Part shown: piece after piece, positions 1-64,000 of the stretch
Layout: every line of letters starts with the position of its first letter
Numbering within the stretch: position 1 is the stretch's first letter
Translations under genes and position numbers: made by a program
Assembly: GCA_018651345.1 (NCBI GenBank)
Contig: JABIEF010000073.1
Location: forward strand, 7,318-71,317
Length of the DNA: 64,000 nt
Reading direction: 5' to 3'
From: Rhodobiaceae bacterium
GTDB taxonomy: Bacteria > Pseudomonadota > Alphaproteobacteria > Rhizobiales > TMED25
Notes under the pieces: generated by a model
The model's input: only the letters and a program-made list of their open reading frames with translations
The model's database searches: none
Told to the model about the DNA's origin: nothing

Positions 1-280
1 AATGAAGCTGTGATAAAGTTAAATTAAATCTTTCAGGAAAAAGTTCCATAAATTTCTTATCTGCAATCATTCCATCCCTATATTGATGGACGACATATTT
101 AAGAGAATTACCTAACTCTCTTAATAATTCATGTCTACCAAGCCAGAATTGAGACCAATTTCCTAAATTTATATTCCCATCCCATACTTCACGAGGATAT
201 TTATCTAAAAGATCTTGAAGAGACTTAGGGAGCCCACTTCTTTCATTTAAATAATCATTATTTTTAATATTATTAGACAT
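1..280 (-). CDS. Hemerythrin/HHE-domain-like protein, 5' part (runs off the window start; not in ORF track)
   Basis: Manual translation from ATG at 280: MSNNIKNNDYLNERSGLPKSLQDLLDKYPREVWDGNINLGNWSQFWLGRHELLRELG..., open to position 1. The R.GLP..L..L..YPR..W and FWL.RH pattern recalls alphaproteobacterial hemerythrin-domain proteins; the HHxxE motif would lie outside the window. Confidence 0.6.
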   Translation of the reverse strand, partial: MSNNIKNNDYLNERSGLPKSLQDLLDKYPREVWDGNINLGNWSQFWLGRHELLRELGNSLKYVVHQYRDGMIADKKFMELFPERFNLTLSQLH

Positions 281-380
281 ACTCTCAACTACTTTCGTAA
301 ATTTTTATAAAAAATGTATGTTATGAAGACACATCTTATAGCATAATTTGAATGTTTTTTTATATTTTTTTAAAAAAAAA

Positions 381-395
381 TTAACCCTTTATTAA
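381..395. promoter_or_regulatory. Candidate CtrA box (TTAA-N7-TTAA); second near-match TTAA-N7-TTAC at 443-457
   Basis: TTAAcccttTaTTAA upstream of the pleC-like gene. The context fits, but the AT-rich background makes chance matches likely. Confidence 0.35.
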
Positions 396-503
396 TAAGT
401 AAAATATTTATATATAACAATAACTTATAATATATTTTTCTATTAATTTTCTATTACCATACACCATTATACTATTTTTTTACTGGACATTTTATGATAT
501 TTT

Positions 504-525
504 CGAATCAATAGTAAGTGATTCG
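504..525. promoter_or_regulatory. Inverted repeat made of two GANTC (CcrM-type) sites in the pleC promoter region
   Basis: CGAATCA-atagtaag-TGATTCG; TGGACA (-35-like) at 484-489; SD GAGGAGG at 555-561. Confidence 0.5.
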
Positions 526-569
526 GTTTAGCGGCAACTAAAATACCGTATCAAGAGGAGGAATGGCTG

Positions 570-2465
570 TTGGAAAATATCCGGCAAGCTGGTTTTATAA
601 ATAGCGATAAACCTAATTATCAACAGGATGTGCTCGGCGGCACTCTAGATAAAAACGGTAGCTATTTATGGATAATTTTACCAGCTTTAATATTAACATT
701 GTTTGTGGCTTTGTGCCCATTGTTTATCAATGGAGACTATAGCTATTTTAACCAAAGCTTCACAGTTAATCTCACTTTGTCTCAAACTCTTCCTATAGCT
801 TCTCTTAGCATAATTATTCTATTACTATTTAATCACATTCAATCGTTAAGAATTAATAACAACAGCATTAAGAAACAAACATCGCAGTATAAAAGCTATA
901 TCGATCTAGCAATGGAAAGAAGCGGTTCTGGATTATGGATTTGGAATATTTCTCAAGGTAAAATATTTTTTCCTCAAGCTATACTCAACATTCTTGGTTT
1001 AAGAAAACAGGAAGGCTATATTACATTTACTACACTCATAGAAATGATGGATGAAAACGGGATTAATTTTTATAAAATTGCAAATAAAATCATAAAAAAT
1101 GAGGAATCGAGCATTGATATAGAGTTTCAACTTAAGCATGCCAATGGTAAATTTATTTGGTTTCATTTGAAAGCAAAATTAGTTAAAAACAAAAATTCAT
1201 CAAGTAAGCACTTGGTTGGAATCATAACAGATATAAACGATCAAAAAAATTCTAAAGATAAAACCTTGAATTCTAATATGAGAATTAGAGATGCGATTGA
1301 AAGTATCCCTGAATCATTTGTATTGTGGGACCACAATAATAAATTAGTTATGTGCAACTCGAAATATAAACAATTCTATTGCCTTGTTTCCAATCTTGTT
1401 CTTCCTGGCACTGATCGTTCTGATGTAGAGAGATTCTCTATAAAGCCTGTAATAAATACAAAAATAAGTGACGATGATACTCATGAAAATTCGATAAATT
1501 ATGAGGTAAAACTAAAAGATGGCCGTTGGCTAAATATATCTGAAAAGAAAACCAAAGACGGTGGTTCTGTTTCCATAGGAAAAGATGTAAGTAATTTAAA
1601 GAAAAACGAATCCAGGCTAATAAAAAGTGAAAATGATTTAATAGATACTGTACACAAACTTGAAAGCTCGAAAAGAAAGCAAGAGCACTTAACCAAGCAA
1701 ATAATTGAACTTGCTGAAAAAAATCAAGACCTAAAAGAAAGGGCTGATGAGTCAAATAAGTTGAAATCTGATTTTATGTTAAACGTAAGTCATGAGTTAA
1801 GAACACCCTTAAATGCAATTATTGGTTTCGCAGAATTCATGAAATTAAATAATATAAATAGTATTGACAAATATAAAGAGTATGCATCTGACATATATAA
1901 AGGTGGTCTAGAACTAAAACATACAATTGAAAGTATTTTAGAAATATCAAATTTAGAAAATAATGAAGTTAGTATTGAAAAATCTAACCAGAAGATTAAA
2001 CCAATAATTGATGCTGTGCTTGATTTATTCAGAGATGATCTAAAAAATAAAAATATCACAATTTACAATAATTTTAATTCAGATGCAGATATTTATTGCA
2101 ATAAAGTAGCTATGAAACAAATAGTCTCAAATATTGTTTCGAATGCAATTAAATTTAATAAAAATGGCGGTAATATAAAGATTGAATCTGAAGATAACCA
2201 GAATACCCTAGATATAATTATTAAAGATACAGGTAACGGCATCTCGCAAAGCTCTATCAATTATCTTTACGAACCTTTTGGCAATATAAACAATCCAATT
2301 ACAAAGAATAAAGAAGGTATTGGCTTAGGGCTTCCTATCACCAAGTCTTTAATTGATATTCATAACGGAGCAATCGATATAAAAAGCAAAAGAGGAGAAG
2401 GTACAATGGTTACAATATCCCTGCCTATGATAAAACAAAAATATAATCTTAAAGCAACGGGCTAA
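570..2465 (+). CDS. pleC: PAS-domain sensor histidine kinase, PleC-like
   Basis: Two N-terminal TM segments, PAS domains (GLWIWN; RDAIESIPESFVLWD), H-box NVSHELRTPLNAIIGF, N-box NAIKF, DTGNGI and GIGLGL boxes; TTG start 8 nt after GAGGAGG. Confidence 0.75.
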   Translation: MENIRQAGFINSDKPNYQQDVLGGTLDKNGSYLWIILPALILTLFVALCPLFINGDYSYFNQSFTVNLTLSQTLPIASLSIIILLLFNHIQSLRINNNSIKKQTSQYKSYIDLAMERSGSGLWIWNISQGKIFFPQAILNILGLRKQEGYITFTTLIEMMDENGINFYKIANKIIKNEESSIDIEFQLKHANGKFIWFHLKAKLVKNKNSSSKHLVGIITDINDQKNSKDKTLNSNMRIRDAIESIPESFVLWDHNNKLVMCNSKYKQFYCLVSNLVLPGTDRSDVERFSIKPVINTKISDDDTHENSINYEVKLKDGRWLNISEKKTKDGGSVSIGKDVSNLKKNESRLIKSENDLIDTVHKLESSKRKQEHLTKQIIELAEKNQDLKERADESNKLKSDFMLNVSHELRTPLNAIIGFAEFMKLNNINSIDKYKEYASDIYKGGLELKHTIESILEISNLENNEVSIEKSNQKIKPIIDAVLDLFRDDLKNKNITIYNNFNSDADIYCNKVAMKQIVSNIVSNAIKFNKNGGNIKIESEDNQNTLDIIIKDTGNGISQSSINYLYEPFGNINNPITKNKEGIGLGLPITKSLIDIHNGAIDIKSKRGEGTMVTISLPMIKQKYNLKATG

Positions 2466-2484
2466 AAAAATAATAATTATAAGA

Positions 2485-2943
2485 TTAAGTCTTACTCTTC
2501 TTATTTTTGGTTAGAATAAATAATAATCCCATCACAAAAAAAACAAACGGAGATAACCATAAGAAGATTGTATATTTTTTAAATAGAGGCTTCATAAGAA
2601 CAAAATCTCCATATCTATCATGTACATAATCTATAATCTCATCATTGCTTTTACCGTCTATTAATTGACTCCTAACTAATAATCTCATGTCTTTAGCCAA
2701 AGGTGCATTTGATTCTAAAATACTTTGATTTTGACAAACTAAACATCTCAATAAACCACTTATCTCTCTTTCTCTTTCCATAAGCTCTATATTAGTATCC
2801 TCTGTATCAAGATACGAAGCTTTTAAAGAATCTGCCTCAAAAAATAAAAAATAAAATAATATTAGAAAAAAAATCTTAATATACTTACACAAACTAGATC
2901 GATCGATAAGCATAAGATATAAAAATCTAAAATTAACCATCAT
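2485..2943 (-). CDS. ccmH: Cytochrome c biogenesis protein CcmH/CycL
   Basis: LRCLVCQNQSI motif, RYGDFVL, C-terminal TM; follows ccmF. Confidence 0.92.
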   Translation of the reverse strand: MMVNFRFLYLMLIDRSSLCKYIKIFFLILFYFLFFEADSLKASYLDTEDTNIELMEREREISGLLRCLVCQNQSILESNAPLAKDMRLLVRSQLIDGKSNDEIIDYVHDRYGDFVLMKPLFKKYTIFLWLSPFVFFVMGLLFILTKNKKSKT

Positions 2944-4871
2944 GATTTCAATCTTTTTTTGTTATCAACAAGTGATACTAATCCACCAAAGGCCATCAGA
3001 AACCCGCCTAACCAAATTAATTTAACAAAAGGTTTATACGAAATTGAAGCGACAACATATTCTTCATTAATATCGCTTAGCGTTATATATATATGGCTGA
3101 AGAAATATCTATAAATTCCTGCTTCAGTTGTCATTGTATCTTGAGATCTATAAAATCTTTTTGTGCTTGATATATCTCCTATTTTATCTTCTGATTTGTA
3201 TATTATAAAATTCGCAACTATCTCATCATAATTCTTTCCAATATTCGGCTTAATTCCAATATATTGAATTTGGAAGTTATCTAATTCTATTTTTTCATTT
3301 AATTCAAAAACTCTATCTACTTTTGTTTCATATGCCGTAACTATTGTAACTCCAACAATTAATACACCGAGTCCAGCGTGAGCTAAGTTAGAACCAATCT
3401 TTGATAGCCTTACTCTAGTTATATTCCTTATATATCCCTCCTCGGATAAACCAAATCTTTTGACAATAGTTACAAGAGATCCTGCTATTAACCATAACCC
3501 TAAAGCGATTGAGAAAGGCGCTAAAATAGGACCTTTTTTATCGATAAATGCGTATAGAGAAATAATAAGAACTCCATTAACAATTAAAGCTAGCAATATT
3601 AAATTAATCAGCCTTGATAAATCAGTTTTTTTCCAATTTAGAACTGGTCCTATTGGGACAAAAAACATTAAAATAAATGCAAAAGGCAAGAAAGTGATAT
3701 TAAAGTAAGGAGGGCCAACTGAAATCTTAATTCCACTAATAGTCTCTAACAACAGTGGATATAGAGTTCCAATAAATACTACGCTGCACAGTACAACTAA
3801 TAATAAATTATTCAAAATAATAAGCCCTTCTCTACCTAATTTTCTATACTCAATCAGATAATCTGGTTTAGGGCTTTTTATTGCAAAAATAATTAATGAG
3901 CTAACTGTAAAAAAAGACAATATAAATAACATAAAGAGACCCCTTCTCGGGTCAACTGCAAAGGAGTGAACAGATATAAGAATTCCAGACCTTACTAAGA
4001 AAGTTCCAAGAAGACTAAATAAAAATGTCATTATCGATAATAATACAGTCCAACTTTTTAAACTATTAATGTTTCTTACAACCATTGTAGAGTGCACCAA
4101 AGCAGTACCGGTGAGCCACGGTAACAATGAAACATTTTCTACAGGATCCCAAAACCACCAACCACCCCAACCTAACTCATAATATGCCCACCATGATCCT
4201 ATCGTAATACCAATTGTTAATGCTGACCATGATATCATTGTCCACGGGTACACCCACCTCGCCCATTTAGAGTCAATTTTATTCTCTAATAATCCAGCAA
4301 CAGCAAACGAAAAGACTATAGAAAAACCTACATAACCCAAATACAAGAATGGAGGATGTATAATTAGACCAGGATCCTGTAATACAGGATTTAATCCTAA
4401 CCCATTTAGAGGAATAGGAAATTGGGTTAGAAAAGGATTTGAAGTTAAAATTATAAACAAAAGAAAAGCTAAAGTAACAAGGGATTGAATCCCCAAAACC
4501 CTTACCTTAAGACTTTTATTCATTTCTTGAGAAAAAATAGATATAAGGAATGACATAAACGTCAATATCAAAACCCAGAGTAATATAGAACCCTCATGGT
4601 TTCCCCAAACTCCGGTAATCTTGTAAATCAGAGGCTTTGCCGTATGAGAATTTTGCCAAACATTAATTATAGAAAAGTCTGATATTACATAAGAATATGT
4701 AAGGACAAAATACGAGAATAGAATAAATATAAATTGCATTACGCTAGCAAGTTTGACACTATTATCTGTTATAAAATCCCTTTTCTTAAAATATAAAATA
4801 GCTAATACGATTGTAAGAATAGTAGAAATAAATGCCAGAAATATTGATAATTGTCCAATTTTAGCGATCAT
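2940..4871 (-). CDS. ccmF: Cytochrome c-type biogenesis heme lyase CcmF/CycK
   Basis: WGGWWFWDPVEN (WWD motif), IHPPFLYLGY, SVHSF. Confidence 0.97.
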   Translation of the reverse strand: MIAKIGQLSIFLAFISTILTIVLAILYFKKRDFITDNSVKLASVMQFIFILFSYFVLTYSYVISDFSIINVWQNSHTAKPLIYKITGVWGNHEGSILLWVLILTFMSFLISIFSQEMNKSLKVRVLGIQSLVTLAFLLFIILTSNPFLTQFPIPLNGLGLNPVLQDPGLIIHPPFLYLGYVGFSIVFSFAVAGLLENKIDSKWARWVYPWTMISWSALTIGITIGSWWAYYELGWGGWWFWDPVENVSLLPWLTGTALVHSTMVVRNINSLKSWTVLLSIMTFLFSLLGTFLVRSGILISVHSFAVDPRRGLFMLFILSFFTVSSLIIFAIKSPKPDYLIEYRKLGREGLIILNNLLLVVLCSVVFIGTLYPLLLETISGIKISVGPPYFNITFLPFAFILMFFVPIGPVLNWKKTDLSRLINLILLALIVNGVLIISLYAFIDKKGPILAPFSIALGLWLIAGSLVTIVKRFGLSEEGYIRNITRVRLSKIGSNLAHAGLGVLIVGVTIVTAYETKVDRVFELNEKIELDNFQIQYIGIKPNIGKNYDEIVANFIIYKSEDKIGDISSTKRFYRSQDTMTTEAGIYRYFFSHIYITLSDINEEYVVASISYKPFVKLIWLGGFLMAFGGLVSLVDNKKRLKS

Positions 4872-4903
4872 ATTATACCTAGTATACTTAAATTACTTGT
4901 AGA

Positions 4904-5308
4904 TTATTTTTTTTCGAATATTTCATAAGGCATGTAATTTTCATCATGTTTGGCAATTATTTTATCAGCCAAAAAAAATCCGTTTGCAAACTTACCCTCA
5001 GCAACAACCCCTTGCCCTTCCCTAAATAAATCTGGCAATATACCCTTATAAGAAACAGGTGTATCGTTCTCTAGATCTGTGACAATAAAAGTTATTTTTA
5101 AATTATCTAATTTTAAAATAGAGTTCTCCTTTACCATCCCGCCGATTCTTATTTTCTTTTCTGTATTTATTTTTGGATCCAACAATTCTGTCGGGGTATA
5201 AAAAAAAATAATATTATCTTCAAGTGCCTTTAGCACAAATAAAACACCTAGCGAAGATATAACAAAAACTAGCAAAAGATAGTAAATTCTATTTGTTCTT
5301 TTCGACAT
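4904..5308 (-). CDS. ccmE: Heme chaperone CcmE/CycJ
   Basis: LPDLFREGQGVVAEG and AKHDENYMP heme-binding motif; start placed at ATG 5308 (MSKRTNR). Confidence 0.95.
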   Translation of the reverse strand: MSKRTNRIYYLLLVFVISSLGVLFVLKALEDNIIFFYTPTELLDPKINTEKKIRIGGMVKENSILKLDNLKITFIVTDLENDTPVSYKGILPDLFREGQGVVAEGKFANGFFLADKIIAKHDENYMPYEIFEKK

Positions 5309-5402
5309 GTCTAAAAATCTTACCAAATTAAAAATATATATATTACATAGCTAAAAAATTATCATTACGTTAGAATATAAAACTTTAGATATTACCTTTT
5401 AA

Positions 5403-5825
5403 TTACTTTTCTATGTAATCTTCTAAGTCACCTTCTATATCAGATTCTGATATTATATTTTTATTATAAACTGAAATATTGGCTTCTTTAACGCTATCAG
5501 CGTTGCCAGAAACCAAAGGATGCCAATCAAATAATTTATCACCTTGAGATATAAGCCTATATGCACAAGTATCGGGCATCCAATCAAGATCTCCTACATT
5601 ATCATGACTAATTTTAATACAATCTTTAACGAGCCTATGTCTATCTTGATAGGAGTTACATTTACAAGTTGTCAAATTAAATAATTTGCATACAACGTTA
5701 GTGTAGTAAATTTCATCAGTATCTTCATCCTGTAATTTTACTAAGCAACATTTACCACAACCATCGCAAAGAGATTCCCACTCTTCTGTATTCATTTCTG
5801 ATAATTTTTTTTCTTCCCAAAACAT
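5403..5825 (-). CDS. ycgN: YcgN-family cysteine-cluster protein (UPF0260)
   Basis: EWESLCDGCGKCC, WMPDTCAYR, WHPLVSG. Confidence 0.9.
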   Translation of the reverse strand: MFWEEKKLSEMNTEEWESLCDGCGKCCLVKLQDEDTDEIYYTNVVCKLFNLTTCKCNSYQDRHRLVKDCIKISHDNVGDLDWMPDTCAYRLISQGDKLFDWHPLVSGNADSVKEANISVYNKNIISESDIEGDLEDYIEK

Positions 5826-5884
5826 TTTTAATAACCAAATATTATTTAAGACTCTATCTAAATTAATAAGCGTTTATTTAGCAA

Positions 5885-6217
5885 CTATAAAATTTCTAAA
5901 AAATCTCTACCATCCTTAGATTCTACGTCTATTATCCATAAGTCACTATCAAATTGTGACTGCTTTTCTAACTCGACCTCTATTTCTTTGTATTTGGTTT
6001 TGTCTACGCACATTTTTTCTATCCACTTTCGATCAAAATTACTTTCGTAATTCATTGGAGCTGGTATTAGTAATCTTATTTTATCAGGTGAAATAATTTT
6101 TATTAAAATCTGTCCTGAATTCTTCTCTCCACGTTTTACTACATAAGCAAATGCATTGTTAATTTGCACAACATTTATATAGGCTTTGGCCCAAATTTCA
6201 GAAATTAATCGCATCAT
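5885..6217 (-). CDS. DUF1491-family protein
   Basis: MRL.SEIW..AY, VVKRG...G.I, FDSDLWIIDVES.DGR pattern; divergent from sufE. Confidence 0.75.
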   Translation of the reverse strand: MMRLISEIWAKAYINVVQINNAFAYVVKRGEKNSGQILIKIISPDKIRLLIPAPMNYESNFDRKWIEKMCVDKTKYKEIEVELEKQSQFDSDLWIIDVESKDGRDFLEIL

Positions 6218-6384
6218 ACTTACAATCAAATACTATAATAATAGTTTATTAATAGCTATATGAGAATATAACAACTAAAGTTACAGTATATAAATTATCC
6301 AAATTATATATTTTGTTTACAATAATTGATAAAATAATATTTATATATACTTTACATGAAATACAATAGAAACGGCATATTTAA

Positions 6385-6801
6385 ATGATAGAATTAAAAG
6401 AAATTATAGATAATTTTGAATATTTAGATGATTGGGAAGATCGTTATAAATATATAATAGAATTAGGCAATTCATTAGAAAATTTTCCAGAAGAATATAA
6501 AAATGAAAAAACAAAAGTTAGTGGATGCGTAAGCCAAGTTTGGATTAGCAGTAAGATAATAACCAAAAAAAATGAAAAAAAAATTTCCTTTAAGGGTGAT
6601 AGCGATGCACACATTGTTAAAGGATTAATAACAATTGTCTTATCAATATATTCAAACAAAACTCCACAAGAAATTTTAAGTTTAAGTGGCGAAGAGATTT
6701 TAAAGAAATTAAATCTGGATGACCATTTATCGCCACAAAGATCAAATGGATTGTTTTCAATGCTTGAGAGAATAAAGAATGATGCGAGAAGCAACTTATA
6801 A
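6385..6801 (+). CDS. sufE: Cysteine desulfuration protein SufE
   Basis: WEDRYKYIIELG, VSGCVSQVW, GDSDAHIVKGL, LSPQRSNGL. Confidence 0.95.
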   Translation: MIELKEIIDNFEYLDDWEDRYKYIIELGNSLENFPEEYKNEKTKVSGCVSQVWISSKIITKKNEKKISFKGDSDAHIVKGLITIVLSIYSNKTPQEILSLSGEEILKKLNLDDHLSPQRSNGLFSMLERIKNDARSNL

Positions 6802-6851
6802 ATAGTAATTAAATTCAATTAGAGTTTAGAAATTTTTTAAAGATTAAAAAT

Positions 6852-7340
6852 ATGAAGTATTTACTACAATTAAGTCTATTTATTTTTTTATTCCTATTCT
6901 GGATAATATTATCAGGAAAAGGGGATATATGGTTAATTGCATCAGGGGCTGTCATATCAATTGCGATTGTAATTATTGCAACATACATCAATTTACTGGA
7001 CGAAGAAGGTCATCCAATTAGAATTCTTCCAAGATCATTTATTTATTGGTTATGGCTATTAAAAGAAATTATATTATCAGCAATTTATTTAAGTAAAATA
7101 ATAATATCACCAAAATTATCTATATCACCGCAATATGTTAAAATTAAATCAAACCAAAAATCATCATTAGGTTTTAGTATCTTTGCTAATTCAATAACAT
7201 TAACACCTGGTACAATTACAGTAATTGCAAAAAATTCAACAAAAGAGATAGACGTGCATGCAATTACCCAAGAAACAGCAAAAAATTTACAAACAGGAAA
7301 AATGGATACAATGGTGTCCTGGCTTATGAGGAACAAATAA
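6852..7340 (+). CDS. mrpE: Mrp/Mnh Na+/H+ antiporter subunit E
   Basis: ANSITLTPGT motif, VHAI. Confidence 0.92.
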   Translation: MKYLLQLSLFIFLFLFWIILSGKGDIWLIASGAVISIAIVIIATYINLLDEEGHPIRILPRSFIYWLWLLKEIILSAIYLSKIIISPKLSISPQYVKIKSNQKSSLGFSIFANSITLTPGTITVIAKNSTKEIDVHAITQETAKNLQTGKMDTMVSWLMRNK

Positions 7341-7610
7341 ATGTTTAGCGTCCCAACTGTCATAATTTTAATATCAATTACGTTAGCGGTTTACAGAGCC
7401 CTTAAAGGACCGACTGTCTTTGATAGACTTCTTGCAGCAAATGTTATTGGCACCGGGACAGTCATGTTTCTTGCGCTTTATGGTTTTTTAACAGGAAGAC
7501 CAGATTTTTTAGACATAGGATTAACTTACTTATTATTAAATTTAGTTGGCACCTTAGCGGTACTGAAATATTTTAGGTATGGCTCACTTGGTCACGGTGA
7601 AGAAGAATAA
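7341..7610 (+). CDS. mrpF: Mrp/Mnh antiporter subunit F
   Basis: R..KGPT.FDR motif, three TMs, 89 aa. Confidence 0.92.
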   Translation: MFSVPTVIILISITLAVYRALKGPTVFDRLLAANVIGTGTVMFLALYGFLTGRPDFLDIGLTYLLLNLVGTLAVLKYFRYGSLGHGEEE

Positions 7611-7611
7611 T

Positions 7612-7956
7612 ATGATTGAGATAATAAAAAATATATTAATATGGGGATGTCTCGTTAGCGGATCATTATTTTTTGCTATAGGTTCAATAGGCCTTATAAG
7701 AATGCCAGATGTTTATACAAGAATTCATTCTGTTTCAATTTTAGATACATTATCCGCAATTTTACTAATTCTTGGGATGGTGCTGTATTCAGGATTGAAT
7801 TTAACATCCTTAAAATTAATAATAATTTTATTTGGTCTTTTGTATATTTCTTCAGTTGCTAGCCATGCTTTAGCTCGGGCTTCAATACATGATGGTATTC
7901 AACCGATAATAAAGCAGTCAGATGGAAAATTAAGGAAGCGATATTCAAGGAAATAA
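7612..7956 (+). CDS. mrpG: Mrp/Mnh antiporter subunit G
   Basis: G..RMPDVYTRIH, SHALARA; start reassigned to ATG 7612, right after the mrpF stop. Confidence 0.9.
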   Translation: MIEIIKNILIWGCLVSGSLFFAIGSIGLIRMPDVYTRIHSVSILDTLSAILLILGMVLYSGLNLTSLKLIIILFGLLYISSVASHALARASIHDGIQPIIKQSDGKLRKRYSRK

Positions 7957-7988
7957 TTAAACTCTTTTTATATATATGGAGAATTAAA

Positions 7989-8522
7989 ATCGAAACTTTT
8001 ATAAATATGATATTATTAACATTGATGGCGATTGTCGTTATAGGAATAATAAGATTTAAAAATCTTTTTAATGTTATAATATTAGGCAGTATTTACAGTT
8101 TTTTAATGGCGTCAATCCTACTAGTACTTGATGCAGTTGATGTGGCACTAACCGAAGCTTCAGTTGGAGCTGGAATATCTACTGTTTTAATGCTCTCGGC
8201 TTTGTATTTAACGAAAAGAAATGAAAATCCACCGATACATAATCAAATTTGGCCGCTACTAATCGCATTAATTACAGGAGCGCTTCTTGTTTTTGGTACA
8301 TACGGTATGCCAGATTTTGGAATTATCAATACACCAATTCATAATCACGTTGGGGGAGAATATATAGCTAGGTCTATATCTGATACCGGCATTCAGAACG
8401 TTGTAACCTCAGTATTAGCTAGCTACCGTGGATTTGATACCTTAGGAGAAGTAACAGTTATATTTACAGCGGCCATTGGAATTATTGCAATCTTAAAAAA
8501 AACCAAAAAAAAGGTTAAATAG
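7989..8522 (+). CDS. Mrp subunit: DUF4040 / MrpA C-terminal-like plus MrpB N-terminal part; start ATC 7989 or ATG 8007
   Basis: A.DVALTEASVGAG and NVVTSVLASYRGFDTLGE motifs; GGAG at 7978-7981. Confidence 0.85.
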   Translation: METFINMILLTLMAIVVIGIIRFKNLFNVIILGSIYSFLMASILLVLDAVDVALTEASVGAGISTVLMLSALYLTKRNENPPIHNQIWPLLIALITGALLVFGTYGMPDFGIINTPIHNHVGGEYIARSISDTGIQNVVTSVLASYRGFDTLGEVTVIFTAAIGIIAILKKTKKKVK

Positions 8523-8531
8523 GGCTTAGAA

Positions 8532-8945
8532 ATGCGATTAGATGTCATACTAAGAATAGCGACTAAGATTTTCTTACCATTTATATTTATGTTTGCGATA
8601 TATGTTCAATTGCATGGTGATTTTGGTCCTGGCGGTGGATTCCAGGCTGGTGTTATCCTTGCTGCTGGGGTTATTTTATACACAATTACTTTTGGAGAAA
8701 GAAAAGCAAAAGAATATTTTCCTGAAAAATTATTTGAAATAATGATTCCAGTTGGAGTACTGGTATTCATACTAACGGGGGTATATAGCCTTATTCATGG
8801 ATATAATTTTTTAGACTATGAAGCTATTTCTCACCATGGCACACATGGTCAACACTTAGGTGTATTAATAGTCGAAATGGGTGTATTAATTACAGTTTCT
8901 GGATCGATGGTTACAATATTTTATAATTTTATTAATAGAGACTAA
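8532..8945 (+). CDS. mrpB: Mrp/Mnh antiporter subunit B
   Basis: HGDFGPGGGFQAG motif, E.GV in the last TM. Confidence 0.92.
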   Translation: MRLDVILRIATKIFLPFIFMFAIYVQLHGDFGPGGGFQAGVILAAGVILYTITFGERKAKEYFPEKLFEIMIPVGVLVFILTGVYSLIHGYNFLDYEAISHHGTHGQHLGVLIVEMGVLITVSGSMVTIFYNFINRD

Positions 8946-8946
8946 C

Positions 8947-9309
8947 ATGCTTATAATAAATCAATTTATCGCATCTTATAATTATTTTATTATCATTTTT
9001 CTAATGATTGCCGGCTTATATATCGTGGTAGCACGGGGAAATATGATAAAGAAATTAATAGGACTATCGGTATTTCAAACCTCTGTCTACCTTCTGTATA
9101 TTTCACCTGGTAAAATTATTGGTGGAACGGCTCCAATTATTAATGATAGCTATACATTGTATTCCAACCCCTTGCCTCATGTATTAATTCTAACCGCCAT
9201 TGTTGTTGGTATTGCAACATTAGCTCTAGGGCTAAGTTTAACAATTAGAATAAATGAAGAATTTCATACAATAGAAGAAGATGAAATATTTAACAAAGAA
9301 GACCTGTAA
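8947..9309 (+). CDS. mrpC: Mrp/Mnh antiporter subunit C
   Basis: NMIKKLIGL, NPLPHVLILTAIVV. Confidence 0.93.
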   Translation: MLIINQFIASYNYFIIIFLMIAGLYIVVARGNMIKKLIGLSVFQTSVYLLYISPGKIIGGTAPIINDSYTLYSNPLPHVLILTAIVVGIATLALGLSLTIRINEEFHTIEEDEIFNKEDL

Positions 9310-10790
9310 TGCAATTTGAACATCTTCCAGCTACACAAATTTTAATACCCCTTATTGGCGCTATACTCATATTAGTATCGAGGAAGAATATAGTGATTTG
9401 GGCTACAGCATCGTTATTAACTTTGCTAACATTTATTAATTCAATCCTCTTATACAAACAAGTATCAGTTGATGGCGTTATTTCATATGCAATGGGCGGA
9501 TGGGAGCCGCCAATTGGTATTGAATATAGAATTGATTCTGTAAACTCTATACTTATTGTTCTTGTTTCATTTATGGCATTACTTGTTGCGGTCTATGCTC
9601 GTAAGAGTGTTGAAGTTGAAATTGTTGCTGAAAAGAGACCTGTATTTTATGCAATGTATTTACTTTGCCTTACAGGTCTTCTTGGCATCTTAGCGACTGG
9701 AGATGCATTTAATGCTTTCGTATTCCTAGAAATATCTTCACTTGCAACCTATGTGATGATTGCAATGGGAAAAGACAAGAGATCACTTATTGCTAGTTAT
9801 CAATATCTTATAATGGGTACCATTGGGGCAACATTCTATGTTATAGGAATTGGTTTAATTTTTATAATGACAGGATCTCTTAATCTGAACGATATATCCG
9901 AACAAATTAATAGTATGAATACAATAAGACCAATCCTAGCATCATTAGCGTTCATCACAGTAGGGATATCTCTTAAATTAGCTCTTTTCCCATTGCATTC
10001 TTGGCTACCAAATGCCTATGCATACGCACCTAGTGTTGCAACAGCATTCCTTGCATCTACAGCAACAAAAGTTGCCGTTTACCTACTAATTAGATATTTC
10101 TTCGATGTATACGGTTACAATATAGTATTTGAAGATTATTGGTTATCAATGTTACTAATTATTCTCTCAATCGCTGCTATGATAGGGGCTTCTCTTGTAG
10201 CAATTTTCCAAAATAATATTAAGAAAATGTTTGCCTATTCTTCTATTGCTCAGATGGGTTACATTACACTTGGCATTGCTATAGCAAACCATAGTGGTTT
10301 GGTTGGGTCATTAGTTCATATTATAAATCATGCTCTAATAAAAGGAACAATTTTTATGGCTATAGGCTGCTTTGTGATGAAGTTAAATAGTACCACTATT
10401 GAAGATTTTTCAGGTATCGGAAAAAAAATGCCATTAACAATGACAGCCTTTACAATCGCATCTCTAAGCCTAATCGGAATACCTGGTACAGTCGGGTTTA
10501 TTTCAAAATGGTATATAATAACTGGCGCTATAGAAAAAGGCTGGTGGTGGCTTGTGATATCAATTGCTCTAAGTTCTTTATTAGCGCTCATATATGTCGG
10601 GAGAATAATAGAAATAGCTTGGTTCCAAGAATCTAAAACAAAAGAGAATACGGTCACATTATCCCGTGAAATGATTGGAGTTACATTAATAGCATCTATT
10701 ACTACACTCTATTTTGGCTTAAATACCGAATTAACAGTTGATCTAGCAAAGATTGCAGCTGATTCATTACTACCAGGAATTTTAAGATGA
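9309..10790 (+). CDS. mrpD: Mrp antiporter subunit D (NuoL/M/N-like), copy 1
   Basis: GDAFNAFVFLEI, LKLALFPLHSWLP, ATKVA, AYSS, GFISKW. Confidence 0.9.
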   Translation: MQFEHLPATQILIPLIGAILILVSRKNIVIWATASLLTLLTFINSILLYKQVSVDGVISYAMGGWEPPIGIEYRIDSVNSILIVLVSFMALLVAVYARKSVEVEIVAEKRPVFYAMYLLCLTGLLGILATGDAFNAFVFLEISSLATYVMIAMGKDKRSLIASYQYLIMGTIGATFYVIGIGLIFIMTGSLNLNDISEQINSMNTIRPILASLAFITVGISLKLALFPLHSWLPNAYAYAPSVATAFLASTATKVAVYLLIRYFFDVYGYNIVFEDYWLSMLLIILSIAAMIGASLVAIFQNNIKKMFAYSSIAQMGYITLGIAIANHSGLVGSLVHIINHALIKGTIFMAIGCFVMKLNSTTIEDFSGIGKKMPLTMTAFTIASLSLIGIPGTVGFISKWYIITGAIEKGWWWLVISIALSSLLALIYVGRIIEIAWFQESKTKENTVTLSREMIGVTLIASITTLYFGLNTELTVDLAKIAADSLLPGILR

Positions 10791-12238
10791 TTAAGATAAG
10801 CTTATTATTCTTACCAATCTTAATCCCATTTATCGCATCTATCATAATAAAAGCGCTTGGAGGAAATAAAAAATTACGTGAACTTACTATTATAGTTGCT
10901 CCATTTGTAACATTACTATCGGTTATAAAATTATACTCTCTAGACTATGGCGTTAAATTAGTGCTTTTTGAAATAATGCCTAACCTAGAGATTGCATTCT
11001 CAATAGAACCTCTAGGACTATTATTCGCCACAATAATATCTGTTTTATGGATAATAGCCTCTCTCTATTCAATTGGTTACATGAATGCACACAAAGAACC
11101 CCGACAGGATAATTTCTTCTTTTTTTTTACTATTGCTATAACTATTGCAATAGCCACGTCACTAGCTGATAATCTATTTACATTATTTATATTTTATGAA
11201 CTATTAACAATATCTACATACCCTCTGGTAACACATAAAGCTGATCCAGAATCCAAGAAATCTGGACGAATTTATTTAATAATTCTTCTGGGAAGCTCTC
11301 TTTTATTATTTTTACCAGCACTGATTTATACATACTACCTAACAAATGATTTAACTTTCATATCTGGTGGGATATTTACAGATGCTTATGCAAATGGTGA
11401 TATTGGTAATCTTGGAATTGGACTTTTGCTAGCCTTATTCATCTTTGGTGTGGCTAAAGCTGCGATCATGCCACTGCATTCTTGGTTACCAGCAGCAATG
11501 GTTGCTCCAACACCAGTTTCGGCTTTGTTGCATGCTGTAGCAGTCGTAAAAGTTGGAGTATTTACAATAATAAAAATTATTATATATATATTTGGCACTG
11601 AGCTTCTATTTAAAACAAGTAGCACAGAATGGCTAATATACTTATCAGGATTTACAATTATAACAGCATCAATCATTGCTTTAAAACAAGATAACTTGAA
11701 GCGATTACTCGCCTACTCTACAATTAGCCAATTGTCTTATATTATAATTGGAGTTGCAATGATTAACTCAAGTGCAATCGTAGGATCTATCCTTCATTTA
11801 ACCGCTCATGCAACTAGTAAAATCACCCTTTTCTTTGCGGCTGGCATAATATACACATCAACCGGATTTACGCGTATCAGTCAAATGCGTGGTATTGGGC
11901 ATAAAATGAAATTAACAATGATTTGTTTTACTGTTGGATCGCTTTCTATGATTGGAATTCCCATGTTCGGTGGATTTGTAAGTAAGTGGTATATTGTTAG
12001 TGGCGCACTTAGTATTTCTAATTGGTTTGTAATAAGTGTTATTACAATTTCTACATTATTAAATACCGCTTATTTTATACCAATAATATATAAATCTTTT
12101 TCCCAGGGTCAATCCGCTGTTAGTTACAAAAAAGTTCCTAATAGCATGCTATTAGCAACGATTGCCTCTGCATGCTTAACTGTAATTATATTTCTATTCC
12201 CAGAATTTTTTATCGAGGTTGCAAAAAATGTTATCTAA
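10787..12238 (+). CDS. Mrp antiporter-like subunit 2 (MrpA/NuoL-type core, short)
   Basis: FYELLT, KAAIMPLHSWLPAAMVAPTPVSALLHA, KRLLAYSTISQL. Confidence 0.85.
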   Translation: MIKISLLFLPILIPFIASIIIKALGGNKKLRELTIIVAPFVTLLSVIKLYSLDYGVKLVLFEIMPNLEIAFSIEPLGLLFATIISVLWIIASLYSIGYMNAHKEPRQDNFFFFFTIAITIAIATSLADNLFTLFIFYELLTISTYPLVTHKADPESKKSGRIYLIILLGSSLLLFLPALIYTYYLTNDLTFISGGIFTDAYANGDIGNLGIGLLLALFIFGVAKAAIMPLHSWLPAAMVAPTPVSALLHAVAVVKVGVFTIIKIIIYIFGTELLFKTSSTEWLIYLSGFTIITASIIALKQDNLKRLLAYSTISQLSYIIIGVAMINSSAIVGSILHLTAHATSKITLFFAAGIIYTSTGFTRISQMRGIGHKMKLTMICFTVGSLSMIGIPMFGGFVSKWYIVSGALSISNWFVISVITISTLLNTAYFIPIIYKSFSQGQSAVSYKKVPNSMLLATIASACLTVIIFLFPEFFIEVAKNVI

Positions 12239-12452
12239 AATATCAAAAAGAACTATATGGATAATATTTATATCCCTCCTAATAATCACAGTGTCTGGTG
12301 ATTTTTTTATTCACAGACATTCAAATTTTGGCATTGACGGTTACTTTGGTTTTCCAGCATTATTTGGATTTCTTTGTTGTATCTTTCTAATCATCTTGTC
12401 GAAAATATTAGGTTTATTTTTAAAAAGACAGGACAACTATTATGATGAATAA
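12228..12452 (+). CDS. Small two-TM membrane protein within the Mrp operon
   Basis: 74 aa from ATG 12228, overlaps both neighbours; GF.ALFGF and LKRQDNYYDE C-terminus. Confidence 0.7.
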   Translation: MLSKISKRTIWIIFISLLIITVSGDFFIHRHSNFGIDGYFGFPALFGFLCCIFLIILSKILGLFLKRQDNYYDE

Positions 12453-14127
12453 TATGATAATACATCCTGGTATTTTATTGATCATATGTGGACTCCTTAT
12501 TCCACTGTTAGGCAATAACTTAAAAAAATTTATTACCTTCATTGTGCCAGCTTTATGCTTCATAATAGTATTACAGCTGCCTCATGGTATGCACTTAAAT
12601 TATGAATATATGTCTTACAATCTTACATTTCTTAGGGTTGATGAGCTAAGTAAAATCTTTGCATTAGTATTCACAATAATGATAGTTTTCTCTTCTATTT
12701 TTAGCCTAAATCAAAAAAATAAAACAGAAATATCAACAGCTTTCATATACGGAGGGTCGGCTATAAGTGCCGTTCTATCTGGAGATTTTATAAGCTTATT
12801 TATCTTTTGGGAGATAATGGCAATATCATCTACGATTATCATTTGGATGGGTAGCAAGGATGCCTATAAATCTGGATTACGGTATCTAACTGTCCATCTA
12901 TTCGGTGGGGTTGTACTCCTAATAGGTATCATTGGTTATGTATCCTTAAAAGAAAGTGCAGACTTTTCACTAATAGACAGAACTAATATATATGCCTACT
13001 TAATACTTATTGGTGTTCTTATAAATGCAGGTGCTCCACCTTTCTCTGGTTGGATTTCAGATTCATACCCTTCAGCTTCTTGGTCTGGAACTGTATTCTT
13101 ATCAGCCTTTACAACAAAAACAGCTGTTTATTTTTTAATCAGAGGATATTCGGGTACTGAATTGCTTATATATATTGGTATATTTATGATATTTTATGGA
13201 ATTGTTTATGCCATTCTAGAAAACGATATGAGAAGAATATTATCTTATTCAATCATAAACCAGGTGGGGTTCATGATTACTGGAATAGGTATTGGTACTG
13301 AGATTGCAATAAATGGAGCAGCTTCACACGCTTTTGCTCATATTATATACAAAGCACTTCTTCTTATGTCCGCAGGGTCTGTTTTTTACATAACAGGAAA
13401 AACAAAATGCACTGATCTTGGCGGTCTATATAAGACCATGCCAATAACAATGATATGCGGAATAATTGGCGCTTTATCTATTTCTGCATTTCCATTCACA
13501 TCAGGATTTATAACGAAATCTATGATTAGCCAATCAGCAGTTTATGAAAATTATACAATTATATGGTTCTTGTTATTAGCCGCTTCTGCAGGTGTATTTC
13601 TTCATGCGGGGATAAAATTTCCATGGTTTGTATTTTTTCAAAAAGATGCAAAGCTAAAGGCTAAAGATCCGCCAAAAAATATGCAATTTGCTATGATTTC
13701 ATTATCTATAATTTGTATATTAATTGGTATATTCCCAAATGTATTATATCAAATGCTTCCATATGATGTAAATTATATCCCCTATACATTTGATCATGTA
13801 TTTTTTCAATTACAATTGCTTCTGTTTTCTGGTCTAGCATTCTTTTTAATGCTAAAGTATCTCAAGAGAACTTTAACATTGACCTTGGAATTTGACTGGT
13901 TTTGGAGAAAATTTAGCAAAATTCTAATAAAAGAATTTGATATACATGCAGAAAGAACTGCTAGTAATATAATGAATAAATATATTAAAATTTTTGATAA
14001 AACTATAAAAACATTATACAAACATCATGGTCCTTCAGGAATTTTGGGCCGCACTTGGCCAACTGGAAATATGGCTTTTTGGACAACGGTTATTCTTGCG
14101 TCCTATCTTATAATATATTTACTTTAA
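12442..14127 (+). CDS. Mrp antiporter-like subunit 3 (MrpD/A-like, long)
   Basis: FIFWEIMA, LSAFTTKT, ENDMRRILSYSIINQVGFM, HAFAHIIYK. Confidence 0.85.
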   Translation: MMNNMIIHPGILLIICGLLIPLLGNNLKKFITFIVPALCFIIVLQLPHGMHLNYEYMSYNLTFLRVDELSKIFALVFTIMIVFSSIFSLNQKNKTEISTAFIYGGSAISAVLSGDFISLFIFWEIMAISSTIIIWMGSKDAYKSGLRYLTVHLFGGVVLLIGIIGYVSLKESADFSLIDRTNIYAYLILIGVLINAGAPPFSGWISDSYPSASWSGTVFLSAFTTKTAVYFLIRGYSGTELLIYIGIFMIFYGIVYAILENDMRRILSYSIINQVGFMITGIGIGTEIAINGAASHAFAHIIYKALLLMSAGSVFYITGKTKCTDLGGLYKTMPITMICGIIGALSISAFPFTSGFITKSMISQSAVYENYTIIWFLLLAASAGVFLHAGIKFPWFVFFQKDAKLKAKDPPKNMQFAMISLSIICILIGIFPNVLYQMLPYDVNYIPYTFDHVFFQLQLLLFSGLAFFLMLKYLKRTLTLTLEFDWFWRKFSKILIKEFDIHAERTASNIMNKYIKIFDKTIKTLYKHHGPSGILGRTWPTGNMAFWTTVILASYLIIYLL

Positions 14128-14153
14128 ACATTAAAAAATATGAGCACATAATT

Positions 14154-14558
14154 ATGACAGAAATAAAAAATAAATTTGAAAAAAAAGATTGGCAAAATTC
14201 TCTCACAAAAGAGCAATATCATATAACAAGAGAATCTGGAACAGAGCGTCCCTTTACAGGGCCTTATTTGAATGAAAAAAGTAAGGGTGTTTATAGTTGC
14301 ATCTGCTGTGATTTAGAATTATTTAACTCAGAACATAAATTTGATTCAGGCACTGGATGGCCCAGTTTTTTTAACCCCCATAACTCTAGTTGTTTGAACT
14401 TAAAAAATGATAACTCTCTTAACTCTCATAGAGTTGAAGTGCAGTGTTCAAATTGCGACGCTCATTTAGGGCATGTATTTGAAGATGGTCCAGCTCCTAG
14501 TGGATTACGTTATTGTATTAATGGGAATTCCCTAAAACTTATTAAAGAAAATCAATAA
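14154..14558 (+). CDS. msrB: Peptide-methionine (R)-S-oxide reductase
   Basis: GTERPF, CICC, KFDSGTGWPSF, HLGHVFEDGP, RYCIN; start reassigned to ATG 14154. Confidence 0.95.
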   Translation: MTEIKNKFEKKDWQNSLTKEQYHITRESGTERPFTGPYLNEKSKGVYSCICCDLELFNSEHKFDSGTGWPSFFNPHNSSCLNLKNDNSLNSHRVEVQCSNCDAHLGHVFEDGPAPSGLRYCINGNSLKLIKENQ

Positions 14559-14559
14559 T

Positions 14560-16665
14560 ATGAAAGACTTTACCAATAACCTTTCTTTATCTCCACCAAT
14601 CCCCAAAATAAACAAGAAAATAGTTAAGTTTCATGGTTATGATAAAACAGATAATTATTCATGGATGAGAGCTGATAATTGGCAAGAAGTTATGAAAAAT
14701 CCAGAAAAACTTCCCAAAGATATAAAGCTACATTTAGATAAAGAAAACAATTATACAAAAGAAATGATGGCTGATACCTTAATTCTGCAAGATAATTTAT
14801 ACACAGAAATTAGGTCAAGAATGCAAGAAAAAGAAACAACTGTACCCCAAAAAAATGGCATTTATTCTTATTATTACAGTTATAAGAAAAATAATGAATA
14901 CCCGATATACAATCGTAAAAATAATGACACGAAAAAGAAAACAATCCTATTAGACTACAACAAAATTTCGAAAGACGAATCCTATTTTAATATTGGATCT
15001 ACAACCCATAGCGAAGACCATAGGTACATCACATATGGCGTAGATACCAAAGGTTCGGAGTACTTTGATATTTACTTATTTGATACAATAAATAATCAAA
15101 TATTAAATGAAAAGATTGAGAATAGCACTGGTACAGCATTATGGGCTAAAGATAACCTGTCTTTTCTTTATGTTAGGCTCGATGAAAACCATAGGCCAGA
15201 TTCAGTCTTCTATCATCTATTAGGAACACCGCAAAAAGAAGATGTAATGTTATATAAAGAAAAAGATTCTGGGTTTTTTTTAAGTATAGACAAAACACAA
15301 TCATCAAAATATTTTATTCTATCTTCTCACACACATGAAAAATCCGAAATTCGTCTTATTGACACAAACAATCCATTAAGTGAATCTTTATTATTATATC
15401 CAAGAGAAAACAACTACTTGTATAGCGTTGAAGAAAATAATAATGAATTATATATCCTAACAAATCAGAATAATTGCGTTGATTTTTCTATTATAAAAAC
15501 TCGAATTCCTCTAAGTGATAAAAAAGATTTTAAGGTTATTGTTCCGCATAAAAATGGTAGGCTAATAAAAAATCTTTGTGTATTTAAAAATTACATAGTT
15601 TGGCTTGAAGTAGAAAATAGCTTACCTAAAATCATTATCAAGAATCTAAAATCTGATAAAAATTATAGCATCTCATTTAGAGAAGAGGCGTATTCATTAG
15701 GCATATTACAAGGCTATGAATATGAAACAAATATTCTAAGATTTGTCTATTCTTCTATGACCACCCCTATGCGAATATATGATTTTAATATGGAAAAAAA
15801 TAAAAGAACTCTTATAAAATCACAAAAAATTCCATCTGGGCATAAAAAATCTGATTATATTACAAAAAGAATTTATGCAGAATCCTCTGATAAGAAATTA
15901 ATTCCAATTTCACTTATTTATCATAAAAATACTAAAATAGATGCTACATCTCCATGTTTATTATATGGATATGGGGCCTATGGCATATCAATTCCAGCAT
16001 CATTTTCTAGTAGTAGATTAAGTTTAATAGATCGTAATTTTGTATATGCTGTTGCTCATATAAGAGGAGGGAAAGATTGTGGAAGTGCATGGTATAGCGA
16101 TGGAAAGAAAGAAAATAAAATAAATACCTTTAATGACTTCATTTGTGTTGCGGAATATTTATGTAAAAAAAATTATACATCAAAAGGAAATATTATTGCT
16201 CACGGTGGATCTGCTGGAGGAATGCTAATGGGAGCAATTGCAAATATGGCCCCTAGTCTATTTTCAGGAATAATTGCAGAAGTTCCTTTTGTTGATGTAC
16301 TAGAGACAATGCTCGATAGTGAGCTACCACTAACACCACCCGAATGGCCCGAATGGGGAAATCCTATTACTAATATAGATGATTATAAAATTATATCATC
16401 ATACTCACCTTACGATAATGTAAAAAAACAATCCTACCCAAATATATTGGCAACTGCAGGATTAACGGACCCACGCGTTACATATTGGGAGCCAGCTAAA
16501 TGGGTTGCTAAAATTAGGTCAATGAAAACAAATAAATCTGCTATTATGTTAAATGTTAATATGGATTCTGGTCATGGTGGATCTTCTGGAAGATTTGACA
16601 GAATAAAAGAAATAGCTTTAATTTATGCCTTTGCAATAAAAGCAGCAAATGTAGAAACAGAATAA
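14560..16665 (+). CDS. ptrB: Oligopeptidase B (S9A)
   Basis: GGSAGG nucleophile motif, [17 protein letters not shown]. Confidence 0.93.
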
Positions 16666-16685
16666 TTGATTCTGGAGATATAGAA

Positions 16686-17885
16686 ATGAAAAAAGAAGAT
16701 ATAAAATATAATAAACCGGACAATGATTGGGCGGATCTTTTGTCTATTGAATCAGAATTTGAAGAAGATGAAAAAATTGTTCAAAAAACAGCAAGAGACT
16801 ATTGTCAAAATCATCTTATGCCAAGAATTAAAGATGCTTTTCGTGAAGAAAAATTTGATATTAATATAATGAAAGAATTAGGTGATCTAGGCTTAATTGC
16901 CCCAACCATTCCTGCAATTTATGGAGGGGCTGAACTCAATCATGTTTGTTATGGCATTATTGCGCAAGAGATAGAACGCGTTGATTCCGGCTATAGATCC
17001 GCAATGAGCGTACAAAGTTCACTAGTTGCTCATCCAATATTTGAATTTGGCTCAAAAGAACAAAAAGAAAAATATTTACCAAAGCTTCTAAGAGGGGAAC
17101 TTATTGGTTGCTTTGGTTTAACAGAACCTGATTTTGGTTCAGATCCAGCTGGTATGATTACAAAAGCAACAAAAGTACCAGGTGGTTGGAAAATTAACGG
17201 AACAAAAACTTGGATAACAAATGCTCCAATCGCTGATATTGCAATTATATGGGCAAAAGATGAGGAAGGGAAGATTAGAGGATTTATAGCAGAAAGAGGC
17301 ATAAGTCACTACGATACTCCAAAAATTAACGGTAAATTCTCTCTTCGATCATCGGATACCGGCCAAATAATTTTAGATGATACCTTTGTGCCAGATCGAA
17401 ATATCCTTCCAGAAGCAATAGGGCTAAAAGGTCCATTTAGTTGCTTAAATAAAGCTCGATATGGTATTGTATGGGGCTCAATAGGCGCGGCAGAATTTTG
17501 CTGGCACGCAGCAAGAAATTATACACTAGAAAGAAAACAATTCGGGAGACCTTTAGCCTCAAACCAACTAATTCAAAAAAAATTGGCAGACATGCAAACT
17601 GAAATAACACTTGGACAGTTAGGTGCCATTAAACTTGGAAGAGAAATTGATAAACGTAAAATTAATCCAGCTGCAATCTCACTCATGAAAAAAAACAATT
17701 GCCAAAAATCATTAGAAATTGCAAGAACATCACGTGATATTCATGGTGGCAATGGTATATCCGACGAATATCATGTTATCAGGCATGTTTTAAATCTCGA
17801 AACAGTTAATACTTATGAAGGTACGAATGATATACATTCCTTAATTATAGGAAGATCTCAAACAGGAATTCAGGCCTTTTTTTAA
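16686..17885 (+). CDS. gcdH: Glutaryl-CoA dehydrogenase-type acyl-CoA dehydrogenase
   Basis: [37 protein letters not shown]. Confidence 0.88.
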
Positions 17886-17978
17886 AGATATATCAAACTT
17901 TGATATATATTGTATTTATTGTTATAATAACTATATTATATATATATTTTAAAACAATTAAAACATGGAGTCTATCGA

Positions 17979-18575
17979 ATGGCATTTGAATTACCCGATC
18001 TACCTTATGCACATGATGCATTAGGATCTTATATGTCCGCTGAAACATTAGAATTTCATCATGATAAGCATCACCTTGCATATGTTACAAATGGTAATAA
18101 CCTACTTAAAGATTCTGGGTTAGCTGATAAAGATATTGTTGAAATAGTAAAATCTAGTCATGGAAATAATGCAGGATTATTTAATAATGCGGCCCAACAT
18201 TATAACCATTTGCATTTTTGGAAAATGATGAAACCAAATGGTGGCGGAAACATGCCGTCAAATTTAGAGAAAAAAATAATTGAAGATCTTGGTAGTATTG
18301 AAAAATTTAAAGCAGATTTCATTAATGCTGGCATGACACAATTTGGTTCTGGATGGTGCTGGTTATCAGTAAATAATGGAAAATTAGAAGTTAGCAAAAC
18401 AGCAAATGGAGAAAATCCTTTAATTAATGGCGCTTCGCCAATATTGGGTTGTGACGTATGGGAACATTCTTATTATATTGATTATAGAAACGCACGACCA
18501 AAGTACCTTGAAGCATGGTTTGACAATCTAGTTAATTGGGAATATGTGACAGAGCTAATGGAAGACGCAATATAA
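17979..18575 (+). CDS. sodB: Superoxide dismutase, Fe-type
   Basis: HHDKHH, FNNAAQ, FGSGW, DVWEHSYY. Confidence 0.95.
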   Translation: MAFELPDLPYAHDALGSYMSAETLEFHHDKHHLAYVTNGNNLLKDSGLADKDIVEIVKSSHGNNAGLFNNAAQHYNHLHFWKMMKPNGGGNMPSNLEKKIIEDLGSIEKFKADFINAGMTQFGSGWCWLSVNNGKLEVSKTANGENPLINGASPILGCDVWEHSYYIDYRNARPKYLEAWFDNLVNWEYVTELMEDAI

Positions 18576-18595
18576 TAATTTCTATATTTATTTAT

Positions 18596-18623
18596 AAAAA
18601 GGCGCTCTTTAGCGCCTTTTTTT
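18596..18623 (+). terminator. Rho-independent terminator after sodB
   Basis: AAAAA-GGCGCT-cttt-AGCGCC-TTTTTTT. Confidence 0.9.
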
Positions 18624-18880
18624 ATTCGCAAAGATGCAGAGTATTTAAATAAAATCATTCATTAATATAATGCACAATCCTTCGCCAAAAACAGCCAATG
18701 TAGGGGAAAAAACATTCTTATTTTTATCTATATATTTCAGTTACTTACAAAATCCGCTAACAGGTTATAATCAGAAATCTCCAAATTAATCCAAAATATG
18801 CTATTATTTCAATAACTTGATTAATTTATATATAAAATTACCTAAAGATGGGTAATTAAAATTTAAAAAAAAGGGAAGTT

Positions 18881-19885
18881 ATGTTAAAAAAATATTTTAA
18901 GTTTTCAATGTTATCACTATCATTGCTAGTGCTTTTTGGCGCTAATGCAAATGCAGCAAATGATGATTGTGGTGAGGTAACAATAGCAAATATGAACTGG
19001 GCATCAGCTCAAATAATTGCTGAAATGGATAAAATTATACTAGAAGCAATGGGGTGTGACGTAGAACTAGTAGCTGGTGATACTATGCCAACTTTTACTT
19101 CTATGGAAGGAAAGGGTGTGCCTGATGTTGCACCTGAATTATGGACATTAGCTCTTAAAATTCCATTAAACGCAGCAATAGCAGAAGGACGCCTTATTAA
19201 TGTTGGTGATGTTTTTTCACAAGGTGGCGCTGAAGGATGGTATATTCCTCAATATATAAAAGATGCAAATCCAGAATTAGTAACTTGGGAAGATGTAATC
19301 GCACGTCCAGATTTATTCCCACATCCAGAAGATCCATCTAAGGGAGCGTTCAATGGGTGTCCTCCTGGATGGAATTGTCAATTAACTAATCAAAATCTTT
19401 TCCGTGCCTATGATATGGAAGCAAAGGGTTGGGAAATTGTTGATCCAGGTTCATCTGCAGCTATGGATGCAAATGTTGCTAAGCATATAAATGATGGGGA
19501 TCCTATATTTACTTACTATTGGGCTCCAACTGCAATTCTTGGAAAATTGCCAATGTTCTTACTTACACCAGAAGTTCCTCATGATAAAGCTGCTTGGGAG
19601 ACTTGTATAGGTATAGCAGATTGTGCTGATCCTAAAGTGAACTCATTTGGGTTCTCACCTGTTCAAACAGTTGTAACAGAAAACTTTGCAGAAACAGCAG
19701 GCATTGCAATGGATTATGTTTCCAATAGATCCTTTGATAACAATACACTAAATGTATTGTTAGCTTGGCATGCAGACAACCAAGCAACTGGCCTTGAAGG
19801 CGCTGAGCATTATCTCGAAAATTATCAAGATTGGAAAACTTGGGTTTCCGCAGATGTTGCAGAAAAAGTACTAGCAGGTCTATAA
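18881..19885 (+). CDS. Glycine betaine/proline betaine-family ABC transporter substrate-binding protein (ProX/OpuAC-like)
   Basis: Signal peptide, MNWASA, PDVAPELW, CPPGWNC, YYWAPT; followed by proW/proV-like genes. Confidence 0.88.
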   Translation: MLKKYFKFSMLSLSLLVLFGANANAANDDCGEVTIANMNWASAQIIAEMDKIILEAMGCDVELVAGDTMPTFTSMEGKGVPDVAPELWTLALKIPLNAAIAEGRLINVGDVFSQGGAEGWYIPQYIKDANPELVTWEDVIARPDLFPHPEDPSKGAFNGCPPGWNCQLTNQNLFRAYDMEAKGWEIVDPGSSAAMDANVAKHINDGDPIFTYYWAPTAILGKLPMFLLTPEVPHDKAAWETCIGIADCADPKVNSFGFSPVQTVVTENFAETAGIAMDYVSNRSFDNNTLNVLLAWHADNQATGLEGAEHYLENYQDWKTWVSADVAEKVLAGL

Positions 19886-19893
19886 TCGTTTAG

Positions 19894-19935
19894 AATAAGC
19901 GTCTAGCATTAAATTACTAGACGCTTATTTTTTTT
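19894..19935 (+). terminator. Intra-operon hairpin/terminator between SBP and permease genes
   Basis: AATAAGCGTCTAG-10 nt-CTAGACGCTTATT followed by a T run. Confidence 0.85.
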
Positions 19936-19963
19936 ATTTAATAAGATACAAGTTTAGGATTGT

Positions 19964-20854
19964 ATGAGTTTATTTAATCAAATTCCTCAATTATCAAAAG
20001 ATACTTTAAGAGCTGGTAAAAAAGCTATAGACGCATCCTTTAAAGATTTCTCTAGAGAGTACGGAGATCTCATAGAGTTAATATTTGAGCCAGTCAAATG
20101 GCTTCTAATTAAATCTGAAAATTTTTTAACCGACACCTCATGGATTATTATACTAGTACTTATTGCTTCTATAGCCTGGCTTGGCAGTAAAAGTATTAAA
20201 ATAGTAATAGGCTCTGTGCTAACGCTACTTTTAATTGGTTATCTAGGAATGTGGGAAAATACCATGAAAACAATTTCTATGACCTTTGTTGCGGCGATAC
20301 TTGCTATCTCAATTGGAATACCGATTGGTATATTAATGGCACGCTCTAATATTGCGCTTAGGATAGCAAGTCCAATATTAGATGTAATGCAAACAATGCC
20401 AAGCTTTGTGTATCTTATACCTGTTGTGATGCTTCTTGGAATAGGAAAAGTTCCAGGACTGCTTGCGGTTATTATTTATGCAATTCCTCCAATAATTCGT
20501 TTAACAAATTTAGGCATTAGACTTGTTAATAATAATGTCATGGAAGCTGGTCATGCCTATGGGGCATCCTATGCTCAGAGATTAACTAAAATACAAATAC
20601 CCTTAGCCCTACCAACAATTATGGCAGGAATAAACCAAACAATAATGCTTGCTCTATCAATGGTAGTAATTGCTTCAATGATCGGTGTTCAAGGACTTGG
20701 CCAACCGGTCCTTCAGGCAATACAAAATCAATTCTTTACATTAGGTATGATGAATGGGTTCGCTATTGTCGGTATAGCTATAATATTTGATAGAGTTACA
20801 CAAGCATACGGAAAACGCATGCAGAAATACCAGGAAACTGTTGATGAGCAATAA
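19964..20854 (+). CDS. proW: Betaine-family ABC transporter permease
   Basis: PILDVMQTMPSFVYLIP, EAG.AYG, IMAGINQTIMLALSMVVIASMIG. Confidence 0.9.
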   Translation: MSLFNQIPQLSKDTLRAGKKAIDASFKDFSREYGDLIELIFEPVKWLLIKSENFLTDTSWIIILVLIASIAWLGSKSIKIVIGSVLTLLLIGYLGMWENTMKTISMTFVAAILAISIGIPIGILMARSNIALRIASPILDVMQTMPSFVYLIPVVMLLGIGKVPGLLAVIIYAIPPIIRLTNLGIRLVNNNVMEAGHAYGASYAQRLTKIQIPLALPTIMAGINQTIMLALSMVVIASMIGVQGLGQPVLQAIQNQFFTLGMMNGFAIVGIAIIFDRVTQAYGKRMQKYQETVDEQ

Positions 20855-21890
20855 AGAATATATTCAAATTCAAAATATAAATAAAATATTTGGACCAAAT
20901 CCAGAATCAGTTCTTGATTTGGTTGCAGATGGAATAGGAAAATCTGAACTTCAATCTAAACATAATCACGTTCTTGCACTTCAAGATATTAATATCGGTA
21001 TTAAAAAAAATAAGATTCAAGTATTCATGGGTCTATCCGGCTCAGGAAAATCAACACTAATAAGACATCTAAATCAATTAATCCACCCAACTTCAGGAAA
21101 TGTTATAATTGACGGAGAAGATATAACGTCCATGAGTGACAAGGAAATTACAAATTTTAGAAGAAATAAGATAGCAATGGGGTTTCAAAAATTTGCATTA
21201 CTTCCACATAGAACTGTCCTTTCAAATACATACTTTGGTCTAGAAATTAGAGGTGTAGAAAAGAAAGAAAGAGAAAAAGAAGCCTTAAAATGGATTGACA
21301 GAGTTGGTCTAAATGGATTTGAAAATTATTACCCTAACCAGCTATCCGGAGGGATGCAACAAAGAGTTGGCCTTGCGAGGGCATTAACCAACGATGCTCC
21401 CATACTATTAATGGATGAACCGTTTTCAGCACTTGATCCATTAATAAGGATGGATATGCAAGATATGTTAGTTCAATTAGAAAAAGAACTAAATAAAACG
21501 ATCATTTTTATTACCCATGATCTTGATGAAGCCTTGAGGCTTGGAGATAATATTGCCATACTAAGAGATGGAAAAATAATTCAAGAAGGAGACGGTCAAG
21601 AAATTGTGTTAAATCCCGAGAACTCTTATATCTCAAAATTTGTCTCTGAAGTAAATAGAGGGAGGGTAATACAATGCAAAACAATCATGAAAAAGGAAAT
21701 AAACCAAGAATTAACTAACGAAGCAATAGTCTCTCCTGATATGACAATTGAAGAAGCTGCTAAAATTATAACCGAAAGCGGGCTAGACATCGGTTCGGTA
21801 TTAAATAATAAAGGAAAATTAGTAGGAACAATATCTGTTCAGGATATTGTTGCGTCAATCGTTACTCCCATCAAATACAAAAACGATTAA
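20844..21890 (+). CDS. proV: Betaine-family ABC transporter ATPase with C-terminal CBS-like region
   Basis: MGLSGSGKST, LSGGMQQRVGLARAL, MDEPFSALDPLIR, HDLDEA; start reassigned to ATG 20844. Confidence 0.92.
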   Translation: MSNKEYIQIQNINKIFGPNPESVLDLVADGIGKSELQSKHNHVLALQDINIGIKKNKIQVFMGLSGSGKSTLIRHLNQLIHPTSGNVIIDGEDITSMSDKEITNFRRNKIAMGFQKFALLPHRTVLSNTYFGLEIRGVEKKEREKEALKWIDRVGLNGFENYYPNQLSGGMQQRVGLARALTNDAPILLMDEPFSALDPLIRMDMQDMLVQLEKELNKTIIFITHDLDEALRLGDNIAILRDGKIIQEGDGQEIVLNPENSYISKFVSEVNRGRVIQCKTIMKKEINQELTNEAIVSPDMTIEEAAKIITESGLDIGSVLNNKGKLVGTISVQDIVASIVTPIKYKND

Positions 21891-21968
21891 TTTATTCATA
21901 AATTAATATCTAATACCCGCCTAATATGTTATTCCAGAATAGTATTAAAAATAGAAATTAAATGTATT

Positions 21969-23186
21969 ATGAAACAAGCGTACAGCATTATTATCGTCTT
22001 TAGCCTAGGCTATTTATTGGCCATAATATTTCGTTCTATTAATACAATAATTGCACCTAATTTAATCAACGATATTGGTTTAACAGCAGCGTCGTTGGGC
22101 CTATTGTCTTCATCTTTATTAATTGCACATGCAGCAGCACAAATACCTCTTGGTATTTATCTGGATAGCCATGGACCAAAAAAAGTGCAAATTGCACTAT
22201 TATCTCTGGCAGCAATTGGCTGTATTGCTTTTGCATTGAGCAATAATATTTATGTTATGACATTTGCTAGGATTCTAATGGGTGTTGGTTTTTCTGGCTG
22301 TTTGATGGCAGGTTTTAAAGCAGTTAGTATGTATTTGAAACCGAATAATTATGCTCTTGGTAATGGAATAATCATGGGAGCAGGCCAGATAGGTATTCTT
22401 ATCACAAGTTGGCCAACCGAAATAATTTTACAATACTTTAGCTGGCGCGGTGCATACGCTTTATTTATTATATTAATTTTTGTAATTATAATACTTACCT
22501 ACCTTTTTATACCTAATAATAGCACCACCAAAACAGACGAAACCTTAAAAGTGCAATTAAGCGGATTAAAAAAAGTTTTTGAAGATAAGGCTCTATGGCA
22601 CTTAGCCCCATTAATATGGATTACAGGTGGGGCACACATTGCCTTGCTCACACTCTGGACCGGCCCCTGGCTACATGATGTTGCTGGATTAGGAAGAGAG
22701 CAAGTTGCAACAAGTCTAACTATTATTGCATTATCTGTAATATCGGGAATTTTTCTTAGCGGATTAATTGCAAAGATATTAACTAAATATAACGTAAATA
22801 TCTTAAAAATTCTTCAATACATATTAATTGTCAATATATTCTCATTAATACCATTATTCCTTATAAATCATAAAATAGCATTTTATACTTGGATTATCTT
22901 CGCCATGACAGGACAAGGTGGGATACTTTCTTACCCTTGGATTACGGAAAGATTTGGCTTATCGTTATCTTCTAGAGCTAATACGGTGGTAAATCTTGGA
23001 ACATTCGTAGTCGCATTTTTTATACAGTATTTGATTGGTGTAATTATAGACTTATTCCCATTAACTGCCGATGGCCAATATAATCCAGATGCATATAAAA
23101 TGAGTTTCTTCTTTATCTTTACATTACAAATCTTAATTCTATTATGGTTTTTTAAAGGAAAAAAATATTTAAATTTAAATAAATAA
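21969..23186 (+). CDS. MFS transporter, substrate unknown
   Basis: About 12 hydrophobic segments; motif A-like GIYLDSHGPKK. Confidence 0.85.
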   Translation: MKQAYSIIIVFSLGYLLAIIFRSINTIIAPNLINDIGLTAASLGLLSSSLLIAHAAAQIPLGIYLDSHGPKKVQIALLSLAAIGCIAFALSNNIYVMTFARILMGVGFSGCLMAGFKAVSMYLKPNNYALGNGIIMGAGQIGILITSWPTEIILQYFSWRGAYALFIILIFVIIILTYLFIPNNSTTKTDETLKVQLSGLKKVFEDKALWHLAPLIWITGGAHIALLTLWTGPWLHDVAGLGREQVATSLTIIALSVISGIFLSGLIAKILTKYNVNILKILQYILIVNIFSLIPLFLINHKIAFYTWIIFAMTGQGGILSYPWITERFGLSLSSRANTVVNLGTFVVAFFIQYLIGVIIDLFPLTADGQYNPDAYKMSFFFIFTLQILILLWFFKGKKYLNLNK

Positions 23187-23217
23187 AGTTATAAATTACA
23201 CTGAACTGGAGACAAAA

Positions 23218-24465
23218 ATGCAAATAGAAATAATCTGTACAGGGGATGAAATACTTAGCGGGAAAATAATTAATTCAAATTTTTCGTATATGAGTCGTAA
23301 GCTAGAGGAAGTAGGATTATCTGTTGTTTGGGGAACAACAGTAGGCGACGATAGAAAAGAATTACTAGATGCATTTATATTAGCTTCAAAAAGGTCTGAC
23401 GCTGTAATAGTTAATGGTGGGCTTGGACCAACTGTAGATGATTTATCGCAAGAAATTGCAGCCGAAGCTTCTGGCATGGAATTAGAATTAAGAGAAGACT
23501 GGCTTAGTAAAATGGAAGGCTTCTTTACTATGCGCGGAAGAACTATGACAGAAAACAATAAAAAACAGGCAATGCTCCCAAAAACATCAGAATTAATTGA
23601 TAATCCCGTTGGAACAGCTTGTGGATTTGCTATAAATATCAAGAATTCTAGATTCTTTTTTACCCCAGGAGTTCCACGAGAACTCTTTAGAATGCTTGAA
23701 AATGAAATTATTCCAAGATTACTTGCTTTGTCTGGTGAAAAAGTAATTACCAAACTCAAAACCTTCCATTCTTATGGTATTGGTGAATCACGCGCTGATT
23801 CAATCTTAAATGATTCCCTTAAGCTATCTCCAGATAATATTGTAAAGCTCGGTTTCCAAGCTCATTACCCACAACTCGAAACCAAGTTATATATCAAAGC
23901 ATCATCTTTAGAGCAAATAGAAAAAAATCTTAAGCCAGTTGAAAACGATATAAGAAAAAAACTAAATAATTTTATTTTTGCTGAAGATAAAAATACACTG
24001 GAAGGCGTTATTACCAAAATATTAGAAAAAAGTAACAAAACTATAGCTATTGTAGAATTAAAAACAAACGGAGGAACCGCAGCTCGGTTATCATCAGAAG
24101 ATCCTAATGGAAAAATACTAAAGTGTGGAATATTTTCCAATAATATTGAGAATATCTATACACAGTTTGATATCCAGGAAAAGAATACTATAGATCTTAG
24201 GGGATCGGATATCATTGCATCAAGAATTAGGAATCAATTTTCTGTATCTTATGGTTTATCCATAATAATTAAAAATACTCTAGATAACGAAGCCGAAGCC
24301 TATATTTCCCTATCGGACTCAGATAATGTTACTTCAAGAATAGGGTACTTTGTTGGTGACGAGCAAAGAATTCGATTAGGTGCAGTTGAAATGGCCCTAG
24401 ATTGCCTTAGAAGATATCTACAGGATTTACCATTTAATGAAAAATCAGATTTTGAAAAACTATAA
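23218..24465 (+). CDS. cinA: CinA-family protein (intact MocF/COG1058 N-domain, degenerate PncC C-domain)
   Basis: GDEILSG...N.N, VGDD, GGLGPTVDD, NPVGTACG, PGVPREL, GIGES; C-domain lacks the AESCTGG motif. Confidence 0.8.
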   Translation: MQIEIICTGDEILSGKIINSNFSYMSRKLEEVGLSVVWGTTVGDDRKELLDAFILASKRSDAVIVNGGLGPTVDDLSQEIAAEASGMELELREDWLSKMEGFFTMRGRTMTENNKKQAMLPKTSELIDNPVGTACGFAINIKNSRFFFTPGVPRELFRMLENEIIPRLLALSGEKVITKLKTFHSYGIGESRADSILNDSLKLSPDNIVKLGFQAHYPQLETKLYIKASSLEQIEKNLKPVENDIRKKLNNFIFAEDKNTLEGVITKILEKSNKTIAIVELKTNGGTAARLSSEDPNGKILKCGIFSNNIENIYTQFDIQEKNTIDLRGSDIIASRIRNQFSVSYGLSIIIKNTLDNEAEAYISLSDSDNVTSRIGYFVGDEQRIRLGAVEMALDCLRRYLQDLPFNEKSDFEKL

Positions 24466-24474
24466 ATTTTAATT

Positions 24475-25497
24475 TTATTTAATTTTATTTAATAGTAATT
24501 CTAAATTTGATGGGTCTAGTTTTATTTCGCCACTATGTGTCATCTTCGCTATTTCAACAACTGCGTCGTTATAAGGCGTTGGAATACCTAATTTTTTTCC
24601 TTCTTCTGAAACTCTACCATTGATAAATTCTATCTCACTTCTTCTATCTTTAGCATGGTCCTGAGCTGCATGCGTACGGGCGTTAGGGCCAACATCATTA
24701 ACCATTCGCTTCATGACTAATTCAGCCGCACCTTCTCCAGCATTTCCTATTTCATCTGTTGTAAGGCCAAATAACGGTTCTATCATATGACCTAGAGCTT
24801 GTCCTACCTTAAAAGACTCTTTTCCTACACCCACAGAAAAATCAAACATACCAGGTAATTTTATAGCTTCCCAATTTTTAAGATTTAATGACGAAAAAGG
24901 ACAGGTCATTGAATTAGCTATTAACTTAGTCCATTTAGCTCCATAAATATTATCAGTAATATCACAATTTCCAACAAGTTTCATTAATGATTGAATCTCT
25001 AATAATCTTTCAGTTTTACTGCCATCTAATTCACCAACAGCAAACCATGTACCTGTAGGAACGGTATTACGTTGAACAATTCCTGGAATAAATGCTTCAC
25101 AACTTAATTCAACTACAGAACCTATTATTCTATCTCTACCAATCATTTCTGCATTTAAATCATCGTTAAATGCATTTTGTAGTCCAATTAATGTGCCAGT
25201 GTCCCTTAAATAGACGCTAGCATATTTTGCCATCCATTGCGTATCATAAGACTTAACAGCCATAAATATATAATCAAACTTTGGCTCAAAAGTGGCTAAA
25301 TCACTCAAATGGAAAGCGTTAACTTTTCTTGTTTTGTCTTCTTCTTTAGTAATAACACGCAAACCATCTGATTTAATTTTATTTATATGGTCAGCCCATT
25401 GATCAACCAATGTTATATCACATCCTGCATCAGTCATTGAAGCAGAAACACATGATCCTATACCACCGGCACCCAAGATACATATTTTTTTATTCAT
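24475..25497 (-). CDS. Ketopantoate-reductase-family (PanE/ApbA-like) oxidoreductase
   Basis: GAGGIG, AVKSYD, LQN, WTKLIAN, QD...RRSEIEFING. Confidence 0.88.
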   Translation of the reverse strand: MNKKICILGAGGIGSCVSASMTDAGCDITLVDQWADHINKIKSDGLRVITKEEDKTRKVNAFHLSDLATFEPKFDYIFMAVKSYDTQWMAKYASVYLRDTGTLIGLQNAFNDDLNAEMIGRDRIIGSVVELSCEAFIPGIVQRNTVPTGTWFAVGELDGSKTERLLEIQSLMKLVGNCDITDNIYGAKWTKLIANSMTCPFSSLNLKNWEAIKLPGMFDFSVGVGKESFKVGQALGHMIEPLFGLTTDEIGNAGEGAAELVMKRMVNDVGPNARTHAAQDHAKDRRSEIEFINGRVSEEGKKLGIPTPYNDAVVEIAKMTHSGEIKLDPSNLELLLNKIK

Positions 25498-25553
25498 GAT
25501 ATTACCTTTTTATTAAAACAACTTTACAAACAGAGTACCGCAATGCTGAAATA

Positions 25554-28313
25554 TTATTCAGCTAAGCTAATTTTAGCAGCTGAGAATTTAAATTCAGGTA
25601 TTTTTGCTGCAGGATCAAGCCTGGAACTTGTTAGCACATTGGCGGCTGCTTCTGTATAACAAAATGGAACAAACACTACTCCCTCCGGAACATCAGGGTC
25701 TTGCCTTGCATTCATTATAATTTTACCTCGACGCGTTGATATCGTAACTTTGTTACCTGGATATATATTAAATTTTTCCATATCATACTTATTTAAACAA
25801 ATAATAGGATCCGGTTCAATAGAATTTAATATGCTTGCCCTTCTAGTCATTGCCCCAGTATGCCAATGCTCTAGAAGCCGTCCAGTCGTTAGTACCATTG
25901 GATAGTCCTGATCAGGAGTCTCAGCTGGAGGAACTATGGATGTGGGGACTATTAATGCTCTACCATCTTTTGTAGGAAATTTATCACCAAATAATATATC
26001 TTCACCATCGCTATCTGGAGATAGACATGGATATGTAACAGATTCTTCTATAACCAACCTTTCCCAAGTAATATTATCCAGAGAGCCCATAATTTCAGAC
26101 ATTTCTTTAAAAATATCTTTTGGGTGAGTATACTTCCAATCAAGTCCTATATGCCTTGCCAACTCAGTTATTATATACCAATCTTCCTTTGCATTAGCTG
26201 GCGGCTTAACAACCTGCCTACCAATTTGAATTTGTCTATTCGTATTAGTATAAGTTCCCCATTTTTCTGCATGAGTTGAAGCTGGAAAAATAACATCTGC
26301 ATTCCAAGCAGTCTCAGTAAGAAATATTTCTTGAACAACAAGGAAATCAAGAGCAGCGATTGCTTTACGAGTATGCACTGTATCCGGATCTGACATTGCC
26401 GGGTTTTCACCTAGAATAAACATTGCTTTTATATTAGAGGCATGAATTTCATTAATAATTTCAACTGCAGTAAGACCAGATTCATTACTTAAATCTTTAC
26501 CCCAAAATTCTTGGTACATTTTTCTAACCAATTCATCTTGAACAGAGTTGTAGTCAGGATATACCATTGGTATGAGTCCAGCATCTGAAGCCCCTTGTAC
26601 ATTATTTTGTCCACGCAAAGGATGAAGACCTGTACCATCTTTACCAATATGTCCTGATATTAAAGCTAATGAGATCAAGCATCTAGCATTTTCAGTTCCG
26701 TGAATATGCTGTGAAATTCCCATACCCCAAAAGATAATTGATTTATCTGATTTAGCATATAACCTTGCTATATCTATGATTACAGATGCTTTTATACCGC
26801 ATATTTTTTCCATATTCTTAGGTGAAAAATCTTTTGTCTCTTCAACAAGATTGTCAAATCCTATTGTTCTATTTTTTACGAAATTAGTATCGTATAATTT
26901 TTCTTTAATAATTGTATGAATCATAGCATTTAGCAATGCTAAATCTTGCCCAGGTTTAAATTGAATGATATGTTCAGCATATTTTGCTAAACCTTGTTTT
27001 TGTCCCCTTGGATCAATCAATATTAATTTTGAACCCTTTTTTATAGCATTTTTTATATACGTAGAAGCAACGGGGTGATTTTCTGAAGGCCTTGCCCCAA
27101 TAACAATAATACAATCTGATTTGAGTGCATCAGTAAATGGAGCTGTTACAGCTGCAGAATTCAGAGATTCCATTAAAGCAAAAACAGAAGAGGCGTGACA
27201 AAGGCGAGTGCAGTGGTCTACATTATTCGATACAAAGCCTTGCCGAATTAATTTTTGGAATAAATAAGCTTCTTCATTCGAACATTTTGCAGAGCCAAAT
27301 CCAGCAATACTTTTGCCGCCATATTGATCAGATATTTTCTTTAAATTTTTAGCAGCTAAACTTAGAGCTTCTTCCCATGAGGCTTCGCGGAAATAATCTT
27401 TTATATTAGAATTATCTATCTTCAAATCAAAACTCTTAGTATTGCTATCTATTCTTATTAAAGGTGATAATAACCTGTCTGGATGAGATATATAATCAAA
27501 ACCAAATCTACCCTTTACGCATAAACGACTTTCATTTGATGGGCCATCTCTTCCATCAATTGATATTATTTTGTTACCCTTTACCTTAACGTTTGTTTGA
27601 CAACCAACTCCACAAAAAGGACACAAAGTATCTACGCTTCTATCTGGATAATGCTCCCTAACATTTGATTTGTTTAGTAAATTTGATTCCATTAATGCGC
27701 CAGTAGGGCAAACTTGAACACATTCTCCACATGAAACACATGTGGATTCACCTAATTCACTATCTAAATCAAATACAATTTTTGACTTACTTCCTCTGTA
27801 AGCCATACCAATAACATCATTCACCTGAACCTCTCTACAAGCCTGTACACACAAATTACAATTGATACAAGAATCGAGATTGACTGTAATTGCTTGGTGT
27901 GAATTATCAACAACAGGCTTGGGCGTAGTCGGGAATCTAGAGCTTACATTACCATTAATTGCAGATGCCCATTTTAATAAATTTGACTGAAGATCGTGAG
28001 CTGATGAATTTTTAGGTTGGTCTGTCATTAGTAATTCAAAGACCATACTTCTTGCTTTCTTAGACCTGGCAGAATTAGTATCAATTTCCATGCCCTCAGC
28101 TGGCTTTCTAATGCATGAGGCTACAAGATTTCTTTCACCTTTTATTTCAACCATGCAGGCTCTGCAATTACCATCTGCTTCGTATCCAGATTGCGTTGAG
28201 TAACATAAATGAGGTATATCAATATCCATCCTTTTAGATATCTCCCAAATAGATTCATCCTTAGAAGCGGTTACCTCTTGATTATTTATTTTAAATTTTA
28301 CGTACTTATTGAT
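25554..28313 (-). CDS. NAD-linked formate dehydrogenase alpha subunit (Cys-type Mo/W-bis-PGD); proposed ATC start at 28313
   Basis: IPHLC..GNCRAC 2Fe-2S domain, two ferredoxin 4Fe-4S motifs, CPFCGVGC, DHCTRLCH active site, LRGQNNVQG. The frame extends 28 codons upstream of the track's ATG (28229) to an in-frame TGA. Confidence 0.93.
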   Translation of the reverse strand: MNKYVKFKINNQEVTASKDESIWEISKRMDIDIPHLCYSTQSGYEADGNCRACMVEIKGERNLVASCIRKPAEGMEIDTNSARSKKARSMVFELLMTDQPKNSSAHDLQSNLLKWASAINGNVSSRFPTTPKPVVDNSHQAITVNLDSCINCNLCVQACREVQVNDVIGMAYRGSKSKIVFDLDSELGESTCVSCGECVQVCPTGALMESNLLNKSNVREHYPDRSVDTLCPFCGVGCQTNVKVKGNKIISIDGRDGPSNESRLCVKGRFGFDYISHPDRLLSPLIRIDSNTKSFDLKIDNSNIKDYFREASWEEALSLAAKNLKKISDQYGGKSIAGFGSAKCSNEEAYLFQKLIRQGFVSNNVDHCTRLCHASSVFALMESLNSAAVTAPFTDALKSDCIIVIGARPSENHPVASTYIKNAIKKGSKLILIDPRGQKQGLAKYAEHIIQFKPGQDLALLNAMIHTIIKEKLYDTNFVKNRTIGFDNLVEETKDFSPKNMEKICGIKASVIIDIARLYAKSDKSIIFWGMGISQHIHGTENARCLISLALISGHIGKDGTGLHPLRGQNNVQGASDAGLIPMVYPDYNSVQDELVRKMYQEFWGKDLSNESGLTAVEIINEIHASNIKAMFILGENPAMSDPDTVHTRKAIAALDFLVVQEIFLTETAWNADVIFPASTHAEKWGTYTNTNRQIQIGRQVVKPPANAKEDWYIITELARHIGLDWKYTHPKDIFKEMSEIMGSLDNITWERLVIEESVTYPCLSPDSDGEDILFGDKFPTKDGRALIVPTSIVPPAETPDQDYPMVLTTGRLLEHWHTGAMTRRASILNSIEPDPIICLNKYDMEKFNIYPGNKVTISTRRGKIIMNARQDPDVPEGVVFVPFCYTEAAANVLTSSRLDPAAKIPEFKFSAAKISLAE

Positions 28314-29976
28314 TGGTCAACTCCGGAAAATACTTAATAATAGAAAGCAGAGGATTTGGAGCTGCTTGCCCCAATCCGCATATAGACGCTTCACTCATAA
28401 CACTAGCTAAATCATTTAATAATTCTATATCCCATACTTGTTTTTTCATTAAATTTAAGGCTTTTTCTGTCCCAACGCGACAAGGGGTACATTGACCACA
28501 ACTCTCGTGCTCAAAGAAATCCATCAAATTTATTGCTATATCCTTTATATTATCAGCATCTGATAATATAACCACTGCATGGGATCCTACAAAACACCCA
28601 TATTTAGATAAATTATTAAAATCCAAAGGGATATCCGCCAAACGAGATGGAAGGATGCCCCCTGAAGCACCACCTGGAAGATATCCTGTAAATTCATGAT
28701 CTTCCAATATGCCACCCGAATATTCGTCAATTAATTGATTAGCAGTTACACCTGCAGGTACTATTTTAATACCAGGATTTCTTACTCTACCGGAAACAGA
28801 ATAAGTTCTTAAACCCTTAGAACCATTGATACCTTTATTCGCAAACCATTCGGATCCATTTTTCAATATCATAGGTATCCAATATAATGTTTCAACATTA
28901 TTAACTAAAGTTGGCTTGCCGAAGATCCCAACATCAGCAACATATGGTGGTCTATGCCTAGGAAATCCTTTTTTGCCTTCAATAGATTCAATCATTGCAG
29001 ACTCTTCACCGCAGACGTAAGATCCAGCTCCACGTTTAATTTCTATTTCTATATTCTTATTAATTCCGCTTTTTTCAAGCTCCTTTATCTCATTCTTTAA
29101 TATCTGTAATGCCGCTGGATATTCATCTCTTATGTATATGTATATTTTCTCAGCTTTAACAGTCCAAGCAGCTATCAACATTCCCTCTATGAATGAGCAT
29201 GGATTATTCTCAAGATAATATTTATCCTTAAATGTTCCAGGCTCTCCTTCATCGGCATTAACGGCCAAATATTTTGGTCCATCTTTTTTTAATAAAATTT
29301 CCCACTTAACTCCCGTTGGGAATCCAGCTCCACCTAATCCTCTAAGATTAGCATCTTTTAAAATAGATATTATCTGCTCATCTGTAATTGTGCCATTTAA
29401 ACAATTTTGGAACACAGTATACCCTGAATCTTTTACATATGCAGCGTGGTTTATATAATTAGGAATTACAAGTTTATAGTTATCGTTATTAATATGTGCG
29501 TTAACTTTTTCTTGCGTTGCTGATTCGATGTGCAGTTTATTAACCTCACAAACAGGGGCTTTGTCACACCTGCCCATGCATGGAGCCTTTACCACTCTAT
29601 AACCAGAAGCAGATGATTCCTTTAAATCATTATATAGATTTTCGCTATCAAACATATGGCACGTTACAGAATTACAAACTCTAATAGTCTGAACAGTCAA
29701 CCTGTCATCTAAATCAGAAATAATATCAAAATGAGCATAAAATGATGCAACTTCTAATGTTTCAGCCATTGGTATGCGTAACAAATCAGCTAGTGCATGC
29801 AAATTACCATAAGTAACGCAATGAAACTCATCTTGAATTAAGTGAAGATACTCTATTAAGTCCTCCCTCTTATATACAGACAACCCTAGAAAATTCGATA
29901 ACTCTTCTCTCTCAGAATCCTTTAGTAGCCGACCTTTTGTATAACCTTTTTTAGGTTTATCTTTATCGCGCATCAT
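28306..29976 (-). CDS. Formate dehydrogenase beta subunit (NuoE-NuoF fusion, Fdh1B-type)
   Basis: LIEYLHLIQD, SFYAHFD, RVC.S.TC, PCMGRCD; LRGLGGAGFPTG.KW, NADEGEPGTFKD, ESCGQCTPCR, SICGLG. Confidence 0.92.
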   Translation of the reverse strand: MMRDKDKPKKGYTKGRLLKDSEREELSNFLGLSVYKREDLIEYLHLIQDEFHCVTYGNLHALADLLRIPMAETLEVASFYAHFDIISDLDDRLTVQTIRVCNSVTCHMFDSENLYNDLKESSASGYRVVKAPCMGRCDKAPVCEVNKLHIESATQEKVNAHINNDNYKLVIPNYINHAAYVKDSGYTVFQNCLNGTITDEQIISILKDANLRGLGGAGFPTGVKWEILLKKDGPKYLAVNADEGEPGTFKDKYYLENNPCSFIEGMLIAAWTVKAEKIYIYIRDEYPAALQILKNEIKELEKSGINKNIEIEIKRGAGSYVCGEESAMIESIEGKKGFPRHRPPYVADVGIFGKPTLVNNVETLYWIPMILKNGSEWFANKGINGSKGLRTYSVSGRVRNPGIKIVPAGVTANQLIDEYSGGILEDHEFTGYLPGGASGGILPSRLADIPLDFNNLSKYGCFVGSHAVVILSDADNIKDIAINLMDFFEHESCGQCTPCRVGTEKALNLMKKQVWDIELLNDLASVMSEASICGLGQAAPNPLLSIIKYFPELTNQ

Positions 29977-30042
29977 ATTTTACATACTTTTTTTGATTAA
30001 AATTATATAAGGTCAATATAAATCTTATAAACTAAAATTTAA

Positions 30043-31719
30043 TTAAAACAAACCTTCTATATTTCCAGATATATCTAATTTTATAGATTCTGCTGCAGGC
30101 TTTCTTGGAAGACCAGGCATTGTCATTATGTCACCAGCAATAGCAACTATGAAACCTGCTCCAGCCGATAGCCTGACATCTTTTATTTCGATTTTATGCC
30201 CAATAGGTGCATTTTTTAATTTTGGATCTGTAGAAAAAGAGTATTGTGTCTTAGCCATACATATAGGGAAATGACCATAACCCAAATTCTCCCAGTCTTT
30301 TAGTTGATTGATAACTCTTGCTGAGAGAAAAACTTCAGAAGCTCTATATATATCTGCAGTTATCTTTTTAATTTTATCTACTAACAACATATCATTATCA
30401 TAAAGTAAATTAAAGTTTGAAGTGTCTTCGTCACAAATTCTAACAACTTCCTTTGCTAAGACCTCTATGCCCTCGCTTCCATCAGACCAGTGAGATGCAA
30501 CAATAACCTTGCAATCAAAATCTTTTAATCTCTTTGACACAATGTCTAATTCCGAATCTGAATCTTTAGTAAACTTATTAATAGACACAACCACCTCTAC
30601 ACCAAATTTTTTCATATTATCAATATGCTGGATTAAATTATCGCATCCCCTTTCTACAGCTCCAACATTCTCTGCCCCTAAATCATTTACTGTTACGCCA
30701 CCATGCATTTTTAATGCTCTAATCGTCGCAACAATAACAACTGCAGATGGTTGGACTCCCATACTCCTACACTTAATATCAAAGAATTTCTCAGCCCCTA
30801 AATCAGCTCCAAAGCCAGCTTCAGTAACAACATAATCTGCCATCTTTAATGCCGTATCTGTAGCAATTACAGAATTACAACCATGGGCTATATTTGCAAA
30901 AGGACCACCATGTACAAAGGCTGGGTTATTTTCTAGAGTTTGTACAATATTAGGCATAAAAGCATCCTTCAATAAAACTGCCATTGCATCATTCGCTTTT
31001 AATTGCCTTGCAGTTATAGGTTTTTTATCCCTTGTGTAAGCTACAACTATATTTCCTAACCTTTCGGTTAAATCTTCCAGATCATTTGCTAGGCAGAATA
31101 TAGCCATAACCTCTGAAGCAACCGTTATGTCAAATCCATCGTTTCTAGAAAATCCATTCGAGACACCCCCCAGAGAAGAAACTATTTCTCTAAGAGCTCT
31201 ATCGTTCATATCAACAACTCTCCTAATCACAACACGTCTTGAATCTATGTTTAAATCGTTCCCCCAATATATGTGATTGTCGACCATAGCGCACAACAAA
31301 TTATGAGCTACTCCAATTGCGTGAAAATCTCCGGTAAAATGCAAATTGATATCTTCCATTGGAATAACTTGCGCTTTACCTCCTCCGGCTGCACCGCCTT
31401 TCATGCCAAAACATGGACCAAGAGAAGGTTCTCTGATGCATATAAGCGCTTTTTTCCCTATTTTATTTAATCCGTCCCCTAAACCAACGGTTGTTGTAGT
31501 TTTTCCTTCACCTGCAGGAGTCGGTGTAATAGCGGTAACTAAAATAAGTTTACCTTTTTTATTATCCTTAATTTTTTTAATAAAATCTTCTGATATCTTT
31601 GCTTTATATTTTCCATATAAAGACAACATATCAGATTGTATTCCAATATTACTTGCTACCTCTGTAATAGGTTTTATATCGGCTTCTCTTGCTATCTCTA
31701 TATCTGTTTTAACTACCAT
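30043..31719 (-). CDS. fhs: Formate--tetrahydrofolate ligase
   Basis: [54 protein letters not shown]. Confidence 0.97.
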
Positions 31720-31743
31720 TTAATTTCTTTCGTATTTATATTA

Positions 31744-32652
31744 TTATTCAAATTTATCGCCAATTTTTATTTTATTATCTTTAATATAATCATTAGCAGA
31801 TATTTTCTCTTTATTTACCCTTAATTTTTTTATTAGTATAGAATTTTGACCTGTAGCAACTACAAAACCATCATTATTTACATTGACTATCTCTCCGCTA
31901 TTCCCAGTCAAATCTGAATGAGCAGCATCGTAGACTTTTACTTCAACACCATTTAATGTGGTCCATGCACCAGGTTGAGGGTTACTTGCCCTTATTTGAT
32001 TATATATTGAGTGAGCAGAATTATTCCAATCTATTTTTGATTCAGGCCTGCCAAACCACGATTCATAGCTTCCACTTTGTTTTTCCTGGTATAATTTTGG
32101 TGCAATACCAGTTTCAATCAATTCAATCGATTCTGCAATAGCCTCAACGCCTAGTGGAAATAACTTATTAAAATATAACGACCCTAAAGTATCATCCGAA
32201 CTAATATCACAATATTTTTGTAGCAAAATAGGGCCTGTATCTAGCCCATCATCTGGCCAAAATATCGTTATTCCAGTTTTTTTCTCACCATTATATATCG
32301 GCCAATTAATTGACGAAGGTCCTTTATGCATTGGCAATATGGAAGGATGGTATTGAATCGTGCCATATGTTGGTTCATCTAATACGGCCTTTGGAACCAT
32401 TAATAAAACATAAGCCATTATGCATAAGTCTGCTTCAAATGATTTTATCTTCTCTAATGCCTCTGGAGTTTTCCAACTTGAAGGTTGGTAAACTGGCAAA
32501 TCCTTCTCTCTTGCCAGCTCCACAAGAGGGTCAATTTTTGTATTTTCCTTATCTGGTGCCGAGCATACTGCAACAATATCTTTATTATTTTCTAATAAAT
32601 TCTCTAACACCGCTTTGCCAAAAGCTTGTTGCCCATGTAAAATAATTTTCAT
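31744..32652 (-). CDS. Stand-alone 10-formyl-THF-dependent formyltransferase/hydrolase (Fmt fold, ALDH1L1 N-domain-like)
   Basis: GQQAFG, PDK...DPL, QYHPSILP.HKG.S.INW, IFWPDDGLDTG, DT..SLY...LFP.G, PGAWT. Confidence 0.8.
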   Translation of the reverse strand: MKIILHGQQAFGKAVLENLLENNKDIVAVCSAPDKENTKIDPLVELAREKDLPVYQPSSWKTPEALEKIKSFEADLCIMAYVLLMVPKAVLDEPTYGTIQYHPSILPMHKGPSSINWPIYNGEKKTGITIFWPDDGLDTGPILLQKYCDISSDDTLGSLYFNKLFPLGVEAIAESIELIETGIAPKLYQEKQSGSYESWFGRPESKIDWNNSAHSIYNQIRASNPQPGAWTTLNGVEVKVYDAAHSDLTGNSGEIVNVNNDGFVVATGQNSILIKKLRVNKEKISANDYIKDNKIKIGDKFE

Positions 32653-32662
32653 AAAAACCTAC

Positions 32663-33919
32663 TTATTTATCGCCCAATGCACCGGAAGATTGTATTAAAT
32701 TTATTTTATCCTCATTATAACCAAGAAGGTCTTGTAATATTTCAATGTTGTGCTCACCAAGCAACGGAGACCTTTCAACGTCAACAGGGGATTCGGATAA
32801 TTTAATTGGACAACCAACTGATAAATATTTTCCTCTTTCTGGATGATCTATTTCGACAATAGTTCCAGTATCACGCAAAGATTGATCTTCAGAAATTTCT
32901 TTCATAGACAAAATTGGTCCGCATGGAATACCTTCTGGATCACATAATTCAGTAACCTCATACTTCGTTTTTGTTTTTGTCCAATCTTCTATGGTTTCAA
33001 AAATTTCAGTCAATTTATCTAATCTTGAAGCTGGCGTGCTATAACCTTTGTCATTTACCCATTCTAGTTTATTGATTAATTTACATATCTTTTCCCAAAC
33101 TGGGGCTTGAGTTATAAAATAAACATATGAATTAGGATCATTTTCCCAACCCTTACATTTTAAAATCCAACCCGGTTGACCGCCTCCAGAATCGTTTCCA
33201 GCGCGAGGAGTTGAAGTACCGAATGGGATTCCTTTTCCATATTGACTGTATTCTGTTAAAGGCCCTTTTTCCAATCGTTGTTGGTCCCTTAATTTGACAC
33301 GACAAAGATTAATTACGCCATCCTGCATAGAAGCCGAAACCTTCTGTCCTTTTTTAGTCTTCTCCCGCTGAAATAATGCGGTAACAATTCCTAACGCAAG
33401 GTGCAAACCTGTTCCAGAATCACCAATTTGTGCTCCAGTAACTAGAGGTGGCCCATCTAAGAATCCAGTTGTTGCAGCAGCTCCACCAGTACATTGAGCT
33501 ATATTTTCATAAACTTTACAATCCTCGTAAGGTCCTGGCCCAAATCCCTTTATTGAAGCAACAATAATCTTATCATTAAGTTTTTGTATATACTCCCAAG
33601 GGAAGCCCATTCTATCAAGAGCTCCTGGCGAAAAATTTTCAACCATAACATCAGATTTTGCAATAAGATCTTCTAATACCTTCTTGCCCTCGGCTGTTTT
33701 TGTGTTAAGAGTAATAGATTTTTTATTGTGATTTAACATAGTAAAATACAAGGAATCCACGTTATCAATGTCTCTTAACTGACTTCGTGTTGCATCTCCG
33801 ATTCCTGGCCGCTCTAATTTTATGACATCAGCACCAAACCAAGCTAGCAATTGTGTGCAAGTAGGTCCTGACTGTACGTGAGTAAAGTCTAATATTTTTA
33901 TACCCTGCAAAGCTTTCAT
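32663..33919 (-). CDS. frc: Formyl-CoA transferase (family III CoA-transferase)
   Basis: [34 protein letters not shown] (catalytic Asp), [10 protein letters not shown] glycine loop. Confidence 0.93.
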
Positions 33920-33940
33920 TTCTAATTACTTTCGTTAATA

Positions 33941-35674
33941 TTATTTATACATTGTTTGTGATTTTGTTCCAGGAGCGTATTCATTAGGATCAACCCATAT
34001 ATTAACAACAACAGATTTGTTTTGTTTCTTTACAAAATTTCTCGCCATTATTAAAGCGTCTGCTATCTTATCAGATTCTGTAACGTCTATTCCAAATCCA
34101 CCCCAAATATTTGGAAATACAGAAAAATCCATATCGCCTAATTTATTAGCAATATTTCCTCTTTGTTGGCCGTATTTTGATAGCTGTCCATATCTAATTT
34201 GATTCATAGATGAATTATTTCCTATTACGGCAATGTAAGGAGCACCAAATCTATCTGCTGTCTCCATATCGAAAGCTGTCATACCAAAGGATCCATCGCC
34301 ATAATAACAAAGAACTTCTTTATGAGGATCTGCTAATTTTGCAGAAATGGCAAATCCTGTACCAACACCTAAGCTTCCTAAAGCACCAGGATCCATCCAT
34401 TGTCCTGGACCTTTAGGTCTAACTGCTTGAGCAGAGATAGTAACAACATCTCCGCCATCACCAATAAATATAGTATCTTCATTCAAAAAATTATTAATCT
34501 CATAAGCTACTCGATAAGGATGAATAGGACTATTGTTAGATGTAAATAAAGGCAATAATTTTTCATACTTAACTTTTTCAAGATCTCTGAGCTTACCTAT
34601 CCACTCAGATCGTTTCTTTTTAATCTCAGTGCTGATACCATCTGGCAATAAACGGCTAATTTGTTCCAAAACAGTTCCAGGATGACCTAAAATACCAATA
34701 TCGATATCTCTATTCTTTCCTAAGGTCCCATAATTCTGATCGATCTGAATTAACTTAACGTTATCTGATATCCTTTTACCGTATCCCATTCTAAAATCAA
34801 ACGGTGTACCAACTATGATTATTACATCAGCTTCCTTAAATGCATCTGATCTCGTTCTATCGAAACAATATTGATCGTTATTATCAATCATGCCCCTACT
34901 GGCGCCGTTAGCATAGGATGGTATCATTGCTTTTGTTATAAATTCTATAGCCTCATTATGGCTCCTTGAGCTCCAAACTTGTTGCCCAAACAAGATTGCT
35001 GGCCTTTCAGCTGCTGATAATATTTCAGCAACTTTTATAATGTCCTGAGGATCACCAGAATTTTTAATTGAGGCTCTGTATGAGCCAGGATTTGGAATAA
35101 CAACCGATTCCATAGGTACTTCTTTATCCAGGACATCACGAGGAATTTCTAGATAAGACGGACCATAGGATCCGTTAAAACATTCTCTTGCTGCCATCGC
35201 AACCATATCAGCAATTCTTTCTGTTGACATCACGGTAGATGCAAATTTTGTTATAGGCTTTGCAATATCAACATGGGGTAAGTCTTGAAGGCCGCCCATC
35301 TTCCATTGGCTAAGAGCACTTTGTCCTCCAATATGCAAAACAGGACTCTCGGACCTGAAAGCAGTCGCTATTCCAGTTATTGCATTTGTAAAACCTGGAC
35401 CTGCAGTTGTAACGACGCATCCTAGCTTTCCAGTTTGCCTTGCGTATCCATCAGCAGCATGTGCTGCAGTTTGCTCATGCCTAACATCAATTATTCTTAT
35501 TCCCTCATCAATACATCCATCATATATATCTATAATATGTCCACCACATAGCGTAAAAATAGTATCGACACCTTCATTTTTTAGCGCTTTAGCAACTAAA
35601 TGTCCTCCTGAAATCATAGAGCCGTCAGTTGTTTTTTTCTTTAATATATCTTTAGTGCTAATGCCCATGTTCAA
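33941..35674 (-). CDS. ThDP-dependent enzyme of the OXC/HACL/ILVBL group (putative formyl-CoA-producing decarboxylase or lyase)
   Basis: LCGGHI, VRHEQTAAHAADG, TAGPG, DFRMGYG, MDPGALGSLGVG, ThDP motif GDGSFG...NN; directly upstream of frc. Confidence 0.8.
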   Translation of the reverse strand: MNMGISTKDILKKKTTDGSMISGGHLVAKALKNEGVDTIFTLCGGHIIDIYDGCIDEGIRIIDVRHEQTAAHAADGYARQTGKLGCVVTTAGPGFTNAITGIATAFRSESPVLHIGGQSALSQWKMGGLQDLPHVDIAKPITKFASTVMSTERIADMVAMAARECFNGSYGPSYLEIPRDVLDKEVPMESVVIPNPGSYRASIKNSGDPQDIIKVAEILSAAERPAILFGQQVWSSRSHNEAIEFITKAMIPSYANGASRGMIDNNDQYCFDRTRSDAFKEADVIIIVGTPFDFRMGYGKRISDNVKLIQIDQNYGTLGKNRDIDIGILGHPGTVLEQISRLLPDGISTEIKKKRSEWIGKLRDLEKVKYEKLLPLFTSNNSPIHPYRVAYEINNFLNEDTIFIGDGGDVVTISAQAVRPKGPGQWMDPGALGSLGVGTGFAISAKLADPHKEVLCYYGDGSFGMTAFDMETADRFGAPYIAVIGNNSSMNQIRYGQLSKYGQQRGNIANKLGDMDFSVFPNIWGGFGIDVTESDKIADALIMARNFVKKQNKSVVVNIWVDPNEYAPGTKSQTMYK

Positions 35675-35714
35675 GATCCAATACTATTAAATATTTTGAT
35701 ACAAATATGATGAA

Positions 35715-36029
35715 TTATTTTATAGGAGAGAAATTAGTTCCAACCATTATCTTATCTTCTTGAGCGGTAATCATACCAGCAATCTTTTGCCTATAAACAG
35801 CCCATTCAGGATCCGCATCTCTTTTTTCTCTAAGATTTTCAAACTCTTCCATATTTTTATATTGCCATATATGAACAACCTGATTCAACTGCCCTACCTT
35901 ACTAATTAGGTATGCAACCAATTGTAGTCCATGTTTTTGTGCAACTGGATTAGCAACAGTTTCGAATATTTCAACATATGCATTCATTTTACCCGGTTGT
36001 ATTGTATACGTTCTGTGGTCGAATATCAT
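35715..36029 (-). CDS. NIPSNAP-family protein
   Basis: RTYT..PG, GQLNQVVHIW.Y, R..RDADPEW, FSP; GGAG SD. Confidence 0.9.
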   Translation of the reverse strand: MIFDHRTYTIQPGKMNAYVEIFETVANPVAQKHGLQLVAYLISKVGQLNQVVHIWQYKNMEEFENLREKRDADPEWAVYRQKIAGMITAQEDKIMVGTNFSPIK

Positions 36030-36148
36030 TTTTCTACTCCTTGTTTAAGAATTTATTATAATAGTATTAAAACCAATATAAAAGTTTTTTATATAAGTAA
36101 AATTTATTATAGGATATTCTATCTTTATTTAGGGAGATATACACAGAA

Positions 36149-37786
36149 ATGGACTTTAATCTAAGTGGAAAACAACTTAATTTAAAAGAAAAAATAGAGG
36201 GGAAAGATGCCTATGACGCAATAGTAATTGGGTCAGGTTTTGCTGGTGTTTATATGTTGTATCAACTTAGAAAAATAGGTTTATCAGCTATTGTTTTAGA
36301 GAAAGCTTGTGGAGTTGGGGGAACTTGGTTTTGGAATAAATATCCTGGAGCGAGATGTGATACCGAAAGCCTACAATACTCATACCAATTCTCAGAAGAA
36401 TTACAGCAAGAATGGGAATGGACTGAAAAATACGCTACACAACCAGAAATCTTAAAATACATTAATCATGTGGTGGACAGATTTGATTTAAGAAAAGATA
36501 TTAAATTAGAAACAAAAATAAAAAAAATAATTTATAATGATAAAAAAGAAATATGGTCAATATATTCTACAAAAAAACAATATACAGCTCAGTTTTGTAT
36601 AATGGCAACCGGCTGTTTATCGACACCAAACAAACCTAACATACCTGGATTAGAAGAATTTAAAGGAGAAGTGTATCAGACTTCTTTATGGCCAGATAAA
36701 AAAATTTCATTTACAAATAAAAATATTGCTGTAATTGGAACAGGATCATCTGCAATGCAAGCAATTCCAATAATATCAGAAACTGCAAAAAATCTTTATG
36801 TTTTTCAGAGAACCGCAAATTATGCAGTACCTGCTCATAATAGGGAATTAAATCCAAAAGAAGTAATAAATTTTAAAAAAAATTATAAAAAAAATAGAGA
36901 AAAAGCAAAAAAATTAGCTAGTGGATTTTTAACAAATTATAATGATAAATCTGCTCTTCAGGTTTCTAAAGATGAGCTAAAAAATGAATACGATAAAAGA
37001 TGGGAGAAAGGTGGACTTGCTTTTCTTGCAGCGTTTACTGATATCACAATTGATGAGAAGGCTAATAAAACAACCTCAAACTATATTGAAAAAAAAATTC
37101 GTGAAACAGTTTCTGATAAAAAAATAGCAAAATTATTAACGCCAAATTCGATAGTTGGGTGCAAAAGATTGGTAATAGACACAGACTATTATAAAACCTT
37201 CAATAACAATAATGTTTATCTATTTAATGCGAAAAAATATCCAATTTTAAAAATTGATAAAACTCAAATTTATACTGCAGAAAATACTAAAAGTGTTGAT
37301 ATGATTATCTTAGCTACAGGTTTCGATGCAATGACGGGGGCGATGAAACAAATTGATATAGTAGGTAGAAATAATATAAGCTTGGAATCCAAATGGAAAA
37401 ATGGCCCAAAACTCTACCTTGGATTAGCAATAAACGGATTCCCTAATTTTTTTACAATAACTGGCCCAGGAAGTCCTTCTGTATTAACTAATATGGTACC
37501 TACAATTGAACAGCATGTAAATTGGATAGCTCAATGCCTTATCTATATGAAAAAAAAATCTCTATCGACGATCGAAACTACACTTGATGCTGAAAATAAG
37601 TGGGTAGCTTATAATGAAAGAACTGCAAGAAATACACTAAGATATAATTGTAAATCTTGGTATTTAGGATCAAATATAAAAGGTAAAAAAAGAATTTTTA
37701 TGCCTTTTGTTGGAGGATTACCATTATACATTAAGAAATGCGAAGAAATAGTCGCCAATGATTATGCGGGATTTGAAATAAATTAA
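36149..37786 (+). CDS. Type I Baeyer-Villiger monooxygenase (CHMO/PAMO-like)
   Basis: GSGFAG and GTGSSA Rossmann motifs, GGTWFWNKYPGARCD, fingerprint FKGEVYQTSLWP, GCKR, ATGFDA, SWYLGSN. Confidence 0.92.
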   Translation: MDFNLSGKQLNLKEKIEGKDAYDAIVIGSGFAGVYMLYQLRKIGLSAIVLEKACGVGGTWFWNKYPGARCDTESLQYSYQFSEELQQEWEWTEKYATQPEILKYINHVVDRFDLRKDIKLETKIKKIIYNDKKEIWSIYSTKKQYTAQFCIMATGCLSTPNKPNIPGLEEFKGEVYQTSLWPDKKISFTNKNIAVIGTGSSAMQAIPIISETAKNLYVFQRTANYAVPAHNRELNPKEVINFKKNYKKNREKAKKLASGFLTNYNDKSALQVSKDELKNEYDKRWEKGGLAFLAAFTDITIDEKANKTTSNYIEKKIRETVSDKKIAKLLTPNSIVGCKRLVIDTDYYKTFNNNNVYLFNAKKYPILKIDKTQIYTAENTKSVDMIILATGFDAMTGAMKQIDIVGRNNISLESKWKNGPKLYLGLAINGFPNFFTITGPGSPSVLTNMVPTIEQHVNWIAQCLIYMKKKSLSTIETTLDAENKWVAYNERTARNTLRYNCKSWYLGSNIKGKKRIFMPFVGGLPLYIKKCEEIVANDYAGFEIN

Positions 37787-37803
37787 TAATTAAGGTTAAT
37801 AAT

Positions 37804-39219
37804 ATGCAATTAAATGAATATAAATCCTATGACGCTACTGACTTAGCAAAAATAGTAAAAAATAAAGATATCCATCCTAAGGAGTTACTTGATTTAGCAA
37901 TAAGTTCAATAGAGAGCGAAGATAAAACTATTTCTGCAGTAGTCATAAAAGCTTATGACGCAGCTAATAAAACTATCGAAAACGGAATTCCTAATGGGCC
38001 ATTTGCAGGGGTTCCTTTTTTATTAAAAGATTTAAATGTATCCTATAAAGGCTTACCAACAACGTTATCCAGCAAGTTATTCCAGAGTAATATTGCAAAA
38101 CATGACAGCGGTCTGGTCAAACAATATAAAGATGCTGGATTAATAATATTAGGACTAACAAAAACTCCAGAACTAGCCTTGTCGTTAACAACCGAACCTG
38201 TATTAAATGGACCAACAAGAAATCCTTTAAATATAGAATATTCACCAGGTGGTTCATCAGGCGGATCTGCAGCAGCAATTATTGCTGGCTATGTGCCGAT
38301 GGCACATGGAACAGACGGCGGTGGGAGTATTAGAGTACCAGCTTCATTATGCGGACTCTTCGGATTGAAGCCATCTCGTGGAAGAATTTCATATTACCCT
38401 GACCTTGGAGAAGGCCTAGGTGGAATGGCTACAAGCCATTGTCTTTCAAAAAGCGTTAGAGATAGTGCAACTTTACTTGATATTTCCTCTAACATATTAC
38501 CCGGTGACCCTTATGTCGCTCCTAAAAATAATGATAAATTTTCTAAAGCCGCAGAAACAGATCCTAAGAAATTAAAAATTGCAATTTGCACAACTGATTT
38601 TGAAGGAAATAAAATTAACAATGAATCTGTTTTAAACACATTGAAAACTGGAAAGTTATGTGAAGATCTCGGTCATATCGTAGAGGAAGCGTACCCTGAT
38701 TTAAGTGACCTGCCTATATTAAAAGCATGGAAAATTCTTCCTGGAATAAATCTTTTAAACAACCTAACAAAAAGATCTGAATTTCTTGGTGTTAAAATTA
38801 AAGACACAGATGTTGAACCACTTCATTGGTCCTGGATGGAAGAAGCAAAACAATATACTGCCATTGATTACTTAAATGCAATGAATACAATGCATTTAAT
38901 AGGAAGGCGTATTGGAGATTTCCTTCAAGGGTACGATCTAATATTAACACCTACGTTAGCAAAACCAGATCTAAAACTTGGTAAAATAAAAACAGACCAT
39001 ACCGATGTTGACAAACAATTAAATTATTTATTTAAAGAATTTTCTCCTTATACGGCAGTTTTTAATCAATCGGGTGGAGCTGCGATGTCATTACCTTTAT
39101 GGACTTCAAGTAAGGGGCTGCCGATAGGAATGCATTTTGGAGGAAAGCTTGGTGATGAAGAGAAACTCATTCAGCTGGCAGGGCAATTTGAAAGATCCTA
39201 TTCATGGAATATGACTTGA
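37804..39219 (+). CDS. Amidase-signature family enzyme
   Basis: GVPFLLKDL, PGGSSGGSAAA, GTDGGGSIRVPAS (Lys-cisSer-Ser triad). Confidence 0.92.
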   Translation: MQLNEYKSYDATDLAKIVKNKDIHPKELLDLAISSIESEDKTISAVVIKAYDAANKTIENGIPNGPFAGVPFLLKDLNVSYKGLPTTLSSKLFQSNIAKHDSGLVKQYKDAGLIILGLTKTPELALSLTTEPVLNGPTRNPLNIEYSPGGSSGGSAAAIIAGYVPMAHGTDGGGSIRVPASLCGLFGLKPSRGRISYYPDLGEGLGGMATSHCLSKSVRDSATLLDISSNILPGDPYVAPKNNDKFSKAAETDPKKLKIAICTTDFEGNKINNESVLNTLKTGKLCEDLGHIVEEAYPDLSDLPILKAWKILPGINLLNNLTKRSEFLGVKIKDTDVEPLHWSWMEEAKQYTAIDYLNAMNTMHLIGRRIGDFLQGYDLILTPTLAKPDLKLGKIKTDHTDVDKQLNYLFKEFSPYTAVFNQSGGAAMSLPLWTSSKGLPIGMHFGGKLGDEEKLIQLAGQFERSYSWNMT

Positions 39220-39227
39220 TGATAAAT

Positions 39228-39671
39228 CTATATTATGAAAAAATTATAAAAAAATAGATGTATAATAAGAATGCTAATTACCAAAAAACTAACATTCACT
39301 CTAATAGCCAAATAGTAATGTTCAAGAATACCCTTTCTATACAAAATATGATCTATATAAAGAAGATATAGAAAAGAAAATATTAATAAAAATATTCCAA
39401 TAGAATGATCTAGAAAAAAAGAGAACAACGATAATACAGCTATTATATTACTGTGTATTAATAAATTATATGATGTGTATTTTAATAAAAAAATACCCCA
39501 ATGAATTCCTGCCAGGAATGAAACTATGATTGCTCCATAGATATGAATAAGTAGGTTATTAGTTAAAAAGAATGGATCATAGTTTGAAAAACTAAAAATT
39601 ATTGATATTACAAATGGCAATAAACCAGCGTAAGATAATATCTTTATTAATCTTTTATTATTTTCATTCAT
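39228..39671 (-). CDS. DUF3429-family membrane protein
   Basis: YAGLLPF, YGAIIVSFLAGIHWG, Y...R motifs; start reassigned to ATG 39671 because the longer ORF overlaps the tRNA. Confidence 0.8.
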   Translation of the reverse strand: MNENNKRLIKILSYAGLLPFVISIIFSFSNYDPFFLTNNLLIHIYGAIIVSFLAGIHWGIFLLKYTSYNLLIHSNIIAVLSLFSFFLDHSIGIFLLIFSFLYLLYIDHILYRKGILEHYYLAIRVNVSFLVISILIIHLFFYNFFII

Positions 39672-39735
39672 GACGTAATTTATAAAAAACTGATAATAAA
39701 AATTTATAATATTTAAAATAAAAGGATTTAAAATA

Positions 39736-39810
39736 TGGCTGGGGCGGCAGGATTCGAACCTGCGCATGTCGAGATCAAAACCCGATGCCTTACCGCTTGG
39801 CTACGCCCCA
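39736..39810 (-). tRNA. tRNA-Gln (anticodon TTG) with encoded CCA
   Basis: TGGGGCGTAGCCAAGCGGTAAGGCATCGGGTTTTGATCTCGACATGCGCAGGTTCGAATCCTGCCGCCCCAGCCA: 75-nt cloverleaf, TTG anticodon, GGTTCGAATCC T-arm. Confidence 0.97.
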
Positions 39811-39958
39811 ATATCATTACTGCAATAGCTATAATGTACTTGCAGTTATATGTATATTGTTATTTTATTCATAATTAAAGTATATAAAATAAAAAATAAA
39901 AAATAATTTTATAAATCAGTAACTAATTTAAAAATTATATAAAAAAAATTATTATTAA

Positions 39959-40795
39959 ATGAATTATCAGATAAAATCAATAACTGCTCAAAATGGTGGC
40001 CCAACAACATTTAATGGGACAAATACATATATATTAGGAAACAATAACTTGATCATTATTGACCCTGGACCTGATGATAATCAGCATTTAGAAAATATAT
40101 TAAGAAACGTCGAGAATAAAAACGTTGAGCATATAATTGTTACACATACTCATAAAGATCATTCAACGCTCGCTAATAAATTAGCAGAAATAACAGGAGC
40201 GAAGAAAATTGGCTCCACAAAATATTTTATCAAAAACCAAGAGAAAAATTCCATAATAAATTTTGATACAGAATTTACGCCAGATATATACCTCATAGAT
40301 CAGATGGTTATTAAAACAGAAGATTTGATTCTAAAAGCACTCCACACGCCTGGGCACACCTCTGATCACTTTTGCTTTAAGGAAGAGACTAAGAGTAAAA
40401 TCTTTACAGGTGACCATATCATGGGCTGGTCTAGCACTCTAGTATCACCGCCGGATGGTAATATGGGGGATTATATAGAATCACTTAATCGAATAATAGA
40501 TCAAGGAAATAATGAGTATTTCCCTGGACACGGAGATAAAATTACTGATGGAAAACGTTACACAGAAAAACTTCTCCAGCACAGAACTAATCGCAAGCAA
40601 AGAATTCATGAGCTTATTACATTGGGTAATAAAAATGCAGAAGAGTTAACGAGTTACATATACAAAGACATTGACACTAGATTGTTAAAATATGCTACCT
40701 TAACAATATTGGCTCATTTGATCGATCTTGAAAAAGAAAACTTTATAAAATCTGATGGAACAAACAATACTGAAACAAAATATAGAAAGATATAG
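39959..40795 (+). CDS. MBL-fold metallo-hydrolase (LACTB2-like)
   Basis: GTNTY, IDPGP, THTHKDH, TPGHTSDH, TGDH, PGHG. Confidence 0.9.
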   Translation: MNYQIKSITAQNGGPTTFNGTNTYILGNNNLIIIDPGPDDNQHLENILRNVENKNVEHIIVTHTHKDHSTLANKLAEITGAKKIGSTKYFIKNQEKNSIINFDTEFTPDIYLIDQMVIKTEDLILKALHTPGHTSDHFCFKEETKSKIFTGDHIMGWSSTLVSPPDGNMGDYIESLNRIIDQGNNEYFPGHGDKITDGKRYTEKLLQHRTNRKQRIHELITLGNKNAEELTSYIYKDIDTRLLKYATLTILAHLIDLEKENFIKSDGTNNTETKYRKI

Positions 40796-40812
40796 AGTAC
40801 CCCTGACCAAGA

Positions 40813-41436
40813 TCATGGGTATAATAATTTGGTATTCCATTCTTTATTTTCTAAATTAAATACAAGTCTTTGATGGAGCCTAAATTCTGAATTAACCCAA
40901 AATTCAATCTCGTTTGGAACGATTCTGTAACCCATCCAATAAGGAGGCTTAGGAACATCTTTATCTTCATATATTGATTCAATATCAGAAAAGGAACTCT
41001 TTAATTGCGATTGGCTTTCTAATTCCGCAGATTGTTTGCTGGCCCACGCTCCTATTTGACTTCCACGAGGCCTAGTTTTAAAATACATCTCTGAATCTGA
41101 ATCTGATAGGATTTCAACTTTACCTTTAATTCTAATTTGTCTTTGTAAGCTCTTCCAATGAAAACATGCTGCAACAGATTTATTTTGTGATAATTCTTTC
41201 CCTTTTGCACTGTTTGTATTCGTATAAAACGTAAAACCTTTTGGTCCATAATTTTTAAGCAAAACAACCCTTGCATTGGGTGTGTTGTCAGAATTCGATG
41301 TTGCAAGGACCATGGCATTAGGATCGTTTAACTCTCCGGACTTCGCCTCCTTTATCCATTCTTCAAATAAAACAAATGGATCCGCAATATTTGTAAAAAT
41401 ATTATTTAAGGAGTCGGTGTTAGAAATTTTTTTCAT
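40813..41436 (-). CDS. pdxH: Pyridoxamine 5'-phosphate oxidase
   Basis: RVVLLK, FYTN..S.K, RQIRI.G, RPRGSQIGAWAS.QS, EFW...RLH.R; start at 41436 or 41463. Confidence 0.95.
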   Translation of the reverse strand: MKKISNTDSLNNIFTNIADPFVLFEEWIKEAKSGELNDPNAMVLATSNSDNTPNARVVLLKNYGPKGFTFYTNTNSAKGKELSQNKSVAACFHWKSLQRQIRIKGKVEILSDSDSEMYFKTRPRGSQIGAWASKQSAELESQSQLKSSFSDIESIYEDKDVPKPPYWMGYRIVPNEIEFWVNSEFRLHQRLVFNLENKEWNTKLLYP

Positions 41437-41547
41437 AAAAATATTACTCTTATTATTAAACAATTATTATTAAATATATATTATATATAAATGTAGTATA
41501 TTACATATAACTTAAAAAATAATAATAAATTTATGAAATAAAAGACT

Positions 41548-42384
41548 ATGGAAAATAATACAAATAAAAATATTACCCCTCTAATGGCCGGAAAACGTGG
41601 CCTAGTTATGGGTGTGGCAAACAATAGATCAATTGCTTGGGGGATAGCTAAAACTCTACATCATCACGGAGCAGAAATCGCTTTTACTTATCAAGGTGAA
41701 GCCATAGAGAAAAGAATTAAACCTTTAGCAAAAGAATTAGATTCAGATATTGTGATCGAATGCGATGTTTCAGAAAAAGATTCTATTATCTCAGCATTTG
41801 AGACATTAAGGAATAAATGGGAGAAAATAGATTTTATCGTACACGCAATAGCTTTCTCCGATAAAAATGAATTAACAGGAAGATATATTGACACTTCACA
41901 AGAAAACTTCTTACAGACTATGTTGATATCAACTTATTCACTTACTGCCGTTTCTCAAGTTGCTGAAAAAATGCTAAATGAAAACGGATCCATTTTAACT
42001 CTTACCTATTACGGTGCAGAAAAAGTTATGCCTCATTATAATATAATGGGAGTTGCCAAGGCCGGATTAGAGGCTTCGGTGAGATACTTAAGTGTAGATC
42101 TAGGAAAAACAGGTAAACGCATTAATGCAATATCCGCAGGACCTATCAAAACGCTTGCTGCATCTGGAATTGGAGATTTTCGCTATATTCTTAAATGGAA
42201 TGAATATAATTCACCGTTAAGAAGAACAGTTTCAACCGATGACGTGGGAAATGCAGCGACCTACCTCCTTTCCGATCTTAGTAGTTCGGTTACTGGAGAG
42301 ATCCATCATGTAGACGCAGGTTATCATGTTGTTGGAATGAAAAACGAAGAAGCACCAGATATTACTACAACTAACAAAGAATAA
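41548..42384 (+). CDS. fabI: Enoyl-ACP reductase
   Basis: GVANNRSIAWGIA, YNIMGVAKA, SAGPIKTLAA. Confidence 0.96.
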   Translation: MENNTNKNITPLMAGKRGLVMGVANNRSIAWGIAKTLHHHGAEIAFTYQGEAIEKRIKPLAKELDSDIVIECDVSEKDSIISAFETLRNKWEKIDFIVHAIAFSDKNELTGRYIDTSQENFLQTMLISTYSLTAVSQVAEKMLNENGSILTLTYYGAEKVMPHYNIMGVAKAGLEASVRYLSVDLGKTGKRINAISAGPIKTLAASGIGDFRYILKWNEYNSPLRRTVSTDDVGNAATYLLSDLSSSVTGEIHHVDAGYHVVGMKNEEAPDITTTNKE

Positions 42385-42405
42385 TTAATAAATATAAAAA
42401 ATAAT

Positions 42406-43497
42406 ATGTCATATAATACATTTGGACACATGCTAAAAATAACAACTTGGGGTGAAAGTCATGGTCCTTATATTGGCTGCGTTCTTGATGGTTGCCCTCC
42501 TAATATAAAGATATCCATTGAAGAAATCCAAGATTATTTAGACAAAAGAAAACCTGGGCAATCAAAATACACAACTCAAAGAAAAGAACCTGATAAAATT
42601 ACTATAAACTCCGGTGTACTAGAAGATGAAAATGGAAATCTTCTAACCACAGGAGCACCAATATCATTAATTATTCAGAATATTGATCATAAGTCAAAAG
42701 ACTATTCTGAAATAAAAAGTAAGTTTAGGCCGGGGCACGCTGATTATACCTATATTGAAAAATATGGAATTAGAGATCATAGGGGTGGAGGCAGATCTTC
42801 TGCAAGAGAAACGGCAATGAGAGTTGCAGGAGGGGCTATTGCAAGAAAAATAATTCCAAATATTAAAATTAGAAGCGCCCTAGTTCAGATGGGTTCAATT
42901 AATATTAATCGTGATAATTGGGATTGGGACTTTGTAAATAAGAATCCTTTCTTTTGTCCGGACAAAGAAATTGTTCAGACTTGGGAAGATCATATAGAAA
43001 AAATCAGAAAATCAGGTAACTCAATAGGAGCGATAATTGAAGTAATTGCTGAAAATGTTCCAGCTGGACTTGGTGAACCAATATATGGAAAACTTGATCA
43101 AGACATTGCATCCGCATTGATGTCAATTAACGCAGTAAAAGGTGTTGAAATTGGTGCAGGATTTTCCAGTGCAGCTCTTACAGGAGAAGAAAATGCTGAT
43201 GAGATTAGGATAGGCAATAATTCGGAAGTAAAGTTTTTATCAAATAATGCTGGCGGTATTCTTGGGGGTATATCTACGGGGCAAAATATTGTAGCACGAT
43301 TTGCCGTTAAGCCAACATCCTCTATTTTACAACCAAAAAAAACAATTGATTATGATAAAAAAGAAACAGAGATTATAACAAAAGGTAGACATGATCCTTG
43401 TGTTGGGATTCGCGCTGCACCGGTTGGCGAGGCTATGATGGCTCTAGTTATAGCGGATCATTACATTAGAAACAGAGGACAAACAGGTAAAGAATAA
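42406..43497 (+). CDS. aroC: Chorismate synthase
   Basis: [28 protein letters not shown]. Confidence 0.97.
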
Positions 43498-43499
43498 TT

Positions 43500-44222
43500 T
43501 TATTTCTTTGCGTATATAAGCCACTCTTGATTACCTGTTTTTCCTAATAACGGTGATTTAAATAAGTTAATATCATAAAACCCCTGCTCTAATATCCATT
43601 GCCTTATATCCCAGACAGCTCTCCAAGCGATATCTGTATCTCTAACAATTCCACCGCTTCCTATATTTTCTCTTCCAACTTCAAATTGGGGCTTTATCAA
43701 TGCCATAAATACAATATTTTTTTTCAATAGAAGTAACGTATTTCCCATTGCTTTTTTTAGGCTTATAAAACTCACATCAACAGTTATAAGGTCTATATTA
43801 ATAAAAAAATCTTCTGTTAAATTCCTACTATCCGTACCTTCCATATTAATTACTTTATTGTTGCTTAAAAGATTCTTTGACAATTGATCGTGCCCAATAT
43901 CAACGGAATAAACCTTTCGAACATCTTTCTCCAAAAGAACTTGCGTGAAACCGCCTGTCGAGGCACCTATATCCACACAAACAAAATCCTTAATATTGAT
44001 ACCTATCGTCTCTAATAGAAATAATAGTTTTAATGCGGAGCGTGAAACATATAATAAAGAAATATCATCAATTGTAATCACATCCTCTTGAGAAACTTTA
44101 CGACTGATCTTGCTTGTAATCACACCATTTACTAAAACTTTACCTCTTCGTATAGAATCGGCAGCTTTACTCCTTGTGGCAGCCAAACCTCTATCCACTA
44201 TTATTTGATCTAATCTATTCAA
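43500..44222 (-). CDS. tlyA: TlyA-family RNA methyltransferase
   Basis: S4 domain RLD, YVSR..LKL, DIGASTGGFT, DVSFISL, LIKPQFE, GNQE. Confidence 0.93.
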   Translation of the reverse strand: MNRLDQIIVDRGLAATRSKAADSIRRGKVLVNGVITSKISRKVSQEDVITIDDISLLYVSRSALKLLFLLETIGINIKDFVCVDIGASTGGFTQVLLEKDVRKVYSVDIGHDQLSKNLLSNNKVINMEGTDSRNLTEDFFINIDLITVDVSFISLKKAMGNTLLLLKKNIVFMALIKPQFEVGRENIGSGGIVRDTDIAWRAVWDIRQWILEQGFYDINLFKSPLLGKTGNQEWLIYAKK

Positions 44223-44229
44223 TTATTTC

Positions 44230-46119
44230 CTATCTATCTATTTTAGTCATACTCGTGACACAATCAACAATAGAATGTGAATTAAGGCCTGCTTTAATAT
44301 ATTGATTTTCTTGCGTATCCTGTTGAAGAAAAATATCAGGTAAAAATATATTTTTAATTTTTAATTTAGAATCTAAATGGTTACCCTGTATTAAGAAGTT
44401 ATTCACATGAGAAGCAAAACCTCCAATAGAACCTTCTTCTATCGTAATTAGAATATAATGATTTTTAATTAATTTTAATATCATTTCTTCATCTAAAGGC
44501 TTAACAAATCTTGCGTCGACTATTGTAATATTAAAACCAAGTTTCTTAAGTGCTATATCAGCCTCTAGGCATTCTTTTATCAAAGTTCCATAGCATAATA
44601 AAACAATATCTTCTCCTTGTTTTACAATTTTACCCTTACCGATTGTAATAGGTTTAATTTCATTTGGAAATTCTATACCTATCCCATTACCTCTTGGATA
44701 TCTAAATGCTATCGGTCCTTCATTGTAATCTGCAGCAGTTACAACCATTCTAGCTAGTTCTAGCTCATTAGATGGGGCCATTACAGTAAAATTCGGCAAA
44801 GAAGCGAGATATGTTATATCAAATGATCCGGCATGGGTAGCTCCATCAGCTCCAACTAATCCAGCTCTATCTACAGCAAATCTGACTGGTAATTTCTGTA
44901 TAGCTACATCGTGTACCACTTGATCATAAGCTCTCTGCAAAAAAGTTGAATAGATTGAGCAAAAAGGCTTATACCCTTCTGTTGCTAACCCCGCTGCGAA
45001 TGTAACGGCATGTTGTTCAGCAATACCAACATCAAAATATCTTTCAGGATAGAGATTGGCAAATTTATCTAAACCAGTACCGCTTGGCATCGCTGCTGTA
45101 ATAGCAATTATTTTGTTATCTTCTTTTGCAACTTTTACTAACTCTGTTGAAAATGTATCCGTATAACTTTTAATATTTGTGTTTGGTTTTATCTGATTTC
45201 CTGTTGGTATATCAAATTTTGACACACCATGAAATTTATCAGCAGATCTCTCGGCAGGCTCATAACCCTTTCCTTTCTGGGTTACTATATGTAATAGTAT
45301 TGGGCCTTCTTTAGAATTTTTTACATTCCTTAGAATTGGCAATAGATGCTTAAAATTGTGTCCGTCAATAGGGCCAACATAATAAAAACCAAGTTCTTCG
45401 AATAAGGTTCCTCCCGTAAAAAAACCTCTTGAATATTCTTCGACTTTTGAAATACTTTGCCTTATTCTTTTAGGAAGGTGTGATATAATTTTCTTAACAT
45501 ACCTTCTTATACCCGTGTATGCGCCTCCTGAGATTAATTTAGCGAGATATGCACTCATGGCACCAACTGGAGGTGCTATTGACATGTCATTATCGTTTAA
45601 AATAACGATTAATCGATTATTCATTGACCCTGCGTTATTCATGGCCTCATAGGCCATTCCAGCACTCATTGCGCCATCGCCTATAACAGCAATAACATTA
45701 CCCTCTGATAGTGATAAATTTCTAGCTACAGAGATTCCCAAGCTTGATGAGATAGAAGTAGATGAATGAGCGGCACCAAATGTATCATACTCACTTTCAC
45801 TTCTAGACGTAAATCCAGACAATCCATCACCTTGGCGCAGTCTTTCCATTAACTTTCTGCGACCGGTTAGTATTTTGTGAGGGTAAGTTTGATGACCAAC
45901 ATCCCATATTAATTTATCATCTGGCGTATCAAAAATATAATGTAGTGCAATAGTCAGCTCAACCACACCTAGTCCAGCACCTAAATGCCCACCTGTCTTA
46001 GATACTATTTCAATTAATTCTGTTCTCAATTCATCTGCAAGAGGCCCAAGATCTATTTCTTCTAGTTTTCTAAGATCACAAGGATAATGAATTCTATCTA
46101 ATATTGGTGTTTTTCTCAT
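44230..46119 (-). CDS. dxs: 1-deoxy-D-xylulose-5-phosphate synthase
   Basis: [27 protein letters not shown]...NDN, GIAEQHA, DRAG..GADG.TH. Confidence 0.97.
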
Positions 46120-46161
46120 AAATTATAAACTTATTTTTATATTTAAAACTCTAAGAAAGGA

Positions 46162-46419
46162 TTATTCGTTATCTTTAAGAGATTGACTATTTTCTATATT
46201 ACCCGAAGCATTAAGGTTTATCTTTTCTATCCTCGCTTCAGCTTCGTTTAATAAACTATTACAATGAACTTTAAGGGCTTCGCCTCTTTCGTATTTAGAT
46301 ATAGATTCTTCAAGCCCTATTGAGCCATTCTCAAGACTTTCAACAATTAACTCCAGCTCTTTAATAGCATCTTCGAAGCTCAGGCTACTTATATCTTTGT
46401 TAATTACATCAGATCCCAT
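46162..46419 (-). CDS. xseB: Exodeoxyribonuclease VII small subunit
   Basis: SFEDA..ELE.IV..LE.G...LEES...YERG. Confidence 0.93.
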   Translation of the reverse strand: MGSDVINKDISSLSFEDAIKELELIVESLENGSIGLEESISKYERGEALKVHCNSLLNEAEARIEKINLNASGNIENSQSLKDNE

Positions 46420-46538
46420 GTTAATAAACTCCTCAATATATTTTTACTATATTATTTATCACTATTTTTATGTTAATTTTATATATATTCTATATAAACT
46501 TAATTAATAATGAATAATAGCTTTTTCGATAACACAAA

Positions 46539-47486
46539 ATGTTAAATAACAATATCATACCAGCCAATGCCTCAAGCATTAAAATTGCAAGTAATATACT
46601 AAGAGAAAATGGAATTATTTCCTTTCCCACCGAGACCGTTTATGGATTAGGAGCATCTGCTCTTAGTAGTGATGCAATTGCTAAAATATATGCTGTTAAA
46701 AAAAGACCAAGATTTAATCCCTTAATCGTTCATGTTAGCTCATTGAAAAAAGCAAAGCAGATTGGAATTTTTAATGCTGAAACTCAAAAGTTAGCGGAAA
46801 TATTTTGGCCCGGTCCGTTAACTATTGTAGTTCCTATTAGGGAAAATAGTCTAATATCTGATCTAGTAACAGCAGGATTATCAACGATAGCATTAAGGGT
46901 GCCATCAAATAATATTGCCCTAGATTTACTAAACTATTGTGATATTCCATTGGCTGCACCAAGTGCAAATCTATCTGGTACAGTTAGCCCAACAACTGCA
47001 AAACATGTATTTGATGATTTTCATGATTCAGTTGATATCATTCTTGACGGTGGTAGGTGTGAATATGGGATAGAATCAACTATAATTCTTAGCTCTAAAG
47101 ATGGATTTAAGCTACTAAGAGCTGGTTACATCACAGAAGATATTATTGAGAAAGAATTAGGTATAATAGTTCAAAAATATAAATCATCAGCAATTATCGC
47201 TCCAGGGCAATTAGAAAAACACTATGCGCCAAAAGCAAAATTGAGATTAAACGCAAGCACATTATTGAAAGATGAAGAATTTATTGGATTTGGAAAAGTT
47301 CCAGATGGCATTTCATCAACAATAAACTTGTCTATAAACGGTGATCTGGTTGAAGCAGCAATGAATTTATTCAGTATATTACGTTCTATTGATGATCTAA
47401 AATTAAATAATGTTGCTGTAGCTAAAATTCCAAATATAGGAATAGGAATAGCAATTAATGATAGACTACAAAGGGCAGCAATATAA
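46539..47486 (+). CDS. tsaC: L-threonylcarbamoyladenylate synthase (Sua5-type)
   Basis: PTETVYGLGA, K.RP..NPLIVH, FWPGPLT, AAPSAN, PGQL..HYAP, AINDRL.RAA. Confidence 0.95.
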   Translation: MLNNNIIPANASSIKIASNILRENGIISFPTETVYGLGASALSSDAIAKIYAVKKRPRFNPLIVHVSSLKKAKQIGIFNAETQKLAEIFWPGPLTIVVPIRENSLISDLVTAGLSTIALRVPSNNIALDLLNYCDIPLAAPSANLSGTVSPTTAKHVFDDFHDSVDIILDGGRCEYGIESTIILSSKDGFKLLRAGYITEDIIEKELGIIVQKYKSSAIIAPGQLEKHYAPKAKLRLNASTLLKDEEFIGFGKVPDGISSTINLSINGDLVEAAMNLFSILRSIDDLKLNNVAVAKIPNIGIGIAINDRLQRAAI

Positions 47487-47515
47487 AATTATAAGCTATA
47501 AGGAGAATTAATCTA

Positions 47516-48967
47516 ATGAGTAAGAATGTTGTGAATAATAGGGAGGGTTATGCGTACCCTGATCAAAACATAATGAATTTATTTTGTGGAATAGTGGGCG
47601 ATTCAAATGTTTTATTAGATGAAAATGATATGCAATCATTTCTATCGGAGCCAAGGAATTTATATAAGGCAAAAGCGGCATGCGTAATTAAGCCAAGTTC
47701 AGTATTAGAGATTAGTAACATACTAAAAATAGCAAACGATAATAATATTGCAATAGTCCCCCAAGGTGGCAATACCGGATTAGTTGGCGGACAAGTGCCC
47801 TACGATAAAGGCAATGAAGTCATTTTGTCGCTTTCCAGGTTAAATAAATTAAGAGCGATTGATATAAGTACAAATTCTATAACAATAGAAGCCGGCATGA
47901 CCTTGGATAAAGTACAAAAATTAGCAGATGAAAACGATAGGTTATTCCCCCTAAGTCTAGGATCAGAAGGTTCCTGTCAAATTGGTGGCAATCTTGCAAC
48001 TAATGCAGGTGGTACAGCGGTTATTGAATACGGTAACACCAGAGAGCTAACTTTAGGGCTAGAGGTAGTGTTAGCAGACGGGAAGATATTAAATGGATTA
48101 AAAAGTTTAAGGAAAGATAATACTGGCTATGATCTTAAAAATATATTTATAGGAAGCGAAGGAACTCTTGGTATAATTACAGCTGCAACGATGAAATTAT
48201 TTCCAAAACCTAAAAACATAATTAGTACTTTTGTATCTTTAAGTAACTTAAATGCAGCCGTTGATTTATTAAATTTTCTACGCGAAGAAACTATGAATAA
48301 GATCACGAGTTTTGAATTAATGCCAAAGATTGGAATTGAATTAGTTCAAAAGCATAAACCAAATATAAATATTCCGTTAAAAGATCTCAATGATTGGTCT
48401 GCTTTAATTGAATTTTCCTCCAATAGCACACTAGATTCAGCAAGAGATGATTTAGAGAATACTCTTTTTAAAGCTATCAATGAAAACTATATAACCGATT
48501 GTATAATTGCAGAATCCATATCTCAATCAATGGATTTTTGGAGAATAAGACATTTTATTGTTGAAGTTCAAGCTTATGAAGGCGGGAGCATTAAACATGA
48601 TATTTCTATTCCAATTGCAAAAATACCTCAATTTATTAATGAAGCAAATAATATTGCAGAATCTGTATACCCCTCATCTCGCCCTATTCCCTTTGGGCAC
48701 ATTGGAGATGGTAATATTCATTATAATATTACCCAACCAATAAATGAAAATACAGATAAATTCATGGAAAAATGGCATGATATGTCTAGTAAAGTGCATG
48801 ATCTAGTTGTTAAGCTAAATGGTTCTATTAGCGCGGAGCATGGAATTGGTAGAATGAAAAGGGATGAATTATATGAAAGATCTGATTCTACCAAAAATTA
48901 TATAATGAAGAATATAAAGAATGCATTAGATGCAAGAGGAATCCTTAATCCAGGAAAAGTATTGTAA
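47516..48967 (+). CDS. FAD-binding D-2-hydroxyacid dehydrogenase (D2HGDH/GlcD-like)
   Basis: PQGGNTGLVGG, GGNLATNAGG, LRKDNTGYDL, GHIGDGNIH, SAEHGIG, LNPGKV. Confidence 0.9.
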   Translation: MSKNVVNNREGYAYPDQNIMNLFCGIVGDSNVLLDENDMQSFLSEPRNLYKAKAACVIKPSSVLEISNILKIANDNNIAIVPQGGNTGLVGGQVPYDKGNEVILSLSRLNKLRAIDISTNSITIEAGMTLDKVQKLADENDRLFPLSLGSEGSCQIGGNLATNAGGTAVIEYGNTRELTLGLEVVLADGKILNGLKSLRKDNTGYDLKNIFIGSEGTLGIITAATMKLFPKPKNIISTFVSLSNLNAAVDLLNFLREETMNKITSFELMPKIGIELVQKHKPNINIPLKDLNDWSALIEFSSNSTLDSARDDLENTLFKAINENYITDCIIAESISQSMDFWRIRHFIVEVQAYEGGSIKHDISIPIAKIPQFINEANNIAESVYPSSRPIPFGHIGDGNIHYNITQPINENTDKFMEKWHDMSSKVHDLVVKLNGSISAEHGIGRMKRDELYERSDSTKNYIMKNIKNALDARGILNPGKVL

Positions 48968-49013
48968 TCAATTCATATAAATAAGTTACCTGAACATATT
49001 TGGAGGTATAAAA

Positions 49014-49427
49014 ATTAATAGAGATTATCCTAAAAATCCATTATTTGGAGTTAGCTCATTAATTATTAGAGAAAGCAAAGTCCTTGTGGTAAAAAGATCC
49101 AATAAACCTGAAATATGGAGTCTTCCCGGAGGGCTAGTGGAGCTCGGTGAAACACAACAAAATGCTGCCATAAGAGAAGTTCAAGAAGAAACAAATGCAA
49201 ATATAAGGATTATTAAATTCCTAGAGAATTTAGATATAATTATAAAAGATGAAAAGAGCCAAATAAAGAGACATTATATTTTGGCCGTTTTTGGCGGAGA
49301 ATATATAAATGGTAACATTATCGCGGGGGACGATGCGATAGATGCTAGGTGGCTTGCAATTCAGGATATAAGCAGCATTAACATGACCACTGGAACGGCT
49401 CAATTTATAATGAAATACAGAAAATAA
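49014..49427 (+). CDS. NUDIX hydrolase; proposed ATT start at 49014
   Basis: Nudix box GGLVELGETQQNAAIREVQEET, GDDA; frame extends 24 codons upstream of the track's GTG (INRDYPKNPLFGVS...); GGAGG at 49002-49006. Confidence 0.9.
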   Translation: MNRDYPKNPLFGVSSLIIRESKVLVVKRSNKPEIWSLPGGLVELGETQQNAAIREVQEETNANIRIIKFLENLDIIIKDEKSQIKRHYILAVFGGEYINGNIIAGDDAIDARWLAIQDISSINMTTGTAQFIMKYRK

Positions 49428-50414
49428 TTATATATTTACTATATATCTTCCCTTGTGTTTTCCTTCTATAATTTTATTAGACGCTAACAAAACTTCATCA
49501 ATACTTATATCAGTAATAACTGGTTTTATTAAATTTAAATCAATCAATTCGACCAATCTACCCCAAGCATATTCTCTTTTTTCTTTTTTACAATAAGCCG
49601 AATCAATTCCGAGTAATTTAATACCCCGAAGGATGAATGGAGCCATATTAGTATTTAAATTTATACCCTGTATTTGCCCGCAAACAGAAATAACTCCTCC
49701 TCTAGCTGTTTGTGCAATTATATGAGAAAGAGTACCCCCTCCAATAACATCAACTGCACTAGCCCAAGTCTCTTTATCTACTAATCGAGGAGTACCATTG
49801 AATACTTCACTATTAATAATTCGTTCGGCACCCAATCCTATAAGATGCTTTTCTTCATAAATCTTTCTAGTTGACGCAACAACACTAAATCCTAATTTTG
49901 ACAGAATCATAATGGCAAAAGTTCCAACGCCACCCGTTGCACCTGTAACAACTATTTCACCCATATCAGGTGTAATGCCCGATTCTTCGATTCCAATAAC
50001 ACAGAGCATTGCTGTTAACCCTGCTGTTCCTATAGACATAACATCATTGCAGGAAAACTGCTTTGGAACCTTTAATAACCATTCCGATTCAATTCTTGCA
50101 TATTCAGAAAGACCACCATAATGAAGTTCTCCCATTCCATGGCCAGTAGCAAAAACACTATCTCCCCTTTTAAAAAACGGATTATTAGAATCCTCAATAA
50201 TACCTGCAAGGTCAATACCTGGTATCATTGGGAATTTTCTAACAACAGGAGCTTTACCGGTTAAAGCCAATGAATCTTTATAATTAATACCGGATGACAC
50301 AACCTTAATGATAGTATCTGCAGGCATTAAATCTTTAATATTGATTTTTTTTAATTTCGCTATTGTTAATTTATCTTCTTGCGATAGATACCAAGCTCTA
50401 AATTTATTATCCAT
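49428..50414 (-). CDS. acuI: Acryloyl-CoA reductase-like MDR oxidoreductase (YhdH/AcuI family)
   Basis: INYKD.LA, PGIDLAG, IGTAGLTA, VTGATGGVG, PFILRG..L.GIDS. Confidence 0.85.
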   Translation of the reverse strand: MDNKFRAWYLSQEDKLTIAKLKKINIKDLMPADTIIKVVSSGINYKDSLALTGKAPVVRKFPMIPGIDLAGIIEDSNNPFFKRGDSVFATGHGMGELHYGGLSEYARIESEWLLKVPKQFSCNDVMSIGTAGLTAMLCVIGIEESGITPDMGEIVVTGATGGVGTFAIMILSKLGFSVVASTRKIYEEKHLIGLGAERIINSEVFNGTPRLVDKETWASAVDVIGGGTLSHIIAQTARGGVISVCGQIQGINLNTNMAPFILRGIKLLGIDSAYCKKEKREYAWGRLVELIDLNLIKPVITDISIDEVLLASNKIIEGKHKGRYIVNI

Positions 50415-50556
50415 TAATTACCCAAATTATATAAATAAATACAATTAATATATTACAAGATATTCTTTAATATACTATAATTAAAATATTAATGATCAAT
50501 AATCTATATTAGTAATTAAATAGATTTAATAAAATAATTATTATGTTAATTAAAAG

Positions 50557-51330
50557 ATGAAAAAAAATATACTAGAAGATAGATCTGTAATAGAAATAAA
50601 AGGCGATGAATCGGTAAAATTCCTTCAGAATATACTGACCGCAGATATATCATTATTAAATGAAAATAATACACTAAGCTCCGCCTTACTCAGTCCGCAA
50701 GGAAAAATATTATTTGAAATGATAATTTATTCTCATGAGGGTAATATACTCATAGAAAGTAATGAAAATCTGCATAAAGAGTTAATTGAAAAACTCAATT
50801 TATATAAATTAAATTCAAATATAGAAATAAAATATCGTAAAGATCTAATTGTTTCATGGGAAAAATTAGATACCGAGGTAGGTCCAAATTTTTATACCGA
50901 TCCACGCAACAAAGAATTAGGTCAAAGAGCAATCGTTCAAAAAGAAGAAAATTTAAAGAGTAATTTAGATTTATACCACAAGGTCAGGATAAGTCTAGGT
51001 ATCCCTGAAATAGTTTATGATTATAATCAAAATACTATTTTTCCACACGAGGCAAATCTCAGTGATTTTAACGGTGTATCCTTACATAAAGGTTGCTATA
51101 TTGGCCAAGAAATAGTTTCAAGAATGCATTTTCGTGGAACTGTGAAAAAAAAATTTCATTTATTTAATTACGAAGGCAGTGTATCTGCATTTAACGAAAA
51201 TCTAGTACGCAACAATAAGATTATTGGAACATTTGGATCACATACAGAGGATAAAGTGCTAATCCTAATTAAATTACAAGAATTGCAAGAAAACATAAAA
51301 TTAGAAAAAATAAATTTATACTTATGTTAG
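50557..51330 (+). CDS. ygfZ: Folate-binding Fe-S assembly protein YgfZ
   Basis: FLQ...T, LSPQGK, signature KGCYIGQE. Confidence 0.92.
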   Translation: MKKNILEDRSVIEIKGDESVKFLQNILTADISLLNENNTLSSALLSPQGKILFEMIIYSHEGNILIESNENLHKELIEKLNLYKLNSNIEIKYRKDLIVSWEKLDTEVGPNFYTDPRNKELGQRAIVQKEENLKSNLDLYHKVRISLGIPEIVYDYNQNTIFPHEANLSDFNGVSLHKGCYIGQEIVSRMHFRGTVKKKFHLFNYEGSVSAFNENLVRNNKIIGTFGSHTEDKVLILIKLQELQENIKLEKINLYLC

Positions 51331-51356
51331 ACGATAGTAATAATTAATAAGATAAT

Positions 51357-51863
51357 ATGAAAATTGTAATATCACCATTAAGTTTAGCAAATAAGATGAT
51401 TGATAAATATAATGCAAATTATATAATTTCAATCTTATCTCCCGGTGCGTTATTTCCAGTATTTAATAATATTAAAGATGAAGATCATCTTAAACTATCA
51501 TTCAACGATATTATCTCACCCAGACAGAACCTAATTGAACCCTCCTTAGAACACGTAAAAAGTATTATAAATTTTTCAAAAAGATGCGATAAGAGTGATA
51601 CTCTTTTGATACATTGCTATGCCGGAATATCAAGATCAACAGCAGCCGCATTAATTCTATATTCTTATTATAAAAATAACCTAAGCGCAGATTCAATGGC
51701 AACAGAATTGATGTCTTTGTCTCCTTGCGCGAATCCTAATAGTTTATTATTAGCATTTGGTGACCGTGTGATAGGAAATAAAAATACTTTAATGCAATGT
51801 CATATTTTATTGAAAAGACCAAAATTAGCGTATGAGAATGAACCGTTTATTTTAAATTGCTAA
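51357..51863 (+). CDS. Predicted protein-tyrosine-phosphatase-like protein
   Basis: P-loop HCYAGISRS (CX5R), F.DI, A.PN. Confidence 0.85.
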   Translation: MKIVISPLSLANKMIDKYNANYIISILSPGALFPVFNNIKDEDHLKLSFNDIISPRQNLIEPSLEHVKSIINFSKRCDKSDTLLIHCYAGISRSTAAALILYSYYKNNLSADSMATELMSLSPCANPNSLLLAFGDRVIGNKNTLMQCHILLKRPKLAYENEPFILNC

Positions 51864-52087
51864 TAAATTAAATAAATATTTAATATATAAAATATATAAA
51901 CTAAATTGATTTATTGTAGTTTAATTATTATATATAAATATGATGATTAAAAGTTGTTTACAGTATAGGATTAATATAATTATATATAAATATAGTAGTT
52001 GTAATTTAAATACTAGGGCGTATTGGTGAATATACCTATATACAGACATTCAATGAAAAAAATAATAGCAAATCAAAGAGTATTATA

Positions 52088-53104
52088 ATGGAAACCTCAA
52101 TAGAAATTCCAAATCTCGAATATAATAATGATGTTGCAAATGAAATGGCTCCGTATTACGAAAAGGTAAAGTCAGTAATACCAAAAATCGAATGGCCTGT
52201 TCACGCTCCTTATATAAAGGCAATCAATGAGTTAAAAAAACAAAGAAATGCAGTACTGTTAGCACATAATTACCAAACGCCAGAAATATACCATTGTGTA
52301 GCAGATTTCGTTGGAGATAGTCTCGCATTGTCAAAAGAAGCTGCAAGAACAGAAGCAGACATAATTATTCAATGCGGCGTGCATTTTATGGCAGAAACAT
52401 CAAAAATACTAAGTCCAAATAAAATGGTCTTAGTACCTGACCTAGATGCAGGTTGTTCTCTTGCAGAATCTATTACCGGAGATGATGTAAGAAAACTAAA
52501 ACAAAAATATCCAGGAGTTCCAGTTGTTACATACGTCAACACTTCTGCGGATGTTAAAGCCGAATCTGATATTTGTTGTACATCAGGGAATGCATTAGAA
52601 ATAATAGAATCACTTGGTGCTAAAAAAGTATTATTTCTCCCAGATAAATATCTAGCGCAAAATATTGCTAAACAAACAGATGTTGAAATTATTTGGTGGG
52701 AAGGCAGTTGCATAGTTCACGAACTATTTACCCCCGAAGAATTACATCAAGCGAGAGAAAACGAAGAGGATTTAATAATAATCGCTCATCCAGAATGCCC
52801 ACCTAACGTTGTTGAGGCTGCAGATTTCTCAGGTTCCACAGCCAATATGATTAGTTATATCAAAGAAAATCAACCAAAAAAAGTTATGATGGTTACAGAG
52901 TGCTCAATGAGCGATAATGTTTCTGCCGTAAACCCAAATGTTCAATTTATAAGGCCTTGTAATCTCTGCCCTTATATGAAAAAAATTACATTACCTAAAA
53001 TATTAGATAATTTAATATATCTTAATAATGAGGTTAAAATTGACCCCCTTATTGCAGCAAAAGCTTTTAATGCAGTTGATAGAATGATAAATTTAAAAAT
53101 TTAA
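52088..53104 (+). CDS. nadA: Quinolinate synthase
   Basis: LAHNYQ, GDSL.L, CGVHFMAE, AGCSLA, YVNT, HPEC, CPYMK. Confidence 0.97.
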   Translation: METSIEIPNLEYNNDVANEMAPYYEKVKSVIPKIEWPVHAPYIKAINELKKQRNAVLLAHNYQTPEIYHCVADFVGDSLALSKEAARTEADIIIQCGVHFMAETSKILSPNKMVLVPDLDAGCSLAESITGDDVRKLKQKYPGVPVVTYVNTSADVKAESDICCTSGNALEIIESLGAKKVLFLPDKYLAQNIAKQTDVEIIWWEGSCIVHELFTPEELHQARENEEDLIIIAHPECPPNVVEAADFSGSTANMISYIKENQPKKVMMVTECSMSDNVSAVNPNVQFIRPCNLCPYMKKITLPKILDNLIYLNNEVKIDPLIAAKAFNAVDRMINLKI

Positions 53105-53120
53105 ACTAGGATCAGTAATC

Positions 53121-54644
53121 ATGACAGACAAAAATACTGTCATTATAATAGGAGCTGGTCTTGCAGGACTATTTACAGCATTAAAACTAGCTCCATTAAA
53201 TGTGAAAGTTATATCATCAAAGTCCCTAGGGTCTGGCACTTCTAGTCAATGGGCTCAAGCCGGGATAGCCGCCGCTGTTGGTCAAAATGACTCTGCAAAT
53301 TTACATAAACATGACACGATATCTGTTGGTGCTGGAATAGTTGATGAATATGCTGCCGGGATTATGGTTGAGGCTGGACCAAATAGAATTAATGATTTGA
53401 TAAACTTAGGCGTTCCCTTCGATAAAGAATCTAATAATAAACTTCTATTAAAAAAAGAAGCTGCACATGGCATAAATAGAATAGTTTCTGTTAATGGAGA
53501 TATGACCGGAAAAGCAATAATGAAAACGTTGTCTGAAACTGTTAAAAAATCAAATCACATAGATGTCATAGAAAATTTTAATGCCGTTGAATTATTAAAA
53601 GATCAAGATGGTATTTTTGGAGTTGTTATACAATCGAATCTAGATAATAAAAAAGAACAAAGATTATACTCTAGGAATATTATTATAGCTACTGGTGGCA
53701 TTGGCCAATTATATGAAGTGACAACTAATGCAATAGAAGCTAAAGGTGATGGTATCGCTATTGCAGCCCGTATCGGTGCAGATTTATCAGACTTAGAGTT
53801 TGTACAATTTCATCCAACTGCATTTAATATAGGGATTGACCCTGCCCCCCTTGCAACAGAAGCCTTGAGGGGAGATGGAGCTAAAATTATAAATGAGAAT
53901 GAAGAAAGGTTTCTTTTAAGAAGTCATCCAGAAGCAGAATTAGCTCCTAGAGATATTGTTGCGCGAGCAATCTATAATGAGATCAAAAGTGGACATAAAG
54001 TGTTTTTAGATTGTAGAGGGGTATTAGGAAAGAGCATGAAAGAAACATTTCCTACAGTCTATAATTTTTGCAAAAAAAATAACATTGACCCAGAAAAAAA
54101 ACCTATTCCTATTGCTCCTGCAGCACATTATCATATGGGAGGTATTACTACTGATGCGAACGGTAAAACAAATATAGCTGGATTGTGGGCATGCGGAGAA
54201 ACAGCTTCAACTGGTGTGCATGGTGCAAATAGATTAGCATCAAATTCTTTGCTTGAGGCAATAGTGTTTGCATCTATAATAGCAAAGAATATAAAGTCTT
54301 TACCTAACAAAAATCTTATTATTAAAAATAATAAATTTTCTCAATCTAATGTAGTAGAAATTAATTCAAAAGACCTAAAAATTCTAAAATCAATAATGAC
54401 AAATAAAGTTGGGGTAGAAAGAAATGGGAAAGAATTAAATGAAGCCTTTAACGATGTCTCGATATTAAATCAAAAATATAAAAAAATTAATCAAATAAAT
54501 AATACTATTATAACCTCACTTCTTATAATTAAATCTGCTATAAATAGAAAAGAGCATCGTGGAAGTCACTATAGATCGGATTTTCCAGAAACTAATTCAT
54601 TGTTAAAAAATAGAAGCAAAATAACAATTAAAGATATAACCTAA
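53121..54644 (+). CDS. nadB: L-aspartate oxidase
   Basis: GAGLAG, S.WAQAGIA, QFHPT, EALRG, LAPRD, HY.MGG, HGANRLASNSL. Confidence 0.95.
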   Translation: MTDKNTVIIIGAGLAGLFTALKLAPLNVKVISSKSLGSGTSSQWAQAGIAAAVGQNDSANLHKHDTISVGAGIVDEYAAGIMVEAGPNRINDLINLGVPFDKESNNKLLLKKEAAHGINRIVSVNGDMTGKAIMKTLSETVKKSNHIDVIENFNAVELLKDQDGIFGVVIQSNLDNKKEQRLYSRNIIIATGGIGQLYEVTTNAIEAKGDGIAIAARIGADLSDLEFVQFHPTAFNIGIDPAPLATEALRGDGAKIINENEERFLLRSHPEAELAPRDIVARAIYNEIKSGHKVFLDCRGVLGKSMKETFPTVYNFCKKNNIDPEKKPIPIAPAAHYHMGGITTDANGKTNIAGLWACGETASTGVHGANRLASNSLLEAIVFASIIAKNIKSLPNKNLIIKNNKFSQSNVVEINSKDLKILKSIMTNKVGVERNGKELNEAFNDVSILNQKYKKINQINNTIITSLLIIKSAINRKEHRGSHYRSDFPETNSLLKNRSKITIKDIT

Positions 54645-55498
54645 TGATAAAAATTGATCCAATTCCACCTCATATAATAAAAAAGTCCGTCAAGTATGCT
54701 ATCGCAGAAGACCTAGGTCAAATAGGCGACTTAACAAGCAACTATCTTATTAGCAAAGATCAAGAGAATGAATGGGTAATTACGTCCAATCAAAATGGAA
54801 TAGTTGCAGGAATAAACTGCGCTGAATATGCATTCAGTTTTATTGACAAAGATATATGTTTCAATGCTTTTATTGATGACGGAGAAAAAGTTATAACAGA
54901 TACTAAAATAGCATCAATATCTGGAAGAAGTTTATCTATTTTAACGGCGGAAAGAACTGCCTTAAATTTTATAGGACACTTATCAGGAATTGCTAGCGAA
55001 ACAAATAAATATGTTGAATTGACAAAACATACAAAGGCCAAAGTTGTCTCAACAAGAAAAACAACTCCAGGAATAAGGGCATTAGAAAAGTATGCCATAC
55101 GTTGTGGTGGAGGATTTAATCATAGATTAGGCTTAGATTATGCAATTTTAATTAAAGATAATCATATCGAAGCAGTAGGTAGCGTAAAAGAAGCCTTAAA
55201 ATTAGCAAAACAAAAAGCTAGTCATTTAATGTCTATTGAAATTGAAGTTGATACTATCGAACAATTAGAGGAAGCACTAATGTGTGATGCAAAGATAATA
55301 CTTTTAGACAATATGACAATTGATAACTTAAAAGCTGCAGTTAAAATGAATAATGGGCGGGCTATCTTAGAGGCATCAGGTAATATAAACGAAAATAATG
55401 TATTAGAAGTTGCAGAAACAGGTGTCGATATAATATCAATTGGAAGATTAACTCATTCTTCGCCTTCATTAGACATAAGTTTACACTGTAGCAGATAA
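54644..55498 (+). CDS. nadC: Quinolinate phosphoribosyltransferase
   Basis: ERTALN, TRKTTPG, HR.GL, LIKDNH, EVD, LLDN, EASG. Confidence 0.97.
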   Translation: MIKIDPIPPHIIKKSVKYAIAEDLGQIGDLTSNYLISKDQENEWVITSNQNGIVAGINCAEYAFSFIDKDICFNAFIDDGEKVITDTKIASISGRSLSILTAERTALNFIGHLSGIASETNKYVELTKHTKAKVVSTRKTTPGIRALEKYAIRCGGGFNHRLGLDYAILIKDNHIEAVGSVKEALKLAKQKASHLMSIEIEVDTIEQLEEALMCDAKIILLDNMTIDNLKAAVKMNNGRAILEASGNINENNVLEVAETGVDIISIGRLTHSSPSLDISLHCSR

Positions 55499-55500
55499 AT

Positions 55501-58188
55501 TTATTTATTCTTTATCATTATCTCTGCTTGCGCTGCTGAAAGTCTTGCAATTGGAACTCTATAAGGAGAACATGAAACATAATTCAATTTACTCTCAGCG
55601 CAAAATTCAATAGAATTCGGATCCCCTCCATGTTCGCCACAAATGCCTAATTTTATAGAATTATTTTTTGCCCTACCTCTTTCAACTGCAATTTCTATTA
55701 ACTCGCCGACTCCCTCTCTGTCGATGGATACAAATGGATCTCTTTCAAAAATACCATTTGAAATATAGGAGTCCAAAAATCTTGAAGAGTCATCTCTACT
55801 AATCCCGTATGTAGTTTGAGTAAGATCATTTGTTCCAAATGAAAAGAAATCTGCAACTTCAGCTATCTCAGCAGCTTTCAAAGCCGCCCTTGGCAACTCA
55901 ATCATAGTTCCAACTGTATAGTGTAATTTTAATTGGTATTCATTTTCTATTTCCCTAGCAACACCATCAATCAGATGCTTAACAATCTCTAATTCTCTTC
56001 TTGAGGCAACTAAAGGCACCATAATTTCAGGTTGAACTTTTTTCCCTGATTTTTTATTAATTTCAACACAAGCCTCAAAGATTGCCTTTGCCTGCATCTC
56101 AGGTATTTCTGGGTATGTTATTGCCAATCTACATCCTCTATGCCCTAACATTGGATTAGATTCAGACAGCTCTTCAATTCTTATTCTTAATGTGGTAGAA
56201 TCAACACCTAATGCAGTTGCTACTAAATCTATATCTTTCTGTGTATGTGGTAAAAATTCGTGCAACGGAGGATCTAGGAGGCGAATGGTCACTGGCAATT
56301 CATCCATAACCTCAAAAAGATCTAAAAAATCTTTCTTTTGCATGGGCAAAATCTTTAACAAAGCTTTCTTTCTACCCTCTACATTATCAGCTAAAATCAT
56401 TTCACGTACTGCATTTATCCTTCCTTCTTCAAAAAACATATGCTCAGTCCTACACAACCCTATTCCTTCAGCACCAAAACTTCTTGCTACCTCAGCATCA
56501 ATCTTTGTTTCAGCATTAGCTCTTACTCTAAGCTTCCTAAACTTATCTGCCCATTTCATTAGTTGAGAAAAGTCTCCTGATAGCTCAGGATCCTTCATTT
56601 TTACCTCACCTGAAATTATTTGGCCACTTGAACCATCTATTGTTATTATATCACCGACCGTGAACTTGAGATCACCAATTATCAATATTTTGTTTACATA
56701 ATCAATTCTAAGCGACCCTGCACCAGAAATACATGGGCGTCCCATTCCACGGGCAACAACTGCTGCATGACTTGTCATACCACCTCTGGTTGTTAATATT
56801 CCTTCAGCAGCATGCATCCCATGAATATCCTCAGGACTTGTTTCAATTCTAGTTAAAATCACTTTTTTTCCATCGTTTGCTAATTTTTCAGCTTCATCTG
56901 CGCTAAAAACAATCTCACCAGAGGCAGCGCCTGGTGAAGCGGGGAGACCGGTAGCCACTACATTCAGCTCTACATCTTTATCAATGGTTGGATGAAGCAA
57001 TTGATCTAACTCGTTAGGATTTATTCTAGATACAGCTTCTTCTTCAGAAATCAAACCTTCTTTAACAAAATCTACAGCAATCTTTATTGCAGCTTTGGTT
57101 GTTCTCTTGCCCGATCTAGTTTGAAGCATCCATAAACGGCCTTCTTGAATAGTAAATTCAATATCTTGCATATCGCAGTAATGGCTTTCTAAATTGTCTG
57201 CAACTTCTTTTAGTTCCTTAAACACGTCTGGCATCAATTTTTCTAGTGATATATCTTCAGAACCCGATTCAATTCTAGATAGCTCTGAAATATTTTGCGG
57301 TGTTCTAATCCCCGCCACAACATCTTCGCCCTGAGCATTAACAAGAAACTCTCCATAAAATTCTTTATTTCCATTCGATGGATTGCGAGTAAATGCGACG
57401 CCTGTTGCACTATTATCATCTAAATTACCATATACCATAGCCTGCACATTAACAGCTGTACCCCAATGATCCGGTATATCATTTAATTTCCTATAAGTTT
57501 TTGCTCTATTATTCTGCCAAGAACCAAAAACTGCTGATATCGATCCCCATAATTGTATATTAACATCTTGCGGAAAAGGCTCACCATGCTCTTCTAATAA
57601 TTGTTTTTTATATTCGCCTACAATACTCTTCCAATCTGTATCGTTTAAATCAGTATCAAGGATATAATTATTATCACTCTTGTAATCTTCAAGAATATCC
57701 TCAAAAATATGATGCTCTACCCCTAAAACTACATTCGAATACATCTGTATAAATCTACGATAAGAATCATATGCAAATCTTGCATCTCCAGATTTTTTTG
57801 CCAATGCTTCGACTGTAATATCATTTAATCCTAGATTTAATACTGTATCTAACATACCTGGCATAGATGATCTCGCACCAGATCTTACAGAAACTAATAA
57901 AGGATTTTGGTCACTTCCAAATTTTGAATCAACTATATCTTCAATTTCCTTAATCGCATTATTAACTTGATCATTTAATTCATCTGGTAAATTAGAATTA
58001 TTTTCATAATACGAAGTACAGACTTCAGTTGTAATAGTAAAACCTGGAGGAACAGGAAGCTTTAAAGAACACATTTCAGCTAAATTAGCCCCCTTACCAC
58101 CCAATAAATTACGCATTGAAGTGTTGCCTTCTGTATTCTTTCCACCAAAAGTATATACCCATTTAGTCATTTGTTTAAAATCCTTCAT
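55501..58188 (-). CDS. ppdK: Pyruvate, phosphate dikinase
   Basis: LGGKGANLAEM, VPPGFT, GEDVVAG.RTP, GGMTSHAAVVARG, GLCRTEHMF, CGEHGGDP. Confidence 0.97.
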   Translation of the reverse strand: MKDFKQMTKWVYTFGGKNTEGNTSMRNLLGGKGANLAEMCSLKLPVPPGFTITTEVCTSYYENNSNLPDELNDQVNNAIKEIEDIVDSKFGSDQNPLLVSVRSGARSSMPGMLDTVLNLGLNDITVEALAKKSGDARFAYDSYRRFIQMYSNVVLGVEHHIFEDILEDYKSDNNYILDTDLNDTDWKSIVGEYKKQLLEEHGEPFPQDVNIQLWGSISAVFGSWQNNRAKTYRKLNDIPDHWGTAVNVQAMVYGNLDDNSATGVAFTRNPSNGNKEFYGEFLVNAQGEDVVAGIRTPQNISELSRIESGSEDISLEKLMPDVFKELKEVADNLESHYCDMQDIEFTIQEGRLWMLQTRSGKRTTKAAIKIAVDFVKEGLISEEEAVSRINPNELDQLLHPTIDKDVELNVVATGLPASPGAASGEIVFSADEAEKLANDGKKVILTRIETSPEDIHGMHAAEGILTTRGGMTSHAAVVARGMGRPCISGAGSLRIDYVNKILIIGDLKFTVGDIITIDGSSGQIISGEVKMKDPELSGDFSQLMKWADKFRKLRVRANAETKIDAEVARSFGAEGIGLCRTEHMFFEEGRINAVREMILADNVEGRKKALLKILPMQKKDFLDLFEVMDELPVTIRLLDPPLHEFLPHTQKDIDLVATALGVDSTTLRIRIEELSESNPMLGHRGCRLAITYPEIPEMQAKAIFEACVEINKKSGKKVQPEIMVPLVASRRELEIVKHLIDGVAREIENEYQLKLHYTVGTMIELPRAALKAAEIAEVADFFSFGTNDLTQTTYGISRDDSSRFLDSYISNGIFERDPFVSIDREGVGELIEIAVERGRAKNNSIKLGICGEHGGDPNSIEFCAESKLNYVSCSPYRVPIARLSAAQAEIMIKNK

Positions 58189-58212
58189 TATTTAAAGTAA
58201 AGAAGCAATACA

Positions 58213-60300
58213 CTAAAAATCTATTACAGAAAAATCTGCTATTTTTTGTGTAAAAGAACGAATTCCTGCTAATAATTTTAATCTATTATCTTTTGTTTCT
58301 TTTTTATCCACATTAACTATTACAGAGTCGAAGAAGTTATTTATTGGTTTCGTAAAAGCTAACAATAAGTCCTCGTAGATTTTTTTATCCCCCTTTTTAT
58401 ACACAGAAATATCAATATGGGAAAGTTTCGTTAATACATTATACAATTCTTTTTCTTCATTAAATTCAAAAAAAGATTCGTTTATAATACTATCAGATGC
58501 AGAGTAATCATTCTTCCTTTCCTCAGCTTGTAGTATATTATGTACTCTTTTAATGGCTTTAACGAAGTCTATGCCTTCAATTGATTTAATAAAATTATTT
58601 AGTAATTTTATTTTTTCTGATAATAAATATAAATCATCTACTTCTTGCGCATTAATCGTAGCATCTATAACTTCTTTTCCGATACCATATTCTCGCATAT
58701 ATGTACGCAATCTATCTAACAAAAAATCTATTAAATCAGCACATATATCGTTACAATTAATATCTATTTCATCAGACAAAATATCTTGAGATTTATTTAT
58801 AATTTGACGTATTGGAACCTCTATCTGACTTTCTATTATAATTCTAATTATACCATTTGCAGATCTTCTTAAAGCAAATGGATCTTTAGACCCAGTAGGT
58901 TTCTCGTTAATAGTCCAGAAACTAACCAACATATCTATCTTCTCGGCCAAAGCTATGCTTATAGAGACAGAAGAAATTGGCAATAAATCACCACTACCAA
59001 CAGGCAAATAATGCTCTCTAATTGCATCAGCAACAATACTATCTTCACCTTGTTCAATAGCATAATATCGACCAATAGTTCCCTGGAGTTCTGGAAACTC
59101 AGAAACCATACCAGTTTGGAGATCTGCCTTCGATAAATAAGCAGCTCTAGAAACTAATTCTACATTGGCACCAACAAATCCTGCTATCAGCATTGATATA
59201 TTCTTTATTCTAATAACTCTATTATACAATGTTCCTAATTTCTCATGAAATACAACTTCTTGCAATCCTTGAACCCTATTTTCAAGTTTGGTTGAAAGAT
59301 CCTCCTCCCAGAAATACAAAGCGTCATAGAGTCGTGCACTTAGAACTCTCTGATTACCATTAATTATTGATTTTCCTAGATCTTGTGAATCAATATTTGA
59401 TACAACTAAAAAATTGTTTGTCATTTCATTTGTTTTTTTATCAAAAACAGAAAAATATTTTTGATGATTTCTCATAGAGGTTATCAATACCTCCTCTGGC
59501 AGCATTAGAAATTTGACATCAAAGCTTCCCAATAAAACAACTGGCCATTCAACTAGTCCTGCAACCTCATTCAAAAGAGTTTCATCTTCGTGAATTATAA
59601 GATTTCTATCTGCCATAATCAATGAAGCTTGCTTATTAATTTTGTTTTTCCTCTCAATAATATCAACGTCCACATAACTGCTCTTTAAAGACTTATGATA
59701 CTGATCAATGGTATGTATCTCTATGGAATTATTTGCCATAAATCTATGGCCAAAGGTAATATTAGTTGCCTTCATATTATCAATTTTAAAATCTAAAATA
59801 GTTGTTCTGTCTTTAAAAATTAATATTCCTAAAATATTCTTTAGAGGTCTCACCCATCTCAAATCTCCATTTCCCCACTTCATTGACTTTGGCCAAGGGA
59901 AATTTTGTATTATATCAGGCATAATCTGAGAGATAATTTTATCTGCATCTCTTTTAGGTATTTTTCTATGAAAAGAATATCTACTTCCTTTCGTTCCAGA
60001 CTTTATTTCACATTGATCTACCGTAGATAGATTATTTGAATCTAAAAAACCCTTAATAGCAGTTTCCGGAGCATCTGTTCTAGGTCCAAGTTTTTCTTCT
60101 AGGGTTTCTTTGCTAAATGCATCCACATTACGCAAAATAAGAACAAGTCTGCGTGCGGAATAATATGTATGCGGACTGTCAAAGCTCAAGCCATTTTCTT
60201 TTATTTTATTAGACACTAACTTTAACAGGTTGTCTGCTGCTGGGGCTTGCATCCGAGCTGGAATTTCCTCTGATAGCAATTCAATTAAAAGATCTGGCAT
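58213..60300 (-). CDS. glyS: Glycine--tRNA ligase beta subunit
   Basis: EEIPARMQ, WPKSM.WG, EV.GLVEWP, EFPELQG, PTGSKDPFALRR. Confidence 0.96.
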   Translation of the reverse strand: MPDLLIELLSEEIPARMQAPAADNLLKLVSNKIKENGLSFDSPHTYYSARRLVLILRNVDAFSKETLEEKLGPRTDAPETAIKGFLDSNNLSTVDQCEIKSGTKGSRYSFHRKIPKRDADKIISQIMPDIIQNFPWPKSMKWGNGDLRWVRPLKNILGILIFKDRTTILDFKIDNMKATNITFGHRFMANNSIEIHTIDQYHKSLKSSYVDVDIIERKNKINKQASLIMADRNLIIHEDETLLNEVAGLVEWPVVLLGSFDVKFLMLPEEVLITSMRNHQKYFSVFDKKTNEMTNNFLVVSNIDSQDLGKSIINGNQRVLSARLYDALYFWEEDLSTKLENRVQGLQEVVFHEKLGTLYNRVIRIKNISMLIAGFVGANVELVSRAAYLSKADLQTGMVSEFPELQGTIGRYYAIEQGEDSIVADAIREHYLPVGSGDLLPISSVSISIALAEKIDMLVSFWTINEKPTGSKDPFALRRSANGIIRIIIESQIEVPIRQIINKSQDILSDEIDINCNDICADLIDFLLDRLRTYMREYGIGKEVIDATINAQEVDDLYLLSEKIKLLNNFIKSIEGIDFVKAIKRVHNILQAEERKNDYSASDSIINESFFEFNEEKELYNVLTKLSHIDISVYKKGDKKIYEDLLLAFTKPINNFFDSVIVNVDKKETKDNRLKLLAGIRSFTQKIADFSVIDF

Positions 60301-60349
60301 TTAAATTAACATTCCTTTGTTATAAATAATCTAATTATATTACCCGTTA

Positions 60350-61243
60350 TTACTTATTCATAAGCCAAGCATCGGCTGATGATTTGGCTAAATTTCTTAC
60401 TCTAAAGATATAGGATTGTCTTTCTGTAACAGATATGACCCCCCTTGCGTCTAATATATTGAATAAATGTGAAGCCTTAATACATTGATCATAGGCAGGT
60501 AAAGCTAACCCAATTGATGCCAACCGTAAACCTTCATCTTCACAATCTTTAAATTGTCTGAATATGTAATCAGTATTAGCCTCTTTAAAATTATAGTAAG
60601 AGAACTCCTTTTCAGACCTTTTAAAAACATCCCCATAAGTAATCTTATTTTCATCTTGTAGTCCGTTATAATTTAAATCATAGACATTATCTACTTCTTG
60701 AACGTACATAGCTAATCGTTCGAGTCCATATGTTAATTCTCCAGGTATTGGATTACATTCATACCCACATACTTGCTGAAAATAAGTAAATTGAGATACT
60801 TCCATTCCATCACACCAAACTTCCCATCCTAAGCCCCAAGCGCCCAATGTTGGGCTCTCCCAATCATCTTCAACAAACCTAATATCATGTAAGTCCTTAC
60901 TAATGCCTATCTGATTTAAGCTCTCTAAATACAAATCTTGTATGTTATCTGGAGACGGTTTTAATATCACTTGGAATTGGTAATAATGCTGCATTCTATT
61001 TGGATTTTCACCGTACCTGCCATCAGATGGCCTTCTTGATGGTTGCACGTAAGCAGCATTCCAGGGGTCAGGACCCAAAGCCCTTAATATCGTCGAAGGA
61101 TGGAAAGTGCCAGCACCAACCTCCATATCATAAGGCTGAAGTATAGTGCAACCAACACTTGCCCAATAATTTTGTAATGTTAAAATTAGACCCTGAAAAG
61201 AATTTTTTGGATCCAATGAACTTTTGCCATCTATATTACTCAT
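60350..61243 (-). CDS. glyQ: Glycine--tRNA ligase alpha subunit
   Basis: [43 protein letters not shown]. Confidence 0.97.
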
Positions 61244-61354
61244 AATGCTTAAAACTTTTTTATTAATTAAGATTTTTATATTATCCTATTATCTCCAAAT
61301 ACTAATCAGATATCGAATACAACCATAATATAAAAAATTAAAAAAATACTTAAA

Positions 61355-62164
61355 TTATTTAACTATAATATAATTTGATTTTGATAAATCAATAGTTGCT
61401 CCATTTCTTAACACATATTCAGCTTGTTTTGTATAAGAACCATCATTGTCGTGTAAAATTAATGGTGGCAATAATTTTAACTCAGATCTACTGCCTTTTT
61501 TTGCTTGAACAATTACCCTTGAGGCGTTAGATGTGATTTTTGGCATTATTGGTAGAATATTTATTTCGCCAAAAGATTTATTTAGTGCAATTAACAGCTC
61601 ATCCAAAGCAGACATCCTGTTAATTATTGTAATTGTACCTTTTTCGACCAAAATTTTAGAAAGTTTATGGATCCAAATTGTAGAAGTGCCTTTGGACGAA
61701 ACTTTAGCTATTTGATTTTTATAATTAGATGGCAATTGTACTCTACCACTTTCATAATACGGCGGGTTCATTAATACATGATCGAATGGAAAAGGGAGGT
61801 TTAATTTTTTAATTGATTTAGAGCTTAAATCTGAAATATCCATTTTTACAAAATTTGATATCTTTTCTAAATTATTAAATTTTGAATTATAGTTAGCATA
61901 AGAAATATTCATTTCATCCAAATCGATACCACAAATATTTATATTAGAAACTCTTGTCGCCACAGCTAAAGCGGCCGCCCCGTTGCCGGTTCCTGCATCC
62001 AAAATATTATCACTTTTCTTTGCAGGTACCGCGGCAGCTAGTAACATGGTATCAGAAGTAACTCTCGCACCTTCAGTTGATTGTTTTAGAAGTAATCGCC
62101 CACCTAAAAATTCATCCGTAGAGTGTGTTGCCTTTATATTTATTCCTTTATTCATAAAATCCAA
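61355..62164 (-). CDS. tRNA1(Val) A37 N6-methyltransferase-like SAM methyltransferase (TrmN6/YfiC family)
   Basis: D.FLGG, D..LLAA, LDAGTGNG, NPPY; divergent from the polyprenyl synthase gene. Confidence 0.85.
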   Translation of the reverse strand: MDFMNKGINIKATHSTDEFLGGRLLLKQSTEGARVTSDTMLLAAAVPAKKSDNILDAGTGNGAAALAVATRVSNINICGIDLDEMNISYANYNSKFNNLEKISNFVKMDISDLSSKSIKKLNLPFPFDHVLMNPPYYESGRVQLPSNYKNQIAKVSSKGTSTIWIHKLSKILVEKGTITIINRMSALDELLIALNKSFGEINILPIMPKITSNASRVIVQAKKGSRSELKLLPPLILHDNDGSYTKQAEYVLRNGATIDLSKSNYIIVK

Positions 62165-62255
62165 TTACAAAATTCATTAATTTAAGCTATACAAAGAAAT
62201 ATAAAAAAAAATTTAAACATTAATAAAAAAATATATTATAATTAAAGTAAATAAA

Positions 62256-63296
62256 ATGCAAAATACTTCTATAAATAATATGATAATTCCAGCTAATATA
62301 AAAAAAGAACCGTCAAATAACAGTGGCATTAATTCCTTAATAGAATTAACAGCAACTGATATGGAAAAAGTAAATTCTTTAATTATAAGCCAAACAATAT
62401 CTAAGACGGATATGATTCCTAAAATTTCTAGATATCTAATAACAGCAGGTGGAAAAAGATTAAGACCCATGTTAACAATCGCATCTAGTATATTATGTGG
62501 CTGCAAAGATGATAATCATATTTTACTAGCTACTAGTGTTGAGTTCATGCATACGGCGACTTTATTGCATGACGATGTAGTTGATGACAGCAGTATGAGA
62601 AGAGGAAAAATTTCTGCTAAGATGTTATGGGGTAACGAAGCAAGTGTTCTTGTTGGGGATTATATATTAGGACAAGCATTTAAAATTATGGTTGAATCAG
62701 GATCATTAAAAGCTCTTGGCACATTATCTAATGCTGCTGCTATTATTGCCCAAGGGGAAGTAATGCAATTATCTAGTGTAAAAAATATCTCTACATCTGA
62801 AGATGACTATATTAATATAATTGAATCAAAGACTGCGGCTTTATTTGCTGCAGCAACAGAAATCGGTGCGATTATTAATGACCGTCCTAAAAAAGAATGT
62901 GAAGCGTTAAGATCCTTTGGTTACAATCTCGGATTAGCATTTCAATTGACCGATGATGCTTTAGATTACAACGGTGATGTTAAAACTCTAGGAAAAGAAA
63001 TTGGTGATGATTTTAATGAAGGAAAAATAACCTTACCTGTCATACTTTCTTATAAGAAATCAAATTCAGAGGAAAATAAATTCTGGAATAACGTCATGTT
63101 AAAGGAAGAAAGAACGCGAGATGACTTCATTCAGGCGATGGTAATATTACAAAAACATGATTGCATAAATGAAACTATTGAAGCAGCCAAGCATTACGCA
63201 AGCATAGCAATTAAAGCTTTGGAACTATTTCCCGATTCTGAGATAAAAAAATCTCTGATTGAAAGTGTATTGTTTTCCTATAATCGCAATCATTAA
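62256..63296 (+). CDS. ispB: Long-chain polyprenyl diphosphate synthase
   Basis: GGKRLRP, LLHDDVVD...RRG, FQLTDD, GDDFNEGK.T. Confidence 0.92.
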   Translation: MQNTSINNMIIPANIKKEPSNNSGINSLIELTATDMEKVNSLIISQTISKTDMIPKISRYLITAGGKRLRPMLTIASSILCGCKDDNHILLATSVEFMHTATLLHDDVVDDSSMRRGKISAKMLWGNEASVLVGDYILGQAFKIMVESGSLKALGTLSNAAAIIAQGEVMQLSSVKNISTSEDDYINIIESKTAALFAAATEIGAIINDRPKKECEALRSFGYNLGLAFQLTDDALDYNGDVKTLGKEIGDDFNEGKITLPVILSYKKSNSEENKFWNNVMLKEERTRDDFIQAMVILQKHDCINETIEAAKHYASIAIKALELFPDSEIKKSLIESVLFSYNRNH

Positions 63297-63304
63297 AATT
63301 TGAA

Positions 63305-64000
63305 TCAAAATAAATTAACCTTGCGGCACCAATATTCAGGACAAGCATGGACAATGCAATCATATGCCTTGTCCAAATACTTTCGATCTTCATATAACCC
63401 AAAACAAGTGGCGCCACTTCCAGACATCCGTGAAACTATACATTTATCTGTTTTTTGAATTGCCAGCAATATTCTATCTATTTCAGGATCTAAAGAACAA
63501 GCAATATCTTGTAAATCATTCTTACCGTTGACAATAAATTCTAATAAGTCTTTCTTACTATTTGGGATAACTGTATTATTTCTATCCGCATCTATTAAAT
63601 TATTTGATTTCATCATTGAAAAAACTTTTTTAGTAGACATTTCTTTATTTGGATTAACCAATAAAGCAGAAAATTTGATATCATTATTCAATGGCTGTAT
63701 CTTTTCACCCGTACCATGCAGAAATAATAGCTTTGAAAATAAACAAGCGTTAACGTCCGATCCAATAGAATATGGAATACCAGATTCTTTGATTTCGCTA
63801 ACTCGATTATTATTAATACTACATAAACCTCTAAATATTGCAGCTGCGTCAGCAGATCCACCGCCTAAACCAGCTGCAATTGGTATATTTTTATCTAATT
63901 TATATAGATAAAAATTCGAACTAGGATAAAGACTTCTATATCCACAATCACTTTTAATAATAAGATTATCTAAGGTAGAAATAATACCCTTAACATTACT
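63305..64000 (-). CDS. ispE: CDP-ME kinase, 3' part (start outside the window)
   Basis: Frame open from 64000: KNIPIAAGLGGGSADAAA, IGSDV.ACL, GTGE, NDLQ, RMSGSGATCFG. The track's 128-aa ORF is only the C-terminal portion. Confidence 0.93.
   Translation of the reverse strand, partial: SNVKGIISTLDNLIIKSDCGYRSLYPSSNFYLYKLDKNIPIAAGLGGGSADAAAIFRGLCSINNNRVSEIKESGIPYSIGSDVNACLFSKLLFLHGTGEKIQPLNNDIKFSALLVNPNKEMSTKKVFSMMKSNNLIDADRNNTVIPNSKKDLLEFIVNGKNDLQDIACSLDPEIDRILLAIQKTDKCIVSRMSGSGATCFGLYEDRKYLDKAYDCIVHACPEYWCRKVNLF

Follow-up and report, generated by a model that had tools for sequence, protein, structure and literature searches.

The eight-gene operon described here is most likely a compact marine oxalate/formyl-CoA module in which a substitute ThDP enzyme replaces the textbook decarboxylase. 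It occupies positions 24475-36029 on the minus strand of the window, by which we mean the whole 64,000-nucleotide stretch of Rhodobiaceae DNA that was analyzed. A previous sequence-only reading had proposed a formyl-CoA/C1 module at this site, and the module is indeed built around a genuine Frc.

Operon organization and conservation

The ORF listing matches exactly the eight co-directional genes and the coordinates given in the sequence-only reading. Their order is (5' to 3') NIPSNAP, ThDP enzyme, Frc, an Fmt-like gene (FmtL), Fhs, FdhB, FdhA, and a PanE-like gene, and both Pfam and NCBIfam agree with every label. The intergenic gaps calculated from the ORF coordinates are 40, 21, 10, 24, 66, 76, and 56 bp, which means that the previous figure of <70 bp holds for six of the seven and fails only for the 76-bp gap between FdhB and FdhA. 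The first gene encodes a small NIPSNAP-family protein (35715..36029, minus strand; 104 aa; Pfam PF07978, 93.3 bits). The operon is separated from a divergently oriented BVMO gene by 36030..36148, the only long noncoding stretch at the 5' end, which is presumed to be the operon promoter region; it has a single sigma-70-like match on the minus strand (36082-36055), a type of match that is not enriched in this region. The single other genome of this genus has these eight genes in identical order, while a six-gene version without FdhBA is present at 11/11 loci fetched from the sister genus. As the gene order is shared among related genomes, the arrangement is not due to chance. NIPSNAP retains the first position with 74-95% identity at 12/12 loci of the same family, and a tblastn search found no NIPSNAP beside the ThDP/Oxc-frc loci of other taxa.

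A noncanonical ThDP clade takes the place of Oxc beside frc

Judged from its sequence, Frc (32663..33919, minus strand; 418 aa) is a true formyl-CoA:oxalate CoA-transferase, with an equivalog-level match to TIGR03253 (702.8 against a cut-off of 504.2) and an alignment to E. coli YfdW (E = 7e-169) in which the motifs VQSGP, GDS, and GGGQPGW line up. The adjacent ThDP gene (33941..35674, minus strand) encodes a noncanonical member of the HACL/OXC/BAL group with three TPP domains and a predicted length of 577 aa from a TTG start, versus 575 aa for the identical database protein (P0001). It falls below all NCBIfam cut-offs, including PRK05858 (413.6 vs 587) and actinobacterial HACL (345.2 vs 600), and scores 220-241.6 bits on the Oxc models. 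A canonical Oxc could be ruled out, given the score of 220 against a cut-off of 739.4 and the altered catalytic residues: the ThDP-activating Glu is retained in the clade, and three Oxc residues are changed in 14/14 clade members (Y120 to L, E121 to Q, and R555 to T), with S553 being variable.

The neighborhood survey suggested by the sequence-only reading placed Frc directly beside the ThDP clade gene at 74/80 genome loci, and at three of the remaining six the sequence runs out ≤700 bases past the end of the ThDP gene. Canonical Oxc exceeded its cut-off in only 0/1 (the window's own genome), 1/5, and 1/50 clade-bearing genomes. Frc is present in 39 of 41 Cupriavidus genomes, and these 39 comprise 27 with canonical Oxc over the cut-off, one with an Oxc fragment at a contig end, and 11 with the ThDP clade, whereas Oxc and the clade were found together in 0/41. 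Cupriavidus metallidurans CH34 is one example with the clade alone. The window's order, sampled with 301 genomes, includes 58 with Oxc, 27 with the ThDP clade, and a single genome with both, with swaps between the two evident inside four genera; the compared genomes are mutually related and these counts thus overstate their independence. Canonical Oxc-Frc-FmtL order was found at 12/19 extended FmtL loci, with Fhs next in 10, which is the gene order of the window with Oxc in the ThDP slot. In the RefSeq annotation, the clade also has oxlT, frc, and a gene named PanE as neighbors on two plasmids of Phyllobacterium, and frc with an OFA-family transporter gene on a plasmid of Streptomyces. The ThDP clade is therefore widespread and takes the place of Oxc beside frc across several phyla. 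This would account for the missing oxc in the operon, since the enzyme appears to stand in as a replacement oxalyl-CoA decarboxylase, and it favors oxalate between the two substrates, oxalate or a 2-hydroxy acid, that the sequence-only reading had left side by side.

A 2-hydroxy acid would be the substrate if the ThDP enzyme were instead a 2-hydroxyacyl-CoA lyase acting upon glycolyl-, lactyl-, or another short 2-hydroxyacyl-CoA. Frc would then recycle CoA from formyl-CoA to the free 2-hydroxy acid, for a net conversion of 2-hydroxy acid to aldehyde and formate, and the PanE-like enzyme would handle a hydroxy or oxo acid. The best PDB match of the ThDP enzyme is the actinobacterial 2-hydroxyacyl-CoA lyase (264.7 bits vs 143.8-235.7 for Oxc chains), the HACL model of NCBIfam similarly outscores those of Oxc, and the active site looks HACL-like, having L-Q at the Y120/E121 position of Oxc, similar to the F/Q pair that PMC7154664 reports for HACL. 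An Oxc role is disfavored by the absence of the Oxc hallmark residues and by scores that are higher for actinobacterial HACL than for every Oxc. Both the lack of a detectable OxlT in the genome and the hydroxy/oxo-acid contexts of the PanE-like paralogs would also suit a lyase. However, Frc is 72-77% identical to the Frc proteins adjoining canonical Oxc and mostly 65-76% identical to those adjoining the same ThDP clade, and with similarity equal on either side no change of acceptor is visible. Furthermore, the clade fills the slot of Oxc and is nearly exclusive with it, annotated oxlT and OFA transporter genes flank it in Phyllobacterium and Streptomyces, respectively, and every score on the HACL models is under its cut-off. 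The closest solved structure (PDB 7pt1-7pt4; PMC7176365) shares the GxLQD motif with the ThDP enzyme, but the A. chiangmaiensis lyase clusters with a 2-hydroxyisobutyrate-CoA ligase (HCL) rather than frc. We therefore regard a lyase as unlikely.

FmtL as a candidate link between formyl-CoA and folate

The most interesting part of the operon is FmtL (31744..32652, minus strand; 302 aa; Formyl_trans_N and Formyl_trans_C), a formyltransferase for which the sequence-only reading offered no explanation. Databases name this family Met-tRNA formyltransferase, which is a mislabel: FmtL reaches 177.3 on the fmt model against a cut-off of 201.5, while a true Fmt (264.4 bits) is encoded elsewhere in the genome. 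FmtL is instead a stand-alone protein of the ALDH1L1-N-terminal type. Its best PDB match is the hydrolase domain of 10-formyl-THF dehydrogenase (4qpd, 1s3i, 2bw0; E = 5e-62, residues 1-254), with weaker matches to Fmt (1.6e-46) and HypX (~1e-14), and its His-Pro-Ser and GLDTG motifs align with those of the His106/Ser108/Asp142 triad. Frc lies directly upstream of FmtL in 25, and Fhs directly downstream in 21, of the best 30 loci of the order; the five loci without an adjacent frc count against a link to formyl-CoA.

From these features, FmtL probably interconverts formyl-CoA and 10-formyl-THF, thereby linking formyl-CoA to folate. Precedents come from two papers. LctF, a stand-alone Fmt-like protein of the lactacystin pathway of Streptomyces lactacystinicus, formylates CoA from 10-formyl-THF in vitro (PMC11730586), which is the same reaction as proposed for FmtL; the likeness drawn here is one of reaction. 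The product of LctF enters a PKS/NRPS pathway, while FmtL resides in a putative catabolic oxalate operon. The N-terminal domain of ALDH1L1 passes the formyl group of 10-formyl-THF to a 4'-phosphopantetheine thiol, and HypX, which has an N-terminal domain of Fmt fold (PDB 6j0p), is proposed to use CoA as the acceptor and so form formyl-CoA from 10-formyl-THF (PMC6802093). Unlike ALDH1L1, FmtL has no carrier or ALDH domain, such that its thiol acceptor would be free CoA, and unlike HypX it is not fused to an enoyl-CoA-hydratase-like decarbonylase domain.

It is improbable that FmtL serves general folate C1 housekeeping together with Fhs, whether as a simple hydrolase of 10-formyl-THF or by formylating another acceptor: the name of the ALDH1L1 hydrolase domain, the adjoining Fhs gene, and the database label are all in keeping with such a role, but a hydrolase beside Fhs would create an ATP-wasting cycle, Frc is a steadier neighbor than Fhs, at one locus FmtL comes immediately after the ThDP gene without Frc, Oxc or its substitute is present in 65/70 of the order's genomes that have FmtL, and the genuine Fmt is encoded elsewhere.

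Proposed pathway and comparison with known systems

Overall, we consider the odds somewhat better than even that the operon directs oxalate/formyl-CoA catabolism, with flux predicted to run from oxalate to formyl-CoA and on to formate and CO2. Frc would move CoA from formyl-CoA to oxalate, yielding oxalyl-CoA and formate, and the ThDP enzyme, in the oxalyl-CoA decarboxylase role, would release CO2 and regenerate formyl-CoA. Two fates would then be open to formate: NAD+-dependent oxidation to CO2 by FdhBA, or loading onto THF by Fhs, a formate--tetrahydrofolate ligase (30043..31719, minus strand; 558 aa; NF010030, 900.2 vs cut-off 652; Pfam FTHFS, 881 bits). FmtL would shuttle formyl groups in both directions between CoA and THF. 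Together with Fhs, it could make formyl-CoA from formate and ATP to start or refill the Frc/decarboxylase cycle, and we propose that this replaces the missing ligase; alternatively, FmtL could supply the folate C1 pool from formyl-CoA at no ATP cost.

[quoted passage not shown] Unlike them, its ThDP partner is not canonical Oxc by either model score or catalytic residues, it lacks OxlT, a YfdE-type primer transferase, a ligase, and a regulator, and it has additional FmtL, Fhs, and NIPSNAP genes. The departure from described oxalotrophy clusters noted in the sequence-only reading thus stands with regard to the missing genes; the architecture itself extends beyond this genome, as Oxc or its substitute accompanies FmtL in 65/301 sampled genomes of the order.

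FdhBA, the PanE-like gene, and a possible internal source of oxalyl-CoA

FdhB (28306..29976, minus strand; 556 aa) is a diaphorase subunit with fused NuoE-like and NuoF-like parts (2Fe-2S_thioredx, Complex1_51K, and NADH_4Fe-4S), and FdhA (25554..28229, minus strand; 891 aa; TIGR01591, 746.3 vs 666.25) is a molybdopterin-type formate dehydrogenase alpha subunit with N-terminal Fe-S domains. FdhBA is an insertion specific to the genus of the window: FdhB is present in the same-genus locus and absent from 11/11 sister-genus loci, and Fdh-alpha had no match at E <= 1e-60 in 4/4 sister-genus genomes. The missing formate dehydrogenase counts against the oxalate reading with regard to energy gain in the sister genus. 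In the vicinity of the ThDP-frc pair, FdhA was found at 10/80 loci and FdhB at 9/80.

The last gene encodes a PanE/ApbA-family NAD(P)-dependent oxidoreductase (24475..25497, minus strand; 340 aa; ApbA and ApbA_C) and directly follows Fhs in the sister genus or FdhA in its own genus at 12/12 family loci (75-95% identity). It shares its Pfam family and an operon with frc with PanE2/ApbA2 of M. extorquens and C. necator, but it is one of five lineage-specific paralogs in the genome, with the others in sugar-acid-type contexts. Identity amounts to 25% with the PanE gene of a Phyllobacterium oxalate cluster and to 23-28% with those of other ThDP-frc loci, and among the genes compared there was no sign of orthology to PanE-family members of oxalate clusters. 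These comparisons do not establish it as a PanE2-type oxalyl-CoA reductase, the Methylorubrum extorquens precedent cited in the sequence-only reading.

The fixed position of this gene bears upon a further reading, namely that the operon oxidizes internally made glyoxylate rather than imported oxalate: the ThDP enzyme would decarboxylate, FmtL would shift the formyl group to THF, Fhs in reverse would yield ATP and formate, and FdhBA would complete the oxidation, giving a role to every enzyme gene except NIPSNAP. A route from glyoxylate through oxalyl-CoA, formyl-CoA, and formate to CO2, involving the PanE2 homolog ApbA2, is proposed and genetically supported for C. necator (PMC7486775). The 98.8%-complete genome yielded no malate synthase or isocitrate lyase, which also fits, as does the lack of a recognizable oxalate transporter, itself a point against the oxalate reading. 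We nevertheless rate glyoxylate oxidation as improbable. The PanE-like protein is distant from the oxalate-cluster PanE, the genes around its paralogs are unrelated, and Frc would be mostly superfluous. As for a source of glyoxylate, no GlcD exceeded the cut-off (best 283.5 and 273.5 bits vs 567.9).

Gene content and RNA-library coverage of the host

The previously suggested absence of canonical oxc, OxlT, a ligase, and a local regulator was confirmed by genome and flank searches. Canonical Oxc is missing from the entire 1.53-Mb genome, no acyl-CoA ligase or regulator is among the genes flanking the operon, and no OxlT exceeded the cut-off genome-wide (best match 63 bits vs 335, on a different contig), with the syntenic MFS protein showing 21% identity to OxlT over 198 residues. 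FolD, which the sequence-only reading had proposed to look for, is encoded in the genome; the assimilation role it had assigned to the operon is unsupported, with FolD present and neither malate synthase nor isocitrate lyase found. The host is a streamlined marine bacterium, as seen from the genome size and from nearly identical contigs that occur in metatranscriptomes, seawater and marine, of four studies. RNA-library contigs from four studies cover parts of all eight genes and bridge the NIPSNAP-ThDP, ThDP-Frc, and Frc-FmtL junctions, although such libraries may contain DNA and do not by themselves prove a single transcript. The contigs bridging NIPSNAP and the ThDP gene come from two studies.

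Organization, setting, and expression of the operon

The sequence-only reading had described eight co-directional genes at 24475-36029, and minus-strand open reading frames (ORFs) do lie exactly where it placed them, with Pfam and NCBIfam family scans bearing out all eight labels. Read along the minus strand, these encode a NIPSNAP protein (35715-36029), a three-domain thiamine diphosphate (ThDP) enzyme (33941-35674), a formyl-CoA:oxalate CoA-transferase (Frc; 32663-33919) that exceeds the TIGR03253 equivalog cut-off (702.8 vs. 504.2 bits), a stand-alone Fmt-like protein with Formyl_trans_N and Formyl_trans_C domains (FmtL; 31744-32652), a formate--tetrahydrofolate (THF) ligase (Fhs; 30043-31719) scoring above its equivalog cut-off (900.2 vs. 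652), a NuoE/NuoF-type formate dehydrogenase (FDH) subunit (FdhB; 28306-29976), an NAD-type FDH alpha subunit (FdhA; 25554-28229) likewise above its equivalog cut-off (746.3 vs. 666.25), and a PanE/ApbA-family protein (24475-25497). The gaps, said to be under 70 bp, measure 40, 21, 10, 24, 66, 76, and 56 bp, so that this limit holds for six of the seven and is exceeded by the one between the two FDH genes. The host genome, 98.8% complete, comprises 79 contigs totaling 1.53 Mb, and the G+C content of the window ranges from 27 to 37%. Between 23000 and 37000 we counted 54 promoter-like sites (61.4 ± 8.0 expected) and 10 terminator-like sites (6.4 ± 2.6 expected), with no minus-strand terminator-like site in the intergenic gaps of this interval. 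The sole Rfam match in the whole window was a tRNA (39739-39810), and no riboswitch was found upstream of the operon. A DUF3429 ORF (39228-39767, minus strand) overlaps this same-strand tRNA by 29 bases at its 5' end, which indicates that its true start is probably further downstream than called.

The operon is flanked upstream by divergent genes for a Baeyer-Villiger-type monooxygenase (36149-37786, plus strand) and an amidase (37804-39219, plus strand) and downstream by a convergent CinA-like gene, an MFS transporter, and an OpuA-type ABC system; as had been claimed, there is neither a ligase nor a regulator among the flanking genes. The monooxygenase/amidase pair has no evident oxalate connection. 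Ten of the 12 family loci (one from the same genus and 11 from a sister genus) retain one of the two upstream, and three loci belonging to SAR116, Rhodospirillaceae, and Thalassobaculaceae (L015, L017, and L032) have a monooxygenase 48-51% identical to that of the window ~6 kb downstream of their ThDP-Frc-Fhs genes.

RNA-library contigs from four seawater/marine studies matched the operon at 95-100% and touched all eight genes. Single contigs span NIPSNAP-ThDP (records 8 and 15), ThDP-Frc (record 12), and Frc-FmtL (records 21 and 30), which is compatible with co-transcription and falls short of proof, as such contigs show neither strand nor transcript ends and DNA may be present in the libraries. 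Several bins were empty in at least one of the four runs and 36093-36500 was empty in all of them, such gaps being uninformative on transcript ends.

A ThDP clade in the slot of canonical Oxc

The clade to which the ThDP enzyme belongs is large, widespread, and well conserved, with records from Alpha-, Beta-, and Gammaproteobacteria, Acidobacteriota, and Longimicrobiales at 66-73% identity and from Actinomycetota at 55-59%. When 80 genome loci carrying the clade were searched with the window proteins (tblastn), Frc was directly downstream of the ThDP gene in 74, making frc its regular operon partner. Three of the six loci lacking Frc extend <700 bases past the ThDP gene on the downstream side, another (L045) has no full-length ThDP match, and L060 has neither Frc nor the Fmt-like gene downstream. 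In a TMED61 proteobacterial metagenome-assembled genome (L005:10001-12700), the Fmt-like gene comes directly after the ThDP gene, and the 21.6-kb locus yielded no frc.

In agreement with the sequence-only reading, no canonical oxalyl-CoA decarboxylase (Oxc) over the cut-off was found in the window's genome. The search for canonical Oxc in clade carriers covered this genome and two further sets, in which 1 of 5 and 1 of 50 genomes were positive, the remaining 24 of the 80 loci lying outside it. Culturable carriers with no canonical Oxc include Cupriavidus metallidurans CH34, Phyllobacterium, and Hansschlegelia. Among 41 sampled Cupriavidus genomes, Frc is present in 39, canonical Oxc over the cut-off in 27 (plus a contig-end Oxc fragment in one more), the ThDP clade in 11, and Oxc together with the clade in none; the two genomes with neither Oxc nor the clade also lack Frc. 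Within the window's order (301 genomes), Oxc at E <= 1e-180 occurs in 58, over the cut-off in 55 of them, the clade in 27, and both in one. The genomes compared here are related to one another, and none of these counts are therefore independent trials. Oxc and the clade each occur inside four genera (g8, g17, g53, and g75). The sole genome of the 301 with both (G384; C1:899941-904018 and C2:408470-410137) has the substitute beside an Fmt-like gene and the canonical Oxc on another contig.

In 19 extended loci picked via the Fmt-like gene, the order is canonical Oxc-Frc-FmtL in 12, 10 of which continue with Fhs, and substitute ThDP-Frc-FmtL in one. Thus, the ThDP clade takes the slot of Oxc in an operon that is otherwise the same. 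Identity to the Frc of the window is 72-77% for the Frc proteins next to canonical Oxc and mostly 65-76% for those next to the ThDP clade, so the likeness of the window's Frc to the former is no lower than to the latter. Annotated neighbors agree: in the RefSeq annotation of two Phyllobacterium plasmids, the ThDP gene lies between oxlT and frc, near an ADP-forming CoA ligase gene, SucCD-like genes, and a PanE gene, while a Streptomyces plasmid has the order ThDP-frc-CoA ligase-OFA transporter. Clustering of the longest neighboring ORFs at the 80 loci was poor in high-GC genomes, with the ThDP gene itself recovered in 53 of 79, and the resulting counts are therefore rough lower bounds: GntR/FCD in at least 31, TctA in at least 16, TctC and TctB in at least 13 each, MFS transporters and SucC-like proteins in at least 16 each, ADP-forming acyl-CoA synthetases in at least 15, PanE in at least 13, SucD-like proteins in at least 12, FAA hydrolases in at least 11, and glycerate kinases in at least 5. 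The pattern is that expected of a non-orthologous replacement that keeps function. From the adjacency of frc, the near-exclusion of Oxc, the shared slot, the unchanged Frc, and the annotated neighbors, we read the ThDP enzyme as a putative second type of oxalyl-CoA decarboxylase.

Active site of the ThDP enzyme

By sequence, the ThDP enzyme falls outside the canonical Oxc family. It scores far under the Oxc models TIGR03254 (220 vs. a cut-off of 739.4) and PRK09259 (241.6 vs. 557) and reaches neither PRK05858 (413.6 vs. 587) nor the actinobacterial 2-hydroxyacyl-CoA lyase (HACL) model NF058623 (345.2 vs. 600), remaining under every curated NCBIfam cut-off; its database names are [quoted passage not shown] The nearest solved structure is an actinobacterial HACL (264.7 bits), followed by benzaldehyde lyase and HACL/synthases (about 237-240 bits) and by Oxc chains from 235.7 down to 143.8 bits, the last being that of O. 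formigenes. An alignment of 14 members of the clade and 12 canonical Oxc proteins was inspected at the active-site positions of the latter, which we take to be Y120, E121, Y483, S553, and R555 in O. formigenes numbering. All 14 members have L for Y120, Q for E121, and T for R555, the S553 position is variable, and a 2-residue insertion makes the alignment ambiguous around Y483, so the clade does not have the canonical Oxc residues; the ThDP-activating Glu is retained. According to Burgener et al. (PMC7154664), Tyr/Glu at the Y120/E121 place marks OXC as opposed to Phe/Gln in HACL, and Tyr497 and Ser568 support protonation in the M. extorquens enzyme. In light of this distinction, the floor of the active site looks HACL-like. 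These residues lend some weight to a rival reading in which the enzyme is a 2-hydroxyacyl-CoA lyase instead of an oxalyl-CoA decarboxylase, which we consider unlikely given the unchanged Frc and the Oxc slot.

Frc and a predicted formyl-CoA/10-formyl-THF transferase

The VQSGP, GDS, and GGGQPGW motifs of Frc align with those of E. coli YfdW, the key Frc residues being Q17, D169, and G259/G260 (PMC10192776). FmtL bears the database name "methionyl-tRNA formyltransferase," and it is not the housekeeping enzyme, as it scores under TIGR00460 (177.3 vs. 201.5) and a separate 264.4-bit copy resides on contig C32; the family is systematically mislabelled in this respect. Its best solved relative is the N-terminal hydrolase domain of vertebrate 10-formyl-THF dehydrogenase (E = 5e-62 over residues 1-254), compared with 1.6e-46 for an Fmt structure and about 1e-14 for HypX. 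His106/Ser108/Asp142 of the zebrafish and rat enzymes have their aligned counterparts in the "YHPS" and "GLDTG" motifs, and FmtL accordingly combines the Formyl_trans_N and Formyl_trans_C fold with the His-Ser-Asp triad of thiol-formylating enzymes. In the ALDH1L1 domain, as PMC6802093 relates, this triad serves to transfer the formyl group of 10-formyl-THF to a 4'-phosphopantetheine thiol, and the same transfer is proposed there for the HypX N-domain with CoA as the acceptor. LctF, a stand-alone Fmt-like protein, makes formyl-CoA from 10-formyl-THF and CoA in vitro (PMC11730586).

FmtL is carried by 70 of the 301 genomes of the window's order. Of the best 30 FmtL loci, 25 have Frc immediately upstream and 21 have Fhs immediately downstream, and 65 of the 70 genomes have Oxc only (42), the substitute only (22), or both (1). 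Four of the five genomes with neither are 61-86% complete and one (G385) is 99% complete. Where FmtL lies apart from frc, it adjoins a divergent enoyl-CoA hydratase gene (L142:9308-11078 and L143:8558-10435) or has an aldehyde dehydrogenase gene directly upstream (L150:7318-9940). Though the numbers are small, these are the domains fused to formyl-transfer domains in HypX and ALDH1L1, respectively. Based upon the likeness to ALDH1L1, the triad, the chemistry of LctF and HypX, and the linkage to Frc and Oxc, the predicted activity of FmtL is most likely the interconversion of formyl-CoA and 10-formyl-THF. Together with Fhs, FmtL would permit an ATP-dependent conversion of formate to formyl-CoA, either starting or refilling the Frc/decarboxylase cycle, in which case the absent ligase or a YfdE-type primer would not be needed. 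In the opposite direction, it would deliver formyl units to folate with no ATP spent; the sequence is silent on direction.

Relation to described oxalate pathways

Textbook knowledge covers the Frc/Oxc cycle, FDH, Fhs, and PanE2, and surveys of oxalotrophy use oxc and frc as their markers. Engineered formyl-CoA-based C1 pathways are at present reliant upon HACL/OXC variants, and both the ThDP enzyme and FmtL are relevant to them. Within the CC-licensed PMC and bioRxiv literature, we found no description of a second decarboxylase clade partnering frc or of oxalate operons that regularly include an FmtL-type enzyme, and passages of two oxalotrophy papers contain neither the word "thiamine" nor a mention of a substitute decarboxylase. 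Formyl transfer from 10-formyl-THF to CoA is itself already published for LctF (PMC11730586) and proposed for HypX (PMC6802093). If FmtL has this activity in oxalate operons, it would add a step to the textbook pathway, explain how the Frc cycle can be primed with no ligase, and link two C1 pools directly. Hydrothermal plume samples yielded 183 frc vs. 13 oxc transcripts and isolates 20,981 frc vs. 9,997 oxc genes, an excess that was ascribed to frc being unspecific (PMC10192776); an unrecognized second decarboxylase clade could explain part of this gap. Since the substitute clade partners frc in 26 of the 84 oxc-type-positive genomes of one order and in several phyla as well, the oxalate degraders of sea and soil may be undercounted.

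Family-specific parts of the operon and possible sources of its substrate

The other genome of the same genus has all eight genes in synteny at 87-98% identity. Each of the 11 sister-genus loci (L092-L102) has NIPSNAP-ThDP-Frc-FmtL-Fhs-PanE-like with no FdhBA, which lies between Fhs and the PanE-like gene (25554-29976) in the window's genus only, and FdhA was not found anywhere in four near-complete sister-genus genomes. Therefore, FdhBA is a later insertion and the conserved core consists of six genes; in the sister genus, formate would be released or assimilated and not oxidized via FdhBA. Across the 80 clade loci, FdhA is near the ThDP-frc pair in 10 and FdhB in 9.

The PanE-like gene is fixed at the end of the operon. 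Comparison with the PanE genes of oxalate clusters gave no support for its orthology to PanE2/ApbA2, identity being 25% with the one from Phyllobacterium and 23-28% across 16 ThDP loci. The genome holds four paralogs of the gene (C4:83469-84470, C11:13796-14809, C79:7835-8827, and C12:11404-12441; loci L173-L176), three of them 42-43% identical to it and one 32%. All four occur in sugar-acid-type contexts: three adjoin GFO/MocA oxidoreductases, one is near enolase-superfamily genes, and two are near MFS or EamA transporter genes. Both the low identity and these contexts disfavor a PanE2-type role.

The absence of OxlT noted from the sequence also held for the genome, in which the best match to TIGR04259 (63.3 bits vs. 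a cut-off of 335) is on another contig. The syntenic MFS gene (21969-23186) was rejected as OxlT, with no match at 1e-10 and 21% identity. Neither malate synthase nor isocitrate lyase was found in the 98.8%-complete genome, nor was GlcD over the cut-off; two GlcD-like genes are far below it, one of which is inside the window (47516-48967). FolD, named in the sequence-only reading as a gene to look for, is present. Against this background, a reading in which the operon oxidizes internal glyoxylate retains a low probability. In C. necator, according to Claassens et al. (PMC7486775), glyoxylate is converted to oxalyl-CoA by ApbA2, a PanE2 homolog, and onward to CO2 through Oxc, Frc, and FDH. If its PanE-like protein had ApbA2 activity, the operon would correspond to this C. 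necator route.

It is also quite improbable, though worth stating, that the six-gene core is an ATP-yielding route for C2 acids. The PanE-like enzyme would oxidize glyoxylate in a CoA-acylating reaction and so create the thioester, which a new family of oxalyl-CoA decarboxylase with a HACL-type active site would cut to formyl-CoA; FmtL would pass the formyl group to THF, and Fhs in reverse would yield ATP by substrate-level phosphorylation. If true, such a route would supply streamlined marine bacteria having no glyoxylate shunt with energy from algal C2 acids, and in FmtL catabolism would have its missing connection between C1 units on CoA and those on folate.

Counting the gene in the operon, the 1.53-Mb genome has five PanE/ApbA paralogs along with eight ThDP-family genes, and on contig C79 a further ThDP gene lies 4.4 kb from a PanE paralog.

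Follow-up and report, generated by a model that had tools for sequence, protein, structure and literature searches.

Transfer of a formyl group from 10-formyl-tetrahydrofolate (10-formyl-THF) to CoA has been described for LctF and for HypX's N-terminal domain. When given 10-formyl-THF and CoA in vitro, LctF produced free formyl-CoA, as detected by LC-MS (PMC11730586). The HypX N-domain passes the formyl group of N10-formyl-THF to CoA, the intermediate remaining bound (PMC6802093; reviewed in PMC12134894). Because LctF (2025) and the HypX N-domain precede it, the claim made in a preliminary description of the DNA studied here, that no enzyme with this activity had been characterised, is outdated. 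In the literature searched, we found no published stand-alone 10-formyl-THF:CoA formyltransferase belonging to central oxalate or C1 metabolism. The N-terminal domain of ALDH1L1 (Nt-FDH) catalyses a hydrolase reaction that requires a thiol, beta-mercaptoethanol, which was located at the formyl site; in the whole enzyme, the authors proposed that the 4'-phosphopantetheine thiol takes its place. The key residues of this domain are the catalytic His106 and Asp142, along with Phe89, Arg114 and Tyr200 (both points from PMC4388273).

The cycle run by formyl-CoA transferase (Frc) and a TPP-dependent decarboxylase recycles a single CoA thioester, so that it halts when formyl-CoA is hydrolysed or oxalyl-CoA is drained. 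To our knowledge, the start and replenishment of the Frc/OXC cycle have been explained for E. coli, through YfdE, and not for most oxalate degraders. Here we describe a gene, fmtL, in a 64,000-nucleotide stretch of the genome of a Rhodobiaceae bacterium (the window), whose product is a candidate reversible 10-formyl-THF:CoA formyltransferase. Judging from sequence comparisons, we put the probability of this reading at roughly 65%.

The gene, encoding a 302-aa protein of the Fmt fold, lies where the preliminary description had placed it: coordinates and direct reading put it 10 bases downstream of frc and 24 bases upstream of fhs, in a same-strand run that is opened by a NIPSNAP-family gene and closed by a PanE/ApbA-family reductase gene (Table 1). 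The NIPSNAP gene keeps its place in four other loci (L004, L009, L026 and L031), and in three of these (L009, L026 and L031) the reductase, at 74-76% identity, also follows Fhs. By analogy with the precedent of PanE2/ApbA2 (PMC7486775), this reductase is possibly a CoA-acylating glyoxylate dehydrogenase or oxalyl-CoA reductase. The diaphorase subunit scored 400 bits against nuoF_fam, under the cut-off of that model. An MFS transporter at 21969-23186 was considered as an oxalate:formate antiporter and rejected, as no antiporter model matched it. A scan for promoters and terminators performed no better than shuffled sequences (43 versus 53.7 +/- 8.0 and 10 versus 6.5 +/- 2.4). Contigs from RNA libraries of three studies span the frc/fmtL junction; such contigs do not prove a single transcript, so that we count them as weak evidence for the formyltransferase reading, and the uncovered stretches of fmtL are uninformative.

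Table 1. Genes of the same-strand run around fmtL, in the order in which they are read (window coordinates)
Feature	Coordinates	Strand	Basis
NIPSNAP-family gene, opens same-strand run	35715..36029	-	PF07978, 93.3 bits
TPP enzyme, OXC/HACL superfamily, presumed formyl-CoA producer	33941..35674	-	below every NCBIfam cut-off
Frc, formyl-CoA transferase, 418 aa	32663..33919	-	TIGR03253, 702.8 bits (cut-off 504.2)
FmtL, 302 aa, candidate 10-formyl-THF:CoA formyltransferase	31744..32652	-	ORF list; PF00551 + PF02911
Fhs, formate-tetrahydrofolate ligase, 558 aa	30043..31719	-	NF010030, 900.2 bits (cut-off 652)
Formate dehydrogenase diaphorase subunit, NuoE-like + NuoF-like fusion	28306..29976	-	PF01257, PF01512, PF10589
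Formate dehydrogenase alpha subunit (molybdopterin)	25554..28229	-	TIGR01591, 746.3 bits (cut-off 666.25)
PanE/ApbA-family reductase, closes same-strand run	24475..25497	-	PF02558 + PF08546; below NCBIfam cut-offs

The proposed enzyme would catalyse 10-formyl-THF + CoA <-> THF + formyl-CoA, using the thiol group of free CoA as acceptor and the His/Asp pair common to the Fmt fold as catalyst. Together, Fhs and FmtL would then constitute a two-step, THF-mediated, ADP-forming formyl-CoA synthetase with the net reaction formate + ATP + CoA <-> formyl-CoA + ADP + Pi. Running forward, the pair would prime and refill the cycle of Frc and the TPP decarboxylase. In free energy, the step from 10-formyl-THF to formyl-CoA probably runs slightly uphill, and we counted this against the proposal.

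To define the neighbourhood of the family, we counted synteny in the 81 loci closest to the window by tblastn with the window proteins. This was done in place of clustering ORFs, because clustering gave spurious antisense ORFs in the high-GC loci, where three of the five largest unnamed clusters had no Pfam match. In 72 of the 74 loci that could be assessed, Frc is encoded directly upstream of FmtL on the same strand; Fhs comes directly downstream in 46 of 64. Frc is itself preceded by an OXC/HACL-type TPP enzyme in 61 of 63 loci, canonical OXC in 33 and the type found in the window in 28; four sampled canonical OXC proteins scored about 970-1000 bits on TIGR03254. The link to formyl-CoA genes on which the preliminary description had staked its proposal is thus borne out by gene order, and its expected co-occurrence with frc was seen genome-wide in two classes. 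Among 401 genomes drawn evenly from the window's class, FmtL is present in 32, Frc over its cut-off in 38 and both in 28. Within a second class, for which 300 genomes were scored, the five genomes with FmtL (at least 380 bits) are exactly the five with Frc. An FmtL-type locus occurs in at least 587 species genomes; by these sequence matches, the family is large, highly conserved and proteobacterial.

The association has exceptions. Ten of the 38 Frc-positive genomes in the class sample have no FmtL, which is therefore not obligatory for the Frc cycle, and four of the 32 FmtL-positive genomes have no Frc over the cut-off. One of these four, the complete genome G312, has only Frc-like matches of 443 bits, under the cut-off. 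Where a genome of the sample encodes both proteins, the two genes are neighbours in only 16 cases out of 28; the other 12 copies of FmtL are 42-51% identical to the window FmtL and lie in varied contexts, near which no obvious formyl-CoA genes were seen. The cut-off of the YfdE-type model NF008511 was exceeded in a single genome of the 401 (G069), where Frc is present and FmtL absent.

Fusion proteins also connect these families. Full-length FmtL and full-length Fhs are joined through a conserved Pro/Ala/Lys linker in 38 protein clusters of the protein databases, one member of which was found on 56 contigs, and one diplonemid transcript encodes FmtL fused to an OXC-type TPP enzyme. At the DNA level, no FmtL-Fhs fusion was seen: among the distinct loci examined with matches to both halves, all 23 have a stop after FmtL, and three collection scans queried with the fused proteins returned unfused neighbours only. 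The fusion rests on predicted proteins, namely on how many clusters there are, on the linker they conserve and on the name of one NCBI record. Several other fusion candidates were set aside: P0161 and P0165, ostensible Frc-FmtL fusions, contain no more of Frc than its final third, and P0176 (a CobT-type domain with FmtL) as well as P0168, P0171 and others in the tail of the list of longer proteins have the look of gene-calling or frameshift artefacts.

Could FmtL instead be a 10-formyl-THF hydrolase, a functional replacement of PurU that frees THF and releases formate when a strong flow of formate through Fhs charges the folate pool? The closest solved relatives of FmtL are named hydrolase domains (PMC4388273). 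The genome has no PurU over the cut-off, its best match being PurN-like (109.5 bits against 285.95), so that a hydrolase would fill a gap, and no Fhs other than that of the operon was found genome-wide (sole PF01268 match). However, joining a hydrolase to the very ligase that supplies it with substrate would create a futile ATPase, and the 38 fusion clusters therefore argue against this role, which would also leave the adjacency to Frc (72/74) and the genome-wide co-occurrence with Frc unexplained. Moreover, the 'hydrolase' activity of the ALDH1L1 N-domain itself requires a thiol (PMC4388273). We consider a hydrolase unlikely.

It is also conceivable, if rather improbable, that FmtL formylates some other thiol or amine, such as holo-AcpP, 4'-phosphopantetheine, glutathione or an amine of the pathway. 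ALDH1L1 employs a carrier-bound pantetheine thiol (PMC8748788), most Fmt-fold enzymes among the PDB matches formylate amines, and the 12 of 28 family members apart from Frc in the class sample have varied contexts. Against this, the conserved cluster includes no gene for a carrier, an ALDH or an S-formylglutathione hydrolase, and its constant partners make or use formyl-CoA. The absence of a nearby ACP or ALDH gene, already remarked on in the preliminary description, was confirmed for the operon by profile search, and the whole genome yielded just one PP-binding match, in an open frame of 83 aa. With no dedicated carrier, this single match and the location of def-fmt elsewhere in the genome were counted in favour of the reading as a CoA formyltransferase. 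In LctF and HypX, the Fmt fold is seen to accept CoA, free or bound.

The FmtL protein itself places the enzyme near ALDH1L1. All the motifs listed initially (GQQAFG, PDK..DPL, QYHPSILP, IFWPDDGLDTG and LFPLG) are present in the translation, and the likeness to ALDH1L1 proved real: a phmmer search of PDB sequences ranked the ALDH1L1 N-terminal hydrolase domains (213.1 bits for zebrafish, 191.8 for human and 191.3 for rat) above the best Fmt (162.2), ArnA (76.7) and HypX (57.8). As had been claimed, Fmt hallmarks are missing. In alignment A2, the 'R..GRG.K' loop and the N-x-H motif are absent from FmtL, which has Q-Y-H; the ALDH1L rows likewise have no insertion loop and carry Q/I-Y-H, and both Fmt rows carry the loop and the N-x-H motif. 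This basic insertion in the N-domain of Fmt is used for tRNA recognition. Position 100 is Gln in 97% of 38 FmtL rows, against Asn in all 13 rows of Fmt. His102, Asp138, Tyr196 and Arg/Lys110 correspond to His106, Asp142, Tyr200 and Arg114 of zebrafish Nt-FDH, and the first three of these ALDH1L N-domain key residues are conserved in FmtL. The window FmtL has Lys at position 110, where 95% of FmtL rows have Arg. At position 85, equivalent to Phe89 of Nt-FDH, it has Met, and at least 90% of the 22 rows in alignment A1 have Phe.

The phylogeny agreed with expectation in that FmtL, the ALDH1L N-domains and allied rows fall into one 83-row clade (SH-aLRT 100) with Fmt outside. Within it, the FmtL set comprises 53 rows (SH-aLRT 95) and is separate from the 16 rows of ALDH1L, which form a clade of their own (SH-aLRT 100); the tree was built by a quick maximum-likelihood method and does not settle the exact sister relation inside the 83-row clade. 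The AlphaFold model of FmtL has a pLDDT of 88.1, and Foldseek gave a TM-score of about 0.70 for HypX. The fmtL ORF is bounded by stops on both sides, has no fusion to a carrier or ALDH domain and contains PF00551 and PF02911 only, with no enoyl-CoA-hydratase-like decarbonylase domain as in HypX. Against the PurU model TIGR00655 it scored 22.8 bits (cut-off 285.95), with residues 64-159 alone matched. On its own, the N-domain of ALDH1L1 has been described as a hydrolase, and nothing in the FmtL sequence shows CoA binding; both were counted against the formyltransferase reading. Taken together, the comparisons support FmtL as a member of the ALDH1L1-N-like, thiol-using branch of the Fmt fold.

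Public annotation would make FmtL a second methionyl-tRNA formyltransferase, which is highly improbable: the family names among the 120 matches listed are all 'methionyl-tRNA formyltransferase', TIGR00460 is its best NCBIfam match and Foldseek places structures of Fmt and of ALDH1L1-N equally high without separating the two, but the TIGR00460 score of 177.3 bits lies below the curated cut-off of 201.5, the tRNA-recognition loop and the N-x-H Asn are gone, FmtL forms its own clade, and the separate def-fmt locus anticipated earlier was found as def-fmt-truA on another contig of the genome (C32), with an Fmt of 264.9 bits, over the cut-off. The annotation of the family is almost certainly wrong.

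The substrate of the operon is less direct. The window TPP enzyme scored below the cut-offs of PRK05858 (413.6 against 587), HACL (345.2 against 600) and OXC (241.6 against 557), and among PDB sequences it matched a 2-hydroxyacyl-CoA lyase from an actinobacterium best (7pt3, 264.7 bits). By these scores it is not a canonical oxalyl-CoA decarboxylase, and the link to oxalate as the operon's presumed substrate is therefore indirect here. One may tentatively ask whether the module runs mainly in reverse in this marine, streamlined bacterium, which we regard as possible though doubtful. The TPP enzyme would yield formyl-CoA, THF would receive its formyl group through FmtL, and Fhs would turn 10-formyl-THF into formate and ATP, after which formate dehydrogenase would take the electrons. 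If so, the thioester energy of formyl-CoA would be conserved through substrate-level phosphorylation. The oxidation of oxalyl-CoA, glyoxylate or 2-hydroxyacyl-CoA would then include a step that yields ATP and has so far gone unrecognised, performed by a free-living bacterial sister family of the animal ALDH1L1 N-domain.

A folate-to-CoA formyl bridge beside Fhs would explain how the Frc/OXC cycle is primed in a large group of organisms, and FmtL would connect the folate-bound and CoA-bound pools of activated formate in central metabolism. In synthetic HACL-based assimilation, formyl-CoA is the C1 donor, and formate is now activated through promiscuous acyl-CoA synthetases or formate kinase plus Pta; the Fhs-FmtL pair would be a natural route of formate activation at the cost of one ATP. 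The family further places the origin of the N-domain of ALDH1L1 in a bacterial context.

Among known systems, the ALDH1L1/ALDH1L2 N-domain is the closest solved relative (213 bits); it and FmtL have a fold of two subdomains, the key residues His/Asp/Tyr/Arg and many signature residues in common, and both have lost the loop. The ALDH1L domain hands formyl on to a pantetheine thiol within a 902-aa fusion with carrier and ALDH domains that takes formyl to CO2, whereas FmtL stands alone, has Gln100 where ALDH1L has mostly Ile and is without the 5-residue insertion after Trp60. Fmt (TIGR00460) shares the two-domain fold (PF00551 and PF02911) and the folate donor but differs in the features given above. 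The N-domain of HypX (HoxX) resembles FmtL in its Fmt fold, His/Asp catalysis and transfer of formyl to CoA. It is distant by the scores already cited, however, and is fused to an enoyl-CoA-hydratase-like decarbonylase that serves CO-ligand synthesis for O2-tolerant [NiFe] hydrogenase, releasing CO as CoA and formyl-CoA stay bound. LctF, from the lactacystin cluster of Streptomyces lactacystinicus, is a stand-alone Fmt-like enzyme with the same reaction as proposed for FmtL; it is 32% identical to Met-tRNA formyltransferases (PMC11730586) and is likened to FmtL here through its described reaction (sequence accession LC830955). Unlike FmtL, it belongs to secondary metabolism, where it loads a polyketide synthase, and its report gives it no link to Frc, OXC or Fhs. 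Finally, YfdE, the acetyl-CoA:oxalate CoA-transferase of E. coli (PMC3720670), is the known means of providing the Frc/OXC cycle with its first oxalyl-CoA or formyl-CoA. As a family III CoA-transferase it spends acetyl-CoA and uses neither folate nor ATP, in contrast to the route proposed for Fhs and FmtL.

The gene for FmtL, the Fmt-fold protein of the window, belongs to a run of eight genes in the same direction on the minus strand, with intergenic gaps of 10 to 76 bases. The preliminary description had placed it 10 and 24 bases from its two neighbors, the genes for formyl-CoA transferase (frc, upstream) and formate-tetrahydrofolate ligase (fhs, downstream), and had quoted a series of protein motifs; both gaps are present in the sequence, and all of the motifs were found in the FmtL translation.

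Genes of the fmtL operon and nearby features of the window
Feature	Position	Strand	Remarks
PanE/ApbA-family reductase	24475-25497	-	
Formate dehydrogenase (FDH) alpha subunit	25554-28229	-	over curated cut-off in family scan
NuoE/F-like FDH (diaphorase) subunit	28306-29976	-	single 556-aa protein; NuoE-like 2Fe-2S thioredoxin-like domain and NuoF-like FMN/4Fe-4S module in one chain
fhs	30043-31719	-	over curated cut-off in family scan
fmtL	31744-32652	-	302 aa; PF00551 and PF02911
frc	32663-33919	-	over curated cut-off in family scan
TPP enzyme	33941-35674	-	
NIPSNAP-family gene	35715-36029	-	104 aa; heads the run; without NCBIfam match
Baeyer-Villiger-type flavin monooxygenase and amidase	36149-39219	+	divergent from operon
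GlcD-like FAD oxidase	47516-48967	+	12 kb from operon; 283 bits, cut-off 568

The window has a G+C content of about 32%, and its genome comprises 1.53 Mb and is 98.8% complete. At least half of the sampled words of the operon DNA were present in 14 marine or seawater metagenome runs. RNA-library contigs from three studies spanned the frc/fmtL junction and one more lay inside fmtL; these contigs are weak evidence of fmtL expression, and they cannot establish one shared transcript. The NIPSNAP gene holds the same position in four related loci (L004, L009, L026 and L031; 75-95% identity). The position of the monooxygenase and amidase genes is kept in L026 and L031, and that of the amidase also in L009; a tie to the pathway, for example through an amide precursor of its acid substrate, would be only a guess.

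FmtL contains both Fmt domains, yet it scored 177.3 bits against the Fmt equivalog cut-off of 201.5. A separate def-fmt locus, a check suggested by the preliminary description, was found on another contig of the genome (def-fmt-truA), and its Fmt scored 264.9 bits. Among PDB sequences, FmtL best matched the N-terminal hydrolase domains (Nt-FDH) of the 10-formyl-THF dehydrogenase ALDH1L1 from zebrafish, human and rat (213, 192 and 191 bits, respectively), as compared to at most 162 bits for Fmt, 77 for ArnA and 58 for HypX. We therefore rejected the possibility that FmtL is a methionyl-tRNA formyltransferase, on the basis of its sub-cut-off score, the def-fmt-truA locus elsewhere and the stronger ALDH1L1 match.

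In an alignment of FmtL, ALDH1L and Fmt sequences, both true Fmt rows had an N-x-H motif as well as a basic insertion loop; the loop was missing from the FmtL and ALDH1L rows, which read Q/I-Y-H instead. Residue conservation was compared over 38 FmtL, 16 ALDH1L-type and 13 Fmt rows. His102, Asp138, Tyr196 and Arg110 of FmtL, which correspond to the key residues His106, Asp142, Tyr200 and Arg114 of zebrafish Nt-FDH, were conserved across all three groups, with Arg110 being Lys in the window protein. At position 100, 97% of FmtL rows had Gln, every Fmt row had Asn and most ALDH1L rows had Ile; many residues were common to FmtL and ALDH1L only. The 'hydrolase' reaction of zebrafish Nt-FDH is reported to require beta-mercaptoethanol, bound at the formyl site, and its authors are cited as suggesting that a pantetheine thiol takes this place in the full enzyme (PMC4388273). 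An AlphaFold model of FmtL, built with 22 family members as input, showed the two-subdomain Fmt fold (pLDDT 88.1); Foldseek ranked the ALDH1L1 N-terminal domain (ALDH1L-N) first, yet did not separate it from Fmt. A quick maximum-likelihood tree was computed from 97 rows, five short rows having been removed beforehand. One clade (SH-aLRT 100) united FmtL and ALDH1L-N with some stand-alone proteins allied to them, leaving the Fmt-type rows outside. The ALDH1L-N rows formed a clade of 16 (SH-aLRT 100) and the FmtL rows a set of 53 (SH-aLRT 95), and the tree did not settle their sister order.

A word-indexed search scored 8000 candidates, of which 7513 were relatives at E <= 1e-20. The best 120 were mostly 302-306 aa long and 55-62% identical to FmtL, with a few close ones at 80-100%, and those that carried a name from their source were all called 'methionyl-tRNA formyltransferase'; 22 of the best relatives aligned with a mean column identity of 76%. 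When two FmtL-specific peptides were searched against one-genome-per-species contigs, at least 600 stretches were recovered, at least 587 of them encoding a relative. The best 80 of these, together with L004, gave 81 loci from Alpha- and Gammaproteobacteria, which were searched by tblastn with the window's proteins. FmtL carriers that are in culture include Filomicrobium insigne (L016), Rhabdonatronobacter sediminivivens (L035), Aurantimonas marina (L056), strain BAL199 (L079) and Breoghania sp. L-A4 (P0047). Of the 74 loci with sufficient upstream sequence, 72 had Frc directly upstream of FmtL and on its strand; Fhs was directly downstream in 46/64, and Frc was directly preceded by a TPP enzyme in 61/63. 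CoA enzymes adjoined FmtL in both exceptions to the Frc arrangement: L059 has a SucCD-like pair at this place and L086 an enoyl-CoA hydratase. Recurrent neighbors across the 81 loci included GntR/FCD regulators (49 loci), PanE/ApbA reductases (10 loci) and the transporter genes TctA, TctB and TctC (33, 25 and 28 loci, respectively).

SucC/SucD-like ADP-forming CoA-ligase genes were seen near frc-fmtL in 15 loci (e.g. L016:2239-3423 and L059:4603-6650); at 355 bits they fall just under the succinate-CoA ligase cut-off of 370, and they could encode a dicarboxylate-CoA ligase of the FmtL pathway. In L086 (6110-7923), the fmtL copy is divergent from the enoyl-CoA hydratase gene. HypX carries an Fmt-type and an enoyl-CoA-hydratase-type domain fused, whereas L086 has these two types as neighboring genes; the resemblance may be a coincidence.

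FmtL and Frc also occurred together genome-wide. In an even sample of 401 genomes of the window's class, FmtL (profile E <= 1e-60) was present in 32, Frc (over its cut-off) in 38 and both in 28; without one unpublished genome, G240, these figures are 31, 37 and 27. Frc was present without FmtL in 10 genomes and FmtL without Frc over cut-off in four, of which G143 and G375 are fragmented with truncated hits, G283 has a Frc-like match of 396 bits only, and G312, a complete genome, has Frc-like matches of at most 443 bits. By coordinates, FmtL adjoins Frc in 16 of the 28 genomes holding both. We inspected 14 distant copies, namely 11 of the 12 non-adjacent ones (all but G240) and three of the four without Frc over cut-off. 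They were 42-51% identical to the window protein; Fhs was adjacent in four (L090, L097, L100 and L101) and the remaining contexts varied, with one copy (L089) lying beside an acyl-CoA dehydrogenase and an ADP-forming acyl-CoA synthetase. In two loci with FmtL copies 48-50% identical to the window's and not next to frc, a pterin-4a-carbinolamine dehydratase gene lies directly beside fmtL (L091:9263-9592; L092:2443-2769) with an ABC exporter nearby, and this more distant subfamily may have a different, pterin-linked role.

In a second class, centered on the genome of locus L012, 300 genomes were scored and one was not scorable. FmtL reached at least 380 bits in five genomes, exactly the five that have Frc over cut-off, and the genes were adjacent in four; as the central genome was picked for having the feature, the independent figure is 4/299. 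FmtL-profile hits of 205-211 bits in seven other genomes were ordinary Fmt. We give these counts without a p-value, because related genomes are not independent.

A search for longer proteins identified 38 clusters of about 878-898 aa (P0122-P0160, without P0124) that combine full-length FmtL with full-length Fhs; Pfam was used to check four of them, and P0154 and P0157 are shorter and cut within Fhs. The linker is Pro/Ala/Lys-rich, about 25-45 residues long and alike across clusters, and continues into Fhs, which starts with '(V)[11 protein letters not shown]'. One cluster member was found on 56 contigs, the longest of 3.16 Mb, and another is listed by NCBI as a MAG protein under the name formate-tetrahydrofolate ligase; in the tree, the five sampled fusions formed one clade (SH-aLRT 99). 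An uninterrupted fmtL-fhs frame was found in none of 23 distinct loci matching both halves, all of which had a stop after FmtL; the fusions are known from predicted proteins. Locus L102 (4298-6937), closely related to the fusions and 80% identical to P0393, has fmtL and fhs in one reading frame with one stop codon between them; its FmtL ends in a short Pro/Ala/Lys tail resembling the start of the linker, as though the two genes had split recently or were on the way to fusing. A further protein, P0166 (a single EukProt record, from a transcript of the diplonemid Namystynia karyoxenos), joins FmtL (12-291) to a TPP enzyme of the oxalyl-CoA decarboxylase (OXC)/2-hydroxyacyl-CoA lyase (HACL) type (368-902), with an OXC as its best PDB match (458 bits). 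Its order is FmtL then TPP, the opposite of the bacterial gene order, and its source may be the protist or an associated bacterium.

The TPP enzymes that precede Frc in 61 of the 63 loci are of two types, 28 of the window type (61-76% identical) and 33 of a second type with an identity of about 25%. Of the second type, the four members sampled are canonical OXC (TIGR03254, 967-1001 bits; cut-off 739). The window's own enzyme is under every NCBIfam cut-off and is not a canonical OXC; its best PDB match was an actinobacterial HACL (7pt3, 265 bits), as compared to 144-237 bits for OXC structures. Since OXC and HACL both release formyl-CoA, this product is expected of either type.

The neighbors of FmtL, its co-occurrence with Frc and its fusions form the pattern to be expected of an enzyme using 10-formyl-THF and CoA or formyl-CoA: this thiol-using branch of the Fmt fold lies nearly always between a formyl-CoA user and a 10-formyl-THF maker, occurs in genomes with Frc and is in some cases joined to Fhs or to a lyase that forms formyl-CoA. 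The Fhs fusions are difficult to explain if FmtL is instead a plain hydrolase, as they would consume ATP for nothing. A dedicated carrier protein for FmtL is not encoded, the genome having one PP-binding match. We propose that FmtL is a reversible 10-formyl-THF:CoA formyltransferase. Because Frc and the decarboxylase would do no more than recycle one thioester, any loss, whether through formyl-CoA hydrolysis or through withdrawal of oxalyl-CoA, would have to be replenished; Fhs and FmtL could replace the lost thioester by spending one ATP and carrying the formyl group on THF. On free-energy grounds, the overall Fhs/FmtL reaction should lie near equilibrium. Withdrawal of oxalyl-CoA might proceed through a reductase of the PanE2/ApbA2 type, for which a precedent is reported (PMC7486775). 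Operation in reverse accords with the evidence equally well and would fit the presence of FDH and the PanE-like enzyme in the operon, as well as a genome with no match to malate synthase anywhere and neither glyoxylate carboligase nor PurU over cut-off, in which glyoxylate, if produced, seems to be without its usual assimilation routes.

This central idea of the preliminary description withstood comparative tests of gene order, co-occurrence in two classes and tree placement, of the kind that it had called for. Its statement that no characterised enzyme has this activity does not hold. LctF is reported to convert 10-N-formyl-THF and CoA to free formyl-CoA in vitro (PMC11730586), and the same transfer was proposed for HypX's N-terminal domain from structures (PMC6802093) and has since been demonstrated, according to a review (PMC12134894). 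Our literature search, which covered main texts outside subscription journals, found no paper on frc/oxc/fhs clusters with a stand-alone Fmt-like gene, nor any that links folate and CoA by formyl transfer in the metabolism of oxalate or in central C1 metabolism. Relative to LctF and HypX, what is new is that a known reaction is proposed for a different, much larger family and in a new physiological setting, with activity, acceptor, direction and operon substrate as predictions from sequence.
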